This document shows, one piece after another, positions 1 to 64,000 of a stretch of 64,000 bases of DNA (positions are counted from its first letter, which is position 1; each line of letters opens with the position of its first letter). The DNA is taken from positions 91,922 through 155,921 of the forward strand of contig CAZJVT010000001.1 in NCBI GenBank assembly GCA_964549935.1. The letters run 5' to 3'. The translations under genes were made by a program, and so were the position numbers. Origin of the DNA: an uncultured Candidatus Saccharibacteria bacterium (GTDB lineage: Bacteria; Patescibacteriota; Minisyncoccia; UBA6257; 1-14-0-10-44-23). The notes below the pieces were generated by a model, which saw only the letters and a program-made list of their open reading frames with translations, did no database searches and was not told the origin of the DNA.

Positions 1-361
1 ATAGGAGCTCTAGTGATTTCTTTTTGTAATCCAGGGCTTACCTCGAAAGAATCTTTGCCCGCGATCTAGAAAAATTTGTATTAGCTCACGAAGGGACACC
101 GCAAGGAGTGTACGTAGTACACTTCGAGGATGTCCCGACAAAGAGATCATGCAAATTTGTCAGATCCCTCCGGGTTGCTGCCCGTTTCGCCGTCTGCAGT
201 GTTACGAGCGTCGAGCCGAAGCTCAAGCTTCTGTCTCGCCACTCGCGTCGCGCATACAGCGAAACGGACTAGCAACGCGGGGGAAAGATTCTTACGAGGT
301 GAGCCCTAATTATTTTTAGTAAAGGTCGTGCAAAAAGGGGAGCAACAATTTTTTTGAATCT

Positions 362-448
362 ATGAAAAAGAAAAAGGCAAAGAAAGTAGCAAAGCGCCGC
401 ACTGTAAAGAAGACCGCTAAGCGAAAGACTGCAAAGCGTCGTCGTTAG
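362..448 (+). CDS. Candidate tiny Lys/Arg-rich peptide (28 aa, MKKKKAKKVAKRRTVKKTAKRKTAKRRR) followed by a terminator
   Basis: ATG at 362 with an in-frame TAG at 446-448. A GC hairpin plus T-run follows at 455-482. It lies between an unexplained 360-nt noncoding stretch and the RNase J gene. There is no strong SD, and it is too short for the ORF track. Confidence 0.25.
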   Translation: MKKKKAKKVAKRRTVKKTAKRKTAKRRR

Positions 449-454
449 ACTCAA

Positions 455-482
455 ATCAAAAAGCCCCTCACGGGGCTTTTTG
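455..482 (+). terminator. Rho-independent terminator (caaaaagcccctcacggggctttttga)
   Basis: Perfect GC hairpin GCCCC/GGGGC flanked by an A-run and a T-run. It could act in both directions, ending the small ORF on + and rnj on -. Confidence 0.6.
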
Positions 483-590
483 ATTTGAAGGTGAGGTTCC
501 TCGGCTTCGGAATGACAGACGGGGGATGGGGGCTCTATCCCCGAAATCCCTCACCGCTGCTGCGGTCCCCTCCCTTTATAAAAGGGAGAA

Positions 591-2780
591 TTAGACTTCG
601 ATTATTACCGGAAGGATCATCGGGCGACGGAGCGTCTTGTTGTAGAGCGCTAAGCCAAGCTGATCGCGGATGATGCCTTTGATGTAATCGCTCTCCGCCT
701 CCTGGCGAACCTTGCTCTGGTTGACCTGGTTGACGAGCGTTTTTACCTTCATGCGGATATCGCTCATCAGCGTGCCCTGATCTTTCAGATAGATAAAGCC
801 GCGGCTGATGATATCCGGATTTTTTACGAGCTTACCGGTTTGTTTTTCGATAGTGCAGATGACGACGATCATGCCTTCCTGTGCGAGCAGTTTGCGGTCG
901 CGCAGTACGACGGCTTCAACATCACCGACACCGAGTCCGTCAACCATCACGTACGTTGAGTCGACGTGTTGTTCGGTTGGGCGAATACCGTTTTCGGTAA
1001 GTTCAACAATCTGTCCGTTGTCGACAACGATGACGCGGTCTTTCGGAATGCCGACGCTCTTCATGTTGTGATAGTTGGCGGCGCGCATATAAATGTGGCC
1101 GTGGACGGGGATGATGTACTTCGGCTTACAGAGCTTGGCGACGAGCGCTAAGTCTGGACCTGGGCAGTGACCCGAGGAGTGAATGTCTAAGTCGCTGTTG
1201 GTGTGTACTTCGGCACCCTGACGGACCAGGTTGTCTTTGACGGCCTGCACCGAACGCTCGTTACCCGGAATGACCGAGGAGCTAAAGATGACGGTGTCGG
1301 TAGTTTTAATTTTGACGTACTTGTGTTCGCCGTTGATGATACGCATCAAGCCGGCGTTTTCCTGACCCTGGGCACCAGTCGTTAGCACAAGGACTTTGTT
1401 GTCTTCGTACTTCTGGACCTCTTCGATTGGGATTAGCGAGCCGTTTTTGTAGGACAAGTAGCCAAGCTGACGGGCTATTTCGAGGTTGTCTTTCATCGAG
1501 CGGCCGTTGATGGCGACCTTGCGCCCGATTTTTTCGGCGATCTTAATGATTTCAGCTAGACGCTCGATCATCGAAGCGAAGGTGGAAAGAATGATACGGC
1601 CTTCGGACTTGAGGAAAAGTTTTTCGATGTTCTCGATAACAATTTCTTCGCTGACGGTGTGACCCTCTTCGTGGGCGTTGGTTGAGTCGATAAGGAGTGA
1701 GTGCACGCCCTGGGTGCCAAGCCACTCGTATTCCTGCAGGTTAAACGGATTGCCCGCGCGGTCGTACTCCAAACGGAAGTCGGCGAAGTGAACCATTTTA
1801 CCGGCCGGGGTTTCGAGCATGACACCAGTTGTATCCGGTACGGTGTGCGCGACGCCAAAGAACTCGGCGGTGAAGTGTTCGCTGATTTTTGAGCGGGTGT
1901 GGTTTTTGATAACCTCAAAGCGCATTTTCGGCGCATTCGGCATTTCGTCCAATCGCTTCTTCAAGATTTCACGGATAAGCTGGGTGCCGTAAATAACCGG
2001 GTTACCGAGTTTCTCAAGCACGTAGGGGACTGCGCCGAAGTGGTCGTAGTGCGCGTGCGTGATTATAAGGCCTTTGATGTTTTTCTTTTTCTTTTCCAGG
2101 TAGCTGATGTTCGGGATGATCCAGTCGATTCCCGGTGTGTCCTCTTCGGGGAACTGAATACCCATGTCGATGATAACGATCTCGTCGTTGTATTCAAAGA
2201 ACGAGCAGTTACGTCCAACCTCTTCGAGTCCGCCGAGCGGAATCCAGTAGAGCGTGTCGCGCTTGAGCGGGACATCTCCGGTTAAAGCACCTTCTTTTTT
2301 AATGAACTTGCGCTCGCTAAACATCGTGATCATCTGCTGGCGCGGCATTCGGTTGGTCCGGTTTTTAATCGGCTTGTTAGAAAGCTCGCGCGGGGTGATG
2401 CCACCCTTATCAATCTGCGGTCGGGCAGCGTGCTCCTGTGCGCGCTGGGCCTGGTGCTGCTTAGCCTCCGCATCGGTAAAGACGCGGCCACCGTCGATGT
2501 GGACGGCTCGGCGATTCGGCTGAATTTTAAACACCCCGGTTTTAATCGGCCTGCCCGCGTCGCCTTCGCTCGCGTGGCGGGCGGGCTGTGTCGGATTTTT
2601 TAATGCATTTTCTGCATCGCTGCCAAGAAGCGGCTTGCTGTTGGTGACAGAATGCGGAAGCTGCGGCTTAACCGGTCCACGGCTGACGATTGAACGGAAG
2701 CGCGGACGGTTGTTGTTGCGCCCGCCATGATTTTGCGCGGGCTTGCCCGCCGAGGCGGGTTTGTTTGTATTGGGAGTCAT
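591..2780 (-). CDS. rnj: Ribonuclease J (metallo-beta-lactamase/beta-CASP RNase) with a roughly 150-aa basic low-complexity N-terminal extension
   Basis: HAHYDHFG (HxHxDH) motif and the beta-CASP region are present. The core starts near ...LYWIPLGGLEEVGRNCSFFEY. The N-terminal 150 aa are rich in R/K/P/N/Q, and the true start may be internal. Confidence 0.88.
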   Translation of the reverse strand: MTPNTNKPASAGKPAQNHGGRNNNRPRFRSIVSRGPVKPQLPHSVTNSKPLLGSDAENALKNPTQPARHASEGDAGRPIKTGVFKIQPNRRAVHIDGGRVFTDAEAKQHQAQRAQEHAARPQIDKGGITPRELSNKPIKNRTNRMPRQQMITMFSERKFIKKEGALTGDVPLKRDTLYWIPLGGLEEVGRNCSFFEYNDEIVIIDMGIQFPEEDTPGIDWIIPNISYLEKKKKNIKGLIITHAHYDHFGAVPYVLEKLGNPVIYGTQLIREILKKRLDEMPNAPKMRFEVIKNHTRSKISEHFTAEFFGVAHTVPDTTGVMLETPAGKMVHFADFRLEYDRAGNPFNLQEYEWLGTQGVHSLLIDSTNAHEEGHTVSEEIVIENIEKLFLKSEGRIILSTFASMIERLAEIIKIAEKIGRKVAINGRSMKDNLEIARQLGYLSYKNGSLIPIEEVQKYEDNKVLVLTTGAQGQENAGLMRIINGEHKYVKIKTTDTVIFSSSVIPGNERSVQAVKDNLVRQGAEVHTNSDLDIHSSGHCPGPDLALVAKLCKPKYIIPVHGHIYMRAANYHNMKSVGIPKDRVIVVDNGQIVELTENGIRPTEQHVDSTYVMVDGLGVGDVEAVVLRDRKLLAQEGMIVVICTIEKQTGKLVKNPDIISRGFIYLKDQGTLMSDIRMKVKTLVNQVNQSKVRQEAESDYIKGIIRDQLGLALYNKTLRRPMILPVIIEV

Positions 2781-2901
2781 TAGATTAATTAATATTTTTA
2801 AATTACTTTGTTGATATTGAGTTCAGGGTGACGTGAACCAGAACAAGTACGGTTCACGTCTACCCCGAACCGTGTGCGCTTTGCGCGCTCTGGTTCTGGG
2901 G

Positions 2902-2983
2902 TGCCCGGGGTGGGACTTGAACCCACATGAGTTGCCTCGTACGCACCTGAAGCGTATGCGTCTGCCAATTTCGCCACCCGGGC
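2902..2983 (-). tRNA. tRNA-Leu (anticodon CAG), long variable arm
   Basis: Reverse complement reads GCCCGGG...GTGGGTTCAAGTCCCACCCCGGGCA. It has a 7-bp acceptor stem, a TTCAAGT T-loop and an anticodon loop TTCAGGT with anticodon CAG. Its 82-nt length is consistent with a class II tRNA. Confidence 0.85.
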
Positions 2984-2988
2984 ATTGC

Positions 2989-4050
2989 TTACAAACCTTT
3001 CTGCTTTGCGAGATCCTTGGTCTTGTTTACTACCTCAAGTCCCAGGGGATTGCGATTGTGCTGCGCTGCTGTGAAAAGTCCCAGCCACTGCGCCACCACT
3101 ATCCCATTCGCCGTCACCTCCAAAGGAGTCTTTCCGGGGACCTGTATAGTTTCTGATGCAATGCCGTACTCGTCAAGCGTTGCCGCGGTGAGTTCGAATT
3201 CTTGTTTTTTAGTCTTGTATTCCGCCTCGCTGGTTATAAAAAGGGCGAAAAGATTTTTCGGTTTTGTTTCTATTAAATTTAATTCGTTGTGATTAACTTC
3301 GGGAATCGTATTAGCAAAGGCGAGTGCCTTGCCGGTTTCGGTGATACTGATTTTTACGATTTGCCCGAGGTGAGAAAGCTGCTGTGTTGAATATACTAAA
3401 ACGGTTTTCCCAGACATCCGCGCGGCTATCTTTTCGGCGCGTTTCGCAAACCAGTTAGAATCAATCTGCGCGGAGAGGTCGGGAATTGTTAGGCGGGGGA
3501 ATACGGATTTCAGAATACTAAGTGCTGCGTAGAGCGTGAGCCCATATGCTTGCCGAGGCTGGAGCGTACTAGCTGCACTAAATGTTGCGTGCGCTAGCTG
3601 TTTCGCTCGGGCCTGTTCTAAGAGTGTTCCGCCACCAGCAACAACCGCGACGAGCCTTTTCGCTTTAAGGGCTTTTTGGAAGCCATCAAGCGTTTCGCGA
3701 GTATTGCCGGAGAAAGAAACTGCTATAAAGAGGGGATTTTTATAAGGAAGATTCGGGAGTCCCGAGTCCTTCCATGTCAAAACCGGTATATCTACAATAG
3801 CATAGTCTGCAATATTTTGCAAGACCCCACCCGGCGTTCCGGAGCCGCCCATGCCTAAAAAGACTATAGAATCAGGCTTTTTGGCCTTTACCGCCTTCCA
3901 CAAAGAGGCTAGATTTCCGGTCTTTATGCGCCCCAAAGTCAACTGCTCCGGGAACGCCAAAAGGTTCTTTTTAAAGAGATTTTGATCGGGGGTGAGGGGC
4001 ATAAATACTAGAGATTTACTGCAGCAGGAAACGAATTGTAAAATAGACAA
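2989..4050 (-). CDS. SIS-domain sugar isomerase resembling archaeal-type bifunctional phosphoglucose/phosphomannose isomerase (PGI/PMI)
   Basis: GMGGSG SIS motif with a two-SIS-domain architecture in about 340 aa. An alternative start is at MPLTPDQ (4002). Confidence 0.55.
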   Translation of the reverse strand: MSILQFVSCCSKSLVFMPLTPDQNLFKKNLLAFPEQLTLGRIKTGNLASLWKAVKAKKPDSIVFLGMGGSGTPGGVLQNIADYAIVDIPVLTWKDSGLPNLPYKNPLFIAVSFSGNTRETLDGFQKALKAKRLVAVVAGGGTLLEQARAKQLAHATFSAASTLQPRQAYGLTLYAALSILKSVFPRLTIPDLSAQIDSNWFAKRAEKIAARMSGKTVLVYSTQQLSHLGQIVKISITETGKALAFANTIPEVNHNELNLIETKPKNLFALFITSEAEYKTKKQEFELTAATLDEYGIASETIQVPGKTPLEVTANGIVVAQWLGLFTAAQHNRNPLGLEVVNKTKDLAKQKGL

Positions 4051-4192
4051 TCAACAGTAGGCCTAAAAATGCTAAGCCGAGATGCCATTGCTTCTTAGGG
4101 AAGGCTCGAAAATAACCAATAAAGATGAGTGCGATAAACCCGCAGGCAATAAGTAGGAGCAGAAGCGCCGAAGGCGAAAACATCACCATATT

Positions 4193-5875
4193 TTATTGCG
4201 GTTGAGTGCTGCTCGAATCCTTAAACACGCGGGCGGTTTTGAGGTACCACTCGTAGACATTGGCGAGGCGATCAGCCGGAGTGGCGATCATCGGACGGGC
4301 GACGCCACCGAGGTCGGTCGGCGCGGCGTACAAGTAGAGTGGGGAGTAGAGGAAGATGGCCGGCTTGTCGGTAAAGAGCTGTGTTTGAATTTTGGCGAGC
4401 GCGTCGGCGCGTGCCGGCAGGTCGAAGGTCGAGCGGGCGAGCTCGATGAGCTTGTCGACGTTTTTGTTGTTATACATCGCAAGGTTTAACCCCGGCGCAT
4501 ACTGCTGGCTGCTGTGCCAGAAGGAGAAGAGGTCGCTGTTGCCGCGCAGAATGTTGCCGAAGAGTAAAATCTGATACGCGCGCGGTGTGACGGCCTTGGC
4601 CTCTATCTCATCAGTATCAATCGTGATAATACTGACCTTTACGCCGATGGCCTGCCACTGTTGCTTGATAAGGTCGGCGGTCTGCGTAAGGAAGGGAAGA
4701 TTCGGCGTGGTGATTTGCAAGTCGAGGCGCTGGGTCGTTTTGCCGACGGTGCGGGTTTGAACGCCGTCTGCACCGATACGCCATCCTTGTTTTGCCAGCA
4801 GCGCCTTGGCCTCCTCGGCAGAGGAGTGGTCGGTTTCGTAGGTCGAGCTAGCGTAGTCAGTCATTTGCGCTCCCAGCGGACCGGCAATCGGCGTGGCTGC
4901 ATCACTGAAGACCTCGCTGATGATTGCGTTACGATCGGTGGCGAGCGTGAGCGCGGTGCGCACAGTTACGTCTTTAAGCACCGGGTTGACGGTCGGATTG
5001 AAGAAGGCGCCGTAGTACTGGGGGAGCGGGAGCTTGATGAGCGAGTGGTTGATTTTTAGTTCGTCGACGCTTTCCGGGCTGATGCCTCCGAGGCCATCGA
5101 TTTGCTTTTGGTTGAAAGCAATAATCGCATCCTGGTAGGTCGAGAAGAAGGCAAAGTTAATTTTTTCGATGAGCGCGCGAGTGCCGGGGTAGTTGTTGTT
5201 TGCAGTGACGTTGTAGTGCGTGATGTAGCCGTCGTTCTTTTTTTCGAAACTAGTGAAATTGTACGGGCCGCTGGTAACCGGCTTGATGTTGTAGTCGGAG
5301 AGGCGGATGTTGCTGATGGGAATGTTTTCGAAAACGTGTGCCGGGGCGATACGCAACTCTTTAAGCGCATCGGCGAAGTAGCTGTACGGGGCTTTGAGCG
5401 TGAAACGAACCTGGAGTTCACTGACGCGTTCAACGGTCACACCCTGCCAGCTGTTGAAGAGTGAGCTACCGGCGTCCGGGTGTTGGATGGTGTGAATAGT
5501 GAAAACGACGTCGTCGCTGGTAATCGGTTTGTCGTCACTCCAAACCATGTCTGTCTTGAGCGTCAGGAGCCAGACCTTGCCGGTCGAGCTGGTGGCGTAG
5601 CGCTCCGTCAGCGTGCCCAGGTCGGCAAACAATGCCGTGACCAGGTCGCGGTCGACAGGTGAGCTTCCTATATACATCGGGTTAATGGCGGTCGGTTGTC
5701 CGACGAGGCCTTCAGTGTATTCGCCGCCGCGGGCCGGAGCGATTGTCGTATGCAGTGTCAGGAGATTCCAGGTGGTGATGATACCGCTTGCCGCCGCAAT
5801 GACTGCGAAGGTGTAAAACACTCCGCGCTCCGTAGCGGTCAAAGTCTTAAAAAGGCGAATGAGGTAGCTTAGCAT
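4193..5875 (-). CDS. ABC transporter substrate-binding protein, family 5 (oligopeptide/dipeptide OppA/DppA-like), N-terminal membrane anchor
   Basis: 560 aa with an N-terminal hydrophobic segment and the family-5 SBP fold signature region. Confidence 0.7.
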   Translation of the reverse strand: MLSYLIRLFKTLTATERGVFYTFAVIAAASGIITTWNLLTLHTTIAPARGGEYTEGLVGQPTAINPMYIGSSPVDRDLVTALFADLGTLTERYATSSTGKVWLLTLKTDMVWSDDKPITSDDVVFTIHTIQHPDAGSSLFNSWQGVTVERVSELQVRFTLKAPYSYFADALKELRIAPAHVFENIPISNIRLSDYNIKPVTSGPYNFTSFEKKNDGYITHYNVTANNNYPGTRALIEKINFAFFSTYQDAIIAFNQKQIDGLGGISPESVDELKINHSLIKLPLPQYYGAFFNPTVNPVLKDVTVRTALTLATDRNAIISEVFSDAATPIAGPLGAQMTDYASSTYETDHSSAEEAKALLAKQGWRIGADGVQTRTVGKTTQRLDLQITTPNLPFLTQTADLIKQQWQAIGVKVSIITIDTDEIEAKAVTPRAYQILLFGNILRGNSDLFSFWHSSQQYAPGLNLAMYNNKNVDKLIELARSTFDLPARADALAKIQTQLFTDKPAIFLYSPLYLYAAPTDLGGVARPMIATPADRLANVYEWYLKTARVFKDSSSTQPQ

Positions 5876-5965
5876 AGTAGTTAGTAGACAGTAGTCAGTA
5901 GTTAGGCCTTAGAAATAGGGTACCACGGGTTCGGGCCCTCCTGTCTACTGTCTACTAGCCCCTGT

Positions 5966-6322
5966 CTACTGTTTTACGGTGCTCGTGCCGGGGACGATGT
6001 TGATCTGCTGGCCCTTGATAGGCTCCGGCAAGGTCGTCGTCGCGGTCGCGGTCGTGCTGGTTGCCGTGACCGAAGTGTCCGGTGCTACCGGAGACGGGTG
6101 GTAAAAGAGGCTGGCGAGTGCGAGTCCGGCAAAGACAACGATTAAGACGACGGTCAGCCAGTAAAAGGCTCGCTCAAGTCCGCGGCGCTGCTGGTAAAAG
6201 CCGCCACCCCCGCCACCGCCACCCAAAAAGCCCGAGACATCACTGTCGCGCTGCTGGAGGAGGATAAGGATGATAAGAGCAACAGAAACAACGATCTGGG
6301 CGATGATAATAGCTTGCTGCAT
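5966..6322 (-). CDS. secG: Preprotein translocase subunit SecG with a Ser/Thr-rich C-terminal extension
   Basis: Two TM segments flank a Gly-rich loop (FLGGGGGGGGF), typical of SecG. Confidence 0.65.
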   Translation of the reverse strand: MQQAIIIAQIVVSVALIILILLQQRDSDVSGFLGGGGGGGGFYQQRRGLERAFYWLTVVLIVVFAGLALASLFYHPSPVAPDTSVTATSTTATATTTLPEPIKGQQINIVPGTSTVKQ

Positions 6323-6342
6323 AAAGGGGATGGTGCGAGGAC

Positions 6343-6699
6343 CTATGATTTCGGTCGGTGCACGATATGAATAAGTACGTTGACGATAGTTATAATAAGT
6401 GTGCCCGCTACGAGTGCCGGCAATCCATTGATAGTAAGGTTTTGGCTGTACAAGTCAAGGATGTACAGTAGGGCGCCGGTAATAACCAGGTTAAAAAGAC
6501 CGAAGGTCAGTAGGATGAGCGGGCCAAGGAAGAAGCGGATCAGCGGCTTGATAACGACGTTTAAAACCGTGAAAACGCCGACCAGAGCGGCAAAGGCCTC
6601 CAAGTTCGAAAGGCTAAGATTGAAGCCGGCGATAAAATAGGCACTCGCGGCTATGGCGATTGCGTTACCGATAAGGCTCCAGATGAGTTGGACGAGCAT
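6343..6699 (-). CDS. Small 4-TM membrane protein of the DUF360/phage-holin-4-like family
   Basis: 118 aa with four hydrophobic helices and IKPL..LGPL..LLTFGLFNLV motifs like those of PF04020. Confidence 0.4.
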   Translation of the reverse strand: MLVQLIWSLIGNAIAIAASAYFIAGFNLSLSNLEAFAALVGVFTVLNVVIKPLIRFFLGPLILLTFGLFNLVITGALLYILDLYSQNLTINGLPALVAGTLIITIVNVLIHIVHRPKS

Positions 6700-6780
6700 A
6701 TGTTTAGTTTAACACGGGGCGGGGGGAACAGGCGGAGTGGCGTCATCATCGAGATGACACCACTCCAGCGGAGAAGACGA

Positions 6781-7026
6781 TCAGCCGTTGAACTTCGGCT
6801 CTTCGTCCTTCTCGTCCAAGCCCATGATGCGTCGCTCCCAAGATGTCGGGGGCGCCCACACGTCATAGGCTTGATCTGGCTGCGGCGGGGGTTCGACAGG
6901 GCGTTCGTGACGGTCGAGTCGCGGTCCAATCGGACGCAGCGATTTGACCGCGTCTTGCGCCTTCTTCAGCGCGCGGAAGCGCTTCGAACGTTGCCGAGTG
7001 CTGGACGGCTTCTTCTTTCCGGTCAT
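6781..7026 (-). CDS. Hypothetical basic/Pro-rich protein (81 aa) with a strong Shine-Dalgarno
   Basis: AAAGAGGAGGTG lies 6 nt upstream of the ATG on the minus strand. It is co-directional with the membrane protein and secG downstream. Confidence 0.5.
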   Translation of the reverse strand: MTGKKKPSSTRQRSKRFRALKKAQDAVKSLRPIGPRLDRHERPVEPPPQPDQAYDVWAPPTSWERRIMGLDEKDEEPKFNG

Positions 7027-7096
7027 GCGTACACCTCCTCTTTTTAGAGTAACAGCTTGCGCCCGCGTGTCAAAGGGAGGGGGCGGCCAAGGAAGA

Positions 7097-7116
7097 ATAT
7101 CTCATATATGATATAT
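7097..7116. promoter_or_regulatory. Near-palindromic operator-like site ATATcTCATATATGAtATAT (variant of ATATCATATATGATAT)
   Basis: Read directly; there is one mismatched pair. It is the first of two sites upstream of the HTH-murA gene. Confidence 0.45.
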
Positions 7117-7179
7117 TCCTGGAGGTAGAAAGCAGATTTAGCCCTATTATCAGCAGTTATCCACTTAGAATTACCAGAT

Positions 7180-7199
7180 TTATATCATATATGATATAA
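7180..7199. promoter_or_regulatory. Perfect 20-bp palindrome TTATATCATATATGATATAA (core ATATCATATATGATAT)
   Basis: Read directly. The same 16-bp core recurs at 19244, 37947 and (as a variant) 7097. Confidence 0.5.
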
Positions 7200-7245
7200 T
7201 GTACGAACTATGCCAAAACAAGCAAAAACACCACTTTCACCGTTT

Positions 7246-7379
7246 CCCCGTAGTACAAACTCGGTGTTTGCGCTTTGCGCTAAACATTTCAGAGCCAATT
7301 AAATTTTTCCTGCAATACCTTTTTACCAACATAATTTATTTCTACTTGTCCGAGCCGAGTTTGACTCCAAGGGCAGGCA
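7246..7379 (+). promoter_or_regulatory. Conserved 5' leader upstream of HTH-murA: block1 CCCCGTAGTACAAACTCGGTGTTTGCGCT and block2 CCGAGTTTGACTCCAAGGGCAGGCA
   Basis: Both blocks recur in gene orientation upstream of msrA (38500-38633 on the minus strand). The blocks contain mutually complementary CAAACTCGG/CCGAGTTTG segments. Confidence 0.5.
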
Positions 7380-7385
7380 CGCCAC

Positions 7386-8918
7386 ATGAAAAATACTAAA
7401 ACACCTTTGTCGGCATTTCATTCAAAAATTGGCAAACTGATTGAGGCGTTCCGTGAGCGCGGTGGATTAACGCAAGCTGAGCTCGCGAAGTTGCTCGGCA
7501 CCAGTCAGAGCGCTTTGGCGCGTATGGAGGACGGCGAACAAAACTTTACCGTCGAGACGCTGGAAAAAATCTCCAGTGCTCTCAAGCGCGACTTAGTCAC
7601 GCTTTCAAAAGGCACGGTTGATTTCGAAATTGAGGGCGGACACGCGCTACACGGGAGCGTCGTCACAAAAACTAGCAAAAACGCGGCCGTTGGCTTGCTC
7701 TGTGCGGCGCTGCTCAATCAAAACGCCACGACGCTTAAGAATATGCCGAAGATTGAAGAGGTGAAGCGCCTCATCGAGGTGCTAAAGAGCATCGGTGTCG
7801 CAGTTGAGTGGGTGGGTAATGATCTGGTAATTAATCCGCCGAAGAAATTAGAGCTCGAAAAGATGAACATCGAAGCAGCGATTAAAACTCGCAGCATTAT
7901 TATGTTTATCGGTCCGCTCATTCACCGCTTCAAAGAGTTTTCGTTGCCGCAGGTTGGGGGATGCAAACTTGGGAGTCGCACAGTGCGTCCGCACTTTTTC
8001 GCGCTCGAGAAATTAGGTGTAACTATCGAAGCAAAAAAGGATAGTTATATTGTGAAGCATAAGGGGCTGAAGCCGGCAGAGATTGTTTTATACGAATCCG
8101 GCGACACTGTCACCGAAAATGTTTTGATGGCTGCCGCGCTCATTCCGGGCACGACGACGATTAAGTTTGCCTCGGCAAATTATCAGGTGCAGGACATGTG
8201 TTTCTTTTTGGAATCACTCGGCGTCAAAATCGAGGGGATCGGCACGACGACCCTCGTTGTCCATGGAGTGAAAGAGATAAACAAAAATATTGTTTACTCT
8301 CCGAGCGAGGACCCAATTGAATCGATGTTTTTCATTGCCGCCGCTGCGGTTACGAACTCTTCGATTACCATCAAGCGCTGCCCGATAGACTTTTTGGAGC
8401 TGGAGCTTTTGAAGTTAGAAAAAATGGGTTGGAAGTTTACGCTTTCAAAGCCGTACAAGGCGGCGAACGGCCACACTAACTTGGTAGACATTAAAACAAT
8501 GCCGAGTAAGCTCGTCGCGCTCGAAGAAAAGCTCGAGGCGCGCCCGTATCCGGGTTTAAACATCGACAACCTGCCATTTTTCGCGGTCATTGCCACGCAG
8601 GCTGAAGGAAGGACTCTGATTCACGACTGGGTCTACGAAAAACGCGCTATCTATTATACAGAGCTCGACAAGCTCGGCGCCAACACCGTTTTGGCGGATC
8701 CACACCGTGTATTTATCCAGGGCGCTACACCGCTTCGGGCCGCGCAGGTGGTTTGTCCGCCGGCGCTGCGTCCCGCGACGATTATTTTAATCGGTATGCT
8801 GGCCGCCAAGGGTACAAGTATTTTGCGCAACGTCTACTCAATCAATCGTGGTTACGAGGATTTGGCGAATAGATTGAATGAACTGGGGGCGAAGATAAAA
8901 GTGTTGCGGGAGGAGTAG
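7386..8918 (+). CDS. murA: Fusion of an XRE-family helix-turn-helix domain with UDP-N-acetylglucosamine 1-carboxyvinyltransferase (MurA)
   Basis: N-terminal 75 aa match an XRE HTH (GLTQAELAKLLGTSQSALARME). The remainder aligns to MurA, including the catalytic Cys loop (QVGGCKLGSRTVRPH) and the C-terminal RGYEDLANRLNELGAKI region. Confidence 0.85.
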   Translation: MKNTKTPLSAFHSKIGKLIEAFRERGGLTQAELAKLLGTSQSALARMEDGEQNFTVETLEKISSALKRDLVTLSKGTVDFEIEGGHALHGSVVTKTSKNAAVGLLCAALLNQNATTLKNMPKIEEVKRLIEVLKSIGVAVEWVGNDLVINPPKKLELEKMNIEAAIKTRSIIMFIGPLIHRFKEFSLPQVGGCKLGSRTVRPHFFALEKLGVTIEAKKDSYIVKHKGLKPAEIVLYESGDTVTENVLMAAALIPGTTTIKFASANYQVQDMCFFLESLGVKIEGIGTTTLVVHGVKEINKNIVYSPSEDPIESMFFIAAAAVTNSSITIKRCPIDFLELELLKLEKMGWKFTLSKPYKAANGHTNLVDIKTMPSKLVALEEKLEARPYPGLNIDNLPFFAVIATQAEGRTLIHDWVYEKRAIYYTELDKLGANTVLADPHRVFIQGATPLRAAQVVCPPALRPATIILIGMLAAKGTSILRNVYSINRGYEDLANRLNELGAKIKVLREE

Positions 8919-8929
8919 GTCGTAGCATG

Positions 8930-8968
8930 CGGCATAAACAAAAAACCGGACTTAGTCCGGTTTTTTGT
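8930..8968. terminator. Bidirectional rho-independent terminator (aaaaaaccggacttagtccggttttttgtttg)
   Basis: Hairpin CCGGACT/AGTCCGG with A-runs and T-runs on both sides. It sits between the convergent murA and the 8973..9395 ORF. Confidence 0.65.
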
Positions 8969-8972
8969 TTGT

Positions 8973-9395
8973 TTACTGATTTTCAGACAAAGTTAGCTTT
9001 ATCTTTGCCTGGTCGACTGCTCGAACCGCCTCCTCCGAAATTCCCGGGTTGCGGATGAAGAAGTCATGCATTTCACTGCTTGTTCGGGCGAGGTCGGCTA
9101 CTTTAACCGCGTCCTCTCGAGAAATGAGTTGCCACTTCTTTTGGATATCGGCGAGATAATTTTCCATTTCTGGCGTGCCTCGAGCAAGGCGAAATGCGCT
9201 CGTGTTTTCAATTTTATCCTCGTGCAAATCAGCAGTACCTTTCTCTTTGCCCGCTTCGTAGCCAAGCGCTCCGCCTACGCCACCTGCAACCAGGATCATC
9301 AGGCCTAAAAGTCTTTTCGTTTCTTTGAGCTTCTCCTCAGGCGACTGCTGCTCTTCAGAATGCATTCCAAGGTCCGACTGTTCAAGATTTCCCAT
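8973..9395 (-). CDS. Hypothetical protein (140 aa), acidic N-terminus, one hydrophobic segment
   Basis: ORF only; no recognisable motif. Confidence 0.35.
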   Translation of the reverse strand: MGNLEQSDLGMHSEEQQSPEEKLKETKRLLGLMILVAGGVGGALGYEAGKEKGTADLHEDKIENTSAFRLARGTPEMENYLADIQKKWQLISREDAVKVADLARTSSEMHDFFIRNPGISEEAVRAVDQAKIKLTLSENQ

Positions 9396-9482
9396 ATAAT
9401 TTAATTAATAATTATTAACATCTAGTATAGCAGCTGCTATTTTTTTGTCATTTAGACTTGTTTTTGCTACTATAGCTCCACT

Positions 9483-10490
9483 ATGTTCATTCGCCGAATA
9501 GGAATTGATTTGGGTACGGCTAACACCATCGTGTTTGTGCCGGGGAAAGGCTTCGTTGTAAACGAGCCGACTATTGTCGCACTCGGACAGCCGAACAATC
9601 AGGTGCTCGCTGTCGGTCAGGAGGCGAAGAATATGATCGGCCGCACCCCGGCGGATATCGTTGCTTATAAGCCGCTCAAAGACGGCGTCATCGCCGACTA
9701 CTATATAACGAAGGCGATGCTGAAGTACTTTATCGGCAAAGCCATCGGTCAGTGGAACATCATCAAGCCCGACGTCGTTATTTCTGTGCCGGCCGGCATT
9801 ACGCAAAACGAGCGCCGTGCTGTGATGAACGCAACGCGCGAAGCGGGAGCAAAAGAAGTGTACATTGTCCGTGAGCCGATTTTGGCTGCGCTCGGTGCCG
9901 ACATTCCTATCAACTCGCATTCCGGAAACATGATCATCAACATCGGCGGGGGAACCAGCGAGGTGGCCGTCGTCTCACTTGGTTCAATTGTCAGCTGGGC
10001 TTCGGTGCGTATCGCGGGCAACAAGTTTGACGCCGCGATTATGGAGTACATCAAAAAGAAGTTTTCGGTGTACATCGGTGAGCAGACGGCCGAGCAGGTA
10101 AAAATTGAGGTTGGTTCGGCGCTGCCGATGAAGGACAAGCTTTCGATTAAGGTCCGTGGGCGCGACGTGGCCTCCGGGTTGCCGAAAGATATTTCGGTAA
10201 ACAGTAACGAAATCGCAGAGGCGCTTAACCCGCTGCTGATTGATGTGGCCACTAACGTGCAGACGGTGTTTAACTCGACCCCGCCGGAGCTCGTCGCCGA
10301 CATTATGGAGAAGGGCATTATGATTTCAGGCGGTGGCGGACAGCTGCGCAATATCGACGAGTTCTTTAAGCGTATGACCGGCGTTTCCTGCTACATCGCC
10401 GAGGAGCCGCTGTTTTGCGTTGCCAAAGGATCGGGTTTGATTCTCGATCACCTGGAGGTTTACAAGCGGACGCTGCTGAATAAGCGCTAA
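9483..10490 (+). CDS. mreB: Rod shape-determining actin homolog MreB (paralog 1)
   Basis: IGIDLGTANT phosphate-1 motif plus the GGG and ISGGG ATPase motifs; 335 aa. Confidence 0.9.
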   Translation: MFIRRIGIDLGTANTIVFVPGKGFVVNEPTIVALGQPNNQVLAVGQEAKNMIGRTPADIVAYKPLKDGVIADYYITKAMLKYFIGKAIGQWNIIKPDVVISVPAGITQNERRAVMNATREAGAKEVYIVREPILAALGADIPINSHSGNMIINIGGGTSEVAVVSLGSIVSWASVRIAGNKFDAAIMEYIKKKFSVYIGEQTAEQVKIEVGSALPMKDKLSIKVRGRDVASGLPKDISVNSNEIAEALNPLLIDVATNVQTVFNSTPPELVADIMEKGIMISGGGGQLRNIDEFFKRMTGVSCYIAEEPLFCVAKGSGLILDHLEVYKRTLLNKR

Positions 10491-10518
10491 CTCGCGTTTT
10501 CTTGTATACTGGGAGCAT

Positions 10519-11028
10519 ATGGCTAATCCAGAGGAGCTAAAGCCCGAATCTGTGGAGCCCGAAGCAAAGCGAGTCTCGGAGAAGACCTCGTTTGTCGAGG
10601 GGATTGATACTGATTATGTAAATGCATTCCCGACGATCTTAACGCATCTCGGCCTAATAAAAGAAGGGCAGCTTTTAAAATTTTTCAGCAGAGAAGATTT
10701 TATTGGAACGCTAAGCTTGCCTTTCCCGGCTTATGAAGAGTACATTAGAACCCGTCCGGGGTATCAAGTTGATCCGAAAGAAGCGGAGGAGATTATTGCC
10801 AGGGCGAAACCCGAGCGTCGTGCTGCGGTTAATGCCCAAATCCAAGTTTGCGACGAGCTCCGCAGCAACCTTTTGAGTATTTTGACCGGGAATTTTTCCT
10901 CAACGACGAAGGAACTACTCGGGGCAAAATTAGTCAAAACATTATTTCACGAAGTTCAAAACTTAAGCCTGATTCTTTATGGAAAGCCGATGATACCCCG
11001 GAAAAAAGAAAAAAATCAGGAGGCATAG
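10519..11028 (+). CDS. Hypothetical protein (169 aa)
   Basis: ORF with good coding appearance; no motif recognised. Confidence 0.45.
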   Translation: MANPEELKPESVEPEAKRVSEKTSFVEGIDTDYVNAFPTILTHLGLIKEGQLLKFFSREDFIGTLSLPFPAYEEYIRTRPGYQVDPKEAEEIIARAKPERRAAVNAQIQVCDELRSNLLSILTGNFSSTTKELLGAKLVKTLFHEVQNLSLILYGKPMIPRKKEKNQEA

Positions 11029-11034
11029 CAACTC

Positions 11035-11787
11035 ATGCCTAATCTCGGGACACTCGCAAAACAGTTCCAGCAGCTGGCAAAAAAGGATGTCTTAGCCCAG
11101 GCCTATGTTTTGCACGGACCGGTTGTGGCGGCGCAGTTTGCGTTTGCTAAAGAGCTGGCGAACTTTTTGGAGACTAAGGAGTGGCAGAAACCTACCAATA
11201 TTTTATTAGACGCAAAGTTTATCGACGGCAGCTCGCAGAAGCTCGGCGTAGAAGTAGCGCGCGAGTTTTCGGATTTTTTGTATCGTCAGCCGGCGGTCAG
11301 TTCGCGCCGGACGCTGGTGATTAATAACGCAACCGATTTTACCGATCAGGCTCAGAACGCGATTTTAAAAATTGTCGAAGAGCCGCCTAGTCACGCGCTG
11401 ATTATTTTGACCATGCGGGACGTCAACTCACTGCTTCCGGCACTCAAGTCTCGACTTCAGGCCGTGTACGTCGCTCCGGATAGTACGATGAAAGCTGCTT
11501 TGTCGCCGGTTGAGGAGCGTGCGCAGGAGATTTTAGAAAAGTTTTTGATGACCAGTGGCTCGGAGCGCAGCAAGTTACTCAAGTCGCTTGTTGATGAGGA
11601 TAAGGAGAGCGAGAAGGGGGAGCAGATAGTGGACGCCTTTGTCCGGGCTTTAATTGTCGAGCTAGCTAAGAAGCCGGAACAGAACACGCTTGCACTCAAG
11701 GAGCTTTTGAAGCGGCAGACGGCAATGGGGGACTTTAGTACCAGCAAAAAGCTCCAGCTAGAGGCGGCATTGCAATTTTTGCGTTAA
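11035..11787 (+). CDS. holB: DNA polymerase III delta-prime-like clamp-loader subunit
   Basis: AAA+ clamp-loader fold lacking an intact P-loop. It has the AQNAILKIVEEPP box and an SRLQ sensor-like motif. Confidence 0.65.
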   Translation: MPNLGTLAKQFQQLAKKDVLAQAYVLHGPVVAAQFAFAKELANFLETKEWQKPTNILLDAKFIDGSSQKLGVEVAREFSDFLYRQPAVSSRRTLVINNATDFTDQAQNAILKIVEEPPSHALIILTMRDVNSLLPALKSRLQAVYVAPDSTMKAALSPVEERAQEILEKFLMTSGSERSKLLKSLVDEDKESEKGEQIVDAFVRALIVELAKKPEQNTLALKELLKRQTAMGDFSTSKKLQLEAALQFLR

Positions 11788-11917
11788 TACGCAAAAATTG
11801 AAGCACGAAATCCGAAGTACGAAGCTCGAAACAAAGGATTCAAAGTTTAAATATTAGAAATTTAAAACTTCGATATTGTTTCGGATTTCGATATTCGAAT
11901 TTCGAACTTATTCCAAT

Positions 11918-12469
11918 ATGGACCAAATTCTTAAAGAAATAGAAAAGTCAGTCGCCGGAGCACTTTCCTTTATGGGTGGTGAGCTTGCCGGTGTTCGTAC
12001 GAGCCGTCCAACCGCCGCACTCGTTGAGGATATTAAGATTGAGTATTTTGATCAGCGGGTGCCGGTTAAGCAGCTGGGCTCGCTCTCTATCGTTCCACCC
12101 CGCGAGATGGTTATCAGCTTATGGGACCCGTCCGGGCTCGCCGTTGTTGCTAAGGCGCTGGAAGATGCAAAGCGCGGATTTGGTGTTTCAGTTCGAGGCA
12201 ATGCCGTTGTTGTGACCTTGCCGCCGCTCTCGCAAGACCGCCGCGAGGAGTTGATCAAGGTTGCCAAGACGATGGCCGACCAGGCGAAGATTCGTCTGCG
12301 TGGACTTCGTGATGATGCCAACAAAAAGCTCGCCGCCTCTAAAACCGCAAAAACAATCACTGAAGATATGGAATTTCGCGGTAAGAAAAAAGTGCAGGAG
12401 GTCATTGATAAGGCCAACAAAGAGATTGACGCACAGGTTGAGAAAAAGATTAAAGAAATCAATGAATAG
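11918..12469 (+). CDS. frr: Ribosome recycling factor
   Basis: Full-length match in architecture to Frr (MDQILKEIEKS...). The upstream in-frame extension from 11876 is probably not coding. Confidence 0.85.
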   Translation: MDQILKEIEKSVAGALSFMGGELAGVRTSRPTAALVEDIKIEYFDQRVPVKQLGSLSIVPPREMVISLWDPSGLAVVAKALEDAKRGFGVSVRGNAVVVTLPPLSQDRREELIKVAKTMADQAKIRLRGLRDDANKKLAASKTAKTITEDMEFRGKKKVQEVIDKANKEIDAQVEKKIKEINE

Positions 12470-12550
12470 TAGCTCGGAGACAGGAGTCAGTAGTTAGTAA
12501 AAGCAAAATCGGGTATACTCCTAGCTACTAACTTCTATCTCCTGACTACT

Positions 12551-13597
12551 ATGTGGACTGGTATTATTCTTTTCCTCGGACTCTCGCTTTTAGTTTTTAT
12601 TCACGAGCTTGGGCACTTTATCGCCGCTAAGCAGGCGGGAATTAAGGTTGAGGAGTTCGGGTTTGGTTTCCCGCCACGGCTCAAGGGTTGGAAGCGCGGC
12701 GAGACTACTTACAGTATCAATTGGCTACCAATCGGCGGCTTTGTGCGTATTTACGGAGAAAATAAATTTAAAGCCGAAGAGATTGCTAAAGAAACGGGAG
12801 TGGCGATTGAACACAAGCGCGCATTTTTTACGCAGTCTATCTGGCGCCGCTTTGTCGTTATCGCAGCCGGTATTTCAATCAACTTTATTGCGGGCTGGCT
12901 CCTGCTCTCGCTGGTGTACGGTATAGGCGACAGGCCGCGGGTTGTCGTAACGCAGCTTCAGCCTAGCAGTCCAGCGGTGGCGATTGATATGCGCGAGGGT
13001 GACGAATTGGTTGGCTATAAAAAGGCGGAGGAGTTTGTGCAGTTTGCAAAAAATAATCACGGCAAGGAGGTGACGCTCAAGTTACTCCGCAATGGAGAGG
13101 AGCTGACAAAAACAGTAACCTTGCGCGCTAATCCAAAAGAGGGCGAGGGAGCGCTCGGCGCAGCGGTTTCAGATTATGGCTTTGAGCGGGTGCCACTTGG
13201 CCAGGCCTTCGTCAAAGGATTTGCAGACGCCGTCGGGATGGTTGCGGAAATTTTTAAGGCTTTCGTTACGCTCATTGCCCAGCTTGTTACTGGCGCGCAT
13301 GTGCCGGACAACATCGTTGGCCCGGTTGGCATCTTCAGTATGGCGGGGGAGTTTAGTAAACTCGGGTTTACCTACGTTCTGCAGATTATCGCGATGATCT
13401 CGCTTAACTTAGCCGCGCTTAATGCTCTGCCGATTCCGGCCTTAGACGGCGGGAGGATTTTGTTCTTAATTATTGAAAAGATTATCGGCCGGCCAATTCA
13501 TCCGAAGAAAGAATTGATCGCAAACGGTATCAGTTTTGGGCTTTTGATACTGCTGATGATTATTATCACGGGGAGGGATATCGTTAGACTTTTCTAG
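12551..13597 (+). CDS. rseP: RIP metalloprotease RseP (site-2 protease, M50) with PDZ domain
   Basis: HELGHF zinc motif in the first TM segment, a central PDZ region and a C-terminal LDGG motif. Confidence 0.85.
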   Translation: MWTGIILFLGLSLLVFIHELGHFIAAKQAGIKVEEFGFGFPPRLKGWKRGETTYSINWLPIGGFVRIYGENKFKAEEIAKETGVAIEHKRAFFTQSIWRRFVVIAAGISINFIAGWLLLSLVYGIGDRPRVVVTQLQPSSPAVAIDMREGDELVGYKKAEEFVQFAKNNHGKEVTLKLLRNGEELTKTVTLRANPKEGEGALGAAVSDYGFERVPLGQAFVKGFADAVGMVAEIFKAFVTLIAQLVTGAHVPDNIVGPVGIFSMAGEFSKLGFTYVLQIIAMISLNLAALNALPIPALDGGRILFLIIEKIIGRPIHPKKELIANGISFGLLILLMIIITGRDIVRLF

Positions 13598-13621
13598 GCG
13601 GGAGCTGGTACTATAGATGGC

Positions 13622-14875
13622 ATGAGACAAAGTCAGCTTTTTACTAAAACCCGCCGTGAGGCTCCTTCTGAAGAGGTCGCAAAAAATGCGCAGCTTTTAA
13701 TTCGTGCCGGGTACATCAATAAAGAAATGGCAGGAGTCTATGACTACTTGCCGCTCGGATTGCGCGTAGTCGAAAAGATAAAGCAGATCGTGCGCGAAGA
13801 GATGAATGCCGTGGGTGGGCAAGAAATGATCATGACTGCGCTCCAGCGAAAGGAGCTTTGGGAAAAGACCGATCGATGGGATGACAAGAAGGTTGATATC
13901 TGGTTTAAGTCGGAGCTGAAAAGCGGCGGTGAAGTCGGTTTGGGCTGGTCGCACGAAGAACCGATTACCGAGATGATGAAGTCATATATCGCCAGTTACC
14001 GCGATCTGCCTCAGTGTGTGTATCAATTCCAGACCAAGCTGAGAAATGAATTACGCGCAAAGAGCGGAATTATGCGCGGTCGCGAGTTCGTGATGAAAGA
14101 TATGTATTCATACACTACCGATGAAGCTGCGCATAAAAGCATTTATGACGCGGCGACTAAGGCTTACCATCAAGTTTTTGCTCGCGTTGGACTTGGCGAC
14201 ATAACCTATCTTACCTTTGCGTCTGGTGGTGCGTTCACGCAGTTTAGCCATGAATTCCAAACGCTCTCATCGGCCGGTGAGGACACGATTTACGTGCACA
14301 AGGGCAAGAAGCTCGCAGTCAACAAAGAAGTTCTCACTGATGAAGTGCTTGCGCAGCTGGACATTAAACGTGATGAGCTAGAAGAATCTAAGGCGATCGA
14401 GGTCGGCAATATTTTTAGTTTCGGGAGTACTAAGTCAGAACAACTCGGGCTCTATTTCAAGAATGAAAAAGGAGAATCAAAGCCCGTTATTTTAGGTTCA
14501 TACGGCATCGGTATTACGAGGCTCATGGGTACACTTGTAGAAATTTTTGCAGACGAGAAGGGAATCGTTTGGCCGAAGAGCGTTGCTCCATTTGCGGTTC
14601 ACTTGGTTTCAATCGCCGGTAAAGCAGGCGAAAAGGTTAAGGCGGCGGCGGATGAGCTCTATGCGACACTGCAGAAGCAGGGCATCGAAGTTTTGTTCGA
14701 CGATCGGGATCTTTCTGCGGGTGCAAAGCTTGGTGATGCGGAACTGATCGGCATTCCGACGCGCGTGATTATCAGTGAGAAAACTTTGGCGAATGAGCAG
14801 GTTGAGGTGGCGGACCGGGCGAGCGGCAAGACCGAAATGATAGCCCTTTCGGCGGTTTTGAAGCACCTCGAATAG
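13622..14875 (+). CDS. proS: Proline--tRNA ligase, short form without the editing insertion
   Basis: Class II aaRS motifs and a C-terminal anticodon-binding domain; 417 aa. Confidence 0.85.
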   Translation: MRQSQLFTKTRREAPSEEVAKNAQLLIRAGYINKEMAGVYDYLPLGLRVVEKIKQIVREEMNAVGGQEMIMTALQRKELWEKTDRWDDKKVDIWFKSELKSGGEVGLGWSHEEPITEMMKSYIASYRDLPQCVYQFQTKLRNELRAKSGIMRGREFVMKDMYSYTTDEAAHKSIYDAATKAYHQVFARVGLGDITYLTFASGGAFTQFSHEFQTLSSAGEDTIYVHKGKKLAVNKEVLTDEVLAQLDIKRDELEESKAIEVGNIFSFGSTKSEQLGLYFKNEKGESKPVILGSYGIGITRLMGTLVEIFADEKGIVWPKSVAPFAVHLVSIAGKAGEKVKAAADELYATLQKQGIEVLFDDRDLSAGAKLGDAELIGIPTRVIISEKTLANEQVEVADRASGKTEMIALSAVLKHLE

Positions 14876-15022
14876 TTCTTTTAGTCCAGCATTGCTTTTC
14901 GTTCTCGTTTCCTGCTACCATACCGGAACGTGAATCGTATATCTTGTAACGTTGAACGTAAAACAGGAAATATGTTCCTGGCTTGCTGACGTTACACGCT
15001 CTACGCTCTACGTTATACGATT

Positions 15023-16078
15023 ATGAAGCTCAAGAACCCATTTCGATTTTTTAGACATAATGTTGGTATCGATTTAGGTACTGCCAACACCCTTATTTAC
15101 GTTTCTGGTCGCGGCATTGTCGTCAACGAGCCGACTGCAGTGGCCATTAATACTAAGACAAATAAAGTTGTCGCCGTCGGGCATGAGGCTAAGAGTATGC
15201 TCGGGCGCACACCACTGCACATGAGCGTGGTCCGTCCGCTCAATGGCGGAGTTATTTCTGACTTCGAAATGGCGCAGGAAATTTTGCGTCAGTTTTTAAA
15301 AAAGTTAGCGAAGGGTGCAACGTTTGCGTACTATCAGAACGCTGTTGTTGGTGTGCCTGCAGACCTCACCGAGGTTGAGCGCAAGTCGGTAGAGGACGCG
15401 GTTATCGGCGCCGGCGTGAGCCAGGCATATATTATAGAAAGCGCGATCGCTTCAGCGCTCGGCGCTCGTTTGCCGGTTGGTGAACCGGTGGCCAACATGA
15501 TTATCGATATCGGTGGAGGGACGACCGAGATCGCCATTATTTCTATGGGCGGCGCGGTTACGATTCGCAGTGTTAAAGTGGGCGGCGATAGATTTAACGA
15601 CGATATCGTTAAGTTTGTACGCGATGAGTTCCAGCTGATCATTGGTGAGCCGACTGCTGAGGCGATCAAAATTGAGCTTGGCACAGCGATTCCGGTTAAC
15701 GAGAAGCTCGAGATGGCGATTTCCGGCCGCGATCTTTTGACCGGCTTGCCGAAGGAGGTGCTGCTTAAAGATATGCACGTGCGAGCCGCCATTAACAAGT
15801 CACTTCGCCAGATCGTTGACGCTGCCAAGGAGGTTATCGAGACCGCTCCACCGGAGCTTGCTGGCGACCTGCTCAAGCGGGGAGTGTATATGTGCGGCGG
15901 CGGCAGTTTGCTGCGTGGTATCGATGTGCTTATGAGTAAAGAACTCGCGACGACCGCGACTGTCGTTGATGATCCGCTCACGTGCGCAGCGCGCGGAGCC
16001 GGCATTGCCGTCGAGAACCTGGAGAAGTATGACTATATTTTAAATAGTCCGCTGAAGCCGAGAGACATCAAGCTATAA
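15023..16078 (+). CDS. mreB: Rod shape-determining protein MreB (paralog 2), first gene of mreBCD-mrdA
   Basis: VGIDLGTANT motif; 351 aa. It is followed by mreC, mreD and a PBP2 gene. Confidence 0.9.
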   Translation: MKLKNPFRFFRHNVGIDLGTANTLIYVSGRGIVVNEPTAVAINTKTNKVVAVGHEAKSMLGRTPLHMSVVRPLNGGVISDFEMAQEILRQFLKKLAKGATFAYYQNAVVGVPADLTEVERKSVEDAVIGAGVSQAYIIESAIASALGARLPVGEPVANMIIDIGGGTTEIAIISMGGAVTIRSVKVGGDRFNDDIVKFVRDEFQLIIGEPTAEAIKIELGTAIPVNEKLEMAISGRDLLTGLPKEVLLKDMHVRAAINKSLRQIVDAAKEVIETAPPELAGDLLKRGVYMCGGGSLLRGIDVLMSKELATTATVVDDPLTCAARGAGIAVENLEKYDYILNSPLKPRDIKL

Positions 16079-16102
16079 TGATGGTACTAACCATATTTAC
16101 GC

Positions 16103-16846
16103 ATGCCTCGTAACCGTCTCATCGTCGCCCTCGCAATCTTTGTTGTTATTTTTTTGATTGGACAAATCTTTTTTATCCCGAAAACTGCCATGAATTCGGC
16201 TTTTTTAAGCGCGCTGCAGTCACCACGTGTATTTTTTAGCGGGTTTTATAACAAACATAAGCTGATTACACAGCTCCAGGATTTAACGGTTGAGAATCAG
16301 TCTTTGCGAGGACAGTTAGCACAGGCGCAGGCAGTCCCTCGGATTATTACGAGCGGCAAAGACAACTTTATCCGGGCCGTTGTGTATTCAGTTTATCCGC
16401 TCACAAGCTCAAAAACTTTGACTATTGGCGCCGGCATCAAAGAAGGGGTCGCCGCCGGAATGCCGGTTGTGATAGAGCCGGGACTCTTTATTGGTGAAGT
16501 CGCTCAGGTTTTTGACCACCAGAGTCTCGTGCGTACAATTTTTGATGCGACGCAGACAGCAACAAGCACGCCGTGGCAGCTTGCAGTCAAAATCGGAAAG
16601 AATGCGACTGACGCCTTGCTTGTGGCTGACTTGGAGCCTCGTTTAACGATTATTTCCCGCAAGAAGCAAATTGCTCCCGGCGACGACATTATCCTTGCGG
16701 GGAAGCAGTATCCTTACGGGTTGTCAGTCGGAGCAATCGGCGATTTAGTGGATAATCCGAGTAATGTTTTTTTGGAAGCAAAGCTGGCGGTACCGTACAG
16801 TTTTTCTGATTTAAATGAAGTCTTTGTGATGCTGCCACGGCAGTAA
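16103..16846 (+). CDS. mreC: Rod shape-determining protein MreC-like
   Basis: N-terminal TM segment, a coiled-coil and a beta-rich C-terminus. It sits between mreB and mreD. Confidence 0.7.
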   Translation: MPRNRLIVALAIFVVIFLIGQIFFIPKTAMNSAFLSALQSPRVFFSGFYNKHKLITQLQDLTVENQSLRGQLAQAQAVPRIITSGKDNFIRAVVYSVYPLTSSKTLTIGAGIKEGVAAGMPVVIEPGLFIGEVAQVFDHQSLVRTIFDATQTATSTPWQLAVKIGKNATDALLVADLEPRLTIISRKKQIAPGDDIILAGKQYPYGLSVGAIGDLVDNPSNVFLEAKLAVPYSFSDLNEVFVMLPRQ

Positions 16847-16850
16847 ACGT

Positions 16851-17318
16851 ATGACTACCTCAAGCCGTTTTACGTGGACCGCGCTCGTCAGTCTTGTGCT
16901 GGCCGCGGTTTTAGTCCGCGTGCCAATTCTTACAGTAGGCTTTATCCAGCCCAATCTAATCCTCGCAGTTTTAATCGCTGCGGCATTTTTCACGAATAAT
17001 GTCGCCTTTTATGCCTTGTTGCTCGCACTTGCTACGATTCTTGGCCGCGCGACTTCGCAGTTATTTGACCCGTTCATTGTCGGCATTGTCGTCGCGGCAG
17101 TGCTTTGTTTTTTAATCAAAAGACACATCGTTTGGCCAAATCGCATCGGCGTTTTGATTTTGGCAGCCCTTGGTACACTCGTTACGTATCTTATTGCTGC
17201 GCCGGGGTTTATCGGCGGGCACGTCTGGGCCTTTCTTTTTGAGGTAGCCGCTAACGTTGTTGCGAGCATCATTTTATTCGAAGTTTTTACGTTCACTGTC
17301 GGCAGGCGTAATGAGTAA
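16851..17318 (+). CDS. mreD: Rod shape-determining protein MreD-like polytopic membrane protein
   Basis: 155 aa, multi-TM, located between mreC and PBP2. Confidence 0.5.
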   Translation: MTTSSRFTWTALVSLVLAAVLVRVPILTVGFIQPNLILAVLIAAAFFTNNVAFYALLLALATILGRATSQLFDPFIVGIVVAAVLCFLIKRHIVWPNRIGVLILAALGTLVTYLIAAPGFIGGHVWAFLFEVAANVVASIILFEVFTFTVGRRNE

Positions 17319-17334
17319 GATAATGATTTTTTAA

Positions 17335-19215
17335 TTGTACTACTTTGATATGGCACGCAGAAAAGATCTTTACTTTGAGGAATTTACTCCTGAAACCTCG
17401 ACAAGTAGCGAAGTTGATTACATGGAGGTTCCGCTCTCCTCCAATATGTTTATGGCGGCGAGTATTTCAGTTGTTGTCGTCCTCGTTGCGCTTTTCGGTC
17501 GATTAGCGTATCTGAATTTAGGGCAGCACAGTTTTTACGCTGCTCGGGCAACGAGCAATGTAAACATGGATAAACCGGTGCCTGCGCAGAGGGGCACGAT
17601 TATGGATCGGTATGGCGAGGTGCTTGCAAAAAACACTGAAACATTCAGCGTCTTTGTCGACGCGGCAACGCTGCTCAAAGACAGGCAACAACTTGATGCG
17701 ACGTTAGCGCAGCTTTCGGCGGCACTTGATACACCGGTCGAAGAACTTGAGGCGGCGCTCGCTGCGGGAGATTATGAGCACAGCGTCGAGGTGCCTATCA
17801 TACGCAACATCAGCCCTGAGGTCGCGATTGCAGTACGTGGTTTAAATCTTGCTTCAGTTTCTGTCGAAAACGATTTGCGTCGTGAGTATATTGACGGCCC
17901 AATTTTTTCCTCGGTGCTTGGCTATACCGGCACGCAAGACAATAAGCCGGTTGTTATCGGCAAGGCCGGTCTTGAGCGCGCCTATGATGACCTTCTGCGA
18001 GGCGTAGATGGTGTTTTTGTTAGTAGCCGTGACGCGAAAGGTCATGTTCTTGATGAACGTCTAAGTCGAGACGCTACCTCCGGCAAATCAATTACAATGA
18101 CGATTGATGCGGGGTTGCAAAGATTCTTTTATCAACGCCTGCAGCAGGGCCTGCGTTCGCTTGGCGTTTTTTCCGGTGTCGGTATGGCAATGGACCCGAA
18201 GACGGGCGAGGTGCTTGCGCTCGTGAGCCTGCCGAGCTACGACAATAACGTTTTCGTGACGCCTGGGCAGAGCGCCGAGCGATCGAAATTATTGACCGAT
18301 AAAGTCCGCAAGCCGCTTTTCAACAGGGCGGTTTCAGGCGCGTATAACCCCGGTTCAACAATTAAGCCGATCGTTGCGCTGGCGGCACTTCATGAAAAGG
18401 TTATAACCCCGACACAGACAATTTATTCTGCGGGGTACATCGACGTGCCAAACCCGTACGTGCCGGACAAGCCAAGCCGCTTTGTTGAATTTAATATGCA
18501 CCAGTACGGCTATGTTGATGTGCGTAGTGCACTTGCAAAGTCCAGCAACATTTATTTTTATACTGTCGGTGGCGGATTCGGTACTATCGTCGGGCTGGGT
18601 CTTGATCGCCTACATCATTATTGGGAGAAGTTTGGCTTGGGTCAAAAGACGGGGATTGGGCTGGATCCGGAGACGAGCGGAAATTTGCCGACTGCGGCAG
18701 AGAAAGAAGCTCGCACGCATCAGCCGTGGCGCCTGGGTGACACTTTCAACGTTGCGATTGGGCAAGGAGACCTGCTCGTTTCACCTATTCAGCTTATCAA
18801 TTTTTATGCCTCACTAGCCAACAATGGTGTGATGTATAAACCGACGCTGGTTCACTCCCTCAGTGGCGGCGCTCCGGAAAAGCCGCAGGTAGTTCTGGAT
18901 TACAGTGATTGGAAGGAGGAGTTACGCGAGGTGCAGGCGGGACTGCGTGACGGCGTGGCTAAAACATACGGTACCTCCTATACTCTGGATGACTTGCCAT
19001 TCCATGCGGCGGCAAAAACAGGAAGTGCGCAGATAAAAAATAACACCGAGACCAACGCTTTCTTCGTCGGGTATGCACCATACGAAGATCCGCGCATTGT
19101 CGTCTCAATTCTTGTTGAAAACGCGCAAACCGGTACACTTAACGCCGTACCTATCGCTAAAGATGTTTTGAACTGGTACTACGAAAACCGGCTCAATAAG
19201 CAGGATACGGAATAA
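17335..19215 (+). CDS. mrdA: Penicillin-binding protein 2 (peptidoglycan D,D-transpeptidase)
   Basis: N-terminal TM segment and a PBP dimerisation domain. The transpeptidase motifs are STIKP (SxxK), a SxN-type region and KTGS. Confidence 0.85.
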   Translation: MYYFDMARRKDLYFEEFTPETSTSSEVDYMEVPLSSNMFMAASISVVVVLVALFGRLAYLNLGQHSFYAARATSNVNMDKPVPAQRGTIMDRYGEVLAKNTETFSVFVDAATLLKDRQQLDATLAQLSAALDTPVEELEAALAAGDYEHSVEVPIIRNISPEVAIAVRGLNLASVSVENDLRREYIDGPIFSSVLGYTGTQDNKPVVIGKAGLERAYDDLLRGVDGVFVSSRDAKGHVLDERLSRDATSGKSITMTIDAGLQRFFYQRLQQGLRSLGVFSGVGMAMDPKTGEVLALVSLPSYDNNVFVTPGQSAERSKLLTDKVRKPLFNRAVSGAYNPGSTIKPIVALAALHEKVITPTQTIYSAGYIDVPNPYVPDKPSRFVEFNMHQYGYVDVRSALAKSSNIYFYTVGGGFGTIVGLGLDRLHHYWEKFGLGQKTGIGLDPETSGNLPTAAEKEARTHQPWRLGDTFNVAIGQGDLLVSPIQLINFYASLANNGVMYKPTLVHSLSGGAPEKPQVVLDYSDWKEELREVQAGLRDGVAKTYGTSYTLDDLPFHAAAKTGSAQIKNNTETNAFFVGYAPYEDPRIVVSILVENAQTGTLNAVPIAKDVLNWYYENRLNKQDTE

Positions 19216-19242
19216 GATGTGTTCGGCTTCAAAGTAGGGTAC

Positions 19243-19260
19243 TATATCATATATGATATA
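19243..19260. promoter_or_regulatory. Palindrome TATATCATATATGATATA (third copy of the ATATCATATATGATAT site), overlapping the start codon of the next ORF
   Basis: Read directly. Confidence 0.45.
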
Positions 19261-19720
19261 TTCCCAGGCGGTCGTTTTAACCTTGCTTACTTCAGTCGTG
19301 CCCATCGCCGAACGCGGAGCGATTCCGCTCGGTATTACACTCGGGCTTTCGCCGCTTCTTTCCTATGTGCTAGTTACCGTTGGCAATGCGATTGTTATTG
19401 CTACCTTACTGCTTTTTCTCAAGCATTTTTCTGTATGGCTGATGCAGCATTCTGCGTATGCTAAGAAATTCCTAGAGAAGGTTTTTCACCATACTCGCGC
19501 CCATCAAGGTAAAAAATTCGAGCATTTTGGTTTTTGGACACTGGTTATTTTTGTGGCTATTCCTTCGCCGATTAATGGGGTTTGGACAGCCACGGTCTTG
19601 GGGTATCTTATCGGTATGCCGATACAAAAAGCCTTTTTTGCTATACTTACAGGAGGGGCTATCGCGAATGCCTTAGTTCTCGGCGGTACATTAGGCGTAA
19701 TCCATTTTATTCGAGGATAA
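19253..19720 (+). CDS. Small polytopic membrane protein (COG2426-like putative small multidrug export protein)
   Basis: 155 aa with four hydrophobic helices. The start codon lies inside the palindrome, so the exact start is uncertain. Confidence 0.4.
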   Translation: MIYSQAVVLTLLTSVVPIAERGAIPLGITLGLSPLLSYVLVTVGNAIVIATLLLFLKHFSVWLMQHSAYAKKFLEKVFHHTRAHQGKKFEHFGFWTLVIFVAIPSPINGVWTATVLGYLIGMPIQKAFFAILTGGAIANALVLGGTLGVIHFIRG

Positions 19721-20463
19721 TGAAAATTCTAGTCGCAAATTGGAAAGAGAATCCGGAGACTGTCGAACAGGCTATCACGCTTGCCAAAGCAAGCGATGCT
19801 AAAAGTGTCGTCATTTGTCCGCCGCATTTGTTCGTCGGGGCTGTCGGTAGAATTCTCAAGAACGCCTCTCTTGGCGGGCAGGACGGGTTTTATGAGCCGA
19901 CCGGACCATTTACTGGGGAGGTCTCAATGGCGCAGCTCAAAGCTTCCGGAGCGACATATGTGATAGTAGGGCATTCGCAGCGAAGGGCGCTGGGAGAGAC
20001 CGACGTGATTATTGCTAAAAAATTGGCGGCTGCCCTTGAGGTCAGACTTATCCCTGTGCTTTGTATCGGAGAGACGCGGGAGGAGCGTGACGCCGGCCGA
20101 ACGAAAGAGGTGATTGATCGCCAGTTACGGGCGGCGTTTTCGGTCATTCCGGCAGATATGCAGGCTCCGGGGGGCGAGGTATATATTACGTATGAACCGG
20201 TCTGGGCAATTAGTACTAATCAAGCGCCGGGATTAAAGCCTGTCAGCGATACGCCTGCCGAAGCACAAACAGTTATCCGCTATCTTGAAGGAATTGTCCG
20301 CGGGTTGCCGGTTACGGCAAGGTTTTTGTACGGCGGTTCGGTGACGGAGGACAATCTTGCCGCTTTTCTCGTTTGTCCGGAGTTCGCCGGAGCGCTTGTT
20401 GGGGGAGCAAGTCTGCGAGTCGGCGAGTTCAAGAAGATGATTGCGATCGCCGAGGGTTTGTAA
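19720..20463 (+). CDS. tpiA: Triosephosphate isomerase
   Basis: VANWKEN, the GHSQRR/ALGE region and YGGSV motifs. The ATG at 19720 overlaps the upstream stop. Confidence 0.9.
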   Translation: MKILVANWKENPETVEQAITLAKASDAKSVVICPPHLFVGAVGRILKNASLGGQDGFYEPTGPFTGEVSMAQLKASGATYVIVGHSQRRALGETDVIIAKKLAAALEVRLIPVLCIGETREERDAGRTKEVIDRQLRAAFSVIPADMQAPGGEVYITYEPVWAISTNQAPGLKPVSDTPAEAQTVIRYLEGIVRGLPVTARFLYGGSVTEDNLAAFLVCPEFAGALVGGASLRVGEFKKMIAIAEGL

Positions 20464-20518
20464 GTTTTTTAGTATAGCTTCGTCTGCTATACTATCACTA
20501 ATAATTAATATAAAATGT

Positions 20519-21292
20519 ATGACACACGATTATTCATCTAAGACAATTTTTTGGTATCTTATTAACGCCGCTATCGTTGTTGCCGTGGTGCTCGGTCTGA
20601 TGGGTATCGGTACGATGGTCCGCTACAGCAACGCAATCGCGCCGAGCCGCACTATTCAGGTAAACGGAGAAGGCAAGCTTGATATTACTCCGGACGTTGC
20701 CACGATTACCGCTTCGGTGGTAACGCGTGGGACCGATTCGGTAAAAGTGCAGGCCGAAAATACCCAGAAGATGAATTCTATCGTTGCCTTTGTGAAGAGC
20801 CAGGACATTCCGGCTGCTGACATTAAGACGACCGGCTACAATTTGTATCCGACCAACCGTTGGGACCCGAAGACGGGCGAGCAAATCCCGACCGGCTTTG
20901 AAGCCAGTCAAACAATCACCGTAAAGATTCGAGGCGTAGACCAGGCTAAAGAAAAAGCGGGTCGCGTGGCCAGCGGTTTAGTCCCGGCAGGTGCAAACCA
21001 GGTTGGTGGTATCCAGTACGATATTGAAAACCCTGAGGCGCAGCGCGCCCTTGCCCGCCAAATGGCGTTTGATAATGCCTTTTCGAAGGCTCGCAGTATG
21101 GCTGCGCAAAACCACGTTCGCATTGCTCGCGTGATTACTTTCTCGGAATCAACAAGCAACCCGGGCGGTCCAATTTACTATGCAAAGGCAATGAGCGCGA
21201 CGATGGATGCAGCCGCGCCGACTCCGTCGAGCATTGAGCCGGGGACGCAAGAGATTCAGGTCAATGTCGCAGTGACCTACGAAATTCGTTAA
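20519..21292 (+). CDS. SIMPL/DUF541 domain protein (26 kDa periplasmic immunogenic protein family), N-terminal TM anchor
   Basis: Matches the DUF541 domain layout. Confidence 0.65.
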   Translation: MTHDYSSKTIFWYLINAAIVVAVVLGLMGIGTMVRYSNAIAPSRTIQVNGEGKLDITPDVATITASVVTRGTDSVKVQAENTQKMNSIVAFVKSQDIPAADIKTTGYNLYPTNRWDPKTGEQIPTGFEASQTITVKIRGVDQAKEKAGRVASGLVPAGANQVGGIQYDIENPEAQRALARQMAFDNAFSKARSMAAQNHVRIARVITFSESTSNPGGPIYYAKAMSATMDAAAPTPSSIEPGTQEIQVNVAVTYEIR

Positions 21293-21300
21293 GAGATCTC

Positions 21301-21338
21301 CTAAAACAAGGCGCCGTGAGGGCGCCTTGTTTTGTTGT
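21301..21338 (+). terminator. Rho-independent terminator (aaaacaaggcgccgtgagggcgccttgttttgttg)
   Basis: Perfect hairpin AAGGCGCC/GGCGCCTT with a T-run. Confidence 0.65.
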
Positions 21339-21370
21339 CAGGCCTGCTCAAAGCCGAGTATACTAAGGGG

Positions 21371-21652
21371 ATGAAGTTCTTCATTGCTGCTTTTTTCGCC
21401 GTTATCGCTGTTTTTATTTGCGTACAAGGGTACCATTTATTTGTGCAGCATGATGAATACCGGCAGCGGACGGCAGAATTGCAGAAGCAGGCAGCGGATG
21501 TAGCCAAAGAAAATGAGGCGCTTGCTAAAGATATTCAGTTTTATCAAAACCCTGTTAACGCGACAAAAGAGCTGCAGTCAAAGATAAACTACCGTAAGCC
21601 GGACGAGCAGATGATCATCCTGGTGCCGCCGACTGATAACGCGACTCATTAA
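21371..21652 (+). CDS. Septum formation initiator (FtsB/DivIC-like) small coiled-coil membrane protein
   Basis: An N-terminal TM segment (MKFFIAAFFAVIAVFI) is followed by a coiled-coil. Confidence 0.45.
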   Translation: MKFFIAAFFAVIAVFICVQGYHLFVQHDEYRQRTAELQKQAADVAKENEALAKDIQFYQNPVNATKELQSKINYRKPDEQMIILVPPTDNATH

Positions 21653-21836
21653 GGAATTTGCTTTAGCAGCCGCAGAGACTGTATTATAAGCACATTCTAT
21701 CGCGGGATTAGTATCATGGGTTTTGGCCAGCAGGACAAAACGGGAAACTTCAGCTAAAATACTCGATAGAAAGTTGCCCTGGGACGTACGTGAACCCGCC
21801 AAAGGCGGGCAAGCTTCCCAAGCCGGGCAGTAGAGA

Positions 21837-21908
21837 TGCGGGCGTAGTATAATGGCAGTACGCGACCTTCCCAAGGTTGAGGCGTGAGTTCGATTCTCAT
21901 CGTCCGCT
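21837..21908 (+). tRNA. tRNA-Gly (anticodon CCC)
   Basis: Acceptor GCGGGCG/CGTCCGC with one G-U pair, D-arm GTAT/GTAC, anticodon loop TTCCCAA and T-arm GTGAG-TTCGATT-CTCAT. No CCA is encoded. Confidence 0.8.
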
Positions 21909-21910
21909 CA

Positions 21911-21973
21911 AAATAATCCGCATCACACTGCCCGGTTCAGTTAAGGCACGGGTTCGATTCCCGTATCCCGCTC
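21911..21973 (+). other. tRNA 3'-half-like remnant (T-arm ACGGG-TTCGATT-CCCGT plus acceptor 3' strand ATCCCGCTCA) with no 5' half
   Basis: GGTTCGATTCCCGTATCCCGCTCA mirrors the 3' end of the adjacent tRNA-Gly (TTCGATTCTCATCGTCCGCTCA). No complementary 5' acceptor strand was found. Confidence 0.4.
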
Positions 21974-21997
21974 ATGTTACTATAAGGAAACTTCAAG

Positions 21998-23833
21998 ATG
22001 CGAATTCTTATCAACCTTCGACATCCGGTCCTTGTCTTCCTACTTGTCCTACTTGTTGGTGCCCTGGTGGGCATTGGCGTTTTTCAGTTCCATTACGCGC
22101 ATCGTTTTTTGCCGGGGACAGTTTTGGGCGGCGAGAACATAGGCGGGCTGACATATGAGGAGGTCGTCGCTCGTGCCAGCCAAGTCGCCGACTCGCTTGC
22201 AAAAGACGGGATGCAGGTACTTTTTAAGAGCGGAGGTGGCGATAAGGTAATTATCATACCGTCACAATCGACCGGACTTACCCCGGATGTCGTCGTCGAA
22301 TATTTTAGTATCGGCAACTATCGCAAGGCGATAGACGCAGCTTTTGCTTTTGGACACACAGGCTCCATCTTTGTCCGTCTCAAAGAGCAGGCTAGGGGCT
22401 TAACAAAGCACTATGTCGGAGAATACGGAGTTTCATTTTTTGATGATTCGATCCATGCACTGCTTGTGAAGGAATCTCACGAACTATTACGCCAGCCTTC
22501 AGATGCTCATTTTGTAGTTAGCGGGTTAATCATGAATATTGCGACAGAGCAGGCGGGCGAAGCCATCGACGTTGAAGCTGCAACTACGGCTGTACAAAAA
22601 GCACTTCGGCAGCTGCAGACAAACAGATTGCAGGCAGCAGTAACCTCGGTCCCGGCTAAGGTGACAAAGGAGAAGTTGGAGACGATTCGTGATTTTGCGA
22701 CTGCGCTTGCAAACGGCGGCCTCTTTAAGCTTTTGTATCGAGGCAAGATTGTTTATTTAGGAGGCCAACGGCTTGGCTCATGGTTGACAGTTGACCCGGG
22801 CCAGCCCGGAGTCGTCATCAAGGTTTTGCAGGAGCCGCTTAAGAAGTTCGTCGAACAATATATTGACGGAGATTTGCCTGACGCGCCGATCAACAGTCGC
22901 TTTGCAATGCAAAATGGTAAGCTCGTCGAGATCGCTCCCGGTGTGGCGGGAACCATTGTTGATGTCGCCTCGCTCGCTTCACAACTTGAAGCCATTTTGA
23001 ACTCACGGTACGTTGCAACCGTGTTTAATGCCGCGAACAGATATGTCACGCTCGCAGCGACAACAGAGATCCCTATCTCATTCAGACAGGAGTACCCGCT
23101 TATTACCTCGTCAACGATTGCACAGTATAAAATTACGGATTTAATCGGAAGCGCCAAGACCAGTTTTAAAGGCAGCAGTAACGATCGAATTCAAAACATT
23201 AAGCTGGGATTGGAGCGTTCAAGCGGCGTACTTATTCCGCCGGGCGGCGAGTTCTCGCTCGTGACTTCAATCGGGGAGGTTTCGGAGGAAACCGGCTTTA
23301 CTAAAGAGTATGTCATCAAGGGTGACCGCAGTATCAAGGAGGCCGGCGGGGGCCTTTGCCAGCTCGCCACGACAGTTTTCCGCGGCGTGCTTGACGCTGG
23401 CTTGCCCATCACCGAACGTCAGAATCACAGCTATGTTGTCGGATATTATGGGCCGGGATTAGACGCAACAATTTATGGCCCGCATCCCGATTTAAAATTC
23501 GTGAATGACACCGGTAACTACGTGCTCTTCCAGATGCGCACTGAAGGAACGAATTTGATTGCCGAGCTTTATGGAACCTCGGATAAGCGACAGGCGACTA
23601 CTACAGAGCCGGTCCTTTCGGATTATATTGATCCGCCACCGACTCGTTACATTCCGGACCTTGAAGCAAAATGGGGGAGCGTTGAGTGTCACGATCAGCC
23701 GCGTAAAGGCCTGACTGCCGTTGCGACAACGACGGTTGCGTATGCTGACGGGCACGTTCGGACGAAGGTATTTAACAGTGTCTATACGCCTTGGCCAAAG
23801 GTTTGCTTGGTAGGCATTAAATTGGGGAAGTAG
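21998..23833 (+). CDS. VanW-family protein with an N-terminal TM anchor and peptidoglycan-binding-like domains
   Basis: The C-terminal VanW domain includes the GGGLCQLATTVFRGVLDAGL motif. Confidence 0.75.
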   Translation: MRILINLRHPVLVFLLVLLVGALVGIGVFQFHYAHRFLPGTVLGGENIGGLTYEEVVARASQVADSLAKDGMQVLFKSGGGDKVIIIPSQSTGLTPDVVVEYFSIGNYRKAIDAAFAFGHTGSIFVRLKEQARGLTKHYVGEYGVSFFDDSIHALLVKESHELLRQPSDAHFVVSGLIMNIATEQAGEAIDVEAATTAVQKALRQLQTNRLQAAVTSVPAKVTKEKLETIRDFATALANGGLFKLLYRGKIVYLGGQRLGSWLTVDPGQPGVVIKVLQEPLKKFVEQYIDGDLPDAPINSRFAMQNGKLVEIAPGVAGTIVDVASLASQLEAILNSRYVATVFNAANRYVTLAATTEIPISFRQEYPLITSSTIAQYKITDLIGSAKTSFKGSSNDRIQNIKLGLERSSGVLIPPGGEFSLVTSIGEVSEETGFTKEYVIKGDRSIKEAGGGLCQLATTVFRGVLDAGLPITERQNHSYVVGYYGPGLDATIYGPHPDLKFVNDTGNYVLFQMRTEGTNLIAELYGTSDKRQATTTEPVLSDYIDPPPTRYIPDLEAKWGSVECHDQPRKGLTAVATTTVAYADGHVRTKVFNSVYTPWPKVCLVGIKLGK

Positions 23834-23900
23834 AAAAGAAGCATAAGTGCGTCCATCTTTTTTATTGGAGATGGTCGTATTTCGTGTTATTATAAAAAGT

Positions 23901-24350
23901 ATGGCGAACAATAAAAAACTGCGGACGCCTTGTATGTTTTGCGGTAAAGAGCCCGATCGGGCTAGTTACAAATATTGTAGCAATGCATGCCAGCATGAAT
24001 ACGAATATTCGACTTATATTCGCCGGTGGAAACAAGGCAAAGAGAGCGGACTTCAGGGTCTCGGCATCGTTTCAGGATACGTAAAGCGTTATTTAAGAAG
24101 AAAATTCAACGACAAATGTTGTTTGTGCGGTTGGGATGCAATCCACCCCAAGCTCGGCTACTCGCCATTAGTCGCTGATCATGTCGATGGAGATTGGCGC
24201 AATAACGTCGAAAGCAACCTTCGTCTTATCTGTCCGAATTGCGATTCACTTACTTCTACATACGCCGGGCTTAACCGTGGGAAGGGTAGGGGCAATAGGG
24301 CCTTGAGTAAAAGAGCGAAAGAAGGTAGATTATTGGTTACGGGTAAATAG
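23901..24350 (+). CDS. HNH endonuclease with an N-terminal Cys4 zinc finger
   Basis: CMFCGK...CSNACQHE zinc ribbon, then CCLCGW...ADHVDGDWRNN...NLRLICPNCDS HNH core. Alternative upstream starts are a GTG at 23847 and an ATG at 23871. It ends at the first nucleotide of tRNA-Thr. Confidence 0.6.
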   Translation: MANNKKLRTPCMFCGKEPDRASYKYCSNACQHEYEYSTYIRRWKQGKESGLQGLGIVSGYVKRYLRRKFNDKCCLCGWDAIHPKLGYSPLVADHVDGDWRNNVESNLRLICPNCDSLTSTYAGLNRGKGRGNRALSKRAKEGRLLVTGK

Positions 24351-24423
24351 CCGATATAGTTCAGTGGTAGAACGCTACTTTCGTAAAGTAGAGACGTGAG
24401 TTCGATTCTCACCTTCGGCTCCA
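24350..24423 (+). tRNA. tRNA-Thr (anticodon CGT), CCA encoded
   Basis: D-arm GTTC/GAAC, anticodon stem CTACT/AGTAG with loop TTCGTAA, T-arm GTGAG-TTCGATT-CTCAC. The acceptor stem is imperfect (5 bp plus 2 mismatches at its base). Confidence 0.7.
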
Positions 24424-25154
24424 TGGATATCAACCCAGTACTTCCCAAATTAACCGGCCCTTACGATAAAGGGAATGTGCATGTTATTGCCTATGCCGGC
24501 ACGGGTGGTGATGACGCCAAAGACTGGGCACAGATGCTGCTGACGATGTATGCGCGGTTTAGCGGCGGGCAGGGATGGGGCGTGAGCCAGATCGATGACA
24601 ATGCCATCGAGATTAAAGGAGAGTACGCTTACGGACTTTTGAAAAAAGAGGCCGGAGTTCACAGGCTTGTGCGCATCTCGCCGTTTGATGCAAAGAAGTT
24701 GCGCCACACCTCGTTTGCGCTTATCGAAGTTGTGCCAATCTTGCCGGAGCTCGCGCGCAAATTAAATATTCCGCCGGAGGACTTACGGGTTGAGACGGCA
24801 CGCGCCGGTGGGCCGGGCGGACAGAATGTGAACAAGCGAGAGACTGCGGTTCGAATAGTGCATCTGCCGACCGGAATTGCCGTAACCTGTCGTGAGGAGC
24901 GCGGACAACTACAGAACAAGGAGAAGGCAATGGTCATGCTTAAGAGTAAGCTGCTGCATTTGCAAGACACCTACCAAAAGGCGACGCTCGCTGATTTGCG
25001 TACCCATGCCAAGCCGGACTTTGGCAGTCAGATCCGTTCGTATGTTTTGCATCCGTACAAAATGGTCAAAGATCACCGGACGGGGATTGAAACAGCACGG
25101 GCTGAAGAAGTTCTGAAGGGGAGTCTTGATAAGTTTATCGAGGCCGAGCTGTAG
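24423..25154 (+). CDS. prfB: Peptide chain release factor 2-like protein lacking the N-terminal domain 1 (SPF and GGQ motifs present)
   Basis: Contains RISPFDAKK (SPF tripeptide anticodon motif, RF2-type) and [10 protein letters not shown] (GGQ). It is only about 243 aa. The ATG overlaps the last base of the tRNA-Thr CCA, and no upstream frameshift site is possible. Confidence 0.75.
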
Positions 25155-26509
25155 TGCGTCGTGGTACACTGGGACTAATGCCCCGGTTTTTCAAAAATCG
25201 AGTTTTTTTATTGATTGTCGTTTGTAGCTTAGCGCTCGAGCTTGTTTTTGGTTTTTTTGTGTATCACTTCGCTGTTCAGTCCGAGCAGGAGTCTCTGGTG
25301 ATCCGCGCGCAAAGCGTTGCGGCGGTTTTTGATAGTCGAGAAATAGAGCAGCTGAGAGGTGACGAGAGCGATTTGCAAAATCCCGCGTACGCGTCAATCA
25401 AACAGAAACTGATTCGCATCGGCCACGTTGATACGGATGTCACTTCTGTGTATGTGACAGGATATCGGAATGGCGAAATATTTTTCTACGCCGATTCTGT
25501 TGATAATCACGAAGTCGGTGAAGCGACGCCGGGGCTTAGTTATCCTGAAGCGACGCCACTTTTTAAGAGCGTTTTTACAGAGGGTCGCTCAATCTTAGAG
25601 GGCCCACTCGCTGACAGGTGGGGGACCTGGGTTTCCGGCATCGCACCGATTGTTGACGGTCAAACGAATCGCGTTGTTGCTTCCATTGGTCTAGATATTG
25701 ACGCAAGCGTTTATCGATTGGGTGTCGCCACTAAGACACTCATTCCGATCCTTCTCCTTGGCGTCATTCTTTTGCTGGTCCTCATCTTTTACGGGCAGTA
25801 TGAGAAAAAGAAAGAAACGCTAGCGCTCAAGGCAAAATTTATTTCCATTGCTTCACACGAGTTACGCTCTCCGGTCGCAGGCATTGTTTGGGCGTGTCAA
25901 AGTTTATTGAAGCGCGGAGCCACTCAGCTTGATCCGTCGGTCGCAAAAACAGTCAGCTTAATCGAGCAGACAGGCCACCGGGTTATCAGCTCCGTGGGCG
26001 ACATTATGAATCTTTCGGCGCTCGAGAATGTAGACCCCGGTAAAATTGCATACGAACAGGTTAATATGACAGTTTTACTAGCCGATATTATCGAAAGCTT
26101 GGCGCTTGTTACAGCTGAACATCGCATAAAAATTCGCTTTGATGCCAGGTGGCCGGGTAAGCTGGAGCTGGAGTGTGATAGAGAGAAATGTAAGCGTATT
26201 TTCTCAAACGTTATCACGAATGCTCTCAAGTATTCACGGCCGGATTCGCAAATAGTACTTGGACACGAATCAAAAGGAGGTATGAGGATTATTTCCGTCA
26301 AAGATAACGGCATTGGCATCCCGCTCGCCGAGCAGGCTAACATTTTCAGGGGGGATTTCCGCGCCAGCAACGCGCTTGCCGCGCATGTCGCCGGCAGCGG
26401 TTTCGGGCTTCATTTCGTCAAAGAGCTCGTGGAAGCCCAAGGTGGGAAGATTTGGTTTGAGTCGGAGATTAATGTTGGTACGACCTTCTTCGTCGCTTTG
26501 CGGGGATAG
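25154..26509 (+). CDS. Sensor histidine kinase with a periplasmic sensing domain between two TM segments
   Basis: H-box ASHELRSPVAGI, N-box NALKYS and G-box GSGFGLHFVKELVEAQGG. Confidence 0.85.
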   Translation: MRRGTLGLMPRFFKNRVFLLIVVCSLALELVFGFFVYHFAVQSEQESLVIRAQSVAAVFDSREIEQLRGDESDLQNPAYASIKQKLIRIGHVDTDVTSVYVTGYRNGEIFFYADSVDNHEVGEATPGLSYPEATPLFKSVFTEGRSILEGPLADRWGTWVSGIAPIVDGQTNRVVASIGLDIDASVYRLGVATKTLIPILLLGVILLLVLIFYGQYEKKKETLALKAKFISIASHELRSPVAGIVWACQSLLKRGATQLDPSVAKTVSLIEQTGHRVISSVGDIMNLSALENVDPGKIAYEQVNMTVLLADIIESLALVTAEHRIKIRFDARWPGKLELECDREKCKRIFSNVITNALKYSRPDSQIVLGHESKGGMRIISVKDNGIGIPLAEQANIFRGDFRASNALAAHVAGSGFGLHFVKELVEAQGGKIWFESEINVGTTFFVALRG

Positions 26510-26541
26510 CCTCATTTTTGTCGGGAGAGTATACTTACTCC

Positions 26542-26928
26542 ATGGATACTCAAAAACGAATTCTTGTCGTCGAAGATGATGAGCTGATGCGGGATTCAGT
26601 AATAGGCGCGCTTAAGACGGCTGGCTTTGTGATCCTGGAAGCGGATAACGGCAAAGATGGACTTGCGACAGCACTTGCGCAGCATCCGGATGTTATCGTG
26701 CTCGATATCGCAATGCCGCAACTGGATGGAATCAGCGTGATGCGCAGCCTGCGGCAGGATGAGTGGGGTAAGACGGCGAATATTATTTTATTGACCAGTT
26801 TGGGCGTTTCGGATCTCATCATGCATGAGGTTGCCACTAACGAGCCTGCTTTCACGCTTACAAAAGACCAAATAACGGTTGATGAGGTCGTGGCTAAGGT
26901 CAAGCAGACGCTGGGAATGAACCAGTAG
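26542..26928 (+). CDS. Single-domain response regulator (receiver domain only, CheY-like)
   Basis: ILVVEDD...VLDIAMPQLDG...T/K conserved receiver residues. It has no output domain. Confidence 0.8.
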   Translation: MDTQKRILVVEDDELMRDSVIGALKTAGFVILEADNGKDGLATALAQHPDVIVLDIAMPQLDGISVMRSLRQDEWGKTANIILLTSLGVSDLIMHEVATNEPAFTLTKDQITVDEVVAKVKQTLGMNQ

Positions 26929-26976
26929 TGCTATACTTACTACATCGGGCGTTTTTGCGTTTAACGGCAGGCAACT

Positions 26977-27660
26977 ATGATTCAATTCATCAACGTATCT
27001 AAAATTTACGAAAATAGGGCCGTCGGCCTAGAAGACGTAAGCTTTACCATAAAGCCGGGTGAGTTTGTCTCGCTCGTGGGGCGTTCGGGCGCCGGCAAGA
27101 GTACGCTCATCAAGCTTTTGATTGGGGAGGAGATGCCCAGCAAGGGGCGTATTTTATTTGGCGCCTATGAGGTCAATAAGCTGCGGAGCAACGATATGAG
27201 TCAGCTTCGTCGCCAGATAGGTATCGTATTCCAAGATTTCCGCTTATTGTCGAACAAAACAGCTTTTGAAAATGTCGCCTTTGCGCTTGAAGCCGGCGGC
27301 AGACCGCAGTCGGAGATTGAGGAGTTTGTACCACAGGTCCTTGAGATGGTCGGGCTTGCCAGTAAGAAGAATCATTTCCCGCATCAACTTTCGGGCGGTG
27401 AGAAGCAGCGCGTAGCCATCGCTCGCGCTATGATTCACCACCCGGCGGTTATCATCGCAGATGAGCCGACAGGGAACTTAGACGACATTAACAGCGAGGA
27501 GATCATTAAGCTTCTGCTTCGTATCAACGAGTTGGGTACCACCGTTTTGCTCGCGACGCACAATAAGGAGATTGTGAATAAGCTCAAGCGCCGAGTCATT
27601 TCGATGGTGGACGGCCATATTGTTCGCGACGAGCCAAACGGTAAGTATATAATCATGTAA
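26977..27660 (+). CDS. ftsE: Cell division ATP-binding protein FtsE
   Basis: Walker A GRSGAGKST, ABC signature LSGGEKQR and Walker B IIADEPTGNLD. Confidence 0.9.
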   Translation: MIQFINVSKIYENRAVGLEDVSFTIKPGEFVSLVGRSGAGKSTLIKLLIGEEMPSKGRILFGAYEVNKLRSNDMSQLRRQIGIVFQDFRLLSNKTAFENVAFALEAGGRPQSEIEEFVPQVLEMVGLASKKNHFPHQLSGGEKQRVAIARAMIHHPAVIIADEPTGNLDDINSEEIIKLLLRINELGTTVLLATHNKEIVNKLKRRVISMVDGHIVRDEPNGKYIIM

Positions 27661-27676
27661 ACTGTAGTATACGAGC

Positions 27677-28585
27677 ATGGCAACTACTTTTTTGCGAATT
27701 CTAAAATACGGATTACAAAGCTTTTGGCGTAATGGCTGGCTTTCCGCCGCCACAGTGCTGGTTATGGTGCTTGCCTTAATGACGCTGCAGGGGCTGATGC
27801 TTTTTGACACGACTATGACAACGGCGGTTTCTTCAATCCAAGACAAAATAGATATCGCCGTTTATTTTAAAATTGGGGCAGCGGAAGACGAGATGCTGGC
27901 TCTTAAGAAGTCTGTGGAGCGGTTGCCACAGGTAAAGCAGGTGACATATGTTTCTAGCGATGAAGCTCTCGACCAGTTTAAGGCAAAGCACGTAGGCGAT
28001 GACGTTATAAATCAGGCGCTCGTAGAGGTCTCCGGCAACCCATTGCCGGCATCAATCAACATCAAGGCTAATGATCCGAATGATTACGGAGCGATTTCCG
28101 CATACCTCGAGAAGAGCGCGCCGGCGGGACTCGTGAAAGATGTCACGTATACGCAAAACAAGGACGCTATAGACAAGCTTAATAAGTTCATCGATACGCT
28201 TAACCGGATGGGTTTCGCCACGACCATCTTCCTCGCTTTTGCGGCGAGCTTAGTTGCGTTTAGCACGATTCGTCTGGCGATTTACTCGAATCGCGATGAG
28301 ATAGGCATTATGAGGCTCGTCGGAGCTTCAAACACGTTTATCAAAGGCCCATACCTGGTTACCGGCTTTATGTACGGATTTTTTGGTGTCATAACCGCGC
28401 TTATTTTTACTGCACCGCTGATTAATATCATTGATCCGTATGTCAGCCATCTAATCCCGGATGTTCATCTGCAAGCGTACTTCTACGCCAATATCTTTGC
28501 ACTTTTCATTTATATGCTGCTCTTCGGTGCTGCGCTTGGCGTGATAAGCAGCTGGATAGCCACTCGTCGTTACTTGAAGGTTTAA
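27677..28585 (+). CDS. ftsX: Cell division permease-like protein FtsX
   Basis: Four-TM FtsX topology with a large first extracellular loop, immediately downstream of ftsE. Confidence 0.85.
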   Translation: MATTFLRILKYGLQSFWRNGWLSAATVLVMVLALMTLQGLMLFDTTMTTAVSSIQDKIDIAVYFKIGAAEDEMLALKKSVERLPQVKQVTYVSSDEALDQFKAKHVGDDVINQALVEVSGNPLPASINIKANDPNDYGAISAYLEKSAPAGLVKDVTYTQNKDAIDKLNKFIDTLNRMGFATTIFLAFAASLVAFSTIRLAIYSNRDEIGIMRLVGASNTFIKGPYLVTGFMYGFFGVITALIFTAPLINIIDPYVSHLIPDVHLQAYFYANIFALFIYMLLFGAALGVISSWIATRRYLKV

Positions 28586-28586
28586 A

Positions 28587-30221
28587 CTAGAGAGCGTCAG
28601 GGTCGTAGCCCTCTTCTTCGGGGAGAGTGCTTTTTTCTTTTTTGAATTTCCAAACTACCAGCGCGATGATTCCTGCGACGCCGGCGAAGATTCCGAAGAA
28701 AATGAGATACGGCGTCACGCCGGTATCGCGCGTTACGGAGGTTGTGAGTGGTGCTGCAACTTTTTCGAATGTGCCGTCATCTTTGGCGGCGTAAACGACA
28801 ATAGTGTGCTGTCCGGTTAAAAGACCGGCGACATCTTTTGAGTTTGTACCCGCCGGTACTTTAATTGACCGCTCAAGATTGTGGTCTGCGTCGAAAATGT
28901 CGATGCGATACGAACTTGCTCCACCGCCGCCAAATGAAGGCCAACTAACTTTTGTTGTGTCTGATTTGTTGCCCGGATCAGCAGTGATGCCGCCGGCTCC
29001 GCCAGCCGAAGAGCCCGAGGATGTTCCGGAATTACCGCTTGAACTTGTAGAACTTGTTGCGTTTGTTGTCGTGGATGTTGCCGTGCCGGTTGACGAGGTT
29101 GGGTTTGCGCCGCTGGTCGAACTCGTTGACGTGCCGGTACTACTGGTACCACTCGGAGGAGGAGTTGAGCCCGGCGTTGTCGTTGTGGTAGTGCTCGTGG
29201 TTGTACTCGTCGTGCCGGTTGTGCTTGTTGTGCTGGTGGTACTGCTCGTTGTTGTAGTCGGGGGTGTTGTGGGTGGGGCGGTCGGCGGTGGCGTCACTGT
29301 TCCGGCTGCTGTTTTAAAGGCAATCGTGTAGGTTGTTAAAACGAGTTGATTGCCGGGACTCGAAAACATATCAGCAAAATAGCTGATTGAAGGCTGCAGC
29401 CCGCTTACGGTGACCAGATGTTCGAGCTCGAGAGTTTCGTCTGCGCTGCTGGCGACAACGTATGCAGGGTTGAGTTGCGTGCGGATGCCGACACGGGCAT
29501 CGGTAGCAATGTTCGTAGTCCAGGCGAGCGTTACCGTGGTTGCAGTACTTGTAGCGATGCGAGCGTTTGTGATGATGATACTGTTTTCTTGCTGCTGAAC
29601 CGTGCTCGTGGAGTTTGAAACCGCCTGGATGGTGCTGCTGGGGTCGCTGTTGTAGCTCGAGCCGGTGCTTATCGGAGCGTAGAGTGCAAATTTAAAAGTG
29701 AATGATTGTAAGTCCTGGCCAATTTTCGTTGTGCCGTTTACGTATTCATTCGTAAAGGCGCGGTTGTGTTCGAGGATTAAAATTCGGTCGGCGGTGTAGA
29801 GGCCAAGGCCCGTAAGAGACGAAGAAATTTGCAGGTAATAGGTCTGTGTTCGGATAATTGGAATTCCCGTCTGTAAATCAAAGTGCACTTTGTGGCCTCC
29901 GTCTATAGACGAGAGGTGGGTGACCGAGGCCGTAACGCTGCCGAGCTGTGAAAGTGCGGAGTCAAAGAGAGTGAGCGTAACCGGTCCGCTCGATCCTGTG
30001 TTATCCACCCAAAGATCAATCCCGGTAAGGCTTGCATCGGCCGGCGCCTGGAAGACCTCGTAAACCGGGCCGGTAGCGCCCGCAAAAGCAAAACGCTGCG
30101 ATTCCCACGGGTCCGGCGCGAATTCAAAAATAACGCTGTCGGCGCGGGCGGACGGGATACTAGTCAGTAGACAATAGCTGGTAGGCAGCAGGAATAAAAT
30201 AAGAAGGCTAACGCGCTTCAT
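28587..30221 (-). CDS. Secreted/surface protein: signal peptide, beta-rich domains, mucin-like Ser/Thr/Pro linker, C-terminal TM anchor
   Basis: The N-terminal signal is MKRVSLLILFLLPTSYCLL. The low-complexity Thr/Ser/Pro run is encoded at about 28950-29300, and the C-terminal TM is followed by a charged tail. Confidence 0.6.
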   Translation of the reverse strand: MKRVSLLILFLLPTSYCLLTSIPSARADSVIFEFAPDPWESQRFAFAGATGPVYEVFQAPADASLTGIDLWVDNTGSSGPVTLTLFDSALSQLGSVTASVTHLSSIDGGHKVHFDLQTGIPIIRTQTYYLQISSSLTGLGLYTADRILILEHNRAFTNEYVNGTTKIGQDLQSFTFKFALYAPISTGSSYNSDPSSTIQAVSNSTSTVQQQENSIIITNARIATSTATTVTLAWTTNIATDARVGIRTQLNPAYVVASSADETLELEHLVTVSGLQPSISYFADMFSSPGNQLVLTTYTIAFKTAAGTVTPPPTAPPTTPPTTTTSSTTSTTSTTGTTSTTTSTTTTTTPGSTPPPSGTSSTGTSTSSTSGANPTSSTGTATSTTTNATSSTSSSGNSGTSSGSSAGGAGGITADPGNKSDTTKVSWPSFGGGGASSYRIDIFDADHNLERSIKVPAGTNSKDVAGLLTGQHTIVVYAAKDDGTFEKVAAPLTTSVTRDTGVTPYLIFFGIFAGVAGIIALVVWKFKKEKSTLPEEEGYDPDAL

Positions 30222-30240
30222 CTATTAATGATACCACTGG

Positions 30241-30891
30241 CTAATGCGGTTGGCGGTGATATTCGCCAAGGTGCGCGTGATCGTTGAGAGTGAGAATATT
30301 CCAACGTTCTTTTGAGTGTTCGAGTGCGGTGATGCCGGTGTTGTGCAATGAGACGGAGTAAAAAATGTCTCGGAAGAGTTTCGCGGAAACGTCTTTGCCG
30401 TGGATAACAACCGCAAGCAAGACTTTCAGGGTATGCGCGTGACTTACAATGAGAATTCCCTTACTGCTCGTTGCCATGCCCTCCATTTTCGAGAGAAATG
30501 TAACGCAGCGTGCGCGAACATCAATGAACCTCTCTTCGTCACTGTAGCGCCACTCAGGATCGCTAAGCTCTTTTTCTTTGAGTAAGGCGATGATGTCTTT
30601 GATTGAAGAGTCATCCGAAGATCTGCCTTCGATTTCTTTTGGCCATCTTTTTTCGACTAAGAGAGGGTCACTCGTGATAGAAATCTTTTTGACAGCGGCG
30701 ACTTTTTCGGCGGTTTCGTGCGCGCGGGAGTAGGGGCTTGAGATGATTTGGTCAATAACAATTGATTCAAATCTTTTCGCTAAAAATTCCGCCTCCTGCA
30801 GGCCTTTATCGGAGATTTTATCGGTGTCATTTTGGTAGATATGAGCGAGATTGCCCTCGGTTTGTCCGTGTCGGACTAGATAAAGTTTCAT
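30241..30891 (-). CDS. Histidine phosphatase superfamily protein (phosphoglycerate mutase family)
   Basis: N-terminal LVRHGQTEGN catalytic motif (RHG). Confidence 0.8.
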   Translation of the reverse strand: MKLYLVRHGQTEGNLAHIYQNDTDKISDKGLQEAEFLAKRFESIVIDQIISSPYSRAHETAEKVAAVKKISITSDPLLVEKRWPKEIEGRSSDDSSIKDIIALLKEKELSDPEWRYSDEERFIDVRARCVTFLSKMEGMATSSKGILIVSHAHTLKVLLAVVIHGKDVSAKLFRDIFYSVSLHNTGITALEHSKERWNILTLNDHAHLGEYHRQPH

Positions 30892-30892
30892 A

Positions 30893-32665
30893 TTACTTTG
30901 CTGCGCGGAGTGCGTTAATGGTTACCCCGACGTCAATTAATTCCTGGATTGTAGCAGCAAGTACCGGAGTTATAAAGCCCGCAGCGGCAAAGCCCATGCC
31001 GATGACGGAGAGCCCGATACCGATCACGATGCTTTGGAGGGCGATCTGGGTGGCTCGGCGGGAGAGGGCGAGAGCCTCGGCGACCAGCAGCACGTCGTGT
31101 CCCAAGATGGCCACCGAGGCTGCCTCAATCGAAGCGGAGTTCTCGGTGCCGCTAAAAACGATCCCAGCATCAGCTAGAGCGAGCGCCGGCGCGTCGTTTA
31201 AGCCATCACCAACCATCACGACGCGTTCACCGGCCGCGCGAGCGGCTTTGACGATGGTGTATTTGGTTTCCGGTGTGGCGCGAGCGTAAATTTGCAGACC
31301 GACTTCGCCAAAGAGACGGCGCGCGTTTTCTTCTGAATCACCGGTAATGATTGCAACTTTGTATTTAAGTAGCAGATTCTTTAAAAACTCTTTGGCATTG
31401 GCCTTGAGCTCGTCGTCGAAGACGAAGCGGGCGATGCGCACTTCGTTTTTGAGCATATCGAGGGCGATACCACCTTCTTCAGTTTCAGAACTTTTTAGGA
31501 TTGTGTACGAAGCGCCATCAACTGTGCCGCTGATACCTTTGCCTATCGTCTCTGTAACCTTTGTCGCCATCAGCTCCGGCAGACTGCGGCGGGAGCGTTC
31601 GGCGGTGATTGCACGGGCTATTGGGTGGAGCGAGTGCAACTCGATTGCGGCGGCGATGACAAGTACGTGGCTCTCGTCGATATTTTTATTGTAGAGCTTT
31701 ACGCTCTTTAAGGTTGGCTCTCCGAGCGTGAGGGTTCCGGTTTTGTCTAAGTAAATCGTAGTCGCGCCACTAAGCACCTCGAGTACTGAAGGTTTCTTGA
31801 TGATAATCGTTTTGCGCGCCGCCTTACTCATTCCGCCTAAAAAGGCGATTGGTGCGGCGATAAGGAGAGGGCAGGGGGTGGCGATAGCCAGGACGGCGAT
31901 CGTGCGTGCCAGGTCCTGCGTGAAAAGGTAGGTAGCTCCGGCAATCACGAGCGAGACGGCGGTAAATGGCCAGTTAAACTTTTGGGCCATACGCACCATA
32001 TTGGCCGGGTGCTTTTTGCTTTCTTCGACGAGCTTGATGATTTTTTGATAACTCGAAGTGTCAAAGGTCCCCGAGGTTTCTAATTCAAACGCCGGTCCGG
32101 TGTTTACGATTCCGCTTTTAATGAAGTCTCCGACGGCGAGTTCAACCGGTAGGCTTTCACCGGTCAGGTTGGCTTCGTTGACCGTCGCGTGCTGTGAACG
32201 CAAAAAGCCGTCGAGCGGTACGAGCTCATTGGTCTTGATGAAGATAATTGATTTTTCAGTGACGCTCTGAATCGGCGTTTCTTTGTAGCCTTGGCCGTCT
32301 TTGACAAGACAGTTTTTCGGCAACCGCTCTAGTAGCGCTTTGAGTGAAGCCTCGGCGCGGGTGGCGCCAAACTCTTCCAGCGCGCCGGAAAGCGTGATCA
32401 TTAAGGCGACGATCGCTCCGGCCAGGTAGTAGTCCGCTCCAAGCAGGGCAGTGCCCATTGCGAGCATAGCAATGTAGTCGAGTGACCAGCGTCCCTCCCG
32501 GATTTTTTCGATTGACTCAGCTATCAGCTTCAGGAGTCCGATGGCGATAGAGACGACATAGAGGCCCGGGCGACCCAAAAAGACCCCGGTCAGGGTAATG
32601 ATCAGGATAATAGTCGGCACGGCGAAGAGGAGGTTCTTTTGAACGGCGACAAAGAGTTTCTGCAT
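30893..32665 (-). CDS. Cation-translocating P-type ATPase (probable P1B-type heavy-metal pump without an N-terminal metal-binding domain)
   Basis: DKTGTLT phosphorylation motif, MVGDGLNDAPALA hinge and a TPCP-like motif in the TM region. Confidence 0.8.
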   Translation of the reverse strand: MQKLFVAVQKNLLFAVPTIILIITLTGVFLGRPGLYVVSIAIGLLKLIAESIEKIREGRWSLDYIAMLAMGTALLGADYYLAGAIVALMITLSGALEEFGATRAEASLKALLERLPKNCLVKDGQGYKETPIQSVTEKSIIFIKTNELVPLDGFLRSQHATVNEANLTGESLPVELAVGDFIKSGIVNTGPAFELETSGTFDTSSYQKIIKLVEESKKHPANMVRMAQKFNWPFTAVSLVIAGATYLFTQDLARTIAVLAIATPCPLLIAAPIAFLGGMSKAARKTIIIKKPSVLEVLSGATTIYLDKTGTLTLGEPTLKSVKLYNKNIDESHVLVIAAAIELHSLHPIARAITAERSRRSLPELMATKVTETIGKGISGTVDGASYTILKSSETEEGGIALDMLKNEVRIARFVFDDELKANAKEFLKNLLLKYKVAIITGDSEENARRLFGEVGLQIYARATPETKYTIVKAARAAGERVVMVGDGLNDAPALALADAGIVFSGTENSASIEAASVAILGHDVLLVAEALALSRRATQIALQSIVIGIGLSVIGMGFAAAGFITPVLAATIQELIDVGVTINALRAAK

Positions 32666-32811
32666 AAGAATACCTCTAGTATACGATTTTTTCGGTATTT
32701 AAGCGAAGTCGCGGGATCGGCTTATTCTTATTAACACTTATCAACATCTTATAAATATTAATTAGTAGTATAATTATAATAATTAGTATAAAAATTAATA
32801 TAATTAATTAC

Positions 32812-34263
32812 ATGGAAAAGGTAACAGCGCTTAGGACGTTTTTGGAAATTCCGTATGATGAATTAGAGGAGCTGAATTTGAAGGCGCGGGAAAAGGCAGA
32901 GAGTATGAAACCCGAGGCGCTTGAAGCGGAGTATCGCGAGTATTTGAAGAAGGAGAAGCGGATCAAGGCGCTCACGCTTTGTTTCTCTGATCTCGAGGGG
33001 CGGTTTCATATGCTTGATTATGACAAGAAGTTTTTGCTCGCCAGCGCCGACAACTTAACTTTCGATGGTTCGTCTATCCGCGGATTTTCGCAGCAGCACG
33101 AAAGCGACCTGCGTCTCGATATTGATTGGGGGAGTTTTCGTTGGTTGCCTTCGGACATTTTCGGTCCGGGGAAGGTAATTGTTTTTGCAAACGTTTTAGA
33201 CCGTGACCGCAAGCCGTATGTTTCTGATTTTCGAGCGCAGCTGCAGCTTTTCACGGGATTGCTTAAGAAACAGGGGATGGTTGCTCAAGCGGCGGCTGAA
33301 ATCGAGGGCTTTTTAGTCGACGGCGTTAATGCCGAGCAGGAGTATGAGCAGAAGGGTTTCTCGCTGATTTCAACCGGCGGATATTATCATTCCTTGCCGA
33401 TGGACCGGTTACGGCAGTTTATCGATCGCGCTGCGGAGGCTCAGCGGGCAATGGGTTTTCGTAATGAGAAGGACCACCCCGAAGTTGCTCCGTCACAGTT
33501 CGAAATGAATTTTAGTTACTCCGACGTAGTGCGCGCGGCGGATAATATCCAGCTCTATAAGCTGGTGTGCCGCCAGGTCGCCAACAGTCTTGGTATGACA
33601 GCCACCTTTTTGCCGAAACCGGTTACGGGTATTAACGGCTCCGGTATGCATACCAATATTTCGCTCGCGAAAGCCATGCCTGACGGCAGGCAGGCGGGAA
33701 AGAATTTGTTTCATGACGCGAAGGGGAAGGACGGACTTAGTAAGCTCGCTTGGGACTTTTTACTCCGTATTTTGAACCACGCCCCGGAGCTCTGCTTGAT
33801 TTTAAATAGCAGCGTCAATGCCTATCGTCGACTGGACCCACATTTCGAAGCACCAAACCAGATAAAGGTTTCGCCGATTGATCGCGGGTCAATGATTAGA
33901 ATTCCCGTCGGCAATGAACGGTCAGCGCGTATCGAGGTTCGATCAGTCGCTCCCGATGCGAATCCGTATTTAGTTTTATATTCATTATTCCGAACCGGGC
34001 TCGAAGGAAAGCCTCTCAAAAAAGATACTGACAAGCGTGACCGACTCCGTTTTTTGCCGGACAATATTAATGATGCGATTAAGCTGTTTAAGACGGGGGA
34101 CCTTATTCAAAAGATGCTTGGCGAAGTCAATCAAGAGAAGTTTGCCCATTATAAGCAGATTGCCGCCGACAGAAGTCCGAAGGCTCTCGGCGCTTTTGTG
34201 AAGCCCGGCGAGATTATTTGCCACCACGAAGTCACCAATCAGGTGCTTTGGAACCGGTTTTAA
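32812..34263 (+). CDS. glnA: Glutamine synthetase family protein
   Basis: KPVTGINGSGMHTNISL, NAYRRL and RIPVG GS motifs; 483 aa. Confidence 0.8.
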   Translation: MEKVTALRTFLEIPYDELEELNLKAREKAESMKPEALEAEYREYLKKEKRIKALTLCFSDLEGRFHMLDYDKKFLLASADNLTFDGSSIRGFSQQHESDLRLDIDWGSFRWLPSDIFGPGKVIVFANVLDRDRKPYVSDFRAQLQLFTGLLKKQGMVAQAAAEIEGFLVDGVNAEQEYEQKGFSLISTGGYYHSLPMDRLRQFIDRAAEAQRAMGFRNEKDHPEVAPSQFEMNFSYSDVVRAADNIQLYKLVCRQVANSLGMTATFLPKPVTGINGSGMHTNISLAKAMPDGRQAGKNLFHDAKGKDGLSKLAWDFLLRILNHAPELCLILNSSVNAYRRLDPHFEAPNQIKVSPIDRGSMIRIPVGNERSARIEVRSVAPDANPYLVLYSLFRTGLEGKPLKKDTDKRDRLRFLPDNINDAIKLFKTGDLIQKMLGEVNQEKFAHYKQIAADRSPKALGAFVKPGEIICHHEVTNQVLWNRF

Positions 34264-34395
34264 AGGGCATGGAACATGTAACGTGTAACTTGTAGCGTTC
34301 AATCAGGTCAACAGACGGAGCATGGCGGGAGTTTTACGGTGTACGCTACACGATTAACGTTACACCTGCTGACCCCATGGTACTATAATAAGTAT

Positions 34396-34764
34396 ATGCG
34401 CCCCTTTACTGAAGAAAGGCCCTGGGGGAGTTTTCGGCGTTTTACGGATGGCGAACCCGTAACTGTTAAGATTTTGCGCGTAAAGCCGGGTCAGGCTTTC
34501 AGTTTGCAGTATCACGAGGGTCGTGAGGAGTTTTGGCATATTGTGAGCGGCTCGCCAATGGTGACTTGCGGCGAAAAGGTGATTACGGCAAAACCCGGCG
34601 ACGAATTTACGATTCCGGTTAAAACGCTACACAGGATACAGGCCGGTGGCGAGGAGGCGGTCATTCTTGAGATCTCCTCGGGCACGTTTGACGAGAGCGA
34701 CATTGTCCGGGTTGCAGATCAATACGGTCGTGTCGGGACACGTCCGGAAAATAAAAAAGAGTGA
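34396..34764 (+). CDS. Cupin-domain protein resembling the C-terminal cupin of type II phosphomannose isomerase
   Basis: Cupin motifs (G..FSLQYHEGREEFWHIVSG and PGDEFTIP..LHRI). The ORF-track start at 34339 is less likely than MRPFTEE. Confidence 0.55.
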   Translation: MRPFTEERPWGSFRRFTDGEPVTVKILRVKPGQAFSLQYHEGREEFWHIVSGSPMVTCGEKVITAKPGDEFTIPVKTLHRIQAGGEEAVILEISSGTFDESDIVRVADQYGRVGTRPENKKE

Positions 34765-35912
34765 AGTCTATGGCTACGCGCGCAAAAACAAAGGCAAAAA
34801 AAGTAACGAGCAAGCCTTCTGTGCGCCGAGTTGTAAAACAAAAAACAACCCGCAAAGTTGTCGCGCGTAAAACAACGAAAAAATCTTCCGGGTCCGGCTA
34901 TGTTAAAACCGAATCCTGGTTACAACGTTCTCATACGAATCCGATTTTGACGCCAAGTGAGCAACACTGGGAGTCTCGGGCGACCTTTAACCCGGCTGCC
35001 GCGATGCATGATGATAAGGTGCATATGTTGTATCGCGCCGTCGGCGCGGATGACCGATCTGTACTTGGTTATGCGGCGAGTGATGACGGTTTCAGCGTGC
35101 ACCACCGCAGCTCGGTGCCGGTATACGGAAGTAATCTGCAGCAGCCTTCCGGTGTCACCATTAAGATTCCGTATAGCTCCGGCGGGGGAACAAACGGCGG
35201 CTGTGAGGACCCGCGTATGACGATTATCGGCAGTAGAGCTTACCTTATTTACACCTCATTTGATGGATGGGGTTCGCTGCGACTGGCGATGAGTTCTATC
35301 AGTCTCGCAGATTTTATTAAGCAGAAGTGGAATTGGAAACAGCCGGTGATGATCTCGCCACCCGGGCAGATTCACAAAAACTGGGTTTTGTTCCCCGAGA
35401 AGATTAACGGGCAGTACGCACTCTTGCATAGTATCTCGCCGGAGATACAGATAGTGTATTTTGATGATCTCAATCACTTAGACGGTGCACATTTTGTGCA
35501 AAGTGCGTATCGGCCCGGCACGCCTCGCAAGGGCGCCTGGGACAGCTGGGTGCGCGGGGCCGGTCCGCCACCGATGAAGACAAAGTACGGTTGGCTGCTT
35601 TTGTATCACGCCATGGATTTTCGTGACCCGAATCGTTACAAGCTCGGCGCGATGCTGCTCGACCTCAAAGATCCGACGAAGATTTTGTATCGTGCGCAGG
35701 AACCGATTTTAGAGCCGGATGAGTGGTATGAGAATCACGGATTTAAATCCGGCGTTGTTTACTCGTGCGGCGCCGTGATTAAAGATGGTCAGTTGCTTGT
35801 ATACTATGGAGGAGCGGATACGGTCGTTTGCGTGGCCGCCGCGCCGATTGATTGGTTTTTGGAGCAGTTGCTTGCCAAGGGAAGCCCGAAGCTAACTATG
35901 CAAACAAAGTAA
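34761..35912 (+). CDS. GH130-family glycoside phosphorylase (DUF377, beta-1,4-mannoside phosphorylase-like) with a 45-aa Lys-rich N-terminal tail
   Basis: NPILTP...RATFNPAA...DKVHMLYRA and later 5-bladed propeller motifs typical of GH130. The start is a GTG overlapping the upstream stop, with an alternative ATG at 34770. The N-terminus ATRAKTKAKKVTSKPSVRRVVKQKTTRKVVARKTTKK is histone-H1-like. Confidence 0.7.
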   Translation: MKSMATRAKTKAKKVTSKPSVRRVVKQKTTRKVVARKTTKKSSGSGYVKTESWLQRSHTNPILTPSEQHWESRATFNPAAAMHDDKVHMLYRAVGADDRSVLGYAASDDGFSVHHRSSVPVYGSNLQQPSGVTIKIPYSSGGGTNGGCEDPRMTIIGSRAYLIYTSFDGWGSLRLAMSSISLADFIKQKWNWKQPVMISPPGQIHKNWVLFPEKINGQYALLHSISPEIQIVYFDDLNHLDGAHFVQSAYRPGTPRKGAWDSWVRGAGPPPMKTKYGWLLLYHAMDFRDPNRYKLGAMLLDLKDPTKILYRAQEPILEPDEWYENHGFKSGVVYSCGAVIKDGQLLVYYGGADTVVCVAAAPIDWFLEQLLAKGSPKLTMQTK

Positions 35913-35913
35913 A

Positions 35914-37845
35914 ATGGCGATTTCGTTTAAGCGTTCAGATGAAAATCCGGTTCTAGTGCCACGCGTGGATATTTTATGGGAGGCGCAGGGGGCTTTTAAC
36001 GGATGTCCGGTCAAAGACGGCAAAACGATTCATTTAGTATATCGGGCCAACGCCGTTAACCGTGACGTGCACGGTGCGCGGATGAGTTTGCCGACGATTG
36101 GTTACGCAAAAAGCACCGACGGCGTGCACTTTTCGGATCGCCAGCAACTGATTACACCGACGGAGGAGTGGGAGATGTATGGCTGCGAGGACCCGCGCGT
36201 CACAAAAATGGGCGATACGTTTTATATTTTTTATACCGCGCTTAGTAAGTATCCGTTTCGCGCCGACGGCATCAGAGTCGCCGTCGCCACCACCAAGGAT
36301 TTCAAAAAGATTTTAAGCAAGCACCTGGTCACGCCGTTTAACGCCAAGGCGATGGCACTGTTTCCGGAAAAGGTAAACGGCAAATATGCGGCGCTTTTAA
36401 CCGTGCATACCGATATGCCACCGGCCTCTATCGCGCTGGCTTACTTTGATCGTCTCGAAGACATCTGGTCAGAGGACTACTGGCACGCTTGGTATAACTC
36501 GCTTTCTGCGCATACGGTTTCGCTCCGCCGCGGTCACAGTGACCATATGGAGGTTGGCGCTGTGCCGATTAAAACAACGAAAGGGTGGCTCTTTTTGTAT
36601 TCTTATATCGAGAACTACTTCTCACCACCGGCGACATTTGGTGTGCATGCCGCACTGCTCGACTTAAAGAATCCGACTAAGATTATCGGTCGTTCGACCG
36701 AGCCGATGATTGTGCCGAAAGAGGAGTACGAGCACTTTGGCAACGTTCCGGATATCACGTTTCCCTCCGGCGCGCTGGTTAAGGGAAGTTCGCTTGTTTT
36801 GTATTACGGTGCCGCGGATACCACTACCTGTATCGCCAGTCTGCCGCTCGCTGATGTTTTAGAAGACCTGCTGCAGCCGCGCCAGCGCGTGGCGCAGCTG
36901 CAGCGCTTTGCCGGGAATCCGATTTTGCGTCCGGAGCCGAGTCATCCGTGGGAGGCAAAGGCGGTTTTTAATCCGGCGGCTTTGTATCTCGAAGGCAAGG
37001 TGCACCTTTTGTACCGCGCCTCATCAAACGACAATACCTCAGTCTTCGGTTACGCTTCGAGTAAAGACGGGTTTACGATTGATGAGCGATTGCCGGATCC
37101 GGTTTACGTACCGCGCCTGCCGTTTGAGCAAAAAATGGTTGCCGGCGGTAACTCCGGCTGCGAGGACCCGCGGCTCACTATCATCGATGATGTGATTTAT
37201 ATGCTCTACACAGCTTTTGACGGCCGAAGTCTGCCACACGTCGCACTTACCACCATTTTAGTCTCCGACTTCTTGGCCAAGCGCTGGAAGTGGGCGACTC
37301 CGGTTTTAATTTCTAAACTGGATCAGGACGACAAGGACGCCGCGATTTTCCCAAAGAAGTTTGGTGGCAAGTACGCCGTCTTTCACCGTATCGACGGGAA
37401 GATCTGGCTGGACTTCGTCGACAAGCTCTACGGCATTTGGAACAAGCCGCTTGATGGGCGAGTCATTATGGAGCCGCGCAGCACGCAGCACGACAGTCGC
37501 AAGATTGGTATCGCCGGTGTTCCTATCGAGACTCCGGACGGTTGGGTTTTGATTTATCACGGCGTTTCGCGCCGCGAGGACCACCACTACCACCTGCGCG
37601 CGGCGCTGCTCGACAAAAACGACCCGACCAAAGTGCTTGCCCGTACCCGCGATGAAATTTTAGATACCGAAACACCCTACGAGCGCTACGGGGTAGTTCC
37701 CAATGTCGTGTTTTCCTGCGGCCACGTCGTCAAAAATGGCCAACTGATTGTCTACTACGGCGCGGCTGATACGGTTGTTGGCGTCGCCTCAATGCCGCTT
37801 AGCGAGCTCGTACAGAAGCTCAAGAGCGAAAAGGGTAGTGCGTAA
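35914..37845 (+). CDS. Tandem double GH130 glycoside phosphorylase domains in one 643-aa protein
   Basis: Two repeats of the NPVL/NPIL...FN..A...GK.HL.YRA...GYA.S.DG...CEDPR pattern, around residues 1-320 and 330-643. Confidence 0.75.
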   Translation: MAISFKRSDENPVLVPRVDILWEAQGAFNGCPVKDGKTIHLVYRANAVNRDVHGARMSLPTIGYAKSTDGVHFSDRQQLITPTEEWEMYGCEDPRVTKMGDTFYIFYTALSKYPFRADGIRVAVATTKDFKKILSKHLVTPFNAKAMALFPEKVNGKYAALLTVHTDMPPASIALAYFDRLEDIWSEDYWHAWYNSLSAHTVSLRRGHSDHMEVGAVPIKTTKGWLFLYSYIENYFSPPATFGVHAALLDLKNPTKIIGRSTEPMIVPKEEYEHFGNVPDITFPSGALVKGSSLVLYYGAADTTTCIASLPLADVLEDLLQPRQRVAQLQRFAGNPILRPEPSHPWEAKAVFNPAALYLEGKVHLLYRASSNDNTSVFGYASSKDGFTIDERLPDPVYVPRLPFEQKMVAGGNSGCEDPRLTIIDDVIYMLYTAFDGRSLPHVALTTILVSDFLAKRWKWATPVLISKLDQDDKDAAIFPKKFGGKYAVFHRIDGKIWLDFVDKLYGIWNKPLDGRVIMEPRSTQHDSRKIGIAGVPIETPDGWVLIYHGVSRREDHHYHLRAALLDKNDPTKVLARTRDEILDTETPYERYGVVPNVVFSCGHVVKNGQLIVYYGAADTVVGVASMPLSELVQKLKSEKGSA

Positions 37846-37944
37846 AACGGGTAACGTGTAACGTCAGACCAGCCGGGCGCGCAGTAGCGCGCCCGGAAAC
37901 ACGGCACAAAAGCCAAAAAGCCTTATAAAATAAGGCCTCTGTGA

Positions 37945-37964
37945 ATATATCATATATGATATAT
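37945..37964. promoter_or_regulatory. Perfect 20-bp palindrome ATATATCATATATGATATAT (fourth copy of the ATATCATATATGATAT site)
   Basis: Read directly. It lies between the convergent GH130 gene and msrA. Confidence 0.45.
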
Positions 37965-37966
37965 TT

Positions 37967-38470
37967 TTAAGCGTTTGGTAACGTGTGGCAAACGCGAGGG
38001 TCGTCGGGATTCTTTTGGAAATACTTTTGGTGGTACTCTTCGGCGCGCCAAAACGCGGTTGCGGCAGTAACCTCGGTGACGATAGGGCGGGGATATTTCT
38101 TAGCTGCAGTTAACTCGGCGATGACTTTTTCGGCCGTCGCTTTTTGTTCGGGGGAGCGATAGAAAATTGCTGAACGGTACTGACTACCGACGTCGGGCCC
38201 CTGACGGTTCATAGTCGTCGGGTCGTGTAAATCGAAAAACGTCCGCGTCAGTTTTTCAAACGAGGTCTTTGTGGGATTGAAGGTGACGTTAACCGCCTCG
38301 GCGTGGCCGGTGTTTTCGTAACAGACCTGCTTGTATGTTGCATTGTCGACGTGCCCGCCGGTGTATCCGACTTCGGTTTCAATAACGCCGGGTTGCGCGC
38401 GGAGAATGTCCTCGACACCCCAAAAACAACCTGCTGCAAATGTTGCTATTTCTGATTTTTCGTTTTTCAT
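37967..38470 (-). CDS. msrA: Peptide methionine sulfoxide reductase MsrA
   Basis: GCFWG active-site motif near the N-terminus. The ORF-track extension to 38518 begins with TTG and covers a conserved non-coding leader block, so the ATG at 38470 is preferred. Confidence 0.88.
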   Translation of the reverse strand: MKNEKSEIATFAAGCFWGVEDILRAQPGVIETEVGYTGGHVDNATYKQVCYENTGHAEAVNVTFNPTKTSFEKLTRTFFDLHDPTTMNRQGPDVGSQYRSAIFYRSPEQKATAEKVIAELTAAKKYPRPIVTEVTAATAFWRAEEYHQKYFQKNPDDPRVCHTLPNA

Positions 38471-38499
38471 AGAATATTGTGTCCGCAGTGAGAGGCGAA

Positions 38500-38633
38500 T
38501 GCCCGCCCAAGGAGTCAAACTCGGCTGCTATCTCTCAAGCGCTATGCTATAGCATAGCAGTGAATATGATATGAGTTATTTTTCTAGTAAAAGTTCAGCG
38601 CTTTAGCGCAAACGCCGAGTTTGTACTACGGGG
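38500..38633 (-). promoter_or_regulatory. Conserved 5' leader upstream of msrA (blocks CCCCGTAGTACAAACTCGGCGTTTGCGCT and CCGAGTTTGACTCCTTGGGCGGGCA), which also encloses a 16-bp perfect palindrome CTATGCTATAGCATAG
   Basis: The two blocks are 27/29 and 22/25 identical to those upstream of murA at 7246-7379. Confidence 0.5.
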
Positions 38634-38650
38634 TAGCAACCTCATTCATA

Positions 38651-39016
38651 CTAGTAGTACATCCCGATGATGTAGTAGAGCGTCAGGAAGAAGGTGAAGA
38701 GCGAAAGGAGTAAGACGCCACCGGCGGCAAGCTCTTTAACTTTGGCGATGCCCGGGTGGTGTTCCTGAACGAGCGCGTCGGCGAGTTCCTCGATTGCGGT
38801 GTTAAATATTTCGGCGACAAGCGTGACGAAGATGAGGACGATGATAACGATACGCTCCGGAACCGGGACGGCGAAGAAGGCGAGTAAGGTTATCGCGATA
38901 ATACCGGCGACAATTAAGAGGCGGAAGTTGCGTTCCGTCGAGGCGTGGAGCCAGCCGCGCATCGCGCCGCCGAAGCTCGTCATAAATGGCTGCCGTTGTT
39001 TTGTAGGGTGTGTCAT
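38651..39016 (-). CDS. dgkA: Diacylglycerol kinase / undecaprenol kinase (prokaryotic DgkA family)
   Basis: Three TM segments plus the EIFNTAIEELAD motif; 121 aa. Confidence 0.8.
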   Translation of the reverse strand: MTHPTKQRQPFMTSFGGAMRGWLHASTERNFRLLIVAGIIAITLLAFFAVPVPERIVIIVLIFVTLVAEIFNTAIEELADALVQEHHPGIAKVKELAAGGVLLLSLFTFFLTLYYIIGMYY

Positions 39017-39191
39017 AGCCTAATCATAGACGATAAACAAGAAACAATAAACAAGTACAGAGGAGGCAGTGGATTACCCACCTATGCCGGTTTTTGGTGT
39101 GGAGGTATACTTACTCTATCGGTCGCTGGTCGAACGACCGTAGTATTGTTTAAGACTCAAAACTACTATGGAAGGAAAAGGAGGATGCTGT

Positions 39192-39434
39192 ATGGTATCG
39201 AAGATCGCTAAGATCTTAATAATCATCGGTGCTATCAACTGGGGTCTTGTCGGTTTGGGCTGGCTCTTTGGCGGCGCAGACTGGAACGTGGTCCACATGA
39301 TTTTCGGAAGCTGGATGACCGTCGAAGCAATCATTTACTTGCTTGTCGGTATCGCCGGTGTGATGAAAATCTTCGGCTGCCGCTGCAAGATGTGCACGGC
39401 CTGCACTGCAGGAGGCGAGCACGCTGCCCACTAA
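39192..39434 (+). CDS. DUF378-family small membrane protein with a Cys-rich C-terminal tail (CRCKMCTACTAGGEHAAH)
   Basis: GAINWGLVGLGWLFG motif. A terminator follows at 39446-39478. Confidence 0.55.
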   Translation: MVSKIAKILIIIGAINWGLVGLGWLFGGADWNVVHMIFGSWMTVEAIIYLLVGIAGVMKIFGCRCKMCTACTAGGEHAAH

Positions 39435-39549
39435 GGGTTTATATTCAAAGAGCGGCTGTGAGGGCCGCTTTTTGATTTTGACGATTGTCGGCACGGGTGC
39501 TATATTTCGTGTACGAAAGAAGGTCCTTAATTAATTTTAATTTTTTAGT

Positions 39550-40107
39550 ATGAAAAATAAGTCCTTGTGGATAGTGCTCGGTATTGTCGCCGTCATTGCG
39601 ATTTGGGCGATTAGCGGTTATAACCGACTCGTAACGCTTAACGCTTCTGTTGATAACCAGTGGGCACAGGTTGAGACTCAGTATCAACGTCGTTTTGATC
39701 TGATCCCGAACCTCGTTGCTTCAGTGAAAGGAGTGCTCAAGCAGGAGCAAACGGTCTTTGGTGAGATAGCCGATGCCCGCACGAAGTACGCCGGTGCCAC
39801 GACGATTGATCAGAAGGTTGCTGCCGCCAACGACATTGAGTCCTCGCTCGGTCGCTTGCTCGTCATTATGGAAAACTACCCGGTTTTGAAGTCTTCCGAA
39901 ACCGTTCAGACTTTGATGACCCAGCTCGAGGGGACAGAGAACCGCATCAGTGTGGAGCGTAAGCGCTTTAACGACGACGTGACCTCACTCAACGTTGCTA
40001 CCCAGCGCTTCCCGTCTTCAATCCTTGCCGGCATCTTTGGCTTCAAGGGCCGCGAGTTGTTTAAGGCCGTCGAGGCAGCCCAGACTGCTCCGCAGGTACA
40101 GCTCTAA
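39550..40107 (+). CDS. lemA: LemA-family protein
   Basis: N-terminal TM segment and LemA domain (NRLVTLNASVDNQWAQVETQYQRRFDLIPNLV). Confidence 0.8.
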   Translation: MKNKSLWIVLGIVAVIAIWAISGYNRLVTLNASVDNQWAQVETQYQRRFDLIPNLVASVKGVLKQEQTVFGEIADARTKYAGATTIDQKVAAANDIESSLGRLLVIMENYPVLKSSETVQTLMTQLEGTENRISVERKRFNDDVTSLNVATQRFPSSILAGIFGFKGRELFKAVEAAQTAPQVQL

Positions 40108-40127
40108 GTATTTCTTGTCTCCGGCTC

Positions 40128-40165
40128 ATCTCTATGGACCCGCTGTGCGGGTCCATAGTTTTTTA
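40128..40165 (+). terminator. Rho-independent terminator (ctatggacccgctgtgcgggtccatagtttttt)
   Basis: 12-bp perfect hairpin followed by a T-run. Confidence 0.7.
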
Positions 40166-40205
40166 AACACGCCTCGCTTGTTTTGATTCTTCTTGGGGGC
40201 TATAG

Positions 40206-40832
40206 TTGATGTATATGGGAATTTACGCTATTAAGCCGAAGTTTCAGAAAGTGCTGACTCCGGTTAAGGATTTTTTTGTGCGCCACCGCATCGGCCCTAC
40301 AACCATTAATGTCTGGGGGCTCATCTTTTCGCTTTTGATGGGATTCGCTTTGTATTATTCGTATGAAAATAAATGGCTGCTTATCGCCGTCCCTGTGCTT
40401 GCGTTCATTCGGACGGCTTTCAATGCTCTAGACGGTTTGGTTTCTCGCGAGCTGGGTGTCGCTTCTCGTTTTGGCGAGGTTCTAAATGAGCTCATCGACC
40501 GGATTTCCGACGCCGCAATTTTCATCGGCCTCGCACTCTCGCCGTATGCCGATTTTACGCTGGGGAGCATTGTCGTGATCGTTATTCTGCTCAACAGCTA
40601 TTTGAGCATCTTAAGTAAAGCCGCCGGAGCCTCGCGCCAGTACGGCGGGTTCATGGGTAAGGCGGATCGTATGTTTTATCTTGGCCTGGCGGCGATTATC
40701 GTCCTCGCATGGGGATACACCGCTGCTTGGAATTATCTGTTCTGGTTTATGCTCGCCGGTACCGTCCTGACCTTGTGCCAACGTTTTATGGCAACAAAAC
40801 GCGAACTCGCGGAAGAACATGCCAAGTCCTAA
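40206..40832 (+). CDS. CDP-alcohol phosphatidyltransferase (PgsA-like phosphatidylglycerophosphate synthase family)
   Basis: Signature DG..SRELGVASRFGEVLNELIDRISD (D-G-x2-A-R-x8-G-x3-D-x3-D). Confidence 0.75.
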   Translation: MMYMGIYAIKPKFQKVLTPVKDFFVRHRIGPTTINVWGLIFSLLMGFALYYSYENKWLLIAVPVLAFIRTAFNALDGLVSRELGVASRFGEVLNELIDRISDAAIFIGLALSPYADFTLGSIVVIVILLNSYLSILSKAAGASRQYGGFMGKADRMFYLGLAAIIVLAWGYTAAWNYLFWFMLAGTVLTLCQRFMATKRELAEEHAKS

Positions 40833-41772
40833 CTTTTTAAATCCGCTTCTTAATCCTGTCTTTCTGCCGGTCATCTTACGGACAGTTACGCTCTTTGTAG
40901 TCGGCTTTTTGGCGATTCTTGCGGCAAACAGATTCCACGTTAAAGACATCTTTGCCTCCAAGCTCGGCCAAATCTATCGCGGCTGGCTCATTTTGACTCC
41001 GATTTATTTTGCCGGCATTTTCCTTGGCCGCATTCCCGGACTTATCGTCATTATGATTTTTATGTGGTTGGCGGTTGGCGAAGTATCGAGAATAGCAAAA
41101 CTGCCGACGGCGTATAAAGCCGGCCTTTTGTTGCTCTCCGCCTGCAGCTTGTTAGTCGCCAGCTACTACACCGTTTATTTCTACTCGCTGCCGCTGTTTT
41201 ACTTTATCGTGATTACCGCGATCGCCATCAGGCGCAACGACAGCAAAGAGGGGTTTATGCATTTCGCTATCTCGCTGTTTACTTCGATTTGGATTATTTT
41301 TTCGCTCAGTCATTTTGTTTTACTCGCGCATCTTAACAACACAATTGACCCGAATCGGTCATTGCTACTGCTGGTTATTCTCGCTGTTTCGCTTAGCGAC
41401 ATCGGCGCGTATATTTTTGGCAAACTGTTCCATAAGCTGAACTTTTTCGACTCCTTTAAAATTGCTTCAAATATCAGTCCGAACAAAACCTACATCGGTG
41501 TGATCGGGCACATTTTGGGCGCGGCCGGCGGTATCGCAATCATGCATTTTGCCGTAAGCGGCTACCTCTCATTGCCGCAGTGGGCGCTGGTTGCGGTGCT
41601 TATTGGTTGCTTTGGTCTGGTTGGCGGACTGACTAATTCGCTGTTCAAGCGATACTATGAAGTCAAAGACAGCAGCAGCCTTCTGCCCGGGCTTGGCGGC
41701 GTTTTGGACCGCATCGACAGCCTGACCCGCGTGATTATCGTCCTGTACTACTACTTCTTATTTGTTTTCTGA
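40819..41772 (+). CDS. cdsA: Phosphatidate cytidylyltransferase (CDP-diacylglycerol synthase)
   Basis: C-terminal signature LLPGLGGVLDRIDSL. It is a polytopic membrane protein. Confidence 0.8.
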   Translation: MPSPNFLNPLLNPVFLPVILRTVTLFVVGFLAILAANRFHVKDIFASKLGQIYRGWLILTPIYFAGIFLGRIPGLIVIMIFMWLAVGEVSRIAKLPTAYKAGLLLLSACSLLVASYYTVYFYSLPLFYFIVITAIAIRRNDSKEGFMHFAISLFTSIWIIFSLSHFVLLAHLNNTIDPNRSLLLLVILAVSLSDIGAYIFGKLFHKLNFFDSFKIASNISPNKTYIGVIGHILGAAGGIAIMHFAVSGYLSLPQWALVAVLIGCFGLVGGLTNSLFKRYYEVKDSSSLLPGLGGVLDRIDSLTRVIIVLYYYFLFVF

Positions 41773-41832
41773 AGCTCTGAGTTACAGAACTCCTTCCGTG
41801 CGATTTTTTCCTTGCTCGTGGAGCTTCGTAAT

Positions 41833-42168
41833 TCAGAGCTTTGAAGCCAGCACGACGGCAAAGGCATACTCACCATCGTGTGAGATGCTGCATTCCAGTG
41901 CCAAACCTTCGGATTTTTCGTCTTTGATGATGAGCACCGGTTTACCGGAGTCTTCGTGTCGTACCTCGATATCCAGCCACTGATCGTTGCGAAGTCCGAG
42001 CGCTTTGATAGAGGCCTCTTTAACCGCAAAGATGCCGGATAAGTGTTCGGCGTTTGTACCGGTAAGCTCGCTCGGGTGAAAAAGTTTGGCGAGCAGGTTT
42101 TTGTCGGACAACATTTTCTCGACCCGGTTGATTTTGACGATGTCGCAGCCGATGTGGTTTTTAATCAT
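41833..42168 (-). CDS. acpS: Holo-[acyl-carrier-protein] synthase (4'-phosphopantetheinyl transferase)
   Basis: GCDIVKINRV and FAVKEASIKALG motifs; 111 aa. Confidence 0.8.
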   Translation of the reverse strand: MIKNHIGCDIVKINRVEKMLSDKNLLAKLFHPSELTGTNAEHLSGIFAVKEASIKALGLRNDQWLDIEVRHEDSGKPVLIIKDEKSEGLALECSISHDGEYAFAVVLASKL

Positions 42169-44650
42169 GTGTTTTGAATTTTTGTTCTAACTCTTCAGTG
42201 GCTTGTATATACGAGATTGTCTTTGGGAATCGAACGGGGCGACCGATGTGCGCCGTCGTGACGCCGTGGCGGGGGAGACTCGCGCCCTTCGGCAGGAGTT
42301 CGAAGTTGCCTTGGAGCTGAATAGGCACGATGGGCACGTCCATTTCCTGCGCGATAATGCCGATACCTTTCTTAAACGGGTGCAGTTTGCCGTCCTGGCT
42401 GCGTGTGCCTTCCGGGTAGATGATGAGCGACCATCCGGCGTCTAAGAATTTGCCGATCTGTGAGAAGTTTTCGTGGACGTTGGTGTCGCGGTCGAGCGGG
42501 AAGGCGTTAAAAAGCAGTGCGGCCAGAAAGGCTTTGCCGGGACTTGTGAAGAAATAATCTTTGGCTGCGGCGACCACCACCTTGCGCCGGATTCTAAGCG
42601 GCAGAGCCTTGAGAATCGTGGAGGTGTCCAGGTGGCTGGTGTGGTTGGCGATAAAAACAAAGGGCCCATTGCCGTGCAGATGTTCTGTGCCGGCAACGAC
42701 CAGCTTTTGGCGTAGCGCCATTACGGCAAACAGAATAGCTTGTAGCACGAGGCGCAGTGCCACAGCCGGTAAGGTAAGTGGCCACTTTTTTACGGCGTTC
42801 TGCTTTTTTGATTTCTCTTCAGAGGCGATATATTTTCGCAAATCCGCGACAGTGGTCTTTGCGTTAATGATTGTTTCGTCGAGCAGCGCGCCGAGATCCT
42901 CTTCGAAGCGCGAAACCATCTCCAGGCGCTTGATGGAGTCCATTTTCAGGTCGAGGGTTAGTACGCTGCTGTCGGTTATCGAGCCGGCGGGGAGTCCGGT
43001 GATTTCGCCGAGTATCTTGCAGAGCTCGTCAGTTTGTTTATTGCTCGCTGTTGCCTCGTGCGGACCGTTTGCAAGGAGGGTGAGTGCCTGTTTGTAGACG
43101 GCGTCACGCACCACTTTGCGAGTCGGAGTTCGGGGGAAGTCTGACCCGGGCCAGAGCAAGAAGTTTTGGATTTTTTGGTGCGAGGCGAGGTGTTCGTTGG
43201 CGGCGCTGATAATTTGCTTCGGTTCTTTTGTCTCTTCCCGCAGCAGCAAAACAGCTGTGAGCTCGATGTCGGCATTTTCGCGGGGGACACCGATTACGAC
43301 GCTGTCTTTTACTCCCGGCACTGCGTTTAAGACCTCCTCAATGTCTTCGGGGTAAATCTTCATACCTCCGGCACCAACCAGCATATTTTTCCGCCTGCCG
43401 GTTAAAAACAAAAAGCCATCCTGGTCCAGTTTGCCAATGTCGCCGGTTTTCAGCCAACCGTCCGCAAAAATTTTATGTGTTGCCTCCTGATCGCCGTAAT
43501 AGCCGGAGGTGATGTTGTCTCCCTGCGCGAGAATCTCTCCGTCTTCGGTGATTTTAATCTTTTGGCCGGGGAGCGCTCTGCCGACGGAGTGGGCTTTGTG
43601 CGTCTTAAGCGAATTAACGCTGACAAGCGGTGAGCCCTCGGTTAATCCGTAGCCCTGTAAAATAGTTACACCGATACTAGCCCAGAAGTCTTCGATGTTT
43701 GCGGCCAGTGGCGCGCCGCCGACAAAAAAGTTATTGAGATCTCTGCCGACCGCGGCCCGTACCTTTGCAAAAAGAATCTTTTTTAAAAACGCGGGCAGGG
43801 GAGCGGCGAATTTCAGCAACGAGGCGAAGCCTTTTTCGGCGCCGGCTTTTTTGACACCGCGTTCGATAGTGTCTTTCAGCAGTTTCAAAAAGATTGGCGT
43901 GCAGACGACCGAGGTGATTTTTTCTTCACGAATGGCGCGGGTTATTTCAATCGGCTTGATGGTATACGGGTAGCTGATTCGTGAGTCGAGCATGATTGGC
44001 ACGCAGAGGCCGACGGTCTGCTCGAGCAGGTGGCTTAGCGGGACTATCGAAAGAAATTTCTGATTCGGGGCGATTTGCACTGCTTCGCAAAGCGACTGCG
44101 CGTTGGCGATCAGGTTTCTGTGCTTAATCATCACGCCCTTGGGCGTACCGGTGCTGCCGGAGGTGAAAACAATTTCGAGCAGGTCCTCTTCGGTTATCTG
44201 CGGGCGTTCCGGCTGGTGGCCGCGTAGCGTGCTTAGTTCCTGTTCCAGATTTTCGACAAGGACGGTCGGGCAACCGATGTTTGCAGCGAGCGGTTTGTAA
44301 AAGGAGGTAAACAAAAGTTTTGCCTCCGTTTTTGCAATAATCGCTCGGATGAATTCGTCCGTTGAATTAAAGTCGAGTGGAACGAGTACGATGCCTTGCT
44401 GCGCACAGGCAAAAAAGATTGCCGCCCAGAGCGGGTGATTGTAGGAGCAGAGTGCGACGCGGTCACCCTTTTGCAGGCCCCGACTAATGAGCAGCTTTTC
44501 AATAGCTCGGACTGTCTCGGCGGTTTTGCGGTAGGTCCAGGGCTTGTTGCGGTATTTTTTGCGCTCGACAAAAAGGATTCGGTCCGGATGACGTAAAAAT
44601 GCAGAGGTAAGAATCGTCGGTAGGATGCGTGGCGCCTTTCCGCTGTTCAT
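42161..44650 (-). CDS. Tri-domain fusion of an AMP-dependent acyl synthetase/ligase, a carrier-protein-like segment and a lysophospholipid acyltransferase (PlsC family); Aas-like but in reversed domain order
   Basis: FTSGSTGTPKGV and GYGLTE adenylation motifs, the central LDLKMDSIKRLEM (DS phosphopantetheine-site-like) segment, and the C-terminal acyltransferase motifs FIANHTSHLD (HxxxxD) and YPEGTRS. Confidence 0.8.
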   Translation of the reverse strand: MNSGKAPRILPTILTSAFLRHPDRILFVERKKYRNKPWTYRKTAETVRAIEKLLISRGLQKGDRVALCSYNHPLWAAIFFACAQQGIVLVPLDFNSTDEFIRAIIAKTEAKLLFTSFYKPLAANIGCPTVLVENLEQELSTLRGHQPERPQITEEDLLEIVFTSGSTGTPKGVMIKHRNLIANAQSLCEAVQIAPNQKFLSIVPLSHLLEQTVGLCVPIMLDSRISYPYTIKPIEITRAIREEKITSVVCTPIFLKLLKDTIERGVKKAGAEKGFASLLKFAAPLPAFLKKILFAKVRAAVGRDLNNFFVGGAPLAANIEDFWASIGVTILQGYGLTEGSPLVSVNSLKTHKAHSVGRALPGQKIKITEDGEILAQGDNITSGYYGDQEATHKIFADGWLKTGDIGKLDQDGFLFLTGRRKNMLVGAGGMKIYPEDIEEVLNAVPGVKDSVVIGVPRENADIELTAVLLLREETKEPKQIISAANEHLASHQKIQNFLLWPGSDFPRTPTRKVVRDAVYKQALTLLANGPHEATASNKQTDELCKILGEITGLPAGSITDSSVLTLDLKMDSIKRLEMVSRFEEDLGALLDETIINAKTTVADLRKYIASEEKSKKQNAVKKWPLTLPAVALRLVLQAILFAVMALRQKLVVAGTEHLHGNGPFVFIANHTSHLDTSTILKALPLRIRRKVVVAAAKDYFFTSPGKAFLAALLFNAFPLDRDTNVHENFSQIGKFLDAGWSLIIYPEGTRSQDGKLHPFKKGIGIIAQEMDVPIVPIQLQGNFELLPKGASLPRHGVTTAHIGRPVRFPKTISYIQATEELEQKFKTHD

Positions 44651-44702
44651 TACGTGTAATAATACTAAATTTTGGGCACTTTAGCACGGCGCAATCCGGC
44701 TC

Positions 44703-44722
44703 TTGACACGGTTGGTATAATG
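44703..44722 (+). promoter_or_regulatory. Strong extended -10 promoter (TTGACA then TGGTATAAT) with no ORF downstream
   Basis: TTGACA at 44703-44708 and TGG+TATAAT at 44713-44721. The 7-nt spacing means the extended -10 probably drives initiation. Confidence 0.5.
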
Positions 44723-44727
44723 GACGG

Positions 44728-44872
44728 ACCAGGTTAGTTCTGCGCTGATTGTTGAGCGCCGGACTTTGTCGGACCTGGCGAACGGTAATCTACTATTCGA
44801 CTATTATGGACGGAACAAAGGGAGGTTGCAGCTGCTAAGGCAGTTTGCTCCGGGCGCGCCTACTGGCGCGCC
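44728..44872 (+). ncRNA. Candidate small RNA of about 145 nt with its own promoter and terminator; weak resemblance to SRP (4.5S) RNA domain IV
   Basis: Starts about 7 nt after the -10 and ends at the hairpin CCGGGCGCGCC-TACT-GGCGCGCCCGG followed by TTTGTT. The internal GUCGGACCUGGCGAACGG and GCAGCUGCUAAGGCAG resemble the SRP RNA helix-8 strands GUCAGGUCCGGAAGG and GCAGCCAAGGCAG. Confidence 0.35.
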
Positions 44873-45038
44873 CGGTTTGTTATGCACTTTCTTTTTTTTA
44901 GTAATGTCTCTATGCTGAAAGTGTAGCTCCCGATTGTCAGGCGGGAGAGGGTACCAGGAGGAAGCCTCTTGCGAAGGAGCCATCGTTGGTTCCGCGCGCG
45001 TTGGCCGTATCAGTCGCCCAGAAGGTGACTAGCGGCCC

Positions 45039-45057
45039 GGAAGGAGGTGATCCAGCC
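45039..45057 (-). other. Exact mimic of the 16S rRNA 3' terminus on the minus strand (GGCUGGAUCACCUCCUUCC), preceded by an h45-like hairpin. On the plus strand this reads as a perfect extended Shine-Dalgarno, GGAAGGAGGTGATCC, with no start codon.
   Basis: 17/17 identity to the conserved GGCUGGAUCACCUCCUU 3' tail. The surrounding minus strand carries at least three more CCUCC motifs. Confidence 0.4.
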
Positions 45058-45250
45058 AACGTAGGGCTAAGTAGACCCTACGAATCAGTTCGGCTTATAC
45101 CCGACTGACGCGCATCGCACGGACTGTTCCAACCGGCGGATAGTCATAGGTCCCCCGGTCGCCGTGTCGCTCGGTGGAGGTCTTGCCCGAAGCTCGACCT
45201 CCACCACCCACCCTCTGTGCATAAGATGTGGACTGTAGTCAAATTCCCGC

Positions 45251-45285
45251 ATAGCGGGATACTTTTTTATCTTTTTGTCCAGCAT
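45251..45285 (+). terminator. Rho-independent terminator-like hairpin (cccgcatagcgggatacttttttatcttttt)
   Basis: CCCGC/GCGGG stem followed by T-runs. Confidence 0.45.
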
Positions 45286-45553
45286 TTTGGGGCCCTTTTT
45301 GGACGGTATACTTAAGGAGAACTTCGCGAAAGTTCTTAGTCTCCTGATCAGAGACTTACCGTCGATAATTAACCGCGTTACTCAATACCAGTAGTGCGCG
45401 CAAGACTCACAAATCTAAAATTATGGACACAGTCAAAGCATTAGTAGGAGGCTCGGGTAAGCCGCAGCCGGGACAGCCGATGCCGCCGAGCCAGCCAATG
45501 GGAGGACACTAAGAATCTTACAAAAACCCGCCAAACAGGCGGGTTTTTGGTTG

Positions 45554-45586
45554 CAACGGCTCAACGAGCCGCCGTTGAGCCGTGAG
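45554..45586. repeat. Dispersed palindromic intergenic element, copy 1 (CAACGGCTCAACGAGCCGCCGTTGAGCCGTGAG)
   Basis: Inverted repeat CGGCTCAACG/CGTTGAGCCG. Related copies lie at 49215, 54473 and 59692. Confidence 0.7.
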
Positions 45587-45603
45587 AATATGCGAGAGTA
45601 GTT

Positions 45604-46509
45604 TTACTTAAACATCACCGTCCCGCTATCAAGCTTGAGGTCAAAAATAAGTTCACCCTTCGAGGTAAAGTGGAAGCTCTTGGTCTGGTTAAGCAGTTTG
45701 GCGAAGTCGGACTCCTGCGAGCCCTGACAAAACATCTGCGTGGACATGATATCGCTAAACGTCAGGTTCGTTCCGTTTACGGTATATGTTCCGCCGCCGT
45801 TATTACAGTCAGTGGCCATATCGAACTGGTTGTTGGTGCGGAATGTCAGCTTAAAGGCATCGATTTTGACCGGTGCGAGCACCTTGCCATCGCTGTAGGT
45901 CGCGCTGATCCAGGTCCAGGGTTTCATCGTGAGAGTCATGCGGCTTGGATCAGCCTCGCCCTCGAAGTTTTGTGCCACCTCGCCAAACTTCATCGTCGGG
46001 ATATCGAGGAGAAGCCAGATGCTTTTGCCGACGGACGGTTGCACACTAAAGCTCTCGCCGGTTTTGCGGTCCGCGTAGTTGACGATGACGATGTTACCTT
46101 TGCCCATCTCGGTCGTCTGCGGGGCTATACGGTCACCGAGTAAGACGGCGTCCGAGCCGACGTAGCCATTAATAGTATTCAGCGCTGCGACGACGTAGTA
46201 GTATACGCCGGTGCCGCCGGTTTCTTGTGTAAGCAGGAAGGCGACATCCTGACGCCCGTCGCCGTTAAAGTCGTGCTGCACCGCGTTACCAAAGTAGCGT
46301 GTTGTAATTTTTGAAGCCGAGCCCGGAGCCGCCTCGACTGAAGAAACGCCGCCCGTAAGCTTGACCGGAGTGCCGGCGATTATGTAAGTCGCATCCTTTT
46401 CGCTGGTCGTTGCCGTCTGCTCTTTGACGGTAGTACTGTTGTTAAAAATAAGGAAGGCGATGACGACTATGATAATGGCCCCGACTGCGTACAGGATTTT
46501 TTTGTTCAT
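45604..46509 (-). CDS. Membrane-anchored protein with a C-terminal META/HslJ-like domain
   Basis: N-terminal TM segment. The C-terminal DCNNGGGTYTVNGTNLTFSDIMSTQMFCQG matches the META (DUF306) core. Confidence 0.6.
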   Translation of the reverse strand: MNKKILYAVGAIIIVVIAFLIFNNSTTVKEQTATTSEKDATYIIAGTPVKLTGGVSSVEAAPGSASKITTRYFGNAVQHDFNGDGRQDVAFLLTQETGGTGVYYYVVAALNTINGYVGSDAVLLGDRIAPQTTEMGKGNIVIVNYADRKTGESFSVQPSVGKSIWLLLDIPTMKFGEVAQNFEGEADPSRMTLTMKPWTWISATYSDGKVLAPVKIDAFKLTFRTNNQFDMATDCNNGGGTYTVNGTNLTFSDIMSTQMFCQGSQESDFAKLLNQTKSFHFTSKGELIFDLKLDSGTVMFK

Positions 46510-46726
46510 AATGACAAAGTATAAAGTTTTCCGGCCCGGCAGGCCAGGGGTGTATAGATTAAGACGCAGACCTTCGCAAAGTATTACGATTCCCCAGATG
46601 ATTATCTTGCGGTGTAATGGTATGCTTTTTAAAACGGCTTAGATACCCACGCGGTAAAAAGCGTAATCTCAAAGGTCGCGCGACAGTTAAAAAAATATAA
46701 TCCAGCATTACTATATAAAAATACCT

Positions 46727-47695
46727 ATGCAAAAAAGTAGTTTTCGATATTTCGCAGCCGCAGTTGCAACGCTTTCAGTCCTTAGTTTCTTCCCGGCTCT
46801 CGCTTCCGCGGAGACGATCAGCGTGAACTTTGAAACGCCGACCTACACCCTTGGTGTGATTAACGCGCAGGACGGTTGGAGCAGCTTGGGTGCGGCCGGA
46901 CTTGGTTGCGCAGTCTATGATCACGCGGTTAATAGCAGCTTGAGCACGCCGGGCTTCGGCGGTCAGAGTCTGCGTATCTCAAACGCGGTTGTGAGCGGTT
47001 GCTTTGGCGACCAGACGTTTGCCAAGCCGCTTACTAACGCGGTCGGTGAGGCTGCGGCAACAGCCGGAGCTTTTTCCGTCGGCACACTTGCGAGCCATTT
47101 CGAGAGTGAGTTCGCGCTTGCCTCCGCCGTACCGGGCGCACAGCAGCCGGACTTGTACTTGTCAGTCTCTCCGGATCGAGGCGACGGCTCGCGTATGAGC
47201 TACCTCCGCTTCGAAGATCAGCCGGACGGCATCCACGCCTTCTTTGATGACGTAACCAGTACCCAGACGCCAAACAGCGATCAGTTCAATGAAACTGACA
47301 TTGCCACGCTTAACCGCAGTACGCCACACGTCGTGAAGTTTGTGATGGATATGGTAAATGGTCCGTCTAACGACGTCGTAAAGGTATACATCGATGGAGT
47401 CCTGAAGATTACCGGCACGAGCTGGGAGGATTACTACCGCTACGACAGCGAGGCAGCCGCCGAGCAGAGCCCGCGCATCATTAAGACGCTGCTCTTCCGC
47501 ACCGGTGGTGGGACAAACTACCCGGCGCTCTCGGGCAACGGCTTCTTAGTAGACAACCTTTCTTTGCAGTCCGGTCCGGTGCTTTTGACGCCGACGGATA
47601 AGAATCAGTGCAAGAAGGACGGTTGGCAGACCTTCAACAACCCGGTCTTTAAAAACCAGGGTCAGTGCGTAAAGTTTGTCGAGACCGGCAAATAG
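46727..47695 (+). CDS. Secreted hypothetical protein (signal peptide ending at ALASA)
   Basis: ORF with a clear Sec signal peptide, followed by the terminator at 47720-47752. Confidence 0.5.
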   Translation: MQKSSFRYFAAAVATLSVLSFFPALASAETISVNFETPTYTLGVINAQDGWSSLGAAGLGCAVYDHAVNSSLSTPGFGGQSLRISNAVVSGCFGDQTFAKPLTNAVGEAAATAGAFSVGTLASHFESEFALASAVPGAQQPDLYLSVSPDRGDGSRMSYLRFEDQPDGIHAFFDDVTSTQTPNSDQFNETDIATLNRSTPHVVKFVMDMVNGPSNDVVKVYIDGVLKITGTSWEDYYRYDSEAAAEQSPRIIKTLLFRTGGGTNYPALSGNGFLVDNLSLQSGPVLLTPTDKNQCKKDGWQTFNNPVFKNQGQCVKFVETGK

Positions 47696-47804
47696 TCAGC
47701 AAAAGACCAGATCTTTTTCCAAAACCCGCGTGCAAGCGGGTTTTGGGTTTTTTGTGCCCCGCTTCCGCGCCCCACGGCGCGGAAGCGGGGATATGCACAC
47801 CCGC

Positions 47805-47836
47805 AGTTGCCGGATTACAGCGTGGTTTGGTATACT
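47805..47836 (+). promoter_or_regulatory. Promoter TTGCCG-18-TGGTATACT upstream of the SAM riboswitch
   Basis: The hexamers and spacing were read directly. Confidence 0.45.
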
Positions 47837-47851
47837 GCTTGCACAACTAAA

Positions 47852-48025
47852 TAAGTATCAAGAGCGTGGCGAGCGCAACCGGCGCAACGACCCACCAGCA
47901 ACCTGCGAAAGCAAGGTGCTAATTCGGCTTCGGTCCGCCAAAGCATTCTGCGACGGCGACTCCCGGGGGAAGATAACCGTTTCATATTAAACACCTTCCC
48001 ACTCGGAAGGCGTTTTTGTTTTGAT
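47852..48025 (+). promoter_or_regulatory. SAM-I (S-box) riboswitch with an expression-platform terminator, upstream of metK
   Basis: TATCAAGAG P1 5' strand, GCAACC, AAGGTGCTAATTC and closing AGATAAC match the S-box consensus blocks. The terminator hairpin CCTTCC/GGAAGG plus T-run lies at 47993-48025. Confidence 0.65.
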
Positions 48026-48172
48026 TTTTGCTCGGCAAAAATCACCCCGTGAGACGTGAGCACAAGCTCGCTGTCTCTCCGGGGTATTCAGTGCTTATCA
48101 CTAATTAATAACTTCCCGCCTCCGTTCTTACCGATTAACTGATTAACTAATTAACCGATTAACTACCCCCCC

Positions 48173-49213
48173 ATGTATCAACCCCAAACCTACACCGTCG
48201 AAAGCGTTACAAACGGCCACCCAGACAAAGTCTGCGATCAAATCAGCGATGCAATTTTAGACGCGCTGCTTACCCAGGATCCTTTAAGCCGCGTCGCCGT
48301 CGAGACCTTTGGCGGGCACGACCTCTTAGTCATTGGCGGCGAGGTCACGACCCGGGCCAAAGTGAATTACGAAAAAATCGCCCGCAGCGTCTACCGCGAG
48401 ATTGGTTACGACGACAAGGCACTCAAAGTCATCGTCCACGTCGTGCAGCAGTCGCCGGATATCGCCATGGGCGTAGATACCGGTGGTGCCGGCGACCAGG
48501 GGATTATGTACGGCTACGCGACAAATGAGACGCCGGAGTTACTCCCGCGCGCCGTCGTGCTGGTACACAAGCTGGCCCAGGGCCTCGAAAAGCTGCGCAC
48601 GAGTAAAAAATTGAAGTGGTTAAAGCCCGACGGCAAGACGCAGATTTCTGTCCACAACGGCAAGATTACTTCGGTACTCGTAAGCACCCAGCATGATGCC
48701 GCCGTCTCGCAGGAGCAGCTGCGCGCGGATTTACTTAAGCATTTGATTACGCCGATAATCGGGGACCTCGCTGGCATCGAGGTGCTGACCAATCCGACCG
48801 GGCTGTTTGTCCAGGGCGGCTTTTCGGCGGACACGGGGCTCACAGGGCGCAAGATTATGGTGGACACGTATTGCGGCTTAGCCCCGCACGGTGGCGGAGC
48901 CTTCTCCGGCAAGGACGCGACCAAGGTAGACCGCAGTGCGGCGTATATGTGTCGCCACGTCGCCAAGTGGCTGGTCAAAAAGGGGTATGCCAAACAGGCT
49001 CTCGTTTCGGTATCGTACGCCATTGGCCGCGCCGAACCGCTGATGATCGAGGCGATCAACGAAAAAGGCAGGTCGCTCGCGTCAGTGGTCAAAAAGAACT
49101 TCGACTTCAAACCGAAGGCGATTATAGACAAGCTCGGCCTAAGAAAGCCCGTCTTTCGCCAAACGGCAGCTTACGGCCACTTCGGGAAGCGGGGCCTAAG
49201 TTGGGAGAAATAA
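48173..49213 (+). CDS. metK: S-adenosylmethionine synthetase
   Basis: GHPDKVCDQISDAILDA, GGGAFSGKDATKVDRS and related MetK motifs. Confidence 0.9.
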   Translation: MYQPQTYTVESVTNGHPDKVCDQISDAILDALLTQDPLSRVAVETFGGHDLLVIGGEVTTRAKVNYEKIARSVYREIGYDDKALKVIVHVVQQSPDIAMGVDTGGAGDQGIMYGYATNETPELLPRAVVLVHKLAQGLEKLRTSKKLKWLKPDGKTQISVHNGKITSVLVSTQHDAAVSQEQLRADLLKHLITPIIGDLAGIEVLTNPTGLFVQGGFSADTGLTGRKIMVDTYCGLAPHGGGAFSGKDATKVDRSAAYMCRHVAKWLVKKGYAKQALVSVSYAIGRAEPLMIEAINEKGRSLASVVKKNFDFKPKAIIDKLGLRKPVFRQTAAYGHFGKRGLSWEK

Positions 49214-49214
49214 C

Positions 49215-49249
49215 CTCAACGGCTCAACGGGCTACCGTTGAGCCGTTGA
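49215..49249. repeat. Dispersed palindromic intergenic element, copy 2 (CTCAACGGCTCAACGGGCTACCGTTGAGCCGTTGA), at the left border of the R-M island
   Basis: 15-bp perfect inverted repeat with a 4-nt loop. Confidence 0.75.
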
Positions 49250-49292
49250 TTGAAAAAAGGGCCTAAAAGTGAGATGATGGTCATGCACAAAT

Positions 49293-50837
49293 ATGGCTAC
49301 ACTGAATTGGATCGGGAAAGATGCCGTTGTAAATCATGATAAGGAAGTGCCTTTTAAGCTTATTCAAAAGATACCGGGTAATTCCGTTGGTAAAGAGTCT
49401 AAGAATCTGATCATCCACGGGGACAACCTTGAGGCGCTCAAGGCGTTGATGCCTTTTTACAAAGACAAGATTAAGTGCATTTATATTGATCCTCCATACA
49501 ACACCGGGAGCGAGGAATGGGTCTACAACGATAAAGTCAATTCTCCGAAAATCCACGAATGGATAAAAAAAGTTGTAGGACGAGAAGGCGAAGATCTTAC
49601 ACGACACGATAAATGGCTTTGTATGATGTATCCTCGTCTCAAGCTTCTTCGAGATCTTTTGGCTGAAGACGGGGTGATATTCATATCAATTGACGACAAC
49701 GAGCATTCTAACTTGAAGCTCGTAATGGATGAAATTTTCCAAGCAAAGAATTTTGTCACTAATATTGTCTGGCAAAAATCTTATTCGCCAGTCAATCTAC
49801 GTAAGAATTTTTCTCCTAACCATGATTTCATCATAGTTTATGCGAAGAATATTTCTAGCTTAAAACTTAATCAACTGAGTCGGAGCGAAGAAGCGATCCA
49901 AAGATACAAGAATCCTGACAATGACTCAAGGGGGCCTTGGAAATCAACAGATCTTTCTGTGGGTCCAGCAGTAAAAGAAAATATTTATGAAATCCTTACC
50001 CCAAAAGGGCGGAGTATTTTGCCTCCCAAGGGCAGGAGTTGGGTGTTGAATAAAAAGAGATTTCAGGAATTTTTGAACGACAAGCGTATCTGGTTTGGGG
50101 CAAACGGCAATGCCGTTCCTTCAATTAAGAAATTTCTCTCAGAAGTCAAGCCGGGCGTAACTCCAATGACAGTTTGGACTTATCAAGAGGTCGGGCATAA
50201 TCAAGATGCGAAGCGAGAGGTAAAAGAGATCCTTGAGCAGGAGTCGCCGTTTGAGACGCCGAAACCCTTAGGTTTGCTAAGGCGGATTCTTGAGATAGGC
50301 ACATTGCCGAACGATATCATACTTGATTCTTTTGCTGGTTCTGGTACGACCGGCCAAGCAGTTTTGGGGCTCAATAAGGAGGACGGAGGGAATAGGCAGT
50401 TTATCTTGGTGGAGATGGAAGATAGGATTGCAAAAAGTGTCACAGCTGAAAGAATTAAAAGGGCAATTAAAAAGTACGAATACAAAGCAGGTTTTGAGTT
50501 CTGCGAACTCGCTAAGCCTCTATTCGATGCGCAAGGGCAAATCAATGAGAATTGCTCGTATGATGATCTGGCGACCTATATTTATTTCGCCGAAACTCAA
50601 ACAAATACTGAGAAGAAAAATATCAAGAAGCCATTAATCGGTGAAAGCCAGGGGGTTTTCTACTACCTTCTTTTTGCCGAAAAGGGCAAAAATGATCTTA
50701 CTCGCAGTGCGCTTACGAAACTTAAACTCAAGGGGCAGGCTGTCGTATATGCTGATCGCTGCCTTATTGACGAGGACGAACTTAAGGCGAAAGGAGTTAT
50801 CTTCAAGCAAATCCCATACGAGATAAAAGTTTATTAA
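49293..50837 (+). CDS. mod: Type III restriction-modification Mod-like N6-adenine DNA methyltransferase
   Basis: The DPPY catalytic motif (IYIDPPYNTG) precedes the FxGxG SAM-binding motif (FAGSGTTG), the beta-class order typical of Type III Mod. Confidence 0.8.
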   Translation: MATLNWIGKDAVVNHDKEVPFKLIQKIPGNSVGKESKNLIIHGDNLEALKALMPFYKDKIKCIYIDPPYNTGSEEWVYNDKVNSPKIHEWIKKVVGREGEDLTRHDKWLCMMYPRLKLLRDLLAEDGVIFISIDDNEHSNLKLVMDEIFQAKNFVTNIVWQKSYSPVNLRKNFSPNHDFIIVYAKNISSLKLNQLSRSEEAIQRYKNPDNDSRGPWKSTDLSVGPAVKENIYEILTPKGRSILPPKGRSWVLNKKRFQEFLNDKRIWFGANGNAVPSIKKFLSEVKPGVTPMTVWTYQEVGHNQDAKREVKEILEQESPFETPKPLGLLRRILEIGTLPNDIILDSFAGSGTTGQAVLGLNKEDGGNRQFILVEMEDRIAKSVTAERIKRAIKKYEYKAGFEFCELAKPLFDAQGQINENCSYDDLATYIYFAETQTNTEKKNIKKPLIGESQGVFYYLLFAEKGKNDLTRSALTKLKLKGQAVVYADRCLIDEDELKAKGVIFKQIPYEIKVY

Positions 50838-50841
50838 TTTC

Positions 50842-51417
50842 ATGTTGCAAAAATTATATAAAACCACGAATCCAAGCCTTTTATGGGAGATTCGGGAGAA
50901 CACGGCCGGATACGATTATGTTTATTCGGAGCCATTTTGCTCCAACGATTCATGTCGTGTGCCTTTAGATCAAGCTTATCTTGGGACTAATAAGACAGGT
51001 CAATATATAAGCGGTTGGCTTTGTTCAAATTGCAAAAAAGAATATGAGTGTCCCGGCAATGACTATCAATCATTCGTCCAATCAATCCAGAAAAAATACG
51101 AAGGCTTTATTCGGCAGCGTCATGAAATAATTTCATTAGATTTAATTCCTACAAAAGTAGCTGCTGGTGCCGAGGATGAGCATTTTTGGCTGCGGGCGCG
51201 GATATTAGAAAAAAATGGCAAAAGACAAGCCGTCATTTTCATAGGAGAAAAAATAAAAGGAAAGCAGGAAAAAACCGATTATGCCCAGCTATTTCTTGAC
51301 CTAGAAGATGAGCAGGTTCGTTTCGATAAAAATAATAAAAATCCGATGGGGTTACTTTGTAGGTTGACGGCTGAATTCGAAAATTCAAGTACCGCTCTTT
51401 CTAAGAAGGGTAATTAA
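50842..51417 (+). CDS. Hypothetical Cys-rich (zinc-ribbon-like) protein encoded between mod and res
   Basis: CSNDSC...CSNCKKEYEC four-Cys cluster. It has 5-nt gaps to both neighbours and a low GC like the flanking R-M genes. Confidence 0.5.
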   Translation: MLQKLYKTTNPSLLWEIRENTAGYDYVYSEPFCSNDSCRVPLDQAYLGTNKTGQYISGWLCSNCKKEYECPGNDYQSFVQSIQKKYEGFIRQRHEIISLDLIPTKVAAGAEDEHFWLRARILEKNGKRQAVIFIGEKIKGKQEKTDYAQLFLDLEDEQVRFDKNNKNPMGLLCRLTAEFENSSTALSKKGN

Positions 51418-51422
51418 TAGAT

Positions 51423-53699
51423 ATGAAGCTAAAGAACTATCAGCAAAACGCTATAGATACGCTTGACCAGTTTTTGGTGCAGCTTAAGAAATTGAAGCCT
51501 CGCTATGCTTTCACCGAGGTAACCAACGAGCATTACAACCATGAATGGTTTGGCGATGTGCCGTTTGTCTGTATGCAAATGCCGACTGGTGCTGGTAAAA
51601 CCCTTGTGGCTTGTAAATCAGTCGAGCGGATTATGTCCACTATCCTGCAACACAAGATGGATACAGGCATCGTTATTTGGTTCGTGCCTTCAGATTCCAT
51701 TAAGACGCAGACGCTTAAAAAACTCCGAGACTCCAATGATTGGCACTACGAAATGATCAATGAGGCATTCGAGTCTAAGTTTAAGGTATTTTCTAATGAA
51801 GACGCTCTTTCGATGACGCGCGAGGATGTGCGGAACAATCTTTGCATTATAGTTGCTAGTCTTGATGCTTTCCGGAAGGAGGCCAAGATCCAAAACAAGT
51901 ATAAGGTGTACAAAGAGAATGGTGCATTAATGGATCATTTCCAGAATCTTAAGGATGATTCATCGCTCGAAAAAGATTCTGAGGGTACTGTCATCAACTC
52001 TCTCGCGAACGTTATCCGCAAGAACACTCCGCTGATCGTTATCGATGAGGGTCATCACACCCAAACCGAACTATCAGTGCAGTTTTTGGGCGACTTAAAA
52101 CCATCATTCATTATTGAATTCACGGCGACGCCGCGGGAAGGCAGTAATATCCTGGTGCATACGAACGCCTCCGAACTAAAAATCGAAGAGATGGTTAAGA
52201 TCCCGATCGTACTTGAAAGCCGCACGCAGTGGGAGCAGGTTGTCGCAGACGGTATTGCTAAGCGAGCTGAGCTAGAAAAGCGCGCTAGTAAGCTCAAAGG
52301 AGAGCGCATTCGCCCCATCGCATTGCTACAGGCCCAACCGAAGAGCAAGACAAAGGCAACGGTTACCGTGGAGGCGCTCAAGCAGATGCTTCTTGATAAA
52401 AAGATTCCTGAGGAGCAAATCAAGATTAAAACGTCGGAGCTCGACGAACTCGAGGGGATGGATCTCTTCGATAAGAAGTGTGAGGTGCGCTATATTTTGA
52501 CCGTAAATGCCCTTGCTGAGGGCTGGGACTGCTCTTTTGCTTATGTCCTTATCTCCGTTGCCAATCTTGGTGCTAAAGTTGCCGTTGAGCAAATCATTGG
52601 GCGCGTTATCCGTATGCCGAACGCGAAGCGCAAGGCGGACGAAGCTCTGAACCGTAGCTACGTGTTTGCTTCTGCTGCGAATTTTAATGACGCCGCCAGT
52701 AAAGTAATTAAGGGGCTTGAGGATAACGGATATAGCCGCAGTGATTTTATTGGCGCAGACAAAGAACAAGAATATACTGATCCGTTTGAGACAAAGAAGG
52801 CAATCAAGAAGAAACTCGCGGTGCCCCTGATGGCAATTGGCAAAAACAAGCTTTCATTCGAAGATCTTCTCGGAGAGGATTTTGAGCTCGCAAAGCAGAA
52901 TCCCGATTTTGATTTTCGGTTCCATTACGACCTTGACGGCCAAGCTACGATTGACATTAGCGAGGATAATGAATGGCTACGGGACAAGCAGCTCTCGCTC
53001 CCGTATCAATACCTCGAAGGCAATCATTCGGTCGACGAACTCGTGATGTGGCTTGATAAGAAGCTGCGTTTTCCGATGTTGAAACCGGGAGATAAGATTA
53101 CTTTTATTGCCAAAGCTGTCGATAGCCAAATCCAGAAGCGCCAACTTTCACTCCCTAAGCTGTCTGTTAATCGCTATTTATTTGCCGAACGTCTTTCAGA
53201 TGTAATCAATAATTTACTGGAGAGCTTTACTAAGAAAGCATGCGCCGGCCTTCTTGCGGAAAAGAAATTAATCGTCGCGACTTTCGAGGAATTCCCGTCT
53301 ACTATCGCGCTCAAGTCTCCTGTTCCCAAGGTATTCAATAAAAACCTATATGAGCGAGTTGATGCTATCAATGGAGAGGAACGTGGCTTTGTTGAGCGAA
53401 TTGATTTGGGCGCTCTCGAGAACATTGATTTCTGGGTTCGCAACCGTGAAAAAGTTGACCCCTTTTATATCCAAGGATGGAAGCGAGGTAAATTTTACCC
53501 CGATTTTATTGCGGTTACTAACAAAGGAGCCATTATTGCCTTAGAATGGAAAGGCGAAGATAGATTAGACAATCCAGATACGCTTTACAAAACAGAGATT
53601 GCTGAGAATTGGGCCAAGTTGGGTAAAGGCAAGCTTCACTTTTTCTTGGTTCACAGCAAGAACGTTGATGAGGTTCTAGAAAAAGTCAAAAAACTTTAA
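51423..53699 (+). CDS. res: Type III restriction enzyme Res-like subunit (SF2 helicase plus a C-terminal PD-(D/E)xK nuclease)
   Basis: Walker A MPTGAGKT, DEAH-box VIDEGHH and a C-terminal YPDF...ALEWKG nuclease motif. Confidence 0.8.
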   Translation: MKLKNYQQNAIDTLDQFLVQLKKLKPRYAFTEVTNEHYNHEWFGDVPFVCMQMPTGAGKTLVACKSVERIMSTILQHKMDTGIVIWFVPSDSIKTQTLKKLRDSNDWHYEMINEAFESKFKVFSNEDALSMTREDVRNNLCIIVASLDAFRKEAKIQNKYKVYKENGALMDHFQNLKDDSSLEKDSEGTVINSLANVIRKNTPLIVIDEGHHTQTELSVQFLGDLKPSFIIEFTATPREGSNILVHTNASELKIEEMVKIPIVLESRTQWEQVVADGIAKRAELEKRASKLKGERIRPIALLQAQPKSKTKATVTVEALKQMLLDKKIPEEQIKIKTSELDELEGMDLFDKKCEVRYILTVNALAEGWDCSFAYVLISVANLGAKVAVEQIIGRVIRMPNAKRKADEALNRSYVFASAANFNDAASKVIKGLEDNGYSRSDFIGADKEQEYTDPFETKKAIKKKLAVPLMAIGKNKLSFEDLLGEDFELAKQNPDFDFRFHYDLDGQATIDISEDNEWLRDKQLSLPYQYLEGNHSVDELVMWLDKKLRFPMLKPGDKITFIAKAVDSQIQKRQLSLPKLSVNRYLFAERLSDVINNLLESFTKKACAGLLAEKKLIVATFEEFPSTIALKSPVPKVFNKNLYERVDAINGEERGFVERIDLGALENIDFWVRNREKVDPFYIQGWKRGKFYPDFIAVTNKGAIIALEWKGEDRLDNPDTLYKTEIAENWAKLGKGKLHFFLVHSKNVDEVLEKVKKL

Positions 53700-53703
53700 T
53701 TTT

Positions 53704-54168
53704 ATGAATATTGATTTTTCACGGAAATTGATCAAAGGCAGAATCGCTGAAGTTATTTTTGAGCAAATGATCCGGGAAGAGGAGCGATATACTGTGATTC
53801 CATTTGGGTATGAGCACACGATGCCGACTTTATCGCAGTATCGTGCCATAGCTGAAGTTCCTAAAATCATCGACAACATTGCAGATGCGCCGGACTTTGC
53901 TTTGGTGTCTGAGGATAAAACGAAGATCTACTTGGTAGAAGTTAAATATCAAAAGAATTTCGATATAGAAAAAGTGAAAGAATGCGCGGCGAAATTGCGC
54001 GGGCGCTGGGAATATCCGTGGCTTTTTATCGCAACTCCACAGAGATTTTATTGCGGAATGGCGCAGGATATTCTTCGAGAAGGGAGTATCCACGAATTAT
54101 CGGAGAATTGGGTTAATAAAGACCGCCAACTCGCATATTTGAAATTACTAAACGAATTCGAAAAATAA
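53704..54168 (+). CDS. Hypothetical protein with a possible PD-(D/E)xK nuclease-like motif (PDFALV...YLVEVKY)
   Basis: Its motif pattern resembles that of the Res C-terminus. It is 5 nt downstream of res. Confidence 0.4.
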   Translation: MNIDFSRKLIKGRIAEVIFEQMIREEERYTVIPFGYEHTMPTLSQYRAIAEVPKIIDNIADAPDFALVSEDKTKIYLVEVKYQKNFDIEKVKECAAKLRGRWEYPWLFIATPQRFYCGMAQDILREGSIHELSENWVNKDRQLAYLKLLNEFEK

Positions 54169-54173
54169 TCTTC

Positions 54174-54470
54174 ATGACTCCAATTACATACTTCATACTC
54201 GGACTGGTGGTGGGTGGGGTGGTGCTTCTTTTGTGGTTGCGGCGTAGCAAGACCGGGCTCATCGCCCGGCAGCAGGGCGAGAAGGCCGCGCACAAGCAGG
54301 CCATCATCGCTGCCTTTGCCGGAAAGGGCCAACTGACCAACGACGAGGTCCAAAAGCTGCTTGGGGTTAGTGATGCAACCGCGACGAGGTATATGGATGA
54401 GCTCGAAAAGGAGGGCAAAGTGAAGCAGGTAGGCCCAACCGGCCAAAACGTATACTACGAGAGGATTTAA
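54174..54470 (+). CDS. Small membrane-anchored winged-helix DNA-binding protein
   Basis: An N-terminal TM segment (ITYFILGLVVGGVVLLLWL) is followed by an HTH (LTNDEVQKLLGVSDATATRYMDELEKEGKV). Confidence 0.45.
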   Translation: MTPITYFILGLVVGGVVLLLWLRRSKTGLIARQQGEKAAHKQAIIAAFAGKGQLTNDEVQKLLGVSDATATRYMDELEKEGKVKQVGPTGQNVYYERI

Positions 54471-54472
54471 GG

Positions 54473-54510
54473 CCTCAACGGCTCAACGGGACGCCGTTGA
54501 GCCGTTGAAG
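54473..54510. repeat. Dispersed palindromic intergenic element, copy 3 (CTCAACGGCTCAACGGGACGCCGTTGAGCCGTTGAAG), at the right border of the R-M island
   Basis: The same 15-16-bp inverted repeat as copy 2. Confidence 0.75.
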
Positions 54511-54584
54511 GTTTTGGACCGGGAAAAAGGACTGGAAGTGCCCCATAACTTGCATAGCGCATTCGGGCGAGGGATAATAGTGTT

Positions 54585-55364
54585 ATGAAAGAGAAATTTG
54601 ATTCGCACAAGGATTTTACTGACCAGGAGCTTGATCCGGCGAATATCTTTGTGGAGTCGGTGATAAAGGGAAGAATTGGCTATTGCGCCGATTTCATTTC
54701 GAAGGCAACGTATGAGCGTCTTTTCGATCGGCTGCCAGTACACGGTACTAAAATGCTGGACATTGGTGCGGGCGCTATGCCGTTAGTACAAGTGCGCGGT
54801 GGTGCCGGTACGTATTTAGAGGCCCTTGAAGACAGAGGCGCAACTGTGATCCCGGTTGAGCGTCGCACTTTGCCGATCCATACGTGGAAGCCGATGCGTG
54901 GCGAAACTGAACCATTTGGTGAGACTCGAGCCATGCCTGTACAAGCAGATGCGAATGCGCTTCCATTCAAAGCTGCTTCAGTAGAGGGCGCAATCTCCGT
55001 CAATTACATTAATTCTTTCGAAAAGAAGGCCAAGGAGTCGGTTAAGAATTTTTTGCAGGAGGTGTATCGCACCTTGAAGCCCAAAGGGTTCCTGATTATC
55101 AGCACTTTCGGATACACCTGCTCTATATCGTCGAAGGGGGAGATGACGGTTAACAACAGAATACCGTTTAATGAGTTCGTAACCGCAAAAATGGTCAAAG
55201 AGCTCGCGGCGGAAGTCGGTTTCACGAGCAGTGAAGATATACCTTTAGACAAGCAAGATATTGATCGGTCACGGGCAAAATGGTTGGAAGATGATCAGCG
55301 CCAAGGGAAAGATGTGACGGGGATACTGATGGAGGAGCCGATTGGTTTGTTGCTCAGAAAGTAA
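54585..55364 (+). CDS. Class I SAM-dependent methyltransferase
   Basis: Motif I MLDIGAGAMP and a Rossmann-like layout. Confidence 0.65.
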   Translation: MKEKFDSHKDFTDQELDPANIFVESVIKGRIGYCADFISKATYERLFDRLPVHGTKMLDIGAGAMPLVQVRGGAGTYLEALEDRGATVIPVERRTLPIHTWKPMRGETEPFGETRAMPVQADANALPFKAASVEGAISVNYINSFEKKAKESVKNFLQEVYRTLKPKGFLIISTFGYTCSISSKGEMTVNNRIPFNEFVTAKMVKELAAEVGFTSSEDIPLDKQDIDRSRAKWLEDDQRQGKDVTGILMEEPIGLLLRK

Positions 55365-55413
55365 CCCGGCCCACCATCTCCGCTTATTAATTCTCTACCG
55401 TCCTATTCTCTAA

Positions 55414-55442
55414 TTCGCGCGAATAGGTAAATAGGGTATACT
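55414..55442. promoter_or_regulatory. 29-bp operator-like motif TATTCTCTAATTCGCGCGAATAGGTAAAT, copy 1, containing the perfect palindrome ATTCGCGCGAAT; overlaps the arsR-family promoter
   Basis: Identical copies at 55800-55828 and 56323-56351. A TATACT -10 lies 4 nt downstream. Confidence 0.55.
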
Positions 55443-55481
55443 AGAATTAAAGTTAAAGTGAAAGCAAAAAAAGCGAAAGAT

Positions 55482-55748
55482 ATGGACCTCAAGGATCTCG
55501 AAAAGATACACAAAGCACTTGCAAACCGGCGCCGCCTCGCGATCTTAAAGCATTTGAAGCGGCGCCCGGGCGCGACCGTCGGCAGTTTGGCGGAGGCAAT
55601 TTCGCTTTCATTTAAATCGACCTCCAAGCACATGATTATTCTTTCGGCGGTCGGCCTCGTCGAGCGGGAACAGGTGAATTTGAATATGCGATACCGACTT
55701 GCCGGTACGTTGCCGCCAACCGCAAAAGCCGCGATCGAAATTCTCTAG
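55482..55748 (+). CDS. ArsR/SmtB-family metalloregulatory-type HTH transcriptional regulator
   Basis: LANRRRLAILKHL...ATVGSLAEAISLS.KSTSKHM wHTH pattern. An alternative GTG start is at 55458. Confidence 0.7.
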   Translation: MDLKDLEKIHKALANRRRLAILKHLKRRPGATVGSLAEAISLSFKSTSKHMIILSAVGLVEREQVNLNMRYRLAGTLPPTAKAAIEIL

Positions 55749-55799
55749 GCCTCGAGTTCTCTAGTTTTTCATTTTTTACCAACCCAACTCGCGCTGTCT

Positions 55800-55828
55800 T
55801 ATTCTCTAATTCGCGCGAATAGGTAAAT
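55800..55828. promoter_or_regulatory. 29-bp operator-like motif, copy 2
   Basis: Identical to copy 1; upstream of the secreted-protein gene. Confidence 0.55.
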
Positions 55829-55860
55829 GGCTCCAATAAGTAATGTGGCGAGGTGGGGGT

Positions 55861-56271
55861 ATGATAGTATTACGGCATATGCAGAAAGTGTTTTTAATTG
55901 CTTTCGTCAGCGTGCTCGTTGTAATCGGAACGGCCGGTTTTGTGCAGCGTGCTGATGCGGCCGCGAGCTCTCTGCCGCGCTATGTGGGTTCGCGGGTGAC
56001 CTACTACGCGACGTTGGCGCGGTTTTCTGGGAGTGGGGATATGCGGTTTCGCTGGCGCAATTCGAATGACTGGTTCTTTGCTTTGCCTAAAGACGTTCCG
56101 TTTGATGAAGCGGCGACTGATCGCTGGGTAAACTTTATTGCTGACAACGCCGGAGCGCTTTTTAAAATTACCGGTACGCGCGAAGAAAACGACTGTTCTT
56201 ATTATACGCAACCAATGCGCTGCATCGTCTCTGTTAACATCGACAAGATCACTCCGATTGCGGCCCGTTAA
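55861..56271 (+). CDS. Small secreted hypothetical protein (signal peptide, Cys pair)
   Basis: ORF with the signal peptide MQKVFLIAFVSVLVVIGTAGFVQRADA. In-frame alternative starts are at 55843, 55861 and 55879. Confidence 0.45.
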   Translation: MIVLRHMQKVFLIAFVSVLVVIGTAGFVQRADAAASSLPRYVGSRVTYYATLARFSGSGDMRFRWRNSNDWFFALPKDVPFDEAATDRWVNFIADNAGALFKITGTREENDCSYYTQPMRCIVSVNIDKITPIAAR

Positions 56272-56322
56272 TTCTAAGCGAGTCAAACTTTCGCTATTCA
56301 ACACCATTTTTAGTAGGAGTAG

Positions 56323-56351
56323 TGAGTTTTTTCTATTCTCTAATTCGCGCG
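56323..56351. promoter_or_regulatory. 29-bp operator-like motif, copy 3
   Basis: Identical to copy 1; upstream of the cupin gene. Confidence 0.55.
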
Positions 56352-56495
56352 AATAGGTAAATGGACTTGGGGGCCAACTCCTGCCTTCCGGTCTTTGGTT
56401 TTCTTTTCCTTGTTATCCTTTCCATTCTCATACGGCTTATGGGTATGGGGATGCTACTTAGTACCAAATATGGGTTTAAGGGCGAGATCGAAAAG

Positions 56496-56885
56496 ATGAC
56501 CCTGGAAAATAAAGATTTTCGCCGGGTTATTTATACCGCGGCGCACTGCCAAATTGTTTTAATGTCACTCGCACCCAGTGAGGATATCGGATTTGAAATT
56601 CATAAGACGGGGGATCAGTTTTTTCGCTTTGAGTCGGGGGATGGGCGCGTCGTAATCAACGGTCACGAGTACACCGTTGCCGCCGGTGAGGCCGTCGTGG
56701 TTCCCGCGGGGGCGCGGCACAACGTTACGAATGCCTCTGCGACTGAACCACTTAAGATGTATACCATTTACGCTCCGCCGCATCATCGCGACGGCGTCGT
56801 GCACCAATCAAAAGCCGCCGCGCAGGCGGACAAAGAAAGTTTCGACGGGCAGGTGAGCGGGGCGGCTCCCAGGGCTGTTGTTTAA
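56496..56885 (+). CDS. Cupin-domain protein
   Basis: Conserved cupin pattern (G..F.FESGDGRVVINGHEY.V..GEAVVVPAG..HNV.N). The hydrophobic extension from the ORF-track start at 56361 is probably not coding. Confidence 0.55.
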   Translation: MTLENKDFRRVIYTAAHCQIVLMSLAPSEDIGFEIHKTGDQFFRFESGDGRVVINGHEYTVAAGEAVVVPAGARHNVTNASATEPLKMYTIYAPPHHRDGVVHQSKAAAQADKESFDGQVSGAAPRAVV

Positions 56886-56888
56886 TCA

Positions 56889-57512
56889 GTGTGTTACTCT
56901 AAAAGTATGAAACGATTTTTTACCATTGCCGCGGTCGTTATCGTCCTTGGTGGAGCGTATCTTTATTTTGCCCAGCCGGTAGTGCCACAGCCGGGCGGTT
57001 CTTTGACTGAAGCACAGGCGCGAGTCATCGCCGAGAACTCCTGTATCAAAGGCGGAGCGGCGCTCGAGGCGGGCCAATATAATGCGGTTACAAAAACCTG
57101 GCGGTATAGTGCGAATTTAAATGCGACGCGGCCCAGTTGTACGCCTGCCTGTGTTGTGAGCGAGGCACAGGGGACGGCGGCCGTCGCATGGGAGTGTACG
57201 GAGGTCAATCAAGCGGATAGTATCGACGGTGATACGGTTATCGTCGCCGGCAAAGTGGTTGCTATTAATCTTGAGCAGGCGATGGTGGACGGGCCGTATC
57301 TGATCACCTTAGAATCTGCGAAAAGTAAAAAGTATACCGTCGCTGTCCCGGCGCGCGGGTTTACGATGTGCGTTGCCAATCAAAGCAATTCAGTTGCTGA
57401 TGTTTCCCAGATTAAAACCGGTGAGCAGTATGAGGTACGGGGAAGCGTGAACGCGAATGGCTACATCATGCCCTGTGAGTCAGCAGATCATTACTTGCGG
57501 TTGGTGCGGTAG
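56889..57512 (+). CDS. Secreted hypothetical protein with several Cys residues
   Basis: ORF with signal peptide. Confidence 0.45.
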   Translation: MCYSKSMKRFFTIAAVVIVLGGAYLYFAQPVVPQPGGSLTEAQARVIAENSCIKGGAALEAGQYNAVTKTWRYSANLNATRPSCTPACVVSEAQGTAAVAWECTEVNQADSIDGDTVIVAGKVVAINLEQAMVDGPYLITLESAKSKKYTVAVPARGFTMCVANQSNSVADVSQIKTGEQYEVRGSVNANGYIMPCESADHYLRLVR

Positions 57513-57534
57513 AGGATTTTAAAGCGACGGGCGG

Positions 57535-58380
57535 TTACCGAAAGCTACTGACAAACTGCAACGGGTCCACCGAGACGCCGTTTATTTTTATCGAGAGGTG
57601 CAGGTGCGGGGCGCTGGCCAGGCCGGTTTCGCCGAGCGTGCCAACTATGGCGCCTTTGGAAACCGTTTCGCCGGTTGCGACTCGTAGCGTGTCGAGGTGG
57701 AGGTAGAGGCTGTAGATGCCTCGGCCGTGATTAATAATCACAGAGTTGCCGTAGACCGAGTCGAGGTAGGCTTTGGCGACGAGGCCGTCATTAATTGCCG
57801 CGACCGGTGTGCCTTTGGGTAGATCGAAGTCGGTGCCGAGGTGGGTGATTTTTTCTGTTCCTGTTTTGCGAGTCTCGCCGAAGCGGCTGGAGATTTTGTT
57901 ATCAGTCAGAGGAAGGGCGAAGGGCGCGCCAAAGAGCGTCGTCCCGGTTATGGTTTTTACGAAGCTGTTGATGCTGGAGTTAGTGACGGCGAGATTTTGG
58001 ACCAGCTGCTTGGGCGTTTGGTTGAGCTTGGGCGGCACGGGGAGATTGATGACGTTTGGCGTGAAGCGGGTGATGCGAAACGTTTTGGTGACGCTGAGAG
58101 GCTCGCCCGTGGTACTCCTTAGGGTTTTAAACTGCGTTACGAGTTTGACTGAGCCGGTATAGGCGCCGAGTGAAAACGGGACGACCAGTCGCCAGCCGTT
58201 TTGATACGGGAATGGGGTAAGTGCATTTTTGCCCAGCGTGACTTTGGTCGGCTGCTCGTCGAAGGCGACGATGAGGGTCTGCCCCTGCTGCACGGTCGGC
58301 GTGACGAGGTCCACCGTCGCGGCGTGGGCCGGCAGGGTCATAGCGAGCAGAAGGCCGGTTATGAGAAGAAGTTTACGCAT
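57535..58380 (-). CDS. M23-family (LytM-like) peptidoglycan endopeptidase with signal peptide
   Basis: HLGTDF and HLHLSI zinc-ligand motifs. Confidence 0.85.
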   Translation of the reverse strand: MRKLLLITGLLLAMTLPAHAATVDLVTPTVQQGQTLIVAFDEQPTKVTLGKNALTPFPYQNGWRLVVPFSLGAYTGSVKLVTQFKTLRSTTGEPLSVTKTFRITRFTPNVINLPVPPKLNQTPKQLVQNLAVTNSSINSFVKTITGTTLFGAPFALPLTDNKISSRFGETRKTGTEKITHLGTDFDLPKGTPVAAINDGLVAKAYLDSVYGNSVIINHGRGIYSLYLHLDTLRVATGETVSKGAIVGTLGETGLASAPHLHLSIKINGVSVDPLQFVSSFR

Positions 58381-58499
58381 AGGTGCCTGTTAAGTATAAG
58401 ACGAGCAGCGAGGCCGGATGTTACTAGAGCTTTGTTATAAAGTTGAATGTCGCACGTCTAATACGGTAGAGTAAGGTAGTAACCAAAGTAATTTATCGT

Positions 58500-59666
58500 A
58501 TGAAAATTAAATTTTTGAACGTGGCGACGCTGGTTGTATTAGTCATCGCAATTGCCGGGGCCTGGTGGTATGGCACGCGGCACAACGCGACCTGGACGAG
58601 CATCACGACCTTTGAGCAGTGTGCACAGCTTTACCCAGTGATGGAGAGCTACCCGGAGCAGTGTGCCACGCCGGATGGGCGTAGTTTTGTGCGCGACATT
58701 AGTAATGACATGCAAAACTTGATTCAAGTTAGTTATCCGCAGCCAAATGCGCCGGTCGCTAGTCCGCTGACTGTCACCGGGCAGGCGCGCGGCAACTTTT
58801 ACTTCGAAGCCAGCTTTCCCGTAAAACTCTTGGATGCAAACGGCGCCGTTTTAGCGCAGGTGCCGGCGCAGGCCCAGGGGGAGTGGATGACGGAGGAGTT
58901 TGTCCCATTTAAAGCCTCGCTCAACTTCAAAACGCCAACGACGAAGACCGGTGTGTTAGTTTTACAAAACGACAATCCGTCCGGCGATCCGGCTAAGAGT
59001 AAGGAGCTCCGAATTCCGGTGCAGTTTGGTGAGTCGGGAGTTGTGAAGTTTGGCCAGAAATTTACTCTAACGACGGGTGATACTGTGTTTTTGCCGGATG
59101 ACTTAGAGGTGAAATTAGCTGAAATTACAGACTCACGCTGCAAGCCTGGTGTCCAGTGTATTTGGGCGGGAGAATTATCGCCGCTTTTATGGGTTACGCG
59201 AAACGGAGCGACGCCATCGCCGCTGAAAGATGTTCAGCTTGGCACGCTTGATCATAAGGTTGTTTATTACGATACCTATTCGTTTACATTAGTTGAAGCG
59301 ACTGAGACGAGCGCGACTATCATTGCAGACGTTGCGGCCCAGGGGAAAGGCGGGAGTGGGGTTGTCGGATATGTTCATGTCGGGCCGACCTGCCCGGTTG
59401 GAAAAAATCCTCCGGATCCGAAATGTGCCGACAAGCCGGCGGCGAATATTGAGGTTGTGTTTACGAAAGTTGGAGGGGCAGTTGCAGCTCGGGTTGATAG
59501 TACAGAGCAGGGGCACATTCGCGTTGCCCTGCCGGCAGGCTCTTATGTCGTGACCGCAGTTTCGCCAGCTAATAACCAGCTGCCGCGGTGCGAGACAAAA
59601 ACGATTGCGCTCAAAACAGGTGAGCTGCAGGCTCTTGATATCAGCTGCGACAGCGGAATTCGGTAA
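58500..59666 (+). CDS. Secreted hypothetical protein (N-terminal anchor, beta-rich)
   Basis: ORF only. Confidence 0.45.
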   Translation: MKIKFLNVATLVVLVIAIAGAWWYGTRHNATWTSITTFEQCAQLYPVMESYPEQCATPDGRSFVRDISNDMQNLIQVSYPQPNAPVASPLTVTGQARGNFYFEASFPVKLLDANGAVLAQVPAQAQGEWMTEEFVPFKASLNFKTPTTKTGVLVLQNDNPSGDPAKSKELRIPVQFGESGVVKFGQKFTLTTGDTVFLPDDLEVKLAEITDSRCKPGVQCIWAGELSPLLWVTRNGATPSPLKDVQLGTLDHKVVYYDTYSFTLVEATETSATIIADVAAQGKGGSGVVGYVHVGPTCPVGKNPPDPKCADKPAANIEVVFTKVGGAVAARVDSTEQGHIRVALPAGSYVVTAVSPANNQLPRCETKTIALKTGELQALDISCDSGIR

Positions 59667-59691
59667 AATTTCTCAAGGCGGAGCGACAGCT

Positions 59692-59708
59692 CGTTGAGCC
59701 GTGAGAAT
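59692..59708. repeat. Partial copy (3' half) of the dispersed palindromic element (CGTTGAGCCGTGAGAAT)
   Basis: Matches the 3' half of copy 1 at 45570-45589. Confidence 0.5.
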
Positions 59709-59744
59709 TTCCGGCCTCTTTTCTGCTACACTGGAGGCATCTTT

Positions 59745-60269
59745 ATGCAGATTGTTACTAGTACACGAGCCCGGCGGGTGCGCATTACAATTCGTCCGGG
59801 TGGGGAGGTCGTGGCGACGCTGCCGCGCGGGGTGAGTCGGGCGGTACTCGACCGATTTTTGGCGCGCAAGGCGGCTTGGATCGCCGGTGCTGTCGCTCGG
59901 ATGAAAAAGGTGGCCACACCGGTTAAGCTGCCACGCGGACACTATAAGGCCAATCGCGCTGCGGCGCTCAAGTTTGTCCGCGAACGAATCGTCGTGCTTA
60001 ACGCGCAGTACGGGTTTACGTTTCAATCAATCACAATTCGCAATCAGAGGTCTCGCTGGGGGAGTTGCTCAAAGCGGGGCAACTTGAGTTTTAACTATCG
60101 TTTGCTGCTTTTGCCGCCGGAGCTGGCTGATTACGTCATCGTGCACGAGCTCTGCCACCTGCAAGAGCTCAATCACTCACCGCGGTTTTGGGCGCTGGTT
60201 GCCCGTGCTATTCCGCACCCGAAAAAGGCCCGAGCCGCTCTGCGGCGGTACAGCTTGAAATTGGGATAA
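59745..60269 (+). CDS. YgjP/SprT-like DUF45 zinc metallopeptidase (M48 family)
   Basis: HELCHLQELNHSPRFW (HExxH...H) with a GGAGG SD 9 nt upstream. Confidence 0.7.
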   Translation: MQIVTSTRARRVRITIRPGGEVVATLPRGVSRAVLDRFLARKAAWIAGAVARMKKVATPVKLPRGHYKANRAAALKFVRERIVVLNAQYGFTFQSITIRNQRSRWGSCSKRGNLSFNYRLLLLPPELADYVIVHELCHLQELNHSPRFWALVARAIPHPKKARAALRRYSLKLG

Positions 60270-60330
60270 CAAAAAACGCCTTTGTGGGCGTCTTCTGTTG
60301 AGAGTTGCGGATATGGGACGAAGTTGGAAC

Positions 60331-60603
60331 TTATTTTAAGCAAATATAGAAAATACTAGTTAGTAGTATTTGGATAAAAATCACCAACGAAAGCTTCTTG
60401 AGGTTGGTGAATGATACTAGGGAGAGGTGCTGGAATAACCGATATATCGCCAAAGACAAAAAGTATACAATCACTGCCATCCCCATGACCACGAGAAGAT
60501 TTGGACCTTCAGGGTCATTAAACAACCAGAACATTGTTCTAGAGAACACAACAGCTGTTATGCCAAGGATGAGCAATGAGGTATTTTTTGGATTGAACTG
60601 CAT
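60331..60603 (-). CDS. Hypothetical small membrane protein (90 aa, low GC)
   Basis: ORF only, with two or three hydrophobic helices. It sits directly downstream of tRNA-Gln. Confidence 0.3.
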   Translation of the reverse strand: MQFNPKNTSLLILGITAVVFSRTMFWLFNDPEGPNLLVVMGMAVIVYFLSLAIYRLFQHLSLVSFTNLKKLSLVIFIQILLTSIFYICLK

Positions 60604-60618
60604 AGGAAAATGTATTTG

Positions 60619-60689
60619 TTGGGAGACTAGGATTCGAACCTAGATACACGCCTCCAGAGGGCGCGGTCCTACCATTAGACGATCTCCCA
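60619..60689 (-). tRNA. tRNA-Gln (anticodon CTG) with a U1-A72 pair
   Basis: Reverse complement reads TGGGAGATCGTCTAATGGTAGGACCGCGCCCTCTGGAGGCGTGTATCTAGGTTCGAATCCTAGTCTCCCAA. Anticodon stem GCGCC/GGCGT, loop CTCTGGA, T-loop TTCGAAT. Confidence 0.8.
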
Positions 60690-60824
60690 GGCGGTAGAAA
60701 CGGTCCAGTTATTTTGCCTCAATTTAGCTTATTTTGCAACTTTTCTCGTGATATACTGAAGTAAGTTCCGGTTTTGGCGGTTTTCCCGCTGCCTGCTTTC
60801 TACTAACTACTATCTACTATCCCG

Positions 60825-62063
60825 ATGGCTGACGGAGACGCAAAAATAGACATGTCGGTTATCGACGCGGAGGTTAATAAAAAACCTCCGTTTCGCTCCA
60901 TCATCAAAATCGTGGACGCCTTTATTGCGCAGGCGTTTTTTGCTCGCTCATCCGATGTGCACCTTGATCCGGAGGAGAAGCGGCTGCGTGTCCGGTTCCG
61001 TATCGACGGCGTGCTGCACGACGTCTACGCCTTCCCGAAAGAGCTGCACCAGGAAATCATCACGCGTATTAAAGTGCTCTCGGCATTACGTACCGATGAA
61101 CACCAGGCGGCGCAGGACGGCCGTATGCGCATTTTGATTCCGGAGAATCCGCCGGTAGACGTCCGTGTTTCAATTACGCCGACCTACTTCGGAGAAAACT
61201 GCGTTATGCGTCTGCTCATCGCGCACGCTGATGACTTTACGCTTAAAAACTTGGGCTTCTCGCCGCACAACCTGGCTATCATCGCGCGGGCAATTAAAAA
61301 GCCGTATGGACTGATGCTGGCGACCGGTCCGACCGGTAGCGGTAAGACGACGACACTGTACATGGTGCTTAAAGAAATTAATCGTCCGGAGGTTTCGATT
61401 ATTACCATCGAAGACCCAATCGAATACTCGCTGCCCGGCGTGGACCAGATTCAGGTCAATGCCAAGACCGGTTTAACGTTTGCTAACGGTCTGCGTTCAA
61501 TCTTGCGTCAGGACCCTAATGTCGTAATGGTCGGTGAAATTCGTGACGGTGAGACGGCGAGCATCGCCGTCAACGCCGCTATGACCGGTCACTTAGTGCT
61601 TTCCACATTGCACACCAACGACGCACCGACGACTATTCCGCGTTTACTCGACTTGGGCGTTGAGCCGTTTTTGATTGCGTCCACCGTCAACATCGCTATC
61701 GGTCAGCGTCTGGTGCGTACTATTTGTTCTGATTGCAAAGTTAAAAAAGAATTAACCGAGGAGGAAATAGAGGGACTTAAAGAAGCCTTTCCGGCGGAGC
61801 TTTTGGCAAACAACAAAATCTTTTATCGTGGCGAGGGCTGCAACCGTTGCTCGGGCAGCGGCTACCGCGGGCGTGTCGGTATTCATGAAGTCTTAGAAGT
61901 CGACGAGGTGATTCGTCAGTTGGTTATGCGACGCGCTAATGCCGACGAGGTACGTGCAACTGCAATTAAAAACGGAATGATTACGATGACGGTAGACGGA
62001 TTTTATAAGGCGGTACAGGGGATTACGACACTCGACGAGATTCTGCGTGTGTTCCACGAGTAG
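60825..62063 (+). CDS. pilB: Type IV pilus assembly / type II secretion ATPase (PilB/GspE family)
   Basis: Walker A LATGPTGSGKTTTL, Asp box, His box and a C-terminal CxxC...CxxC tetracysteine. Confidence 0.85.
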   Translation: MADGDAKIDMSVIDAEVNKKPPFRSIIKIVDAFIAQAFFARSSDVHLDPEEKRLRVRFRIDGVLHDVYAFPKELHQEIITRIKVLSALRTDEHQAAQDGRMRILIPENPPVDVRVSITPTYFGENCVMRLLIAHADDFTLKNLGFSPHNLAIIARAIKKPYGLMLATGPTGSGKTTTLYMVLKEINRPEVSIITIEDPIEYSLPGVDQIQVNAKTGLTFANGLRSILRQDPNVVMVGEIRDGETASIAVNAAMTGHLVLSTLHTNDAPTTIPRLLDLGVEPFLIASTVNIAIGQRLVRTICSDCKVKKELTEEEIEGLKEAFPAELLANNKIFYRGEGCNRCSGSGYRGRVGIHEVLEVDEVIRQLVMRRANADEVRATAIKNGMITMTVDGFYKAVQGITTLDEILRVFHE

Positions 62064-62092
62064 TCGGCTCTTTGAGGGGGTATACTTAGTAT

Positions 62093-63649
62093 ATGGAAGA
62101 GCAAGCCTCTGCAGGAGGTCAATCAGTCATGCCGGCAACTACGCCGGCGGTCAAACCGGTCGTTGATCCGGTTATTCCGGCTGGCGCGAAAGACAGCTCT
62201 GTACTGCCGGAAATTCACATAGAGCCCGTCAGTTCGCCGTCGGTGGAAGAGCCCGCACCGGCTACCGCAGCACCGGCATCGTTGCAGTCTCCGGAGGTTA
62301 TGACTGATGTCGCCGGGCAGCCCGCGCAGGCACCACAAACCTATACCTCTGCCTTTGACGCGCCGAAGCCCGAGTCCGCAGCGGACGCACACTCTGTACT
62401 AGACACAAAAGCGCCCGACTCCAATATCCCTAGTGATTTGCGTATTCAGTTGCCGGCTGACGAGCTTCGCGGGCAAAATCCTACCCAAAAAGCAGCACCG
62501 GCTATTGTAGCCGAGCCACCGCCGGCGACTAAGAAAAAGGCTGCGCTCAATTTGAATTTCAATGTTGAAAACGCGAGCAACTCTTTCATGGCAAAGCTGA
62601 ATTATTTGCACGTGAGCCTGGAGGAGCGCGTACTCTTTGCCCGCCAGCTTTCTGTTGGTGTTAAGGCCGGGCTCTCGATGCAAGACAGCTTAATGCTGCT
62701 GCGTTCCCAGACAAAGTCGCCGTCAATGAAGAAGATTTTGAGTGCAATCGTTCACGATACGGCTAACGGTATGTATTTATCGGCGAGTTTAGAAAATTAC
62801 AAAAATATCTTCGGTCAGCTCTTTATCAACATCGTCCGTGTCGGTGAGCAGACCGGTACGCTTATCGAAAACTTAAACTATCTCGCAGAAGAACTCAAGA
62901 AAAAGCAGGAGCTTGTTTCGCGGGTGCGCGGCGCTTTAATTTACCCGGCGGTCATCATGGTCGCGACGATTGGTATCGTCGTTACCCTCATTGTCGGCGT
63001 ATTTCCAAAGATTTTGCCGGTGTTTACGAGTTTGAATATCAAGCTCCCGCTTACGACCCGTATTTTGATTGCGACGACGCACATTTTGACGACTTACACG
63101 CTTTGGATCGGCCTCGGCCTCGTTGCTTTGATTATCACTTTCATATTGCTCTCGCGTCAGGAATGGTTTAAAAACTTTTTCGATCACGCGCTGCTTCGGT
63201 TGCCGATTTTGAGTTCTATCGCCATGAAGGTGAACCTCGTCAACATTACCCGTGTCCTCGGTTTGCTGCTTAAGAGTGGCGTGCAGATTATTGAAGCGGT
63301 TAACATTACCGCCGACGCGCTCGACAACCGGTTTTACCGGTACGAGCTGAAAGTCGCAGGGGAGACGCTGCGACGCGGTGAGTTTTTCTCTGTGCACCTC
63401 GCGAAAAATACCATGCTCTTTCCGCCGATTTTTACCAACATGATTCAGGTTGGCGAAAATACCGGCAACTTAAGCGAAAACCTAGCGTATCTCGCTTCGT
63501 ACTACGAAGAGGATGTCGACAACTTCTTAAAAAACCTCAACAGCATTATCGAGCCGGTGCTGCTGCTTTTCATGGGACTCCTCGTCGGGTTTATGGCGCT
63601 TTCGGTCATTACTCCGATTTACCAAATTAGTCAGACGCTAACTCGTTGA
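62093..63649 (+). CDS. pilC: Type IV pilus / T2SS platform protein (PilC/GspF family) with a 170-aa Pro/Ala-rich N-terminal extension
   Basis: Two GspF repeats. The N-terminal region is low-complexity (PATTPAVKPVVDPVIPAGA...). Confidence 0.8.
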   Translation: MEEQASAGGQSVMPATTPAVKPVVDPVIPAGAKDSSVLPEIHIEPVSSPSVEEPAPATAAPASLQSPEVMTDVAGQPAQAPQTYTSAFDAPKPESAADAHSVLDTKAPDSNIPSDLRIQLPADELRGQNPTQKAAPAIVAEPPPATKKKAALNLNFNVENASNSFMAKLNYLHVSLEERVLFARQLSVGVKAGLSMQDSLMLLRSQTKSPSMKKILSAIVHDTANGMYLSASLENYKNIFGQLFINIVRVGEQTGTLIENLNYLAEELKKKQELVSRVRGALIYPAVIMVATIGIVVTLIVGVFPKILPVFTSLNIKLPLTTRILIATTHILTTYTLWIGLGLVALIITFILLSRQEWFKNFFDHALLRLPILSSIAMKVNLVNITRVLGLLLKSGVQIIEAVNITADALDNRFYRYELKVAGETLRRGEFFSVHLAKNTMLFPPIFTNMIQVGENTGNLSENLAYLASYYEEDVDNFLKNLNSIIEPVLLLFMGLLVGFMALSVITPIYQISQTLTR

Positions 63650-63675
63650 ACGTAAAACGTGCAACTTGTAACGCA

Positions 63676-64000
63676 TGAATAAAAAAAGTGTGAAAAAACA
63701 GGATCCTACGTTCTACGCTCTACGTTCTACGCTCTACGCAGCGAAGGGCTTCAGCCTCATCGAGATTGTTATCACTATCGCGATCTTCCTGATTCTCTCG
63801 GGTGGTATTTATGCAACCTATGCCAATATTTTGGAGGTCATTGGGAAAACACATCTGCGTACTCTGGCGGTTTCGTTGCTTACCAAAGAAATTGAGTATG
63901 TCCGCAATTTGAAGTATGACGACGTCGGTATCATCGGTGGCGCGCCGGCAGGGGTTATACCGCAAACAAAGACTGTTAATTATGAGGGTCAGCAGTTTAC
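63676..64000 (+). CDS. Type IV pilin/pseudopilin precursor (partial; runs off the window end)
   Basis: Class III signal with the prepilin peptidase site AAKG/FSLIEIVITIAIFL and E+5. Confidence 0.6.

Follow-up and report, generated by a model that had tools for sequence, protein, structure and literature searches.

The gene-free gap of ~950 nt at positions 44651–45600 in the genome of an uncultured member of the Patescibacteria (CPR) is probably, as judged from its sequence features, a non-coding RNA locus of the plus strand (all positions refer to the window, i.e., the whole stretch of 64,000 nucleotides that was analyzed). The number of small non-coding RNAs (sRNAs) that it most likely encodes is two or three; they are denoted RNA 1 (or unit 1), RNA 2 and unit 3. 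The best overall explanation, advanced tentatively, is a plus-strand sRNA cluster in which the ribosome platform would be the target of a decoy, RNA 2.

The gap shows no sign of protein-coding capacity. The initial annotation saw no credible open reading frame (ORF) here, and this assessment is borne out: the longest ORF encodes 66 amino acids, and its comparison with 1.84 billion representative proteins identifies only two matches, both of which are translations of tandem repeats. None of the nine gap ORFs is present in a collection of 15 billion proteins, which does contain the product of the adjoining META-domain gene (minus strand, supported by Pfam), and the concatenated stop-to-stop translations of both strands have no match among 5.8 billion proteins at E ≤ 10. 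Given that the gap ORFs have no homologues or domain hits, the interpretation of this region as a protein-coding gene fails. The excess of predicted RNA structure is pronounced throughout, with z-scores of −1.8 to −6.6 for all six 150-nt windows in 44701–45600, compared with a window-wide mean of −0.33 (standard deviation 1.56).

The GGTATAMT −10 motif occurs at 8 sites in the window, compared with the expectation of 1.55, and this number is reached in none of 100 shuffles. The sites are located within 7–50 nt of several gene starts and 16 nt upstream of the SAM riboswitch at 47829; in a relative, the motif also precedes a SAM riboswitch. This placement before the riboswitch and genes, along with the presence in relatives, is the reason why GGTATAMT is taken here as a validated promoter motif. 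The extended −10 promoter reported in the initial annotation, TGGTATAAT at 44713–44721 on the plus strand (P1), is a member of this over-represented group, with transcription predicted to start at A44728; the start of the divergent AMP-binding gene is 64 nt away from P1. The hexamer TTGACA at 44703 was rejected as the −35 element because the spacing to the −10 element is only 7 nt. Downstream, a second plus-strand promoter, P3 (GGTATACT, 45305–45312, predicted start at ~45319), had been overlooked, as had the transcription unit that follows it. The sequence TATTATGGACGGAACA (44802–44817, plus strand), a 14/16 copy of the −10/start region of P1 (44716–44731) that belongs to repeat family D8, may be a nested second promoter. 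Elsewhere in the window, the gaps downstream of the promoters at 39104 and 55435 contain small protein genes, and the 5876–7385 gap was rejected as a second locus of the same kind because it encloses three small minus-strand ORFs.

RNA 1 is predicted to span positions 44728 to about 44885–44899 of the plus strand (~155 nt). In the MFE and centroid folds of 44726–44895 alike, three separate hairpins (the 5' hairpin at 44729–44778, a small hairpin at 44779–44799 and a third one at 44831–44844) precede the terminator, and a GGGAGG motif (44819–44825) is predicted to be single-stranded between the second and third hairpins. The folding energy of this segment is −73 kcal/mol (z = −4.4 compared with shuffles), and the plus strand folds better than the minus strand (−72 vs −55.9), with 7 vs 3 G·U pairs. 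The terminator (T1), for which an end at about 44872 had been proposed, is confirmed at 44850–44875 on the plus strand, with 11 G-C pairs, the loop UACU, and a U-rich tail that reaches 44899. It is unidirectional given that the U-tract is absent on the minus strand. Of the three terminators in the gap, two act in one direction only, on the plus strand, and the third is bidirectional.

RNA 2 (44922–45277, plus strand) is a predicted multi-helix RNA of ~350 nt with a terminator of its own. Its 5' end is uncertain and would be set either by a weak −10 element, TATGCT, at 44911–44916, or by read-through at T1; a convincing promoter specific to this RNA is missing, and T1 is apparently too strong to allow much read-through. 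The predicted fold has an energy of −156 kcal/mol (z = −4.1 for 44896–45275), the plus strand is again preferred over the minus strand (−150.6 vs −142.8), and helices P2, P3, P4a and P5 include G·U pairs on the plus strand. Thus, three lines of evidence, namely folding energy, G·U pairing and the terminators, point to the plus strand. In the predicted hairpin P2 (44955–44971, CAGGAGG-AAG-CCUCUUG), a Shine-Dalgarno (SD)-like strand pairs with an anti-SD-like strand, and GAGAGG at 44945–44950 is an alternative partner for CCUCUU. Next comes a predicted junction domain (44996–45113) with the closing stem GCGCGU/ACGCGC, the arms P4a (45003–45037), P4b (45060–45082, CGUAGGG-9 nt-CCCUACG) and P4c (45086–45107), and a segment complementary to the 16S rRNA tail between P4a and P4b. 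A covariance model of the junction domain (R1) matches only the domain itself, with 159 bits; in the predicted fold, the junction-closing stems could be due to chance, and the local hairpins are the robust part. The 10-bp hairpin of the initial annotation is recovered as P6 (45173–45205), in which GGUGGAGGUC and GACCUCCACC form 10 perfect pairs between 45173–45182 and 45196–45205. The second terminator, previously placed at about 45285, is confirmed as well; this terminator, T2 (45245–45277, plus strand), consists of a 6-bp hairpin at 45245–45259 followed by UACUUUUUUAUCUUUUU, with the U-tract extending to ~45277. In an independent Logan assembly, there is a break at 45238, where a 4.8-kb contig starts.

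The most distinctive element of RNA 2 is the 19-nt segment at 45039–45057 of the plus strand (GGAAGGAGGTGATCCAGCC; in the RNA form, GGAAGGAGGUGAUCCAGCC), which occurs as a single exact copy in the window and is a perfect complement of the canonical 3' tail of 16S rRNA (the host's own 16S gene lies outside the window). The identity of the minus strand to the 16S tail, pointed out previously, holds for 17 bases: in a blastn comparison with four true 16S 3' ends, the aligned part is GGCTGGATCACCTCCTT, starting exactly at the base of helix 45, and nothing aligns beyond it. The description of the plus strand as an extended SD that is not followed by a start codon is accurate too, and even a one-step restoration of a start codon after the 19-mer yields only ACG-TAG. 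The predicted duplex between this segment and the canonical tail has an energy of −45.9 kcal/mol, compared with −11.6 kcal/mol for an 8-nt SD, and when folded alone, the segment yields just a weak local hairpin of 5 pairs. Viral contigs contain no exact copy of the 19-mer, and the 88 matches of the 16-mer AGGAGGTGATCCAGCC in them come from phage coding sequences (QGGDPA, with variation in the third codon position), genuine SD+ATG sites and four authentic 16S ends, and include no analogous RNA.

This complementarity occurs in a genome whose genes make little use of ribosome-binding sites. A 5-mer SD precedes only 3 of the 54 gene starts in the window, compared with a background of 3.8%, and a −10-like element is found at −24 to −4 of 14 of the 54 starts, vs 3.9%, so that the window genes are SD-poor and often appear leaderless. 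Additional GGAGG motifs were noticed in the initial annotation; on the plus strand, nowhere in the window are they denser than in the gap, with 6 per 950 nt compared with an average of 1.24, and the only sliding windows with at least five GGAGG are those overlapping the gap. Two of these six motifs are inside a 29-codon ORF, where they would encode Gly-Gly. Such an exceptionally strong SD-like site in an SD-poor genome implies that the conserved 16S tail is put to some special use. The Flavobacteria, an SD-poor lineage in which the anti-SD is normally occluded, use an SD in the autoregulation of rpsU; there, too, a genome that rarely employs SDs retains one exceptionally strong SD-like site. 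However, the flavobacterial SD precedes a real gene, whereas here no start codon or ORF follows.

The nearest precedent is the OLE RNA of Bacillota, the P6 element of which mimics the SD:anti-SD duplex and binds ribosomal protein bS21 (PMC12054373). As in OLE RNA, a strand of the CCUCC type pairs with a strand of the GGAGG type within a structured RNA, both in P6, which is an intramolecular copy of the core SD:anti-SD duplex (GGAGGU/ACCUCC), and in P2 (CAGGAGG/CCUCUUG). Unlike OLE RNA, the RNA described here belongs to a patescibacterial host, shows no sequence or Rfam similarity to OLE, lacks neighbors of the oapA, oapB or oapC type, and contains a free complement, 19 nt long, of the whole 16S tail, a feature unreported for OLE; protein binding by RNA 2 is suggested by analogy.

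Unit 3 (45319–45552, plus strand, ~235 nt), with the predicted promoter P3 and terminator T3, starts with two predicted hairpins (45317–45337 and 45338–45356) and contains the 29-codon ORF (45423–45512, MDTVKALVGGSGKPQPGQPMPPSQPMGGH), which is not preceded by an SD and has no match in protein collections; unit 3 may be either an sRNA or a tiny mRNA. T3 (45526–45548) is the bidirectional terminator, at which plus-strand transcription of unit 3 and minus-strand transcription of the META-domain gene would both end. By prediction, the gap combines the features of intrinsically terminated sRNA genes, namely a promoter, no coding frame, a stem-loop with a U-tract, and orientation on one strand. Units 1 and 3, with their −10 promoters, lengths of 150–235 nt and terminal stem-loops with U-tracts, match the architecture of ordinary trans-encoded sRNA genes exactly, and unit 1 is similar to such genes also in being divergent from a neighboring gene, that for the AMP-binding protein. 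In contrast to typical representatives, there is no known family, conserved seed, identified target or chaperone context, and RNA 2 exceeds the usual sRNAs in both size and degree of structure.

Under the proposed mechanism, unit 1, RNA 2 and unit 3 would be independently transcribed plus-strand sRNAs, and RNA 2 would function as a decoy that engages the ribosome platform or the 16S tail. The 19-nt segment, held at the junction between helices, would pair with the single-stranded 16S 3' tail far more strongly than is possible for any mRNA of this genome, and P6 and P2 would reproduce within the RNA the kind of SD:anti-SD duplex that binds bS21 in OLE RNA. By binding in this way, RNA 2 would occupy the anti-SD/platform region of the 30S subunits or titrate this region or its proteins, which might serve storage, assembly checking, or a change in how leaderless and SD-led initiation are balanced. 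Overall, it is doubtful that RNA 2 exerts any function via the 16S tail or the proteins of the platform. The fully elaborated version, in which a dedicated trans-acting RNA 2 would pair with the 16S tail over 17–19 nt, possibly extending into helix 45, and would thereby sequester 30S subunits, keep them in store or check their quality, or else titrate bS21-like platform proteins, in a cell with mostly leaderless or SD-less mRNAs, is unlikely as it stands.

Searches for homologues were uniformly negative. Neither ~250 kb of DNA from relatives (MetK identity of 77–89%) nor the neighborhoods of the AMP-binding orthologues contain a homologue of the gap. The loci of the MetK relatives (L162 and L251–L260) are rearranged, and blastn, nhmmer, covariance model and motif searches detect nothing similar in them. 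For the AMP-binding neighbor, genome and metagenome collections provide relatives at only 43–46%, with upstream regions, in L160 and L001, that are unrelated to the gap, and there is no blastn match to the gap in phage and plasmid collections. Because no homologue was found, there is neither covariation nor a signal of selection; consequently, across ~250 kb of relatives' DNA, the phage and plasmid collections and called ORFs, the region has no homologues or compensatory changes that would mark a conserved structured RNA class. The search for covarying helices in relatives, outlined in the initial annotation, thus returned neither a homologue nor such helices in these loci. Of the possibilities considered at that stage, a structured RNA with an SD-like or anti-SD-binding sequence is the best reading; strand preference, the promoter motif and the scarcity of SDs in the genome lend it further support, although conservation and covariation do not.

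The most serious competing explanation, unlikely but deserving real weight, is that the gap is a non-functional leftover, either what remains of a lost and possibly foreign gene (its promoter, 5' leader and strong SD) or stacked G+C-rich terminator or REP-like hairpins, and that the 16S complement is just a former ribosome-binding site. This is compatible with the orphan status of the region, with homologues found nowhere in the searches; with the use of the 16-mer directly before ATG as an ordinary strong SD in phage genes; and with the many G+C-rich hairpins, hairpin repeats and strong palindromes in other intergenic regions of this genome. One such palindromic hairpin lies at the end of the gap itself (45554–45583) and belongs to a dispersed repeat family with other copies at 49217, 54476 and 59670. 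The Logan break, too, fits a leftover insofar as it may reflect variation in the population at that point. What speaks for a functional locus is that the 19 nt are perfect, yet embedded in sequence with no coding signal or near-start codon; that several perfect hairpins of 7–10 bp contain plus-strand G·U pairs, unlike a decayed ORF; that two intact promoter motifs and three intact terminators all serve one strand; and that the G+C content of the gap is the same as that of the genome.

An improbable variant of the RNA interpretation is that RNA 1 is a cis-acting leader, i.e., a riboswitch or attenuator, with T1 gating RNA 2 in one regulated transcript. The layout, with a promoter, a structured leader of ~125 nt, a strong terminator and a downstream element that has no clear promoter, would be suitable, and AGCGCCGG at 44755–44762 could, as judged by eye, pair with the 5' arm of T1. 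However, snapshots of co-transcriptional folding reveal no competing antiterminator, blocking the 3' arm of T1 costs ~23 kcal/mol with no replacement helix formed, and there is no ORF downstream to be regulated. Known riboswitch and leader classes are rejected on the latter ground and because the only Rfam matches to the region at E ≤ 10 fall on the T3 hairpin and involve just the terminator-like portions of leader models.

It is distinctly improbable that the minus strand is the functional one and mimics the 3' minor domain of 16S rRNA, with a helix 45-like hairpin followed by GGCUGGAUCACCUCCUU, as a decoy for a protein that acts at the 16S 3' end (Era, KsgA/RsmA, YbeY, bS21 or a toxin that cleaves rRNA) or, alternatively, as an anti-SD sRNA with general action. 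In favor of such a mimic, the 17-nt identity starts at the exact base of helix 45, and next to the tail, the minus-strand version of P4b, with its 7-bp stem, looks by eye like helix 45 (CCGUAGG-GGAA-CCUGCGG); the minus-strand fold is also well below that of shuffles (z = −4.0). On the other hand, the loop of 9 nt lacks the universal GGAA with its dimethyl-adenosines, there are ~4 extra nucleotides between the hairpin and the tail, and no further similarity to 16S is detectable. The strand evidence favors the plus strand: the gap contains no minus-strand promoter motif, no minus-strand terminator lies downstream, and several helices lose pairs when G·U becomes A·C. Furthermore, none of the fifteen annotated window genes, including all five that are nearest to the gap, encodes a 16S-end-binding protein or a toxin.

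The idea that the minus strand retains a 16S gene or an rRNA operon remnant, or that a chimeric assembly was joined at a conserved rRNA word, draws on the same 17 nt and is highly improbable. The identity ends abruptly after these 17 nt, no SSU, LSU or spacer-tRNA signal is present, the META-domain gene occupies the place expected for the 16S body, the two flanks of the match share the promoter motif and G+C content, and predicted helices run across it. The rRNA remnant raised in the initial annotation is rejected on the basis of these findings.

Other known RNA classes do not account for the region either. A cmscan search of 44600–45650 on both strands finds none of the classes suspected previously (SRP RNA, 6S RNA, RNase P RNA, tmRNA and SSU rRNA) at E ≤ 10. 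In the whole window, only 4 tRNAs exceed the gathering score, and OLE RNA membership is rejected given that there is no Rfam match; with the threshold at E ≤ 0.05, the output consists of the tRNAs and the SAM riboswitch, with no SRP RNA. The latter riboswitch serves as a control, a divergent member that a scan of the same kind recovers with 38 bits, below the gathering score, and E = 4e-7. ARAGORN predicts no tRNA or tmRNA in the region. In Patescibacteria, tRNA genes can contain a group I intron at position 35/36 (PMC13011429); such a gene was rejected because the intron mode of ARAGORN yields nothing at default settings and Intron_gpI has no match. With a lowered threshold, a poor tRNA-Asn-like call appears that has a mismatched acceptor stem and no T-loop and was judged spurious. 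Finally, a 4.5S-type SRP RNA accompanied by another RNA, or an RNase P RNA, tmRNA or 6S RNA too divergent for Rfam, is extremely improbable: although Rfam under-scores this lineage, as the SAM riboswitch illustrates, a search of 1 kb finds no such match even at E ≤ 10, although a comparable search recovers this riboswitch, the likeness of two strands of RNA 1 to SRP helix 8 asserted in the initial annotation comes down to short purine-rich strings (GCAGC..CUAAGGCAG and GGACGGAA) for which the SRP covariance models (RF00169 and RF01854) fail, and the three-hairpin fold of RNA 1, with a UAAG apical loop near the ‘GCAGC...AAGGCAG’ string, is not the single long hairpin with a GNRA-capped helix 8.

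If the gap is merely leftover DNA or an sRNA cluster specific to this lineage, the finding would be of less value and would mainly document a clade-specific promoter motif and leaderless gene organization. If, however, RNA 2 does engage the 16S tail, then among known natural stand-alone RNAs it would be the first with the anti-SD as its target; we know of no described bacterial counterpart of an RNA-based ribosome regulator of this type. RNA 2 would also provide a reason for the retention of the canonical 16S tail, a matter that concerns SD-poor phyla in general, in one such, largely leaderless lineage. To our knowledge, hardly any regulatory RNAs of Patescibacteria have been described, and the finding made for OLE RNA and bS21, namely that non-coding RNAs copy the SD:anti-SD duplex, would extend to the reduced genomes of these bacteria.

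The gap at 44651-45603 is probably a plus-strand non-coding RNA locus, and a cluster of small RNAs transcribed from this strand is the most economical reading of its features, which are real and not the product of chance. The window belongs to an uncultured member of the Patescibacteria (CPR, Parcubacteria-type), and among named taxa its proteins are most closely related to those of Candidatus Harrisonbacteria, Moranbacteria, Kaiserbacteria and similar groups. Both genes flanking the gap are on the minus strand: an 829-aa AMP-binding/PP-binding/acyltransferase fusion (42161-44650) has its start end toward the gap, and a 301-aa META-domain protein (45604-46509) its 3' end. As the initial annotation had it, the gap lacks a credible ORF. 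The longest is 66 aa; none of nine gap ORFs is present in a 15-billion-protein collection in which the neighbouring META protein is found, and the stop-to-stop translations of the two strands (28 aa or longer), concatenated, have no match at E<=10 among 5.8 billion proteins. Searched in full with HMMER, the 66-aa ORF has two matches only, each a tandem-repeat translation. Elsewhere, an apparent 1.5-kb gap (5876-7385) contains three small minus-strand ORFs within 5966-7026 (118, 118 and 81 aa), two of which look like membrane proteins, and TGATATAAT at 7192 lies upstream of the gene starting at 7386.

The first unit, RNA 1 (44728-44899), would follow the promoter noticed initially, the extended -10 element TGGTATAAT at 44713-44721; the TTGACA at 44703 is not a -35 element because its spacing to the -10 is just 7 nt. 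The octamer GGTATAMT occurs at eight sites in the window, compared with 1.55 expected and a count that none of 100 shuffles reached: seven on the plus strand (12512, 39104, 44714, 45305, 47829, 55435 and 62079) and one on the minus strand (57331). Two are in the gap, 44714 and the previously overlooked 45305; the site at 47829-47836 is 16 nt upstream of a SAM-I riboswitch preceding metK (48173-49213), and others are 7-50 nt upstream of gene starts. The motif, usually without a -35 element, is also found upstream of genes and the SAM riboswitch in related contigs (L160, L251-L254). Behind the GGTATACT promoters at 39104 and 55435 are small plus-strand genes, for an 88-aa membrane protein (39168-39434) and a 96-aa protein with, by eye, an ArsR-type HTH resemblance (55458-55748), both below the 120-aa cut-off of the ORF listing. 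The two terminators called initially are confirmed: the first (44850-44875) is a hairpin of 11 G-C pairs with a long U-rich tail, and the second, which would end the putative RNA 2 (about 44922-45277), is a hairpin at 45245-45259 whose U-runs extend to about 45277. The promoter at 45305 and a bidirectional terminator at 45526-45548 define a third unit of ~235 nt, containing a 29-codon ORF with neither an SD nor a homologue.

Dinucleotide shuffling gives z = -4.4 for 44726-44895 and -4.1 for 44896-45275. In a scan of 426 plus-strand 150-nt windows (background mean -0.33, sd 1.56), all six windows in 44701-45600 have z between -1.8 and -6.6; the lowest value of the whole scan (-8.5) belongs to a window with very strong palindromes of 14 and 15 bp (47719-47746 and 47757-47790), directly 3' of a 322-aa gene. 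RNA 2 is predicted to consist of several local hairpins with perfect or near-perfect pairing (P2, P3, P4a, P4b, P4c, P5 and P6), and the 10-bp hairpin described initially is indeed present (45173-45182/45196-45205); the stems predicted to close it over a longer range measure 6 bp and may be chance pairings. A dispersed palindromic repeat, CAACGGCTCAACG..CGTTGAGCCGTG, located just 3' of genes (45554-45583, 49217-49246, 54476-54505 and 59670-59708), has the look of REP elements or of a shared family of terminators.

The main rival explanation, that the gap is leftover or hairpin-rich DNA and its SD a relic, is unlikely, though by no means negligible. The case for an RNA locus is weakest in the search for relatives: the locus is an orphan in all collections searched. 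Relatives of the AMP-binding protein reach at most 46% identity in GTDB genomes, JGI metagenomes or the 5.8-billion-protein set, and the sequence lying upstream of the orthologous genes is unrelated. MetK relatives (77-89% identity) are on rearranged contigs (L162, L251-L260, about 120 kb in total) in which blastn, nhmmer, a motif search and a covariance model built on 44994-45115 find nothing gap-like. Phage and plasmid collections give no match to the gap. Viral contigs lack the exact 19-mer complementary to the 16S tail, and their 88 matches to a 16-mer are coding sequence (encoding QGGDPA, with third-position variation), genuine SD+ATG sites or real 16S ends. One phage protein family (L166, L167, L169, L179 and about 20 others) keeps the exact 16-mer AGGAGGTGATCCAGCC within …QGGDPA… coding sequence, and another (L163, L174, L188 and others) has it as an SD directly before ATG; thus, extended 16S-tail complementarity recurs in phages. 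The same organism was also assembled independently (L161, a Logan contig from run SRR14271332), with 100% identity to 45238-50031. This contig breaks at 45238, just left of the second terminator; low coverage of the RNA 2 segment, or variation there within the population, may be the reason. Its other end is inside a stretch of G+C 0.41-0.43 (49000-54200, versus about 0.50-0.55 elsewhere in the window) that opens with a DNA methylase gene (49293-50837) and may be a restriction-modification island.

That a riboswitch-like leader gates RNA 2 is improbable. The riboswitch upstream of metK (RF00162, 47852-47979, plus strand; terminator at about 47990-48015) scores 38.1 bits (E = 4e-7) against a gathering score of 44.4, so that a default-threshold Rfam scan misses it, which shows that in this lineage known RNA classes receive Rfam scores that are too low. 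Rfam scans and ARAGORN give no match to RNase P, tmRNA or 6S RNA, which are rejected. A tRNA gene interrupted by a group I intron, an arrangement common in Patescibacteria (PMC13011429), is rejected as well: in intron mode ARAGORN makes no call until its threshold is lowered, and then a poor one with mismatches.

That the gap encodes a mimic of the 16S 3' minor domain on its minus strand is quite improbable. The U-tracts of the two internal terminators are on the plus strand only, and neither a promoter motif nor a terminator for a minus-strand RNA is found within the gap. Predicted MFEs are -72 (plus) versus -55.9 kcal/mol (minus) for RNA 1 (44726-44895) and -150.6 versus -142.8 kcal/mol for the RNA 2 region (44930-45275); plus-strand G·U pairs in P2, P3, both parts of P4a, and P5 become A·C mismatches on the minus strand, with shorter helices. 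An rRNA-operon remnant, suggested initially, or a chimeric assembly is highly improbable. The remnant is rejected: when the minus strand is aligned with four true 16S 3' ends, the match is confined to GGCTGGATCACCTCCTT and goes no further. The helix-8 resemblance is the one initial sequence observation not borne out, and the SRP RNA, also suggested initially, is rejected as the least probable candidate, with no match at E<=10 in a 1-kb search, of a kind that does recover the divergent SAM riboswitch, and a fold that is not the SRP hairpin.

Of the three initial readings, only the SD-mimicking RNA survives, as a putative one. In kind, the locus would be an orphan among the ordinary bacterial small RNAs that end at a terminator, and one of its features is unusual. 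The complement of the 16S tail, GGAAGGAGGTGATCCAGCC at 45039-45057, is the sole exact copy in the window. Located between P4a and P4b, it folds alone into a weak five-pair hairpin, and its predicted duplex with the canonical 16S tail has -45.9 kcal/mol versus -11.6 for a strong 8-nt SD. It is rejected as a gene's ribosome-binding site: no ATG, GTG, TTG or other plausible start lies within 20 nt 3' of it, and the sole near-cognate triplet, ACG, runs into TAG. Such an element is odd in a stretch whose genes are SD-poor, and the gap has six plus-strand GGAGG in 950 nt (mean 1.24), the highest density in the window, and only sliding windows overlapping it contain at least five. Two hairpins, P6 (GGUGGAGGUC/GACCUCCACC) and P2 (CAGGAGG/CCUCUUG), copy the SD:anti-SD duplex. 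With these hairpins and the free, extended 16S-tail complement, RNA 2 would, on the favoured reading, act through the anti-SD region of the ribosome, although such a 16S tail/platform mechanism is tentative and rather unlikely. The nearest precedent is OLE RNA, which shares an SD:anti-SD-like hairpin with RNA 2; its P6 stem mimics this duplex and binds ribosomal protein bS21, and bS21 tends to be absent from species whose mRNAs are mostly leaderless (PMC12054373).

Among the 54 gene starts of the window, a 5-mer SD at -20..-4 precedes three (background 3.8%) and a 4-mer SD nine (background 9.9%), and use stays low even when starts anywhere in frame within the first 45 codons are allowed. A -10-like element is present at -24..-4 in 14 of the 54 (background 3.9%). 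An ATG at 62093, e.g., is seven nt after GGTATACT, and the AMP-binding gene, with TAGTATTAT 8 nt upstream of its ATG, looks leaderless. Thus, with SDs at background level and -10-like elements close to starts, initiation in these 64 kb would proceed mostly without an SD and often on leaderless messages, which suggests that leaderless or very short-leader mRNAs are widespread in this Patescibacteria genome.

What the first reader, a model, noticed from the sequence alone, without database searches (positions are those of the whole stretch)
49215..54510. Five-gene Type III R-M island with three unassigned components, bracketed exactly by two copies of a palindromic element
Five genes run co-directionally with 5-nt gaps. 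They are mod (DPPY then FxGxG), a 191-aa zinc-ribbon protein inserted between mod and res, res (SF2 helicase plus a PD-(D/E)xK C-terminus), a 154-aa protein with its own PD-(D/E)xK-like PDF...EVK motif, and a membrane-anchored wHTH protein. Canonical Type III systems are mod-res only, so the other three genes are candidate regulators, specificity factors or an unrelated co-transcribed defense module. The block is more AT-rich than its neighbours. The 35-bp inverted-repeat element sits immediately outside the first and last gene, at 49215-49249 and 54473-54510. This looks like a horizontally acquired cassette and is the best candidate in the window for a novel defense module.
Basis: partly seen in the sequence, partly recalled or inferred. 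Interest (0 to 1): 0.7.

Follow-up and report, generated by a model that had tools for sequence, protein, structure and literature searches.

The report
Type III restriction cassette with embedded zinc-ribbon gene
A horizontally acquired three-gene restriction-modification cassette (methylase, unknown zinc-ribbon protein, restriction enzyme) sits in a defence-gene hotspot of an uncultured Patescibacteria genome. The zinc-ribbon protein belongs to an undescribed family that often lies next to restriction enzymes of different types, whereas the flanking palindromes and the last gene are native to the host.

Summary
The five co-directional genes, their 4-5 nt gaps, the motifs, the low G+C and the two palindromes are all real. 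They do not form one five-gene cassette. The conserved mobile unit is mod-ORF2-res. Nucleotide similarity to a second copy on a serine-recombinase/primase element (L006) runs from the mod start codon to about 45 nt before the res stop.

ORF5 (membrane-anchored wHTH) has host-like GC3 (0.70). In a related genome (L082/L083) it keeps the same hairpin at its 3' end, with compensatory base changes, but a different defence island lies upstream. The right-hand palindrome is therefore native. Degenerate copies also lie at 45552 and 59690.

ORF4 is a confidently modelled PD-(D/E)XK nuclease from a highly conserved Patescibacteria family with variable neighbours. It follows a Type III Res only in the window and in L029.

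ORF2 is the interesting part. It is an unannotated zinc-ribbon family of about 200 clusters. In 9 of 19 other loci it lies within two genes of a restriction or defence gene: Type III, MmeI-like, Type ISP-like, Type I S, TdeIII, SIR2, or a helicase-nuclease. One relative is fused to HEPN_AbiU2. Its mechanism is unknown; a regulator or partner of the restriction nuclease is my best guess.

The parts
49216..49249 (.). Palindromic hairpin copy 1. It has a 15-bp perfect stem and a 4-nt loop, and starts 2 nt after the metK stop codon. It belongs to a dispersed intergenic hairpin family of this genome.
   Evidence: other copies
49250..49278 (+). Promoter-like site (TTGAAA-17-GATGAT with TG) just upstream of mod. 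This is a consensus match only.
49293..50837 (+). mod: Type III beta-class N6/N4 DNA methyltransferase, with DPPY before FxGxG.
   Evidence: It is 60% identical to the L006 Mod.
50842..51417 (+). ORF2: 191-aa protein with an N-terminal 4-Cys zinc ribbon and a conserved C-terminal beta-rich domain (...GEKIKGKQ..DY.QLFLDLEDEQVRFDKNNKNP...). It belongs to an unannotated family that is often adjacent to restriction or defence genes.
51423..53699 (+). res: Type III restriction subunit with an SF2 helicase-like ATPase and a C-terminal PD-(D/E)xK motif (YPDF...LEWKG).
   Evidence: It is 61% identical to the L006 Res.
53704..54168 (+). ORF4: stand-alone PD-(D/E)XK nuclease. It is foreign in composition but is not part of the conserved cassette. 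Its family is highly conserved in Patescibacteria and has variable neighbours.
54174..54470 (+). ORF5: native membrane-anchored winged-helix protein that marks the right edge of the variable region. It is not part of the R-M system.
54475..54508 (.). Palindromic hairpin copy 2, starting 4 nt after the ORF5 stop. The orthologous position in L082/L083 has a conserved hairpin with compensatory changes, so this copy is native and probably a terminator or structured 3' element.
45552..45590 (.). Third, shorter copy of the same hairpin (GGCTCAACG-AGCCGC-CGTTGAGCC). It lies in an unrelated intergenic region, next to a canonical terminator.
59690..59708 (.). Half copy of the hairpin (CGTTGAGCCGTGAGAAT, shared with the 45552 copy). 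It is intergenic, after the gene that ends at 59666.

Best explanation
The low-GC block is foreign DNA lodged between metK and a native wHTH gene (ORF5). Related genomes carry different defence genes next to these same anchor genes.

Its core is a three-gene mobile Type III R-M cassette, mod-ORF2-res. From established knowledge of Type III systems, Mod should methylate one strand of a short asymmetric site. Res (ATPase plus PD-ExK nuclease), bound to Mod, should cut DNA that carries unmethylated sites.

ORF2 is co-transcribed and probably translationally coupled between the two genes. I infer that it is a non-enzymatic zinc-ribbon binding protein that partners or regulates the nuclease-bearing component, for example by timing or restraining restriction when the cassette enters a new cell. 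This inference rests on its position next to nuclease genes in several unrelated restriction systems.

ORF4 is a separate, independently distributed PD-(D/E)XK nuclease gene that joined the island.

The two palindromes are copies of a native intergenic hairpin family that sits just after stop codons. They are terminator-like or REP-like elements, not ends of the island.

Shown: gene identities, the extent of the cassette, the native status of ORF5 and hairpin 2, and the neighbourhoods of the ORF2 and ORF4 families. Inferred: enzymatic activity, co-transcription, and any function of ORF2 or ORF4.
For: - Type III identity.
- Cassette extent: blastn similarity between L006 and the window starts at the mod start codon (49293) and ends at 53655 inside res. 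After res, L006 carries a T5orf172 gene instead of ORF4/ORF5, and a serine recombinase and Prim-Pol lie upstream.
- Conservation: ORF2 is 69% identical between the two cassettes, against 60-61% for Mod and Res.
- ORF2 next to other restriction or defence genes. It overlaps a divergent 877-aa Res by 4 nt (L004). It overlaps an MmeI-like 1278-aa enzyme by 4 nt (L071). It follows a Type ISP-like enzyme next to metK (L074). It also neighbours a Type I S subunit (L063), TdeIII (L066), SIR2_2 with SMODS (L064), a DUF4011-AAA_11/12-MTES_1575 helicase-nuclease (L065) and DUF3800 (L069).
- One relative is fused to HEPN_AbiU2.
- Cultivated relatives of this Res have no annotated gene between mod and res.
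- ORF5 and hairpin 2 are native: GC3 is 0.70. L083 is syntenic. The hairpin is orthologous, with 3 compensated pairs. A different island, with an ISP-like enzyme and Mrr, lies upstream of the ORF5 ortholog.
Against: - In 10 of 19 other ORF2 loci I found no recognisable defence gene within two genes. A dedicated restriction partner is therefore not obligatory.
- The partner enzymes are unrelated to each other. This fits an independent island-resident gene, or a DNA-binding regulator, better than a specific protein subunit.
- The ORF2 model is poor (pLDDT 65) and has no structural or profile match beyond a generic zinc ribbon. No mechanism is shown.
- The near-versus-far enrichment test is circular, because the seed proteins were taken from the neighbours.
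- No empty site (metK directly followed by ORF5) was found.
- The two flanking hairpins have identical stems, which could still reflect a recombination event linked to the island.
Confidence: 0.6

Rival explanations
1. ORF2 has no functional link to the Type III enzyme. It is a self-contained gene, either a single-gene defence or sensor module or a selfish hitchhiker. It settles in defence islands and happened to insert between mod and res in one cassette lineage.
For: About half of the family's loci show no adjacent defence gene. The partners belong to unrelated systems. Almost all of about 200 cluster representatives are stand-alone proteins of 170-200 aa. One is fused to a HEPN_AbiU2 effector, which suggests the domain can serve as its own sensor.
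Against: The mod-ORF2-res order and the 3-5 nt spacing are kept across cassettes that have diverged to 60% identity. ORF2 is the best conserved of the three genes. In L004 and L071 it overlaps restriction genes by 4 nt. An insertion between mod and res that served no purpose would be expected to be lost.
Confidence: 0.3
2. All five genes form one acquired defence cassette, and its ends are the two palindromes (att-like or terminal repeats). ORF4 and ORF5 are accessory nuclease and regulator of the R-M system.
For: The two copies have identical stems (34 of 36 positions including the preceding CC; the two differences lie in the loop). They lie just outside the first and last gene. All five genes are co-directional with 4-5 nt gaps. 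ORF4 also follows a distant Type III Res in L029.
Against: ORF5 has host-like GC3 of 0.70. The ORF5 ortholog and its hairpin are conserved in L082/L083 with a different island upstream. The sister cassette L006 lacks ORF4, ORF5 and the hairpin. Further hairpin copies lie at 45552 and 59690. The block encodes no recombinase. None of the 43 ORF4 loci has an ORF5 or ORF2 homolog within 8 kb.
Confidence: 0.05
3. ORF4 is an auxiliary or back-up nuclease that works with the upstream defence enzyme. It would act as a terminal effector gene shared by many systems, rather than as an independent gene.
For: In 23 of 37 loci a same-strand gene ends within 150 nt upstream. Upstream genes include Type III Res (L029), AAA_13 (L030), AAA_15 (L057), an SMC-like ATPase (L042) and Eco57I-like (L044). 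In the window the gap to res is 4 nt.
Against: Immediate neighbours also include gyrB, RNB, KsgA, Mur ligase and a P-type ATPase. The window Res already has its own PD-ExK motif. Only 7 of 40 loci have a recognised defence gene within two genes.
Confidence: 0.15

Closest known systems
Type III restriction-modification systems (EcoP15I/EcoPI type; PADLOC MTase_III PDLC03644 and REase_III PDLC03650)
   Same: Mod is a beta-class N6/N4 methyltransferase and matches MTase_III over its full length. Res has an SF2 ATPase followed by a PD-(D/E)xK motif. mod lies upstream of res on the same strand.
   Different: A 191-aa zinc-ribbon gene sits between mod and res. Three cultivated relatives of this Res (33-36% identity) have mod next to res with no annotated gene between them. 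Res is too distant from solved Res structures to match by sequence.
Controller (C) proteins of R-M systems
   Same: Like a C protein, ORF2 is a small gene placed immediately upstream of, and tightly coupled to, the restriction gene on a mobile R-M cassette (the window and L004). This is the arrangement by which C proteins delay restriction. That comparison rests on established knowledge.
   Different: ORF2 has no helix-turn-helix. It has a 4-Cys zinc ribbon plus an unknown beta-rich domain. In other loci it lies downstream of the restriction gene, or alone. No operator was identified.
PD-(D/E)XK nuclease superfamily: Pfam PDDEXK_11, Hjc resolvases, homing endonuclease I-Ssp6803I, cap-snatching PA endonuclease
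   Different: The window protein reaches no curated family threshold. There is no added DNA-recognition domain, and the substrate is unknown.
REP-like or terminator-like intergenic palindromes
   Same: The hairpins are perfect 15-bp stems placed 2-4 nt after stop codons. Several copies lie in one 64-kb window. Pairing is kept by compensatory changes in an ortholog.
   Different: The + strand has no clear T-tract (one search finds a terminator-like match only on the - strand of copy 1). Genome-wide copy number is unknown. No REP-associated transposase was seen.

Membership tests
Type III R-M | Mod is an N6/N4 methyltransferase with the beta-class motif order (DPPY before FxGxG). | tested here: met
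   IDPPYNTG at about residue 66 and FAGSGTTG at about residue 347. PF01555 E=1.8e-42. MTase_III PDLC03644 matches residues 1-513 of 514, E=1.6e-188.
Type III R-M | Res has an N-terminal SF2 helicase-like ATPase. | tested here: met
   PF04851 ResIII E=1.5e-16. REase_III PDLC03650 E=1.7e-85. Motifs MPTGAGKT, DEGH and QIIGRVIR are present.
Type III R-M | Res has a C-terminal PD-(D/E)xK endonuclease domain. | tested here: inconclusive
   The motif YPDFIAV...ALEWKG is present and aligns with FYPDF...IEPKG of the distant L029 Res. No Pfam endonuclease model reached threshold, and no structure was predicted.
Type III R-M | Two-gene mod-res operon. | tested here: not met
   ORF2 (50842-51417) lies between mod and res, here and in L006-L008. 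Plasmid relatives have no annotated gene between them.
Type III R-M | ATP-dependent cleavage that requires unmethylated, inversely oriented sites, with hemimethylation by Mod. | not testable with these tools
   This needs biochemistry or methylome data.
Controller (C) protein | Xre-type helix-turn-helix DNA-binding domain. | tested here: not met
   No HTH family hit in the window protein or in 87 relatives; only zinc-ribbon models matched.
Controller (C) protein | C-box operator palindromes upstream of the C/R operon. | not tested
   Operators conserved between the window and L006 were not searched for.
PD-(D/E)XK nuclease superfamily (ORF4) | Restriction-endonuclease-like alpha/beta fold. | tested here: met
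PD-(D/E)XK nuclease superfamily (ORF4) | Conserved catalytic residues: an acidic residue, then D, then E-x-K. | tested here: met
   E37, D64, E79 and K81 are invariant in 32 sequences.
Genomic island bounded by att or terminal repeats | The repeats arise from or mark the insertion, and are absent as a pair from related genomes that lack this insert. | tested here: not met
   The right copy is conserved at the ORF5 3' end in L082/L083, where a different island lies upstream. Extra copies lie at 45552 and 59690.
Genomic island bounded by att or terminal repeats | An integrase or recombinase lies inside or beside the island. | tested here: not met
   None among the five genes or the adjacent ORFs. 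The sister cassette in L006 does have a serine recombinase.
Genomic island bounded by att or terminal repeats | The compositional anomaly runs from repeat to repeat. | tested here: not met
   ORF5 has GC3 0.70, like metK at 0.72. Only 49293-54168 is low in G+C.

The most novel reading that the evidence does not exclude
The ORF2 family is a new, Patescibacteria-wide accessory factor of restriction nucleases. It would be a zinc-ribbon protein that plugs into unrelated restriction systems (Types I, II, IIG/ISP, III, SIR2 and helicase-nuclease modules). It could act as a sensor or switch that licenses or restrains the nuclease, making it a controller analogue without an HTH, and a third component of this Type III cassette.
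Probability: 0.3. Interest if true: 0.7.

Novelty: new variant of a known kind. Interest (0 to 1): 0.45.

Why it matters
Type III R-M systems are regarded as strict two-gene systems. A conserved third gene between mod and res, from a family that also sits beside other restriction types, would point to an undescribed layer of control or sensing in restriction systems.

It would also give a first functional handle on two widespread "hypothetical" protein families of Patescibacteria, a group whose defences are poorly known.

The negative results matter too. Flanking palindromes and tight co-directional spacing suggested a five-gene cassette that comparison with related genomes does not support.

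Tried and rejected
- Neighbourhood test by tblastn with the window's own Mod and Res. It suggested that ORF4 and most ORF2 homologs are never near R-M genes. This was a false negative. Pfam and phmmer annotation of the neighbours found divergent R-M and defence genes.
- Profile of 87 ORF2 relatives against PDB sequences and Pfam: only generic zinc-finger or zinc-ribbon matches.
- PADLOC, NCBIfam and PHROGs: no hits for ORF2. For ORF4, PADLOC and PHROGs gave no hits and NCBIfam gave only one hit far below its cutoff (HinfI family, E=0.035).
- tblastn of ORF2 and ORF4 against the plasmid and phage collections: no match. Viral contig scans: no relatives.
- DNA-mimic anti-restriction idea for ORF2: rejected, since its pI is 7.5.
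- L029's 164-aa gene between mod and res as an ORF2 analogue: rejected. It is a membrane protein with no similarity to ORF2 (hhalign probability 0.3%).
- Fisher test of near versus far defence genes. It is reported only as description, because the seeds came from the neighbours and the test is circular.
- Empty-site search through exact metK look-up: it returned only the same genome.
- Literature search: nothing on these families.
Full report
**What is there**

The region holds five + strand ORFs separated by 4-5 nt.
- 49293-50837, 514 aa. This is a Type III Mod: PF01555, a full-length match to PADLOC MTase_III PDLC03644 (E=1.6e-188), and DPPY before FxGxG.
- 50842-51417, 191 aa (ORF2). It matches no Pfam, NCBIfam, PADLOC or PHROGs family.
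- 51423-53699, 758 aa. This is a Type III Res: ResIII/DEAD, REase_III (E=1.7e-85), and a C-terminal YPDF...LEWKG motif.
- 53704-54168, 154 aa (ORF4).
- 54174-54470, 98 aa (ORF5), with a hydrophobic N-terminus and HTH_24.

The palindrome TCAACGGCTCAACGG-N4-CCGTTGAGCCGTTGA lies at 49216-49249, 2 nt after the metK stop, and at 54475-54508, 4 nt after the ORF5 stop. Shuffled sequence gave no matches, and both copies fold strongly. The block is the lowest-G+C stretch of the window, 0.437 against 0.511.

**The unit is three genes, not five**

ORF2 has few close relatives. The closest, at 69% identity, lies in L006-L008 between a 60%-identical Mod and a 61%-identical Res. That copy sits on an element with a serine recombinase and a Prim-Pol/AAA_25 primase.

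Nucleotide similarity between L006 and the window begins at the mod start codon (49293) and ends at 53655, inside res. After res, L006 has a T5orf172 gene rather than ORF4 and ORF5. So mod-ORF2-res is the conserved mobile unit.

In three plasmid-borne relatives of this Res (33-36% identity), no gene is annotated between mod and res. The interstitial gene is therefore a departure from the usual layout.

**ORF5 and the right-hand palindrome are native**

GC3 is 0.72 for metK, 0.45 for Mod, 0.35 for ORF2, 0.51 for Res and 0.44 for ORF4, but 0.70 for ORF5.

ORF5 belongs to a large family of roughly 95-110-aa winged-helix proteins found in Patescibacteria. Its closest relative with context (L082/L083) comes from a related genome. 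The ORF5 region is 72.7% identical at the nucleotide level. A type II secretion ATPase gene is 77.6% identical at the protein level and lies in the same order downstream.

In that genome the ORF5 ortholog is followed, 4 nt after its stop codon, by an orthologous hairpin (AACGCCTCAACGG-CGTT-CCGTTGAGGCGTT). Three of its base pairs have changed on both sides and still pair.

Upstream of that ortholog lies a different set of genes: a T5orf172-ResIII-Eco57I enzyme of 1329 aa, three unknown genes, an Mrr-type enzyme and a 113-aa gene. Similarity to the window starts at the ORF5 start codon.

ORF5 with its hairpin is therefore a conserved anchor at the edge of a variable defence region.

The hairpin also occurs in a shorter form at 45558-45581 and as a half copy near 59690, both intergenic. 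It is a dispersed native element, not an island end. The block encodes no recombinase.

In a more distant genome (L074), a Type ISP-like enzyme and an ORF2 relative follow metK directly. In L023, a serine-recombinase/Rep element carrying an ORF4 relative lies about 2 kb from metK. This suggests that the region next to metK often receives such genes.

**ORF4**

The family has more than 285 clusters at 60-87% identity. That is about as conserved as metK between the same lineages.

In 43 representative genomes its neighbours vary.
- It follows a distant Type III Res in L029, where an unrelated 164-aa membrane-protein gene lies between mod and res.
- It follows an HsdM/S fusion plus AAA_13, an ISP-like enzyme plus AAA_15, a PLD-SNF2 protein plus an Eco57I-like enzyme, Schlafen-type and DUF4011 helicases, and an SMC-like ATPase.
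- It also sits next to gyrB, RNB, KsgA, Mur ligase and a P-type ATPase.
- Seven loci carry a serine recombinase nearby, and four carry a rolling-circle Rep.
- In 23 of 37 loci a same-strand gene ends within 150 nt upstream.

ORF4 is thus an independently distributed nuclease gene. It is foreign here by composition, and it is not a specific Type III component.

**ORF2**

A profile search of 1.84 billion representatives found 202 relatives. Nearly all are stand-alone proteins of 170-200 aa. Conserved positions are W15, the zinc-ribbon cysteines C33, C61 and C64, and D100, G126, D162, P168 and F179. There is no obvious catalytic constellation.

The model is good only for the N-terminal zinc-ribbon domain, and no fold or profile match is informative.

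The neighbourhoods are the useful evidence.
- Type III cassettes: the window and L006-L008.
- A divergent 877-aa Res, overlapped by 4 nt, in a cluster with an N6/N4 methylase, a PD-Lambda-5_A-like gene and a Dam methylase (L004).
- An MmeI-like 1278-aa enzyme, overlapped by 4 nt (L071).
- A Type ISP-like enzyme next to metK (L074).
- A Type I S subunit (L063), TdeIII (L066), SIR2_2 with SMODS nearby (L064), a DUF4011-AAA_11/12-MTES_1575 helicase-nuclease (L065) and DUF3800 (L069).
- One relative is fused to HEPN_AbiU2, scoring 26.7 bits against a cutoff of 26.8.
- Five loci have a 63-aa CxxC...CxxC gene just upstream.

Nine of 19 non-redundant loci have a defence-type gene within two genes. 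That count is descriptive, and the accompanying test is circular. The other loci show nothing recognisable.

**Mechanism**

The R-M part should work like any Type III system. This follows from established knowledge of the family and was not tested here.

For ORF2 my best guess, at about 0.35, is a non-enzymatic binding protein co-expressed with the nuclease-bearing gene that regulates or partners it. The main rival, at about 0.3, is an independent island-resident gene.

For ORF4 I favour an independent nuclease of unknown target.

**Verdict**

This is an ordinary Type III R-M system with an unusual, conserved third gene from an undescribed family associated with restriction systems. The five-gene, palindrome-bounded cassette is not supported.

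Noticed in passing
window 55400-55432, 55796-55828, 56332-56365: Three copies of another palindromic element (TATTCTCTAATTCGCGCGAATAGGTAAAT) lie in successive intergenic gaps around the 96-aa HTH gene (55458-55748) and its neighbours. They may be operators or promoters of that regulator.
   Followed up: no
window 48134-48165: Four tandem 8-nt units (ATTAACTG/ATTAACTA/ATTAACCG/ATTAACTA) end 8 nt before the metK start codon. They may be a regulatory site.
   Followed up: no
window 7095-7118, 7180-7199, 19238-19265, 37944-37965: A recurrent AT-rich palindrome (ATATATGATATAT core) occurs at four places in the window.
   Followed up: no
L061 367-561; L063 1586-1777; L064 7786-7977; L066 900-1091; also L065 (the copy listed): A 63-aa CxxC...CxxC zinc-ribbon gene lies 11-45 nt upstream of the ORF2 homolog in five loci. 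It sits between ORF2 and a Type I S subunit, SIR2 or TdeIII gene, so it may be a partner of the ORF2 family.
   Followed up: partly
P0200 (380 aa; no locus): A relative of ORF2 (residues 5-162) is fused to a C-terminal HEPN_AbiU2-like domain (E=4.4e-6, just under the Pfam cutoff). This hints that the ORF2 domain can be coupled to an abortive-infection effector.
   Followed up: partly
L029 3064-8468: A second, very divergent Type III-like operon has a small gene between mod and res (164 aa, membrane protein, unrelated to ORF2). An ORF4 homolog follows 41 nt after res, and DUF3800 lies downstream.
   Followed up: partly
L004 3411-11179: A defence cluster lies on a putative plasmid-like element with a rolling-circle Rep and ParB. 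It contains an N6/N4 methylase, a PD-Lambda-5_A-like 460-aa gene, a Dam methylase, a 141-aa gene, an ORF2 homolog and an 877-aa Res with RE_endonuc.
   Followed up: partly
L065 3537-10625: ORF2 and ORF4 homologs flank the same 1639-aa DUF4011-AAA_11/12-MTES_1575 helicase-nuclease gene. Apart from the window, this is the only locus where both families occur together.
   Followed up: no
window 47718-47790: Two strong hairpins lie back to back downstream of the 322-aa gene: a canonical terminator at 47718-47747, and a 15-bp perfect GC-rich stem at 47757-47790.
   Followed up: no

Follow-up and report, generated by a model that had tools for sequence, protein, structure and literature searches.

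Classical members of the ArsR/SmtB family bind an inverted-repeat operator of ~26-30 bp at their own promoter, and negative autoregulation is the norm. Small ArsR-type proteins such as NolR, PagR and YgaV each serve a particular group of bacteria and have a defined regulon; to our knowledge, none of these three has a layout in which operators bracket the regulator gene, or sites that are identical over their full length. We know of almost nothing that has been established on transcription regulation in CPR/Patescibacteria, and a full-text literature search found no description of the regulator or motif considered here, or of a similar CPR transcription-factor/operator pair. The best match to our protein among solved structures (E = 1.4e-11) is HlyU of Vibrio, an activator without a metal site whose dimer binds the imperfect palindrome TAATTC-N5-AAATTA with a 35-bp footprint (PMC4330345).

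In this work we describe a putative regulator-operator pair which, judged from sequence, is conserved across the ultra-small CPR bacteria. It was found in a 64-kb stretch of DNA (the window), where an identical 29-mer stands before three putative transcription units. The features are as follows:

55404..55432, + strand: site 1, a 29-bp quasi-palindromic putative operator/promoter element upstream of the regulator gene (exact match)
55483..55748, + strand: 88-aa ArsR/SmtB-family winged-helix protein without sensor residues (Pfam, AlphaFold2; P0001 is the exact protein)
55800..55828, + strand: site 2, the identical 29-mer, 3' of the regulator gene and 5' of the 136-aa gene (exact match)
55861..56271, + strand: 136-aa protein with an N-terminal signal-peptide-like segment (ORF list; the start at 55861 is also the NCBI call)
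56334..56362, + strand: site 3, the identical 29-mer, 5' of the cupin gene (exact match)
56361..56885, + strand: Cupin_2 protein, longest ORF 174 aa, as in the NCBI call (Pfam Cupin_2, E = 2.4e-15)
56907..57512, + strand: 201-aa protein whose N-terminus is a membrane anchor or signal and which includes a Cys-containing domain (homologue search)

The 29-mer TATTCTCTAATTCGCGCGAATAGGTAAAT has three exact copies in the window, all on the + strand and with 0 mismatches, and gave 0 matches in 100 dinucleotide-preserving shuffles. A first-pass annotation of this DNA had reported three copies with 29/29 identity and a perfect 12-bp palindromic core, and we recovered both: the exact matches begin at 55404, 55800 and 56334, and the core is ATTCGCGCGAAT (55413-55424 in site 1). 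Its coordinate for the second copy, 55800, was correct, while those for the first and third, 55414 and 56323, were each ~10 nt off. The copies do precede, as it had described, the ArsR-like gene, a gene for a secreted protein, and a cupin gene followed by one for a further secreted protein. Between the end of site 1 and the start codon (ATG) of the ArsR-like gene (55483) lie 50 nt, and between the end of site 2 and that of the 136-aa gene (55861) 32 nt; site 3 overlaps the longest-ORF start of the cupin gene at 56361 by 2 nt, and an in-frame ATG at 56439-56451 or at 56496 may equally be the true start. Identity between copies is sharply bounded, with unalignable flanks, apart from two extra bases (GG) common to copies 2 and 3, and the repeat extends to 33 nt if 1-2 mismatches are allowed. 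No further copy of the core with up to 2 mismatches occurs in the 64 kb, and a relaxed scan for ATTCG-NN-CGAAT with at most 1 mismatch gave a single extra match, at 2514, where ~2 are expected by chance.

The 136-aa protein, whose signal peptide was judged by eye, has no Pfam domain and is a near-orphan with only 3 distant homologues at 30% identity. In the cupin the motif-2 His is retained, again as judged by eye. The 201-aa protein has no Pfam match, and its 99 homologues align with roughly its first 33-50%, a Cys-containing domain common to many CPR hypothetical proteins. No site separates the cupin stop (56885) from the start of the 201-aa gene (56907), so the two are probably carried on one transcript.

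The 88-aa protein matches the Pfam families HTH_20 (31.2 bits, cut-off 27) and HTH_5 (24.1 bits, cut-off 22), and profile matches in the PDB are to HlyU, CzrA, NolR, SmtB and CadC. The AlphaFold2 monomer model (pLDDT 95.1) is a wHTH fold, in agreement with the winged-helix order alpha1-alpha2-alpha3-alphaR-beta-beta-alpha5, in which a beta hairpin (60-73) comes after helices 3-27, 33-40 and 44-56 and before one at 79-87; its top Foldseek matches are YgaV, Mb0332, CzrA and HlyU. The subfamily to which it belongs is large (430 protein clusters at 50% identity), has so far been seen only in CPR/Patescibacteria, and consists of minimal winged-helix proteins of 86-90 aa with a nearly invariant recognition helix, LSFKSTSKHL, in the aligned family. 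Just 6 of the 50 sequences in the alignment, and 9 of 120 family matches, have a Cys at all, with none conserved, and the sole invariant His, H50, lies within the recognition helix; the known ArsR/SmtB sensor sites are therefore absent, including the alpha-3N and alpha-5 ligand sets and a BigR/SqrR-type Cys pair (alignment of 50; 120 matches). No input signal is evident for this protein.

This family shares with SmtB, CzrA, CadC and ArsR, whose operators are of the 12-2-12 type, its winged-helix architecture, its Pfam families and an inverted repeat at the presumed promoter of the regulator, but it is shorter and without an alpha-3N or alpha-5 site; two putative operators flank a monocistronic regulator here, whereas one precedes the resistance operon in the classical systems, and the putative targets are not metal-related. 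The likeness to NolR, PagR and YgaV, all of which are among the structural and sequence matches, lies in a small ArsR-type protein without a metal sensor that is associated with diverse genes. HlyU has the same fold, a half-site (TAATTC) that resembles the TAATTC/GAATAG found here, and a protected stretch of ~35 bp as against ~34 bp of conservation, but it acts at a distal upstream palindrome and has a proposed Cys redox switch, whereas the sites described here hug start codons (~25-60 nt), bracket the regulator's own gene and accompany a family with no conserved Cys.

A search of a genome collection with a degenerate 20-mer core found it at 10 loci, in MAGs of Saccharibacteria, Campbellbacteria, Kerfeldbacteria, Staskawiczbacteria and Paceibacterota, together with two contigs of one Gammaproteobacteria-labelled MAG. 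The core stands 7-70 nt before a start codon in 6 of the 10 and has no downstream ORF in 4 (in L002 a tRNA lies ~250 nt downstream), and two loci (L004 and L009) have the same site-ArsR-site-gene layout as the window. Furthermore, 80 metagenome loci were picked solely by homology to the regulator protein. The strict core, with at most 1 mismatch, was found upstream of the regulator gene in 55/80 and downstream in 56/80, and loci failing it carry the centre variants TA, AT, AA or GC; the form ATTCG-NN-CGAAT stands upstream (within 160 nt of the gene) in 77/80, downstream in 71/80 and on both sides in 69/80. Around the regulator gene, site density is 14.6 per 10 kb out to 0.5 kb and 0.1 beyond 2 kb, a ~150-fold fall. 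Often the one to four genes that come next also have a site in front of them (L013, L022, L064, L076, L086, L094 and L095, for example), and some loci carry extra site-ArsR paralogue units. These counts lend support to the first-pass proposal that the motif would be the operator of the adjacent ArsR-like wHTH protein, under autoregulation. The motif is indeed present at many unrelated loci of many CPR lineages, yet apparently as the operator of a conserved regulator rather than as a generic dispersed repeat.

The genes that follow the sites show no functional relation to one another, ranging over serS, ileS, folD, rarA, PPDK, pilB, helicases, HAD, NUDIX, Fic and GNAT proteins and others, and of 40 such genes scanned by Pfam none encodes a cupin or metal protein. 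The first 90 related loci contain none of the window's three cargo proteins. L094 and L092, the nearest relatives, share the flanking Gmad2 and M23 genes with the window and differ from it in the genes between the sites, where others have replaced its cargo. Among the relatives added later, cargo recurs only in L096, where a 98-aa protein homologous to the N-terminal domain of the 201-aa one is encoded ~760 nt from the regulator with no site in front. We rejected a conserved cargo function on these grounds: the 136-aa protein is nearly an orphan, the 201-aa protein has no more than a widespread CPR domain in common with others, and nothing save that domain in L096 recurs beside other regulators.

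In an anchored profile built from 163 unique sites, conservation spans -24 to +10; the element as a whole is a quasi-palindrome of ~34 bp with a defined orientation, cTATTCTCTA-ATTCG-NN-CGAAT-rGnn-GAATAG. Its half-sites are invariant and show no covariation, and its arms are asymmetric (left TCTCTA, right GAATAG), with the TCTA side pointing toward the following gene. The element is co-directional with that gene and typically lies ~25-60 nt before the start codon; the downstream site in L092 faces a convergent gene and therefore has no gene to drive. The downstream copy is found at the regulator gene's 3' end; in ~35 loci the stop codon of that gene falls within it. The right arm is -10-like, reading TGGTAGAAT in a subset of sites and GTAAAT in the window, and in the 163-site profile -10-like hexamers peak at +3, 19 sites having a TG extension as well. 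Most right arms, however, read GCGAAT and make poor -10 boxes, and the putative -35 position (TATTCT/TTCTCT) is unlike TTGACA; a standard sigma-70 promoter and terminator scan of 54400-58600 called nothing at the three sites, with counts at shuffle level.

Several other identities were considered for the element and set aside. A CRISPR array has regular spacers of ~30-40 bp between repeats of 28-37 bp, as opposed to gaps of 367 and 505 bp occupied by coding genes. REP/RAYT palindromes come with a Y1 transposase and spread between genes in either orientation, whereas the gene bracketed here encodes an 88-aa wHTH protein, and the sites are oriented with the following gene and concentrated beside the regulator. 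A dif/Xer-like site was suggested by the 28-29-bp length and TAAAT end, but all copies share one orientation and have transcription-factor-type symmetry. A NolR operator, which would contain ATTAG, was not pursued as an identity, because the one listed paper naming NolR in the abstract had that string in a primer only. A phage-type promoter or phage origin was rejected, the degenerate 20-mer being unmatched in a viral contig collection.

Taken together, we consider it probable that the 88-aa protein, whose gene lies between copies 1 and 2, has the 29-mer as its operator and would repress its own gene and the adjacent units; this model rests on gene-site co-localisation in MAG and metagenome contigs. 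The sequences show the association of gene and site, the orientation and conservation of the sites and the lack of sensor residues, with binding, dimer stoichiometry, repression over activation and promoter overlap being what we infer. Most likely, the protein represses its own gene without a sensor, from an operator that overlaps a compact promoter. Its gene is almost always bracketed by two of the ~34-bp elements, and the two-fold symmetric core of the site is consistent with a homodimer, which would most likely read the TAATTC/GAATAG half-sites, ~10 bp apart centre to centre, in the manner of its relative HlyU. The element probably contains or overlaps the core promoter, because it is co-directional with the gene, close to the start codon and -10-like in its right arm, so that the bound protein would repress the regulator gene along with neighbouring transcription units, which in the window would be ArsR itself, the 136-aa gene, and the cupin and 201-aa pair. 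The simplest reading is one of homeostatic negative autoregulation, together with co-repression of whichever genes happen to adjoin.

The same protein and site could instead act in activation, either by recruiting RNA polymerase at a separate -10 in a class II-like arrangement or by counteracting silencing as HlyU does, although we regard this as unlikely. A second TATAAT-like peak, 23 nt after the core and 20 bp downstream of the first, is found in 17 sites, 11 of them with a TG extension (e.g. L040, L051, L056 and L078), and would place the centre of the palindrome near -41, an activator position; moreover, the closest solved relative is itself an activator. Most sites, however, have no good -10 at +23, and in several of those that do, a Shine-Dalgarno-like AGGTG directly adjoins the hexamer and thus leaves no room for a transcription start, while repression of the regulator's own gene is the usual mode in ArsR/SmtB proteins.

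An unusual feature of the system is the full-length identity of sites both within a genome and between species. At variable positions, sites within a locus are more alike than sites from different loci (similarity 0.571 vs 0.483; 0/2000 permutations), and 63% of within-locus pairs share the same centre dinucleotide vs 34% between loci. In addition to the three 29/29 copies of the window, L094 has sites that are 28-29/29 identical, and L095 sites that agree at about 27/27. The regulator DNA of the window and L094 is 73% identical and their sites match at up to 34/34, a contrast that points to selective constraint. Full-length identity of all sites in a genome exceeds the need of an ordinary operator. 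One speculative extension of the autorepressor model, which we hold to be unlikely, is that the ~34-bp element is a portable promoter-plus-operator complete in itself: the regulator would control any gene that lands beside it, arrays would turn over between close relatives, copying or gene conversion together with selection would keep the sites identical along their full length, and streamlined CPR genomes alone would have such a sequence-specific means to 'insulate and silence the neighbours'.

A related proposal is that the element doubles as a substrate for recombination or homogenisation, with site-gene cassettes gained, lost and copied at the 29-34-bp repeat through an integron-like process or short-tract gene conversion. 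This would account for the full-length identity within genomes and for the differing genes between sites in the window, L094 and L092 within shared flanks, and the greater likeness of sites within a locus, the extra site-ArsR paralogue units of some loci and the tandem TCTCTAA left-arm units of L032 also fit. Chromosomal integron arrays (Vibrio VCR) offer an analogy only, in their co-directional small genes, near-identical palindromic repeats and content that differs between relatives, but here the repeats stand upstream of genes, are promoter-like and are tied to a DNA-binding regulator. An integron cassette array was itself rejected: no integrase or recombinase domain was found near the window array (Pfam scan of neighbours) or among the genes of L092, and repeats of 29-34 bp are far shorter than attC (57-141 bp). 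Furthermore, the same 29-mer is kept across species whose regulators are only 83% identical, which argues for selection rather than recent copying, and polymorphism with breakpoints exactly at sites was not observed. We consider a recombinational role improbable.

It is very unlikely that the element works without the ArsR protein, whether as a consensus promoter that RNA polymerase reads unaided or as a hairpin in the transcript that serves as terminator or attenuator. Strict orientation with genes, the -10-like right arm and the position of the downstream copy over the regulator's 3' end and stop codon would suit such a role, but the invariant part consists of two ATTCG half-sites around a free centre, the signature of a protein dimer rather than of a promoter spacer, and the concentration of sites around one specific regulator gene speaks against it. 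An RNA element was rejected in particular: folds of the three copies are no better than shuffles (z = -1.25, -1.11 and -0.04), the half-sites never co-vary, there is no T-tract or terminator call, and Rfam gave only tRNAs in the window and tRNAs plus one tmRNA in the loci, with no family at the element.

Finally, the first-pass suggestion of a metal- or redox-responsive extracytoplasmic module, in which a sensing ArsR repressor would govern dedicated secreted and cupin proteins, is extremely improbable and already contradicted at the family level, for although the ArsR name and HTH_5 match, the His of the cupin, the signal- or anchor-like N-termini of two cargo proteins (by eye) and the domain homologue in L096 could be read in its favour, the family lacks conserved sensor residues, the cargo does not recur in related loci, and the partners elsewhere are unrelated housekeeping and accessory genes.

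Together, this work provides a concrete and widely conserved candidate for a CPR regulator-operator pair, with an element that is long, well defined and easily recognised. It also carries two cautions, namely that an "ArsR" label need not denote a metal sensor, and that genes under one shared operator need not form a functional module, the partner genes here appearing arbitrary. The pair opens testable routes into the regulation of transcription in these bacteria through binding assays, prediction of regulons in CPR genomes and the mapping of promoters in metatranscriptomes.

Three exact copies of the 29-mer TATTCTCTAATTCGCGCGAATAGGTAAAT lie on the + strand of the window, and the repeats described by the first-pass annotation therefore stand, while two of its start coordinates (55414 and 56323) were each about 10 nt off. 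No match to the repeat arose in 100 dinucleotide-preserving shuffles. Identity is lost sharply beyond the ends of the 29-mer, where the flanks of the copies are unalignable, and the repeat reaches 33 nt if 1-2 mismatches are allowed. The core, ATTCGCGCGAAT, is the perfect 12-bp palindrome that had been proposed; it has no extra copy in the 64 kb at ≤2 mismatches, and a relaxed core scan of the window added one match, within the ~2 expected by chance. The entire 29-mer is quasi-palindromic: a related locus, L009, carries the perfectly symmetric 30-mer TATTTACCTATTCGCGCGAATAGGTAAATA, from which the left arm in the window departs at four positions, the right arm in the window being GTAAAT. ORF positions agree with the earlier description of an ArsR-like, a small secreted and a cupin gene behind the copies, and the array is arranged as follows.

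Upstream neighbours: methyltransferase and Type III restriction-modification system
55404-55432, + strand: site 1
55483-55748, + strand: regulator, 88-aa protein, ATG at 55483, Pfam HTH_20 and HTH_5, both above cut-off
55800-55828, + strand: site 2
Behind site 2: 136-aa protein, signal-peptide-like N-terminus (by eye), no Pfam domain, only three distant homologues
56334-56362, + strand: site 3
Behind site 3: Cupin_2 protein (Pfam)
21 nt past the cupin, no site between: 201-aa protein
Downstream neighbours: convergent M23 peptidase and Gmad2 protein

Four tRNA genes lie in the window, which is chromosomal and forms part of a 357,676-bp NCBI contig. The longest cupin ORF, which is also the NCBI call, begins 2 nt inside site 3, and later in-frame ATGs are equally possible. 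The N-terminal Cys-containing domain of the 201-aa protein is common to ~100 CPR hypothetical proteins. The 3' end of the regulator gene reads ATTCTCTAG, and a second GTTCTCTAG follows 22 nt on, ahead of site 2 (TATTCTCTAA...; window 55740-55771); these look like relic or duplicated operator left arms. Three tandem TCTCTAA units occur in another related locus, L032.

An exact search with the central 20-mer, using one genome per species, returned 10 loci from Saccharibacteria, Campbellbacteria, Kerfeldbacteria, Staskawiczbacteria and Paceibacterota MAGs and from two contigs of one Gammaproteobacteria-labelled MAG, where by our arithmetic ~1 match is expected by chance. In six of the 10 the motif stands 7-70 nt ahead of a start codon and points at the gene, and the genes behind it, identified from sequence, include rarA, folD, a dTDP-glucose dehydratase-like and a pRiA4b-like gene; the other four have no ORF after the motif, with a tRNA ~250 nt downstream in one (L002). 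Two loci show the motif followed by an 88-aa homologue of the regulator, a second site and a differing gene, which is flavoprotein-like in L004 and seryl-tRNA-synthetase-like in L009.

The link between gene and site was examined in 80 metagenome loci chosen by protein similarity only, which are biased to close relatives of the alignment because they are the best 80 of at least 567 confirmed relatives; distinct site sets occur in only 72 of them, and gene starts were set by a simple longest-ORF rule. In 55 of these best 80 of at least 567, a strict core (≤1 mismatch) is present no more than 150 nt upstream of the regulator gene; it is downstream in 56, and 48 have it on both sides, with only 27 further strict-core sites in the 464 kb of loci (~1 chance match expected by our arithmetic). 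All 17 strict-core exceptions save one truncated locus have a site with another centre, ATTCG-TA/AT/AA/GC/CA-CGAAT, and the pattern ATTCG-NN-CGAAT is accordingly found upstream in 77, downstream in 71 and on both sides in 69 of the same best 80 of at least 567. Site density per 10 kb falls from 14.6 at <0.5 kb from the regulator gene to 0.96 at 0.5-2 kb and 0.1 beyond 2 kb, and the regulon is therefore mostly local, comprising the regulator with its neighbour and, frequently, another one to four adjoining units (extra units in L013, L022, L064, L076, L086, L094 and L095); remote sites perhaps number ~10 per megabase, by extrapolation. The earlier claim of an operator autoregulated by the adjacent ArsR-like protein thus holds at the level of the gene-site link in protein-chosen loci. 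All of this evidence is computational, from MAGs and metagenome contigs. Binding of the regulator to the sites and its stoichiometry are inferred from it, as are the point where transcription starts and the sign of regulation.

Anchored on the core, a profile built from 163 unique sites conserves ~34 bp, cTATTCTCTA-ATTCG-NN-CGAAT-rGnn-GAATAG, in which both ATTCG half-sites are invariant and the central dinucleotide is free. The element is asymmetric, in that conservation is far stronger in the left flank TCTCTA than in its mirror (C at -14 in 154/163) and stronger in the outer right GAATAG than in the outer left; the TCTA side is nearly always upstream relative to the gene that follows, with start codons typically ~25-60 nt after the site. 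In ~35 loci the TAA within cTAAttcg is the regulator's own stop codon, and the left arm of the downstream candidate operator thus doubles as the last regulator codons. A -10-like hexamer is commonest from 3 nt past the core (26 sites, of which 19 have the extended -10 TGGTAGAAT), and a second, smaller peak lies 20 bp farther downstream. The element may therefore hold a promoter, which we describe as putative because a generic sigma-70 scan called none at any of the three window sites and the -35 position bears no resemblance to TTGACA.

Repression is the sign of regulation that we favour, activation by the same regulator being unlikely. A promoter acting without the regulator protein is very improbable, as it would leave unexplained both the dimer-type palindrome and the ~150-fold enrichment of sites around a single regulator gene. 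RNA structure or a terminator (folds no better than shuffles, no T-tract, no Rfam family, no covariation), phage origin (no viral match), an integron-like array (no recombinase in the neighbours scanned, repeats too short) and CRISPR (repeat spacing and coding content of the gaps) were rejected.

The regulators form a tight family of 86-90-aa proteins (329 matches at E ≤ 1e-5; 430 clusters at 50% identity, E ≤ 1e-10) with a near-invariant recognition helix, LSFKSTSKHL. The AlphaFold2 model is confident (pLDDT 95.1) and describes a minimal ArsR/SmtB winged helix, for which Foldseek and a profile search both returned YgaV, Mb0332, CzrA, HlyU, NolR, SmtB, BigR and the centromere-binding AspA; HlyU is the closest sequence match among PDB structures (E = 1.4e-11). 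HlyU is an obligate dimer on the 17-bp imperfect palindrome TAATTCAGACTAAATTA, with ~35 bp protected (PMC4330345), and its TAATTC half-site and footprint size equal those of the element described here. Sensor sites for metals, metalloids or thiols, which define the ArsR/SmtB sensing branches, are all missing from the family, because it has no conserved Cys (any Cys in only 9/120 members) and its sole invariant His sits in the recognition helix. By sequence and predicted fold, the regulator is a sensor-less ArsR/SmtB member closest to HlyU. The top-scoring family member in a 1.84-billion-protein library, P0228 (179 aa), is matched along two stretches, suggesting that two regulator domains are fused in tandem as a covalent pseudo-dimer.

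Genes after the sites were clustered and Pfam-annotated, and they encode a PilB-type ATPase, a UvrD/PD-(D/E)XK helicase-nuclease, a class I aminoacyl-tRNA synthetase, AdoHcy hydrolase, pyruvate phosphate dikinase, a DEAD-box helicase, a TraG-like protein, a pseudouridine synthase, methyltransferases, HAD, NUDIX, CYTH, PP2C, GNAT, Fic, NYN, LysE and GDSL proteins, several proteins without a Pfam match and extra ArsR paralogues; none of the 40 scanned is a cupin or metal-handling protein. Homologues of the window's three cargo proteins are absent from the first 90 related loci. L094, the nearest relative, whose regulator is 83% identical, likewise has a three-site array, with a VF530 protein and an HI0933-like flavoprotein in place of the window's cargo, and L092 (75% identical) has two bracketing sites only, the downstream one facing a convergent PP2C gene, and shares Gmad2, YgjP-like and M23 genes with the window. 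Relatives fetched later added one homologue only, a 98-aa protein of L096 related to the N-terminal domain of the 201-aa protein; it lies ~760 nt from the regulator and has no site ahead of it. Because the genes differ among relatives, the cargo is lineage-specific, and the metal- or redox-responsive extracytoplasmic module suggested by the first-pass annotation is unsupported, given also the lack of sensor residues.

Defence- or accessory-type genes adjoin the regulator array in the window (49293-53699, N6_N4 DNA methylase and Type III Res subunit) and in L092 (3183-8234, a methylase fused to LexA/S24 domains, an AAA_15/AAA_21 and DUF4435 protein, and Fic), and the array may border a variable genomic region. 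Directly downstream of the Type III restriction enzyme, a 154-aa protein (53704-54168) has a homologue in L061 (503-994; 34% identity over 76 aa, pairwise E = 1e-8) that lies upstream of the regulator there with its own site in front; Pfam found no domain in either. A 98-aa protein (54174-54470), in which an N-terminal transmembrane segment is combined with an HTH_24 winged helix, is found again within a few kb of the ArsR-like gene in four other loci (L034/L035 10633-10839, L071 828-983, L062 1-87), which may represent a weak second association.

Other repeats also occur in the window. An unrelated perfect 16-bp palindrome, ATATCATATATGATAT, is found at 7182-7197, 19244-19259 and 37947-37962, with a variant at 7099-7114; two copies lie upstream of a gene (7386-8918) whose product joins an HTH_3 (XRE) domain to an EPSP-synthase/MurA-like domain; the palindrome may be the operator of this XRE-domain protein, and one copy lies directly ahead of a small multidrug-export protein gene (19253). 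GC-rich hairpins, CAACGGCTCAACGGG-N3-CCGTTGAGCCGTTG (45541-45583, 49204-49246, 54463-54505), stand directly past the ends of three genes (META-domain, metK and 98-aa HTH_24) and resemble shared terminators or REP-like elements; a simple terminator scan of 54400-58600 left the third copy uncalled. A 59-nt segment in three copies (68-73% identical to the reference copy, ~980-nt spacing, 35199-37214) falls within consecutive large ORFs (34761-37845), which suggests tandem paralogous genes or domains.

Sites of one locus resemble each other more than those of different loci (0.571 vs 0.483 at 26 variable positions; 0/2000 permutations), and even the free centre dinucleotide is equal in 63% of within-locus pairs vs 34% between loci. 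The window clade is extreme (window 29/29 three times; L094 28-29/29; L095 ~27/27, with a TA centre and an arm variant of its own). The identity in the window reflects more than recent duplication, with the whole element constrained, because window and L094 sites match up to 34/34 while their regulator coding DNA is 73% identical and their intergenic flanks are unalignable. The element also changes in concert across a genome's copies, with a CG centre in the window and L094 and TA in L092, L095, L096 and L097. Copying or gene conversion at the element may lie behind the full-length identity; the simplest explanation is a dual constraint from regulator and RNA polymerase with lineage-specific co-evolution.

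An autoregulated, palindrome-binding regulator is already a known kind of logic. A full-text literature search, with subscription literature outside it, found no description of this regulator subfamily or its sites. New by that search are a subfamily so far seen in CPR lineages only, the near-universal bracketing of its gene by two operators, one often holding the stop codon, a 34-bp element that is oriented and promoter-like, target genes that look arbitrary, and sites that are identical over their full length within genomes.
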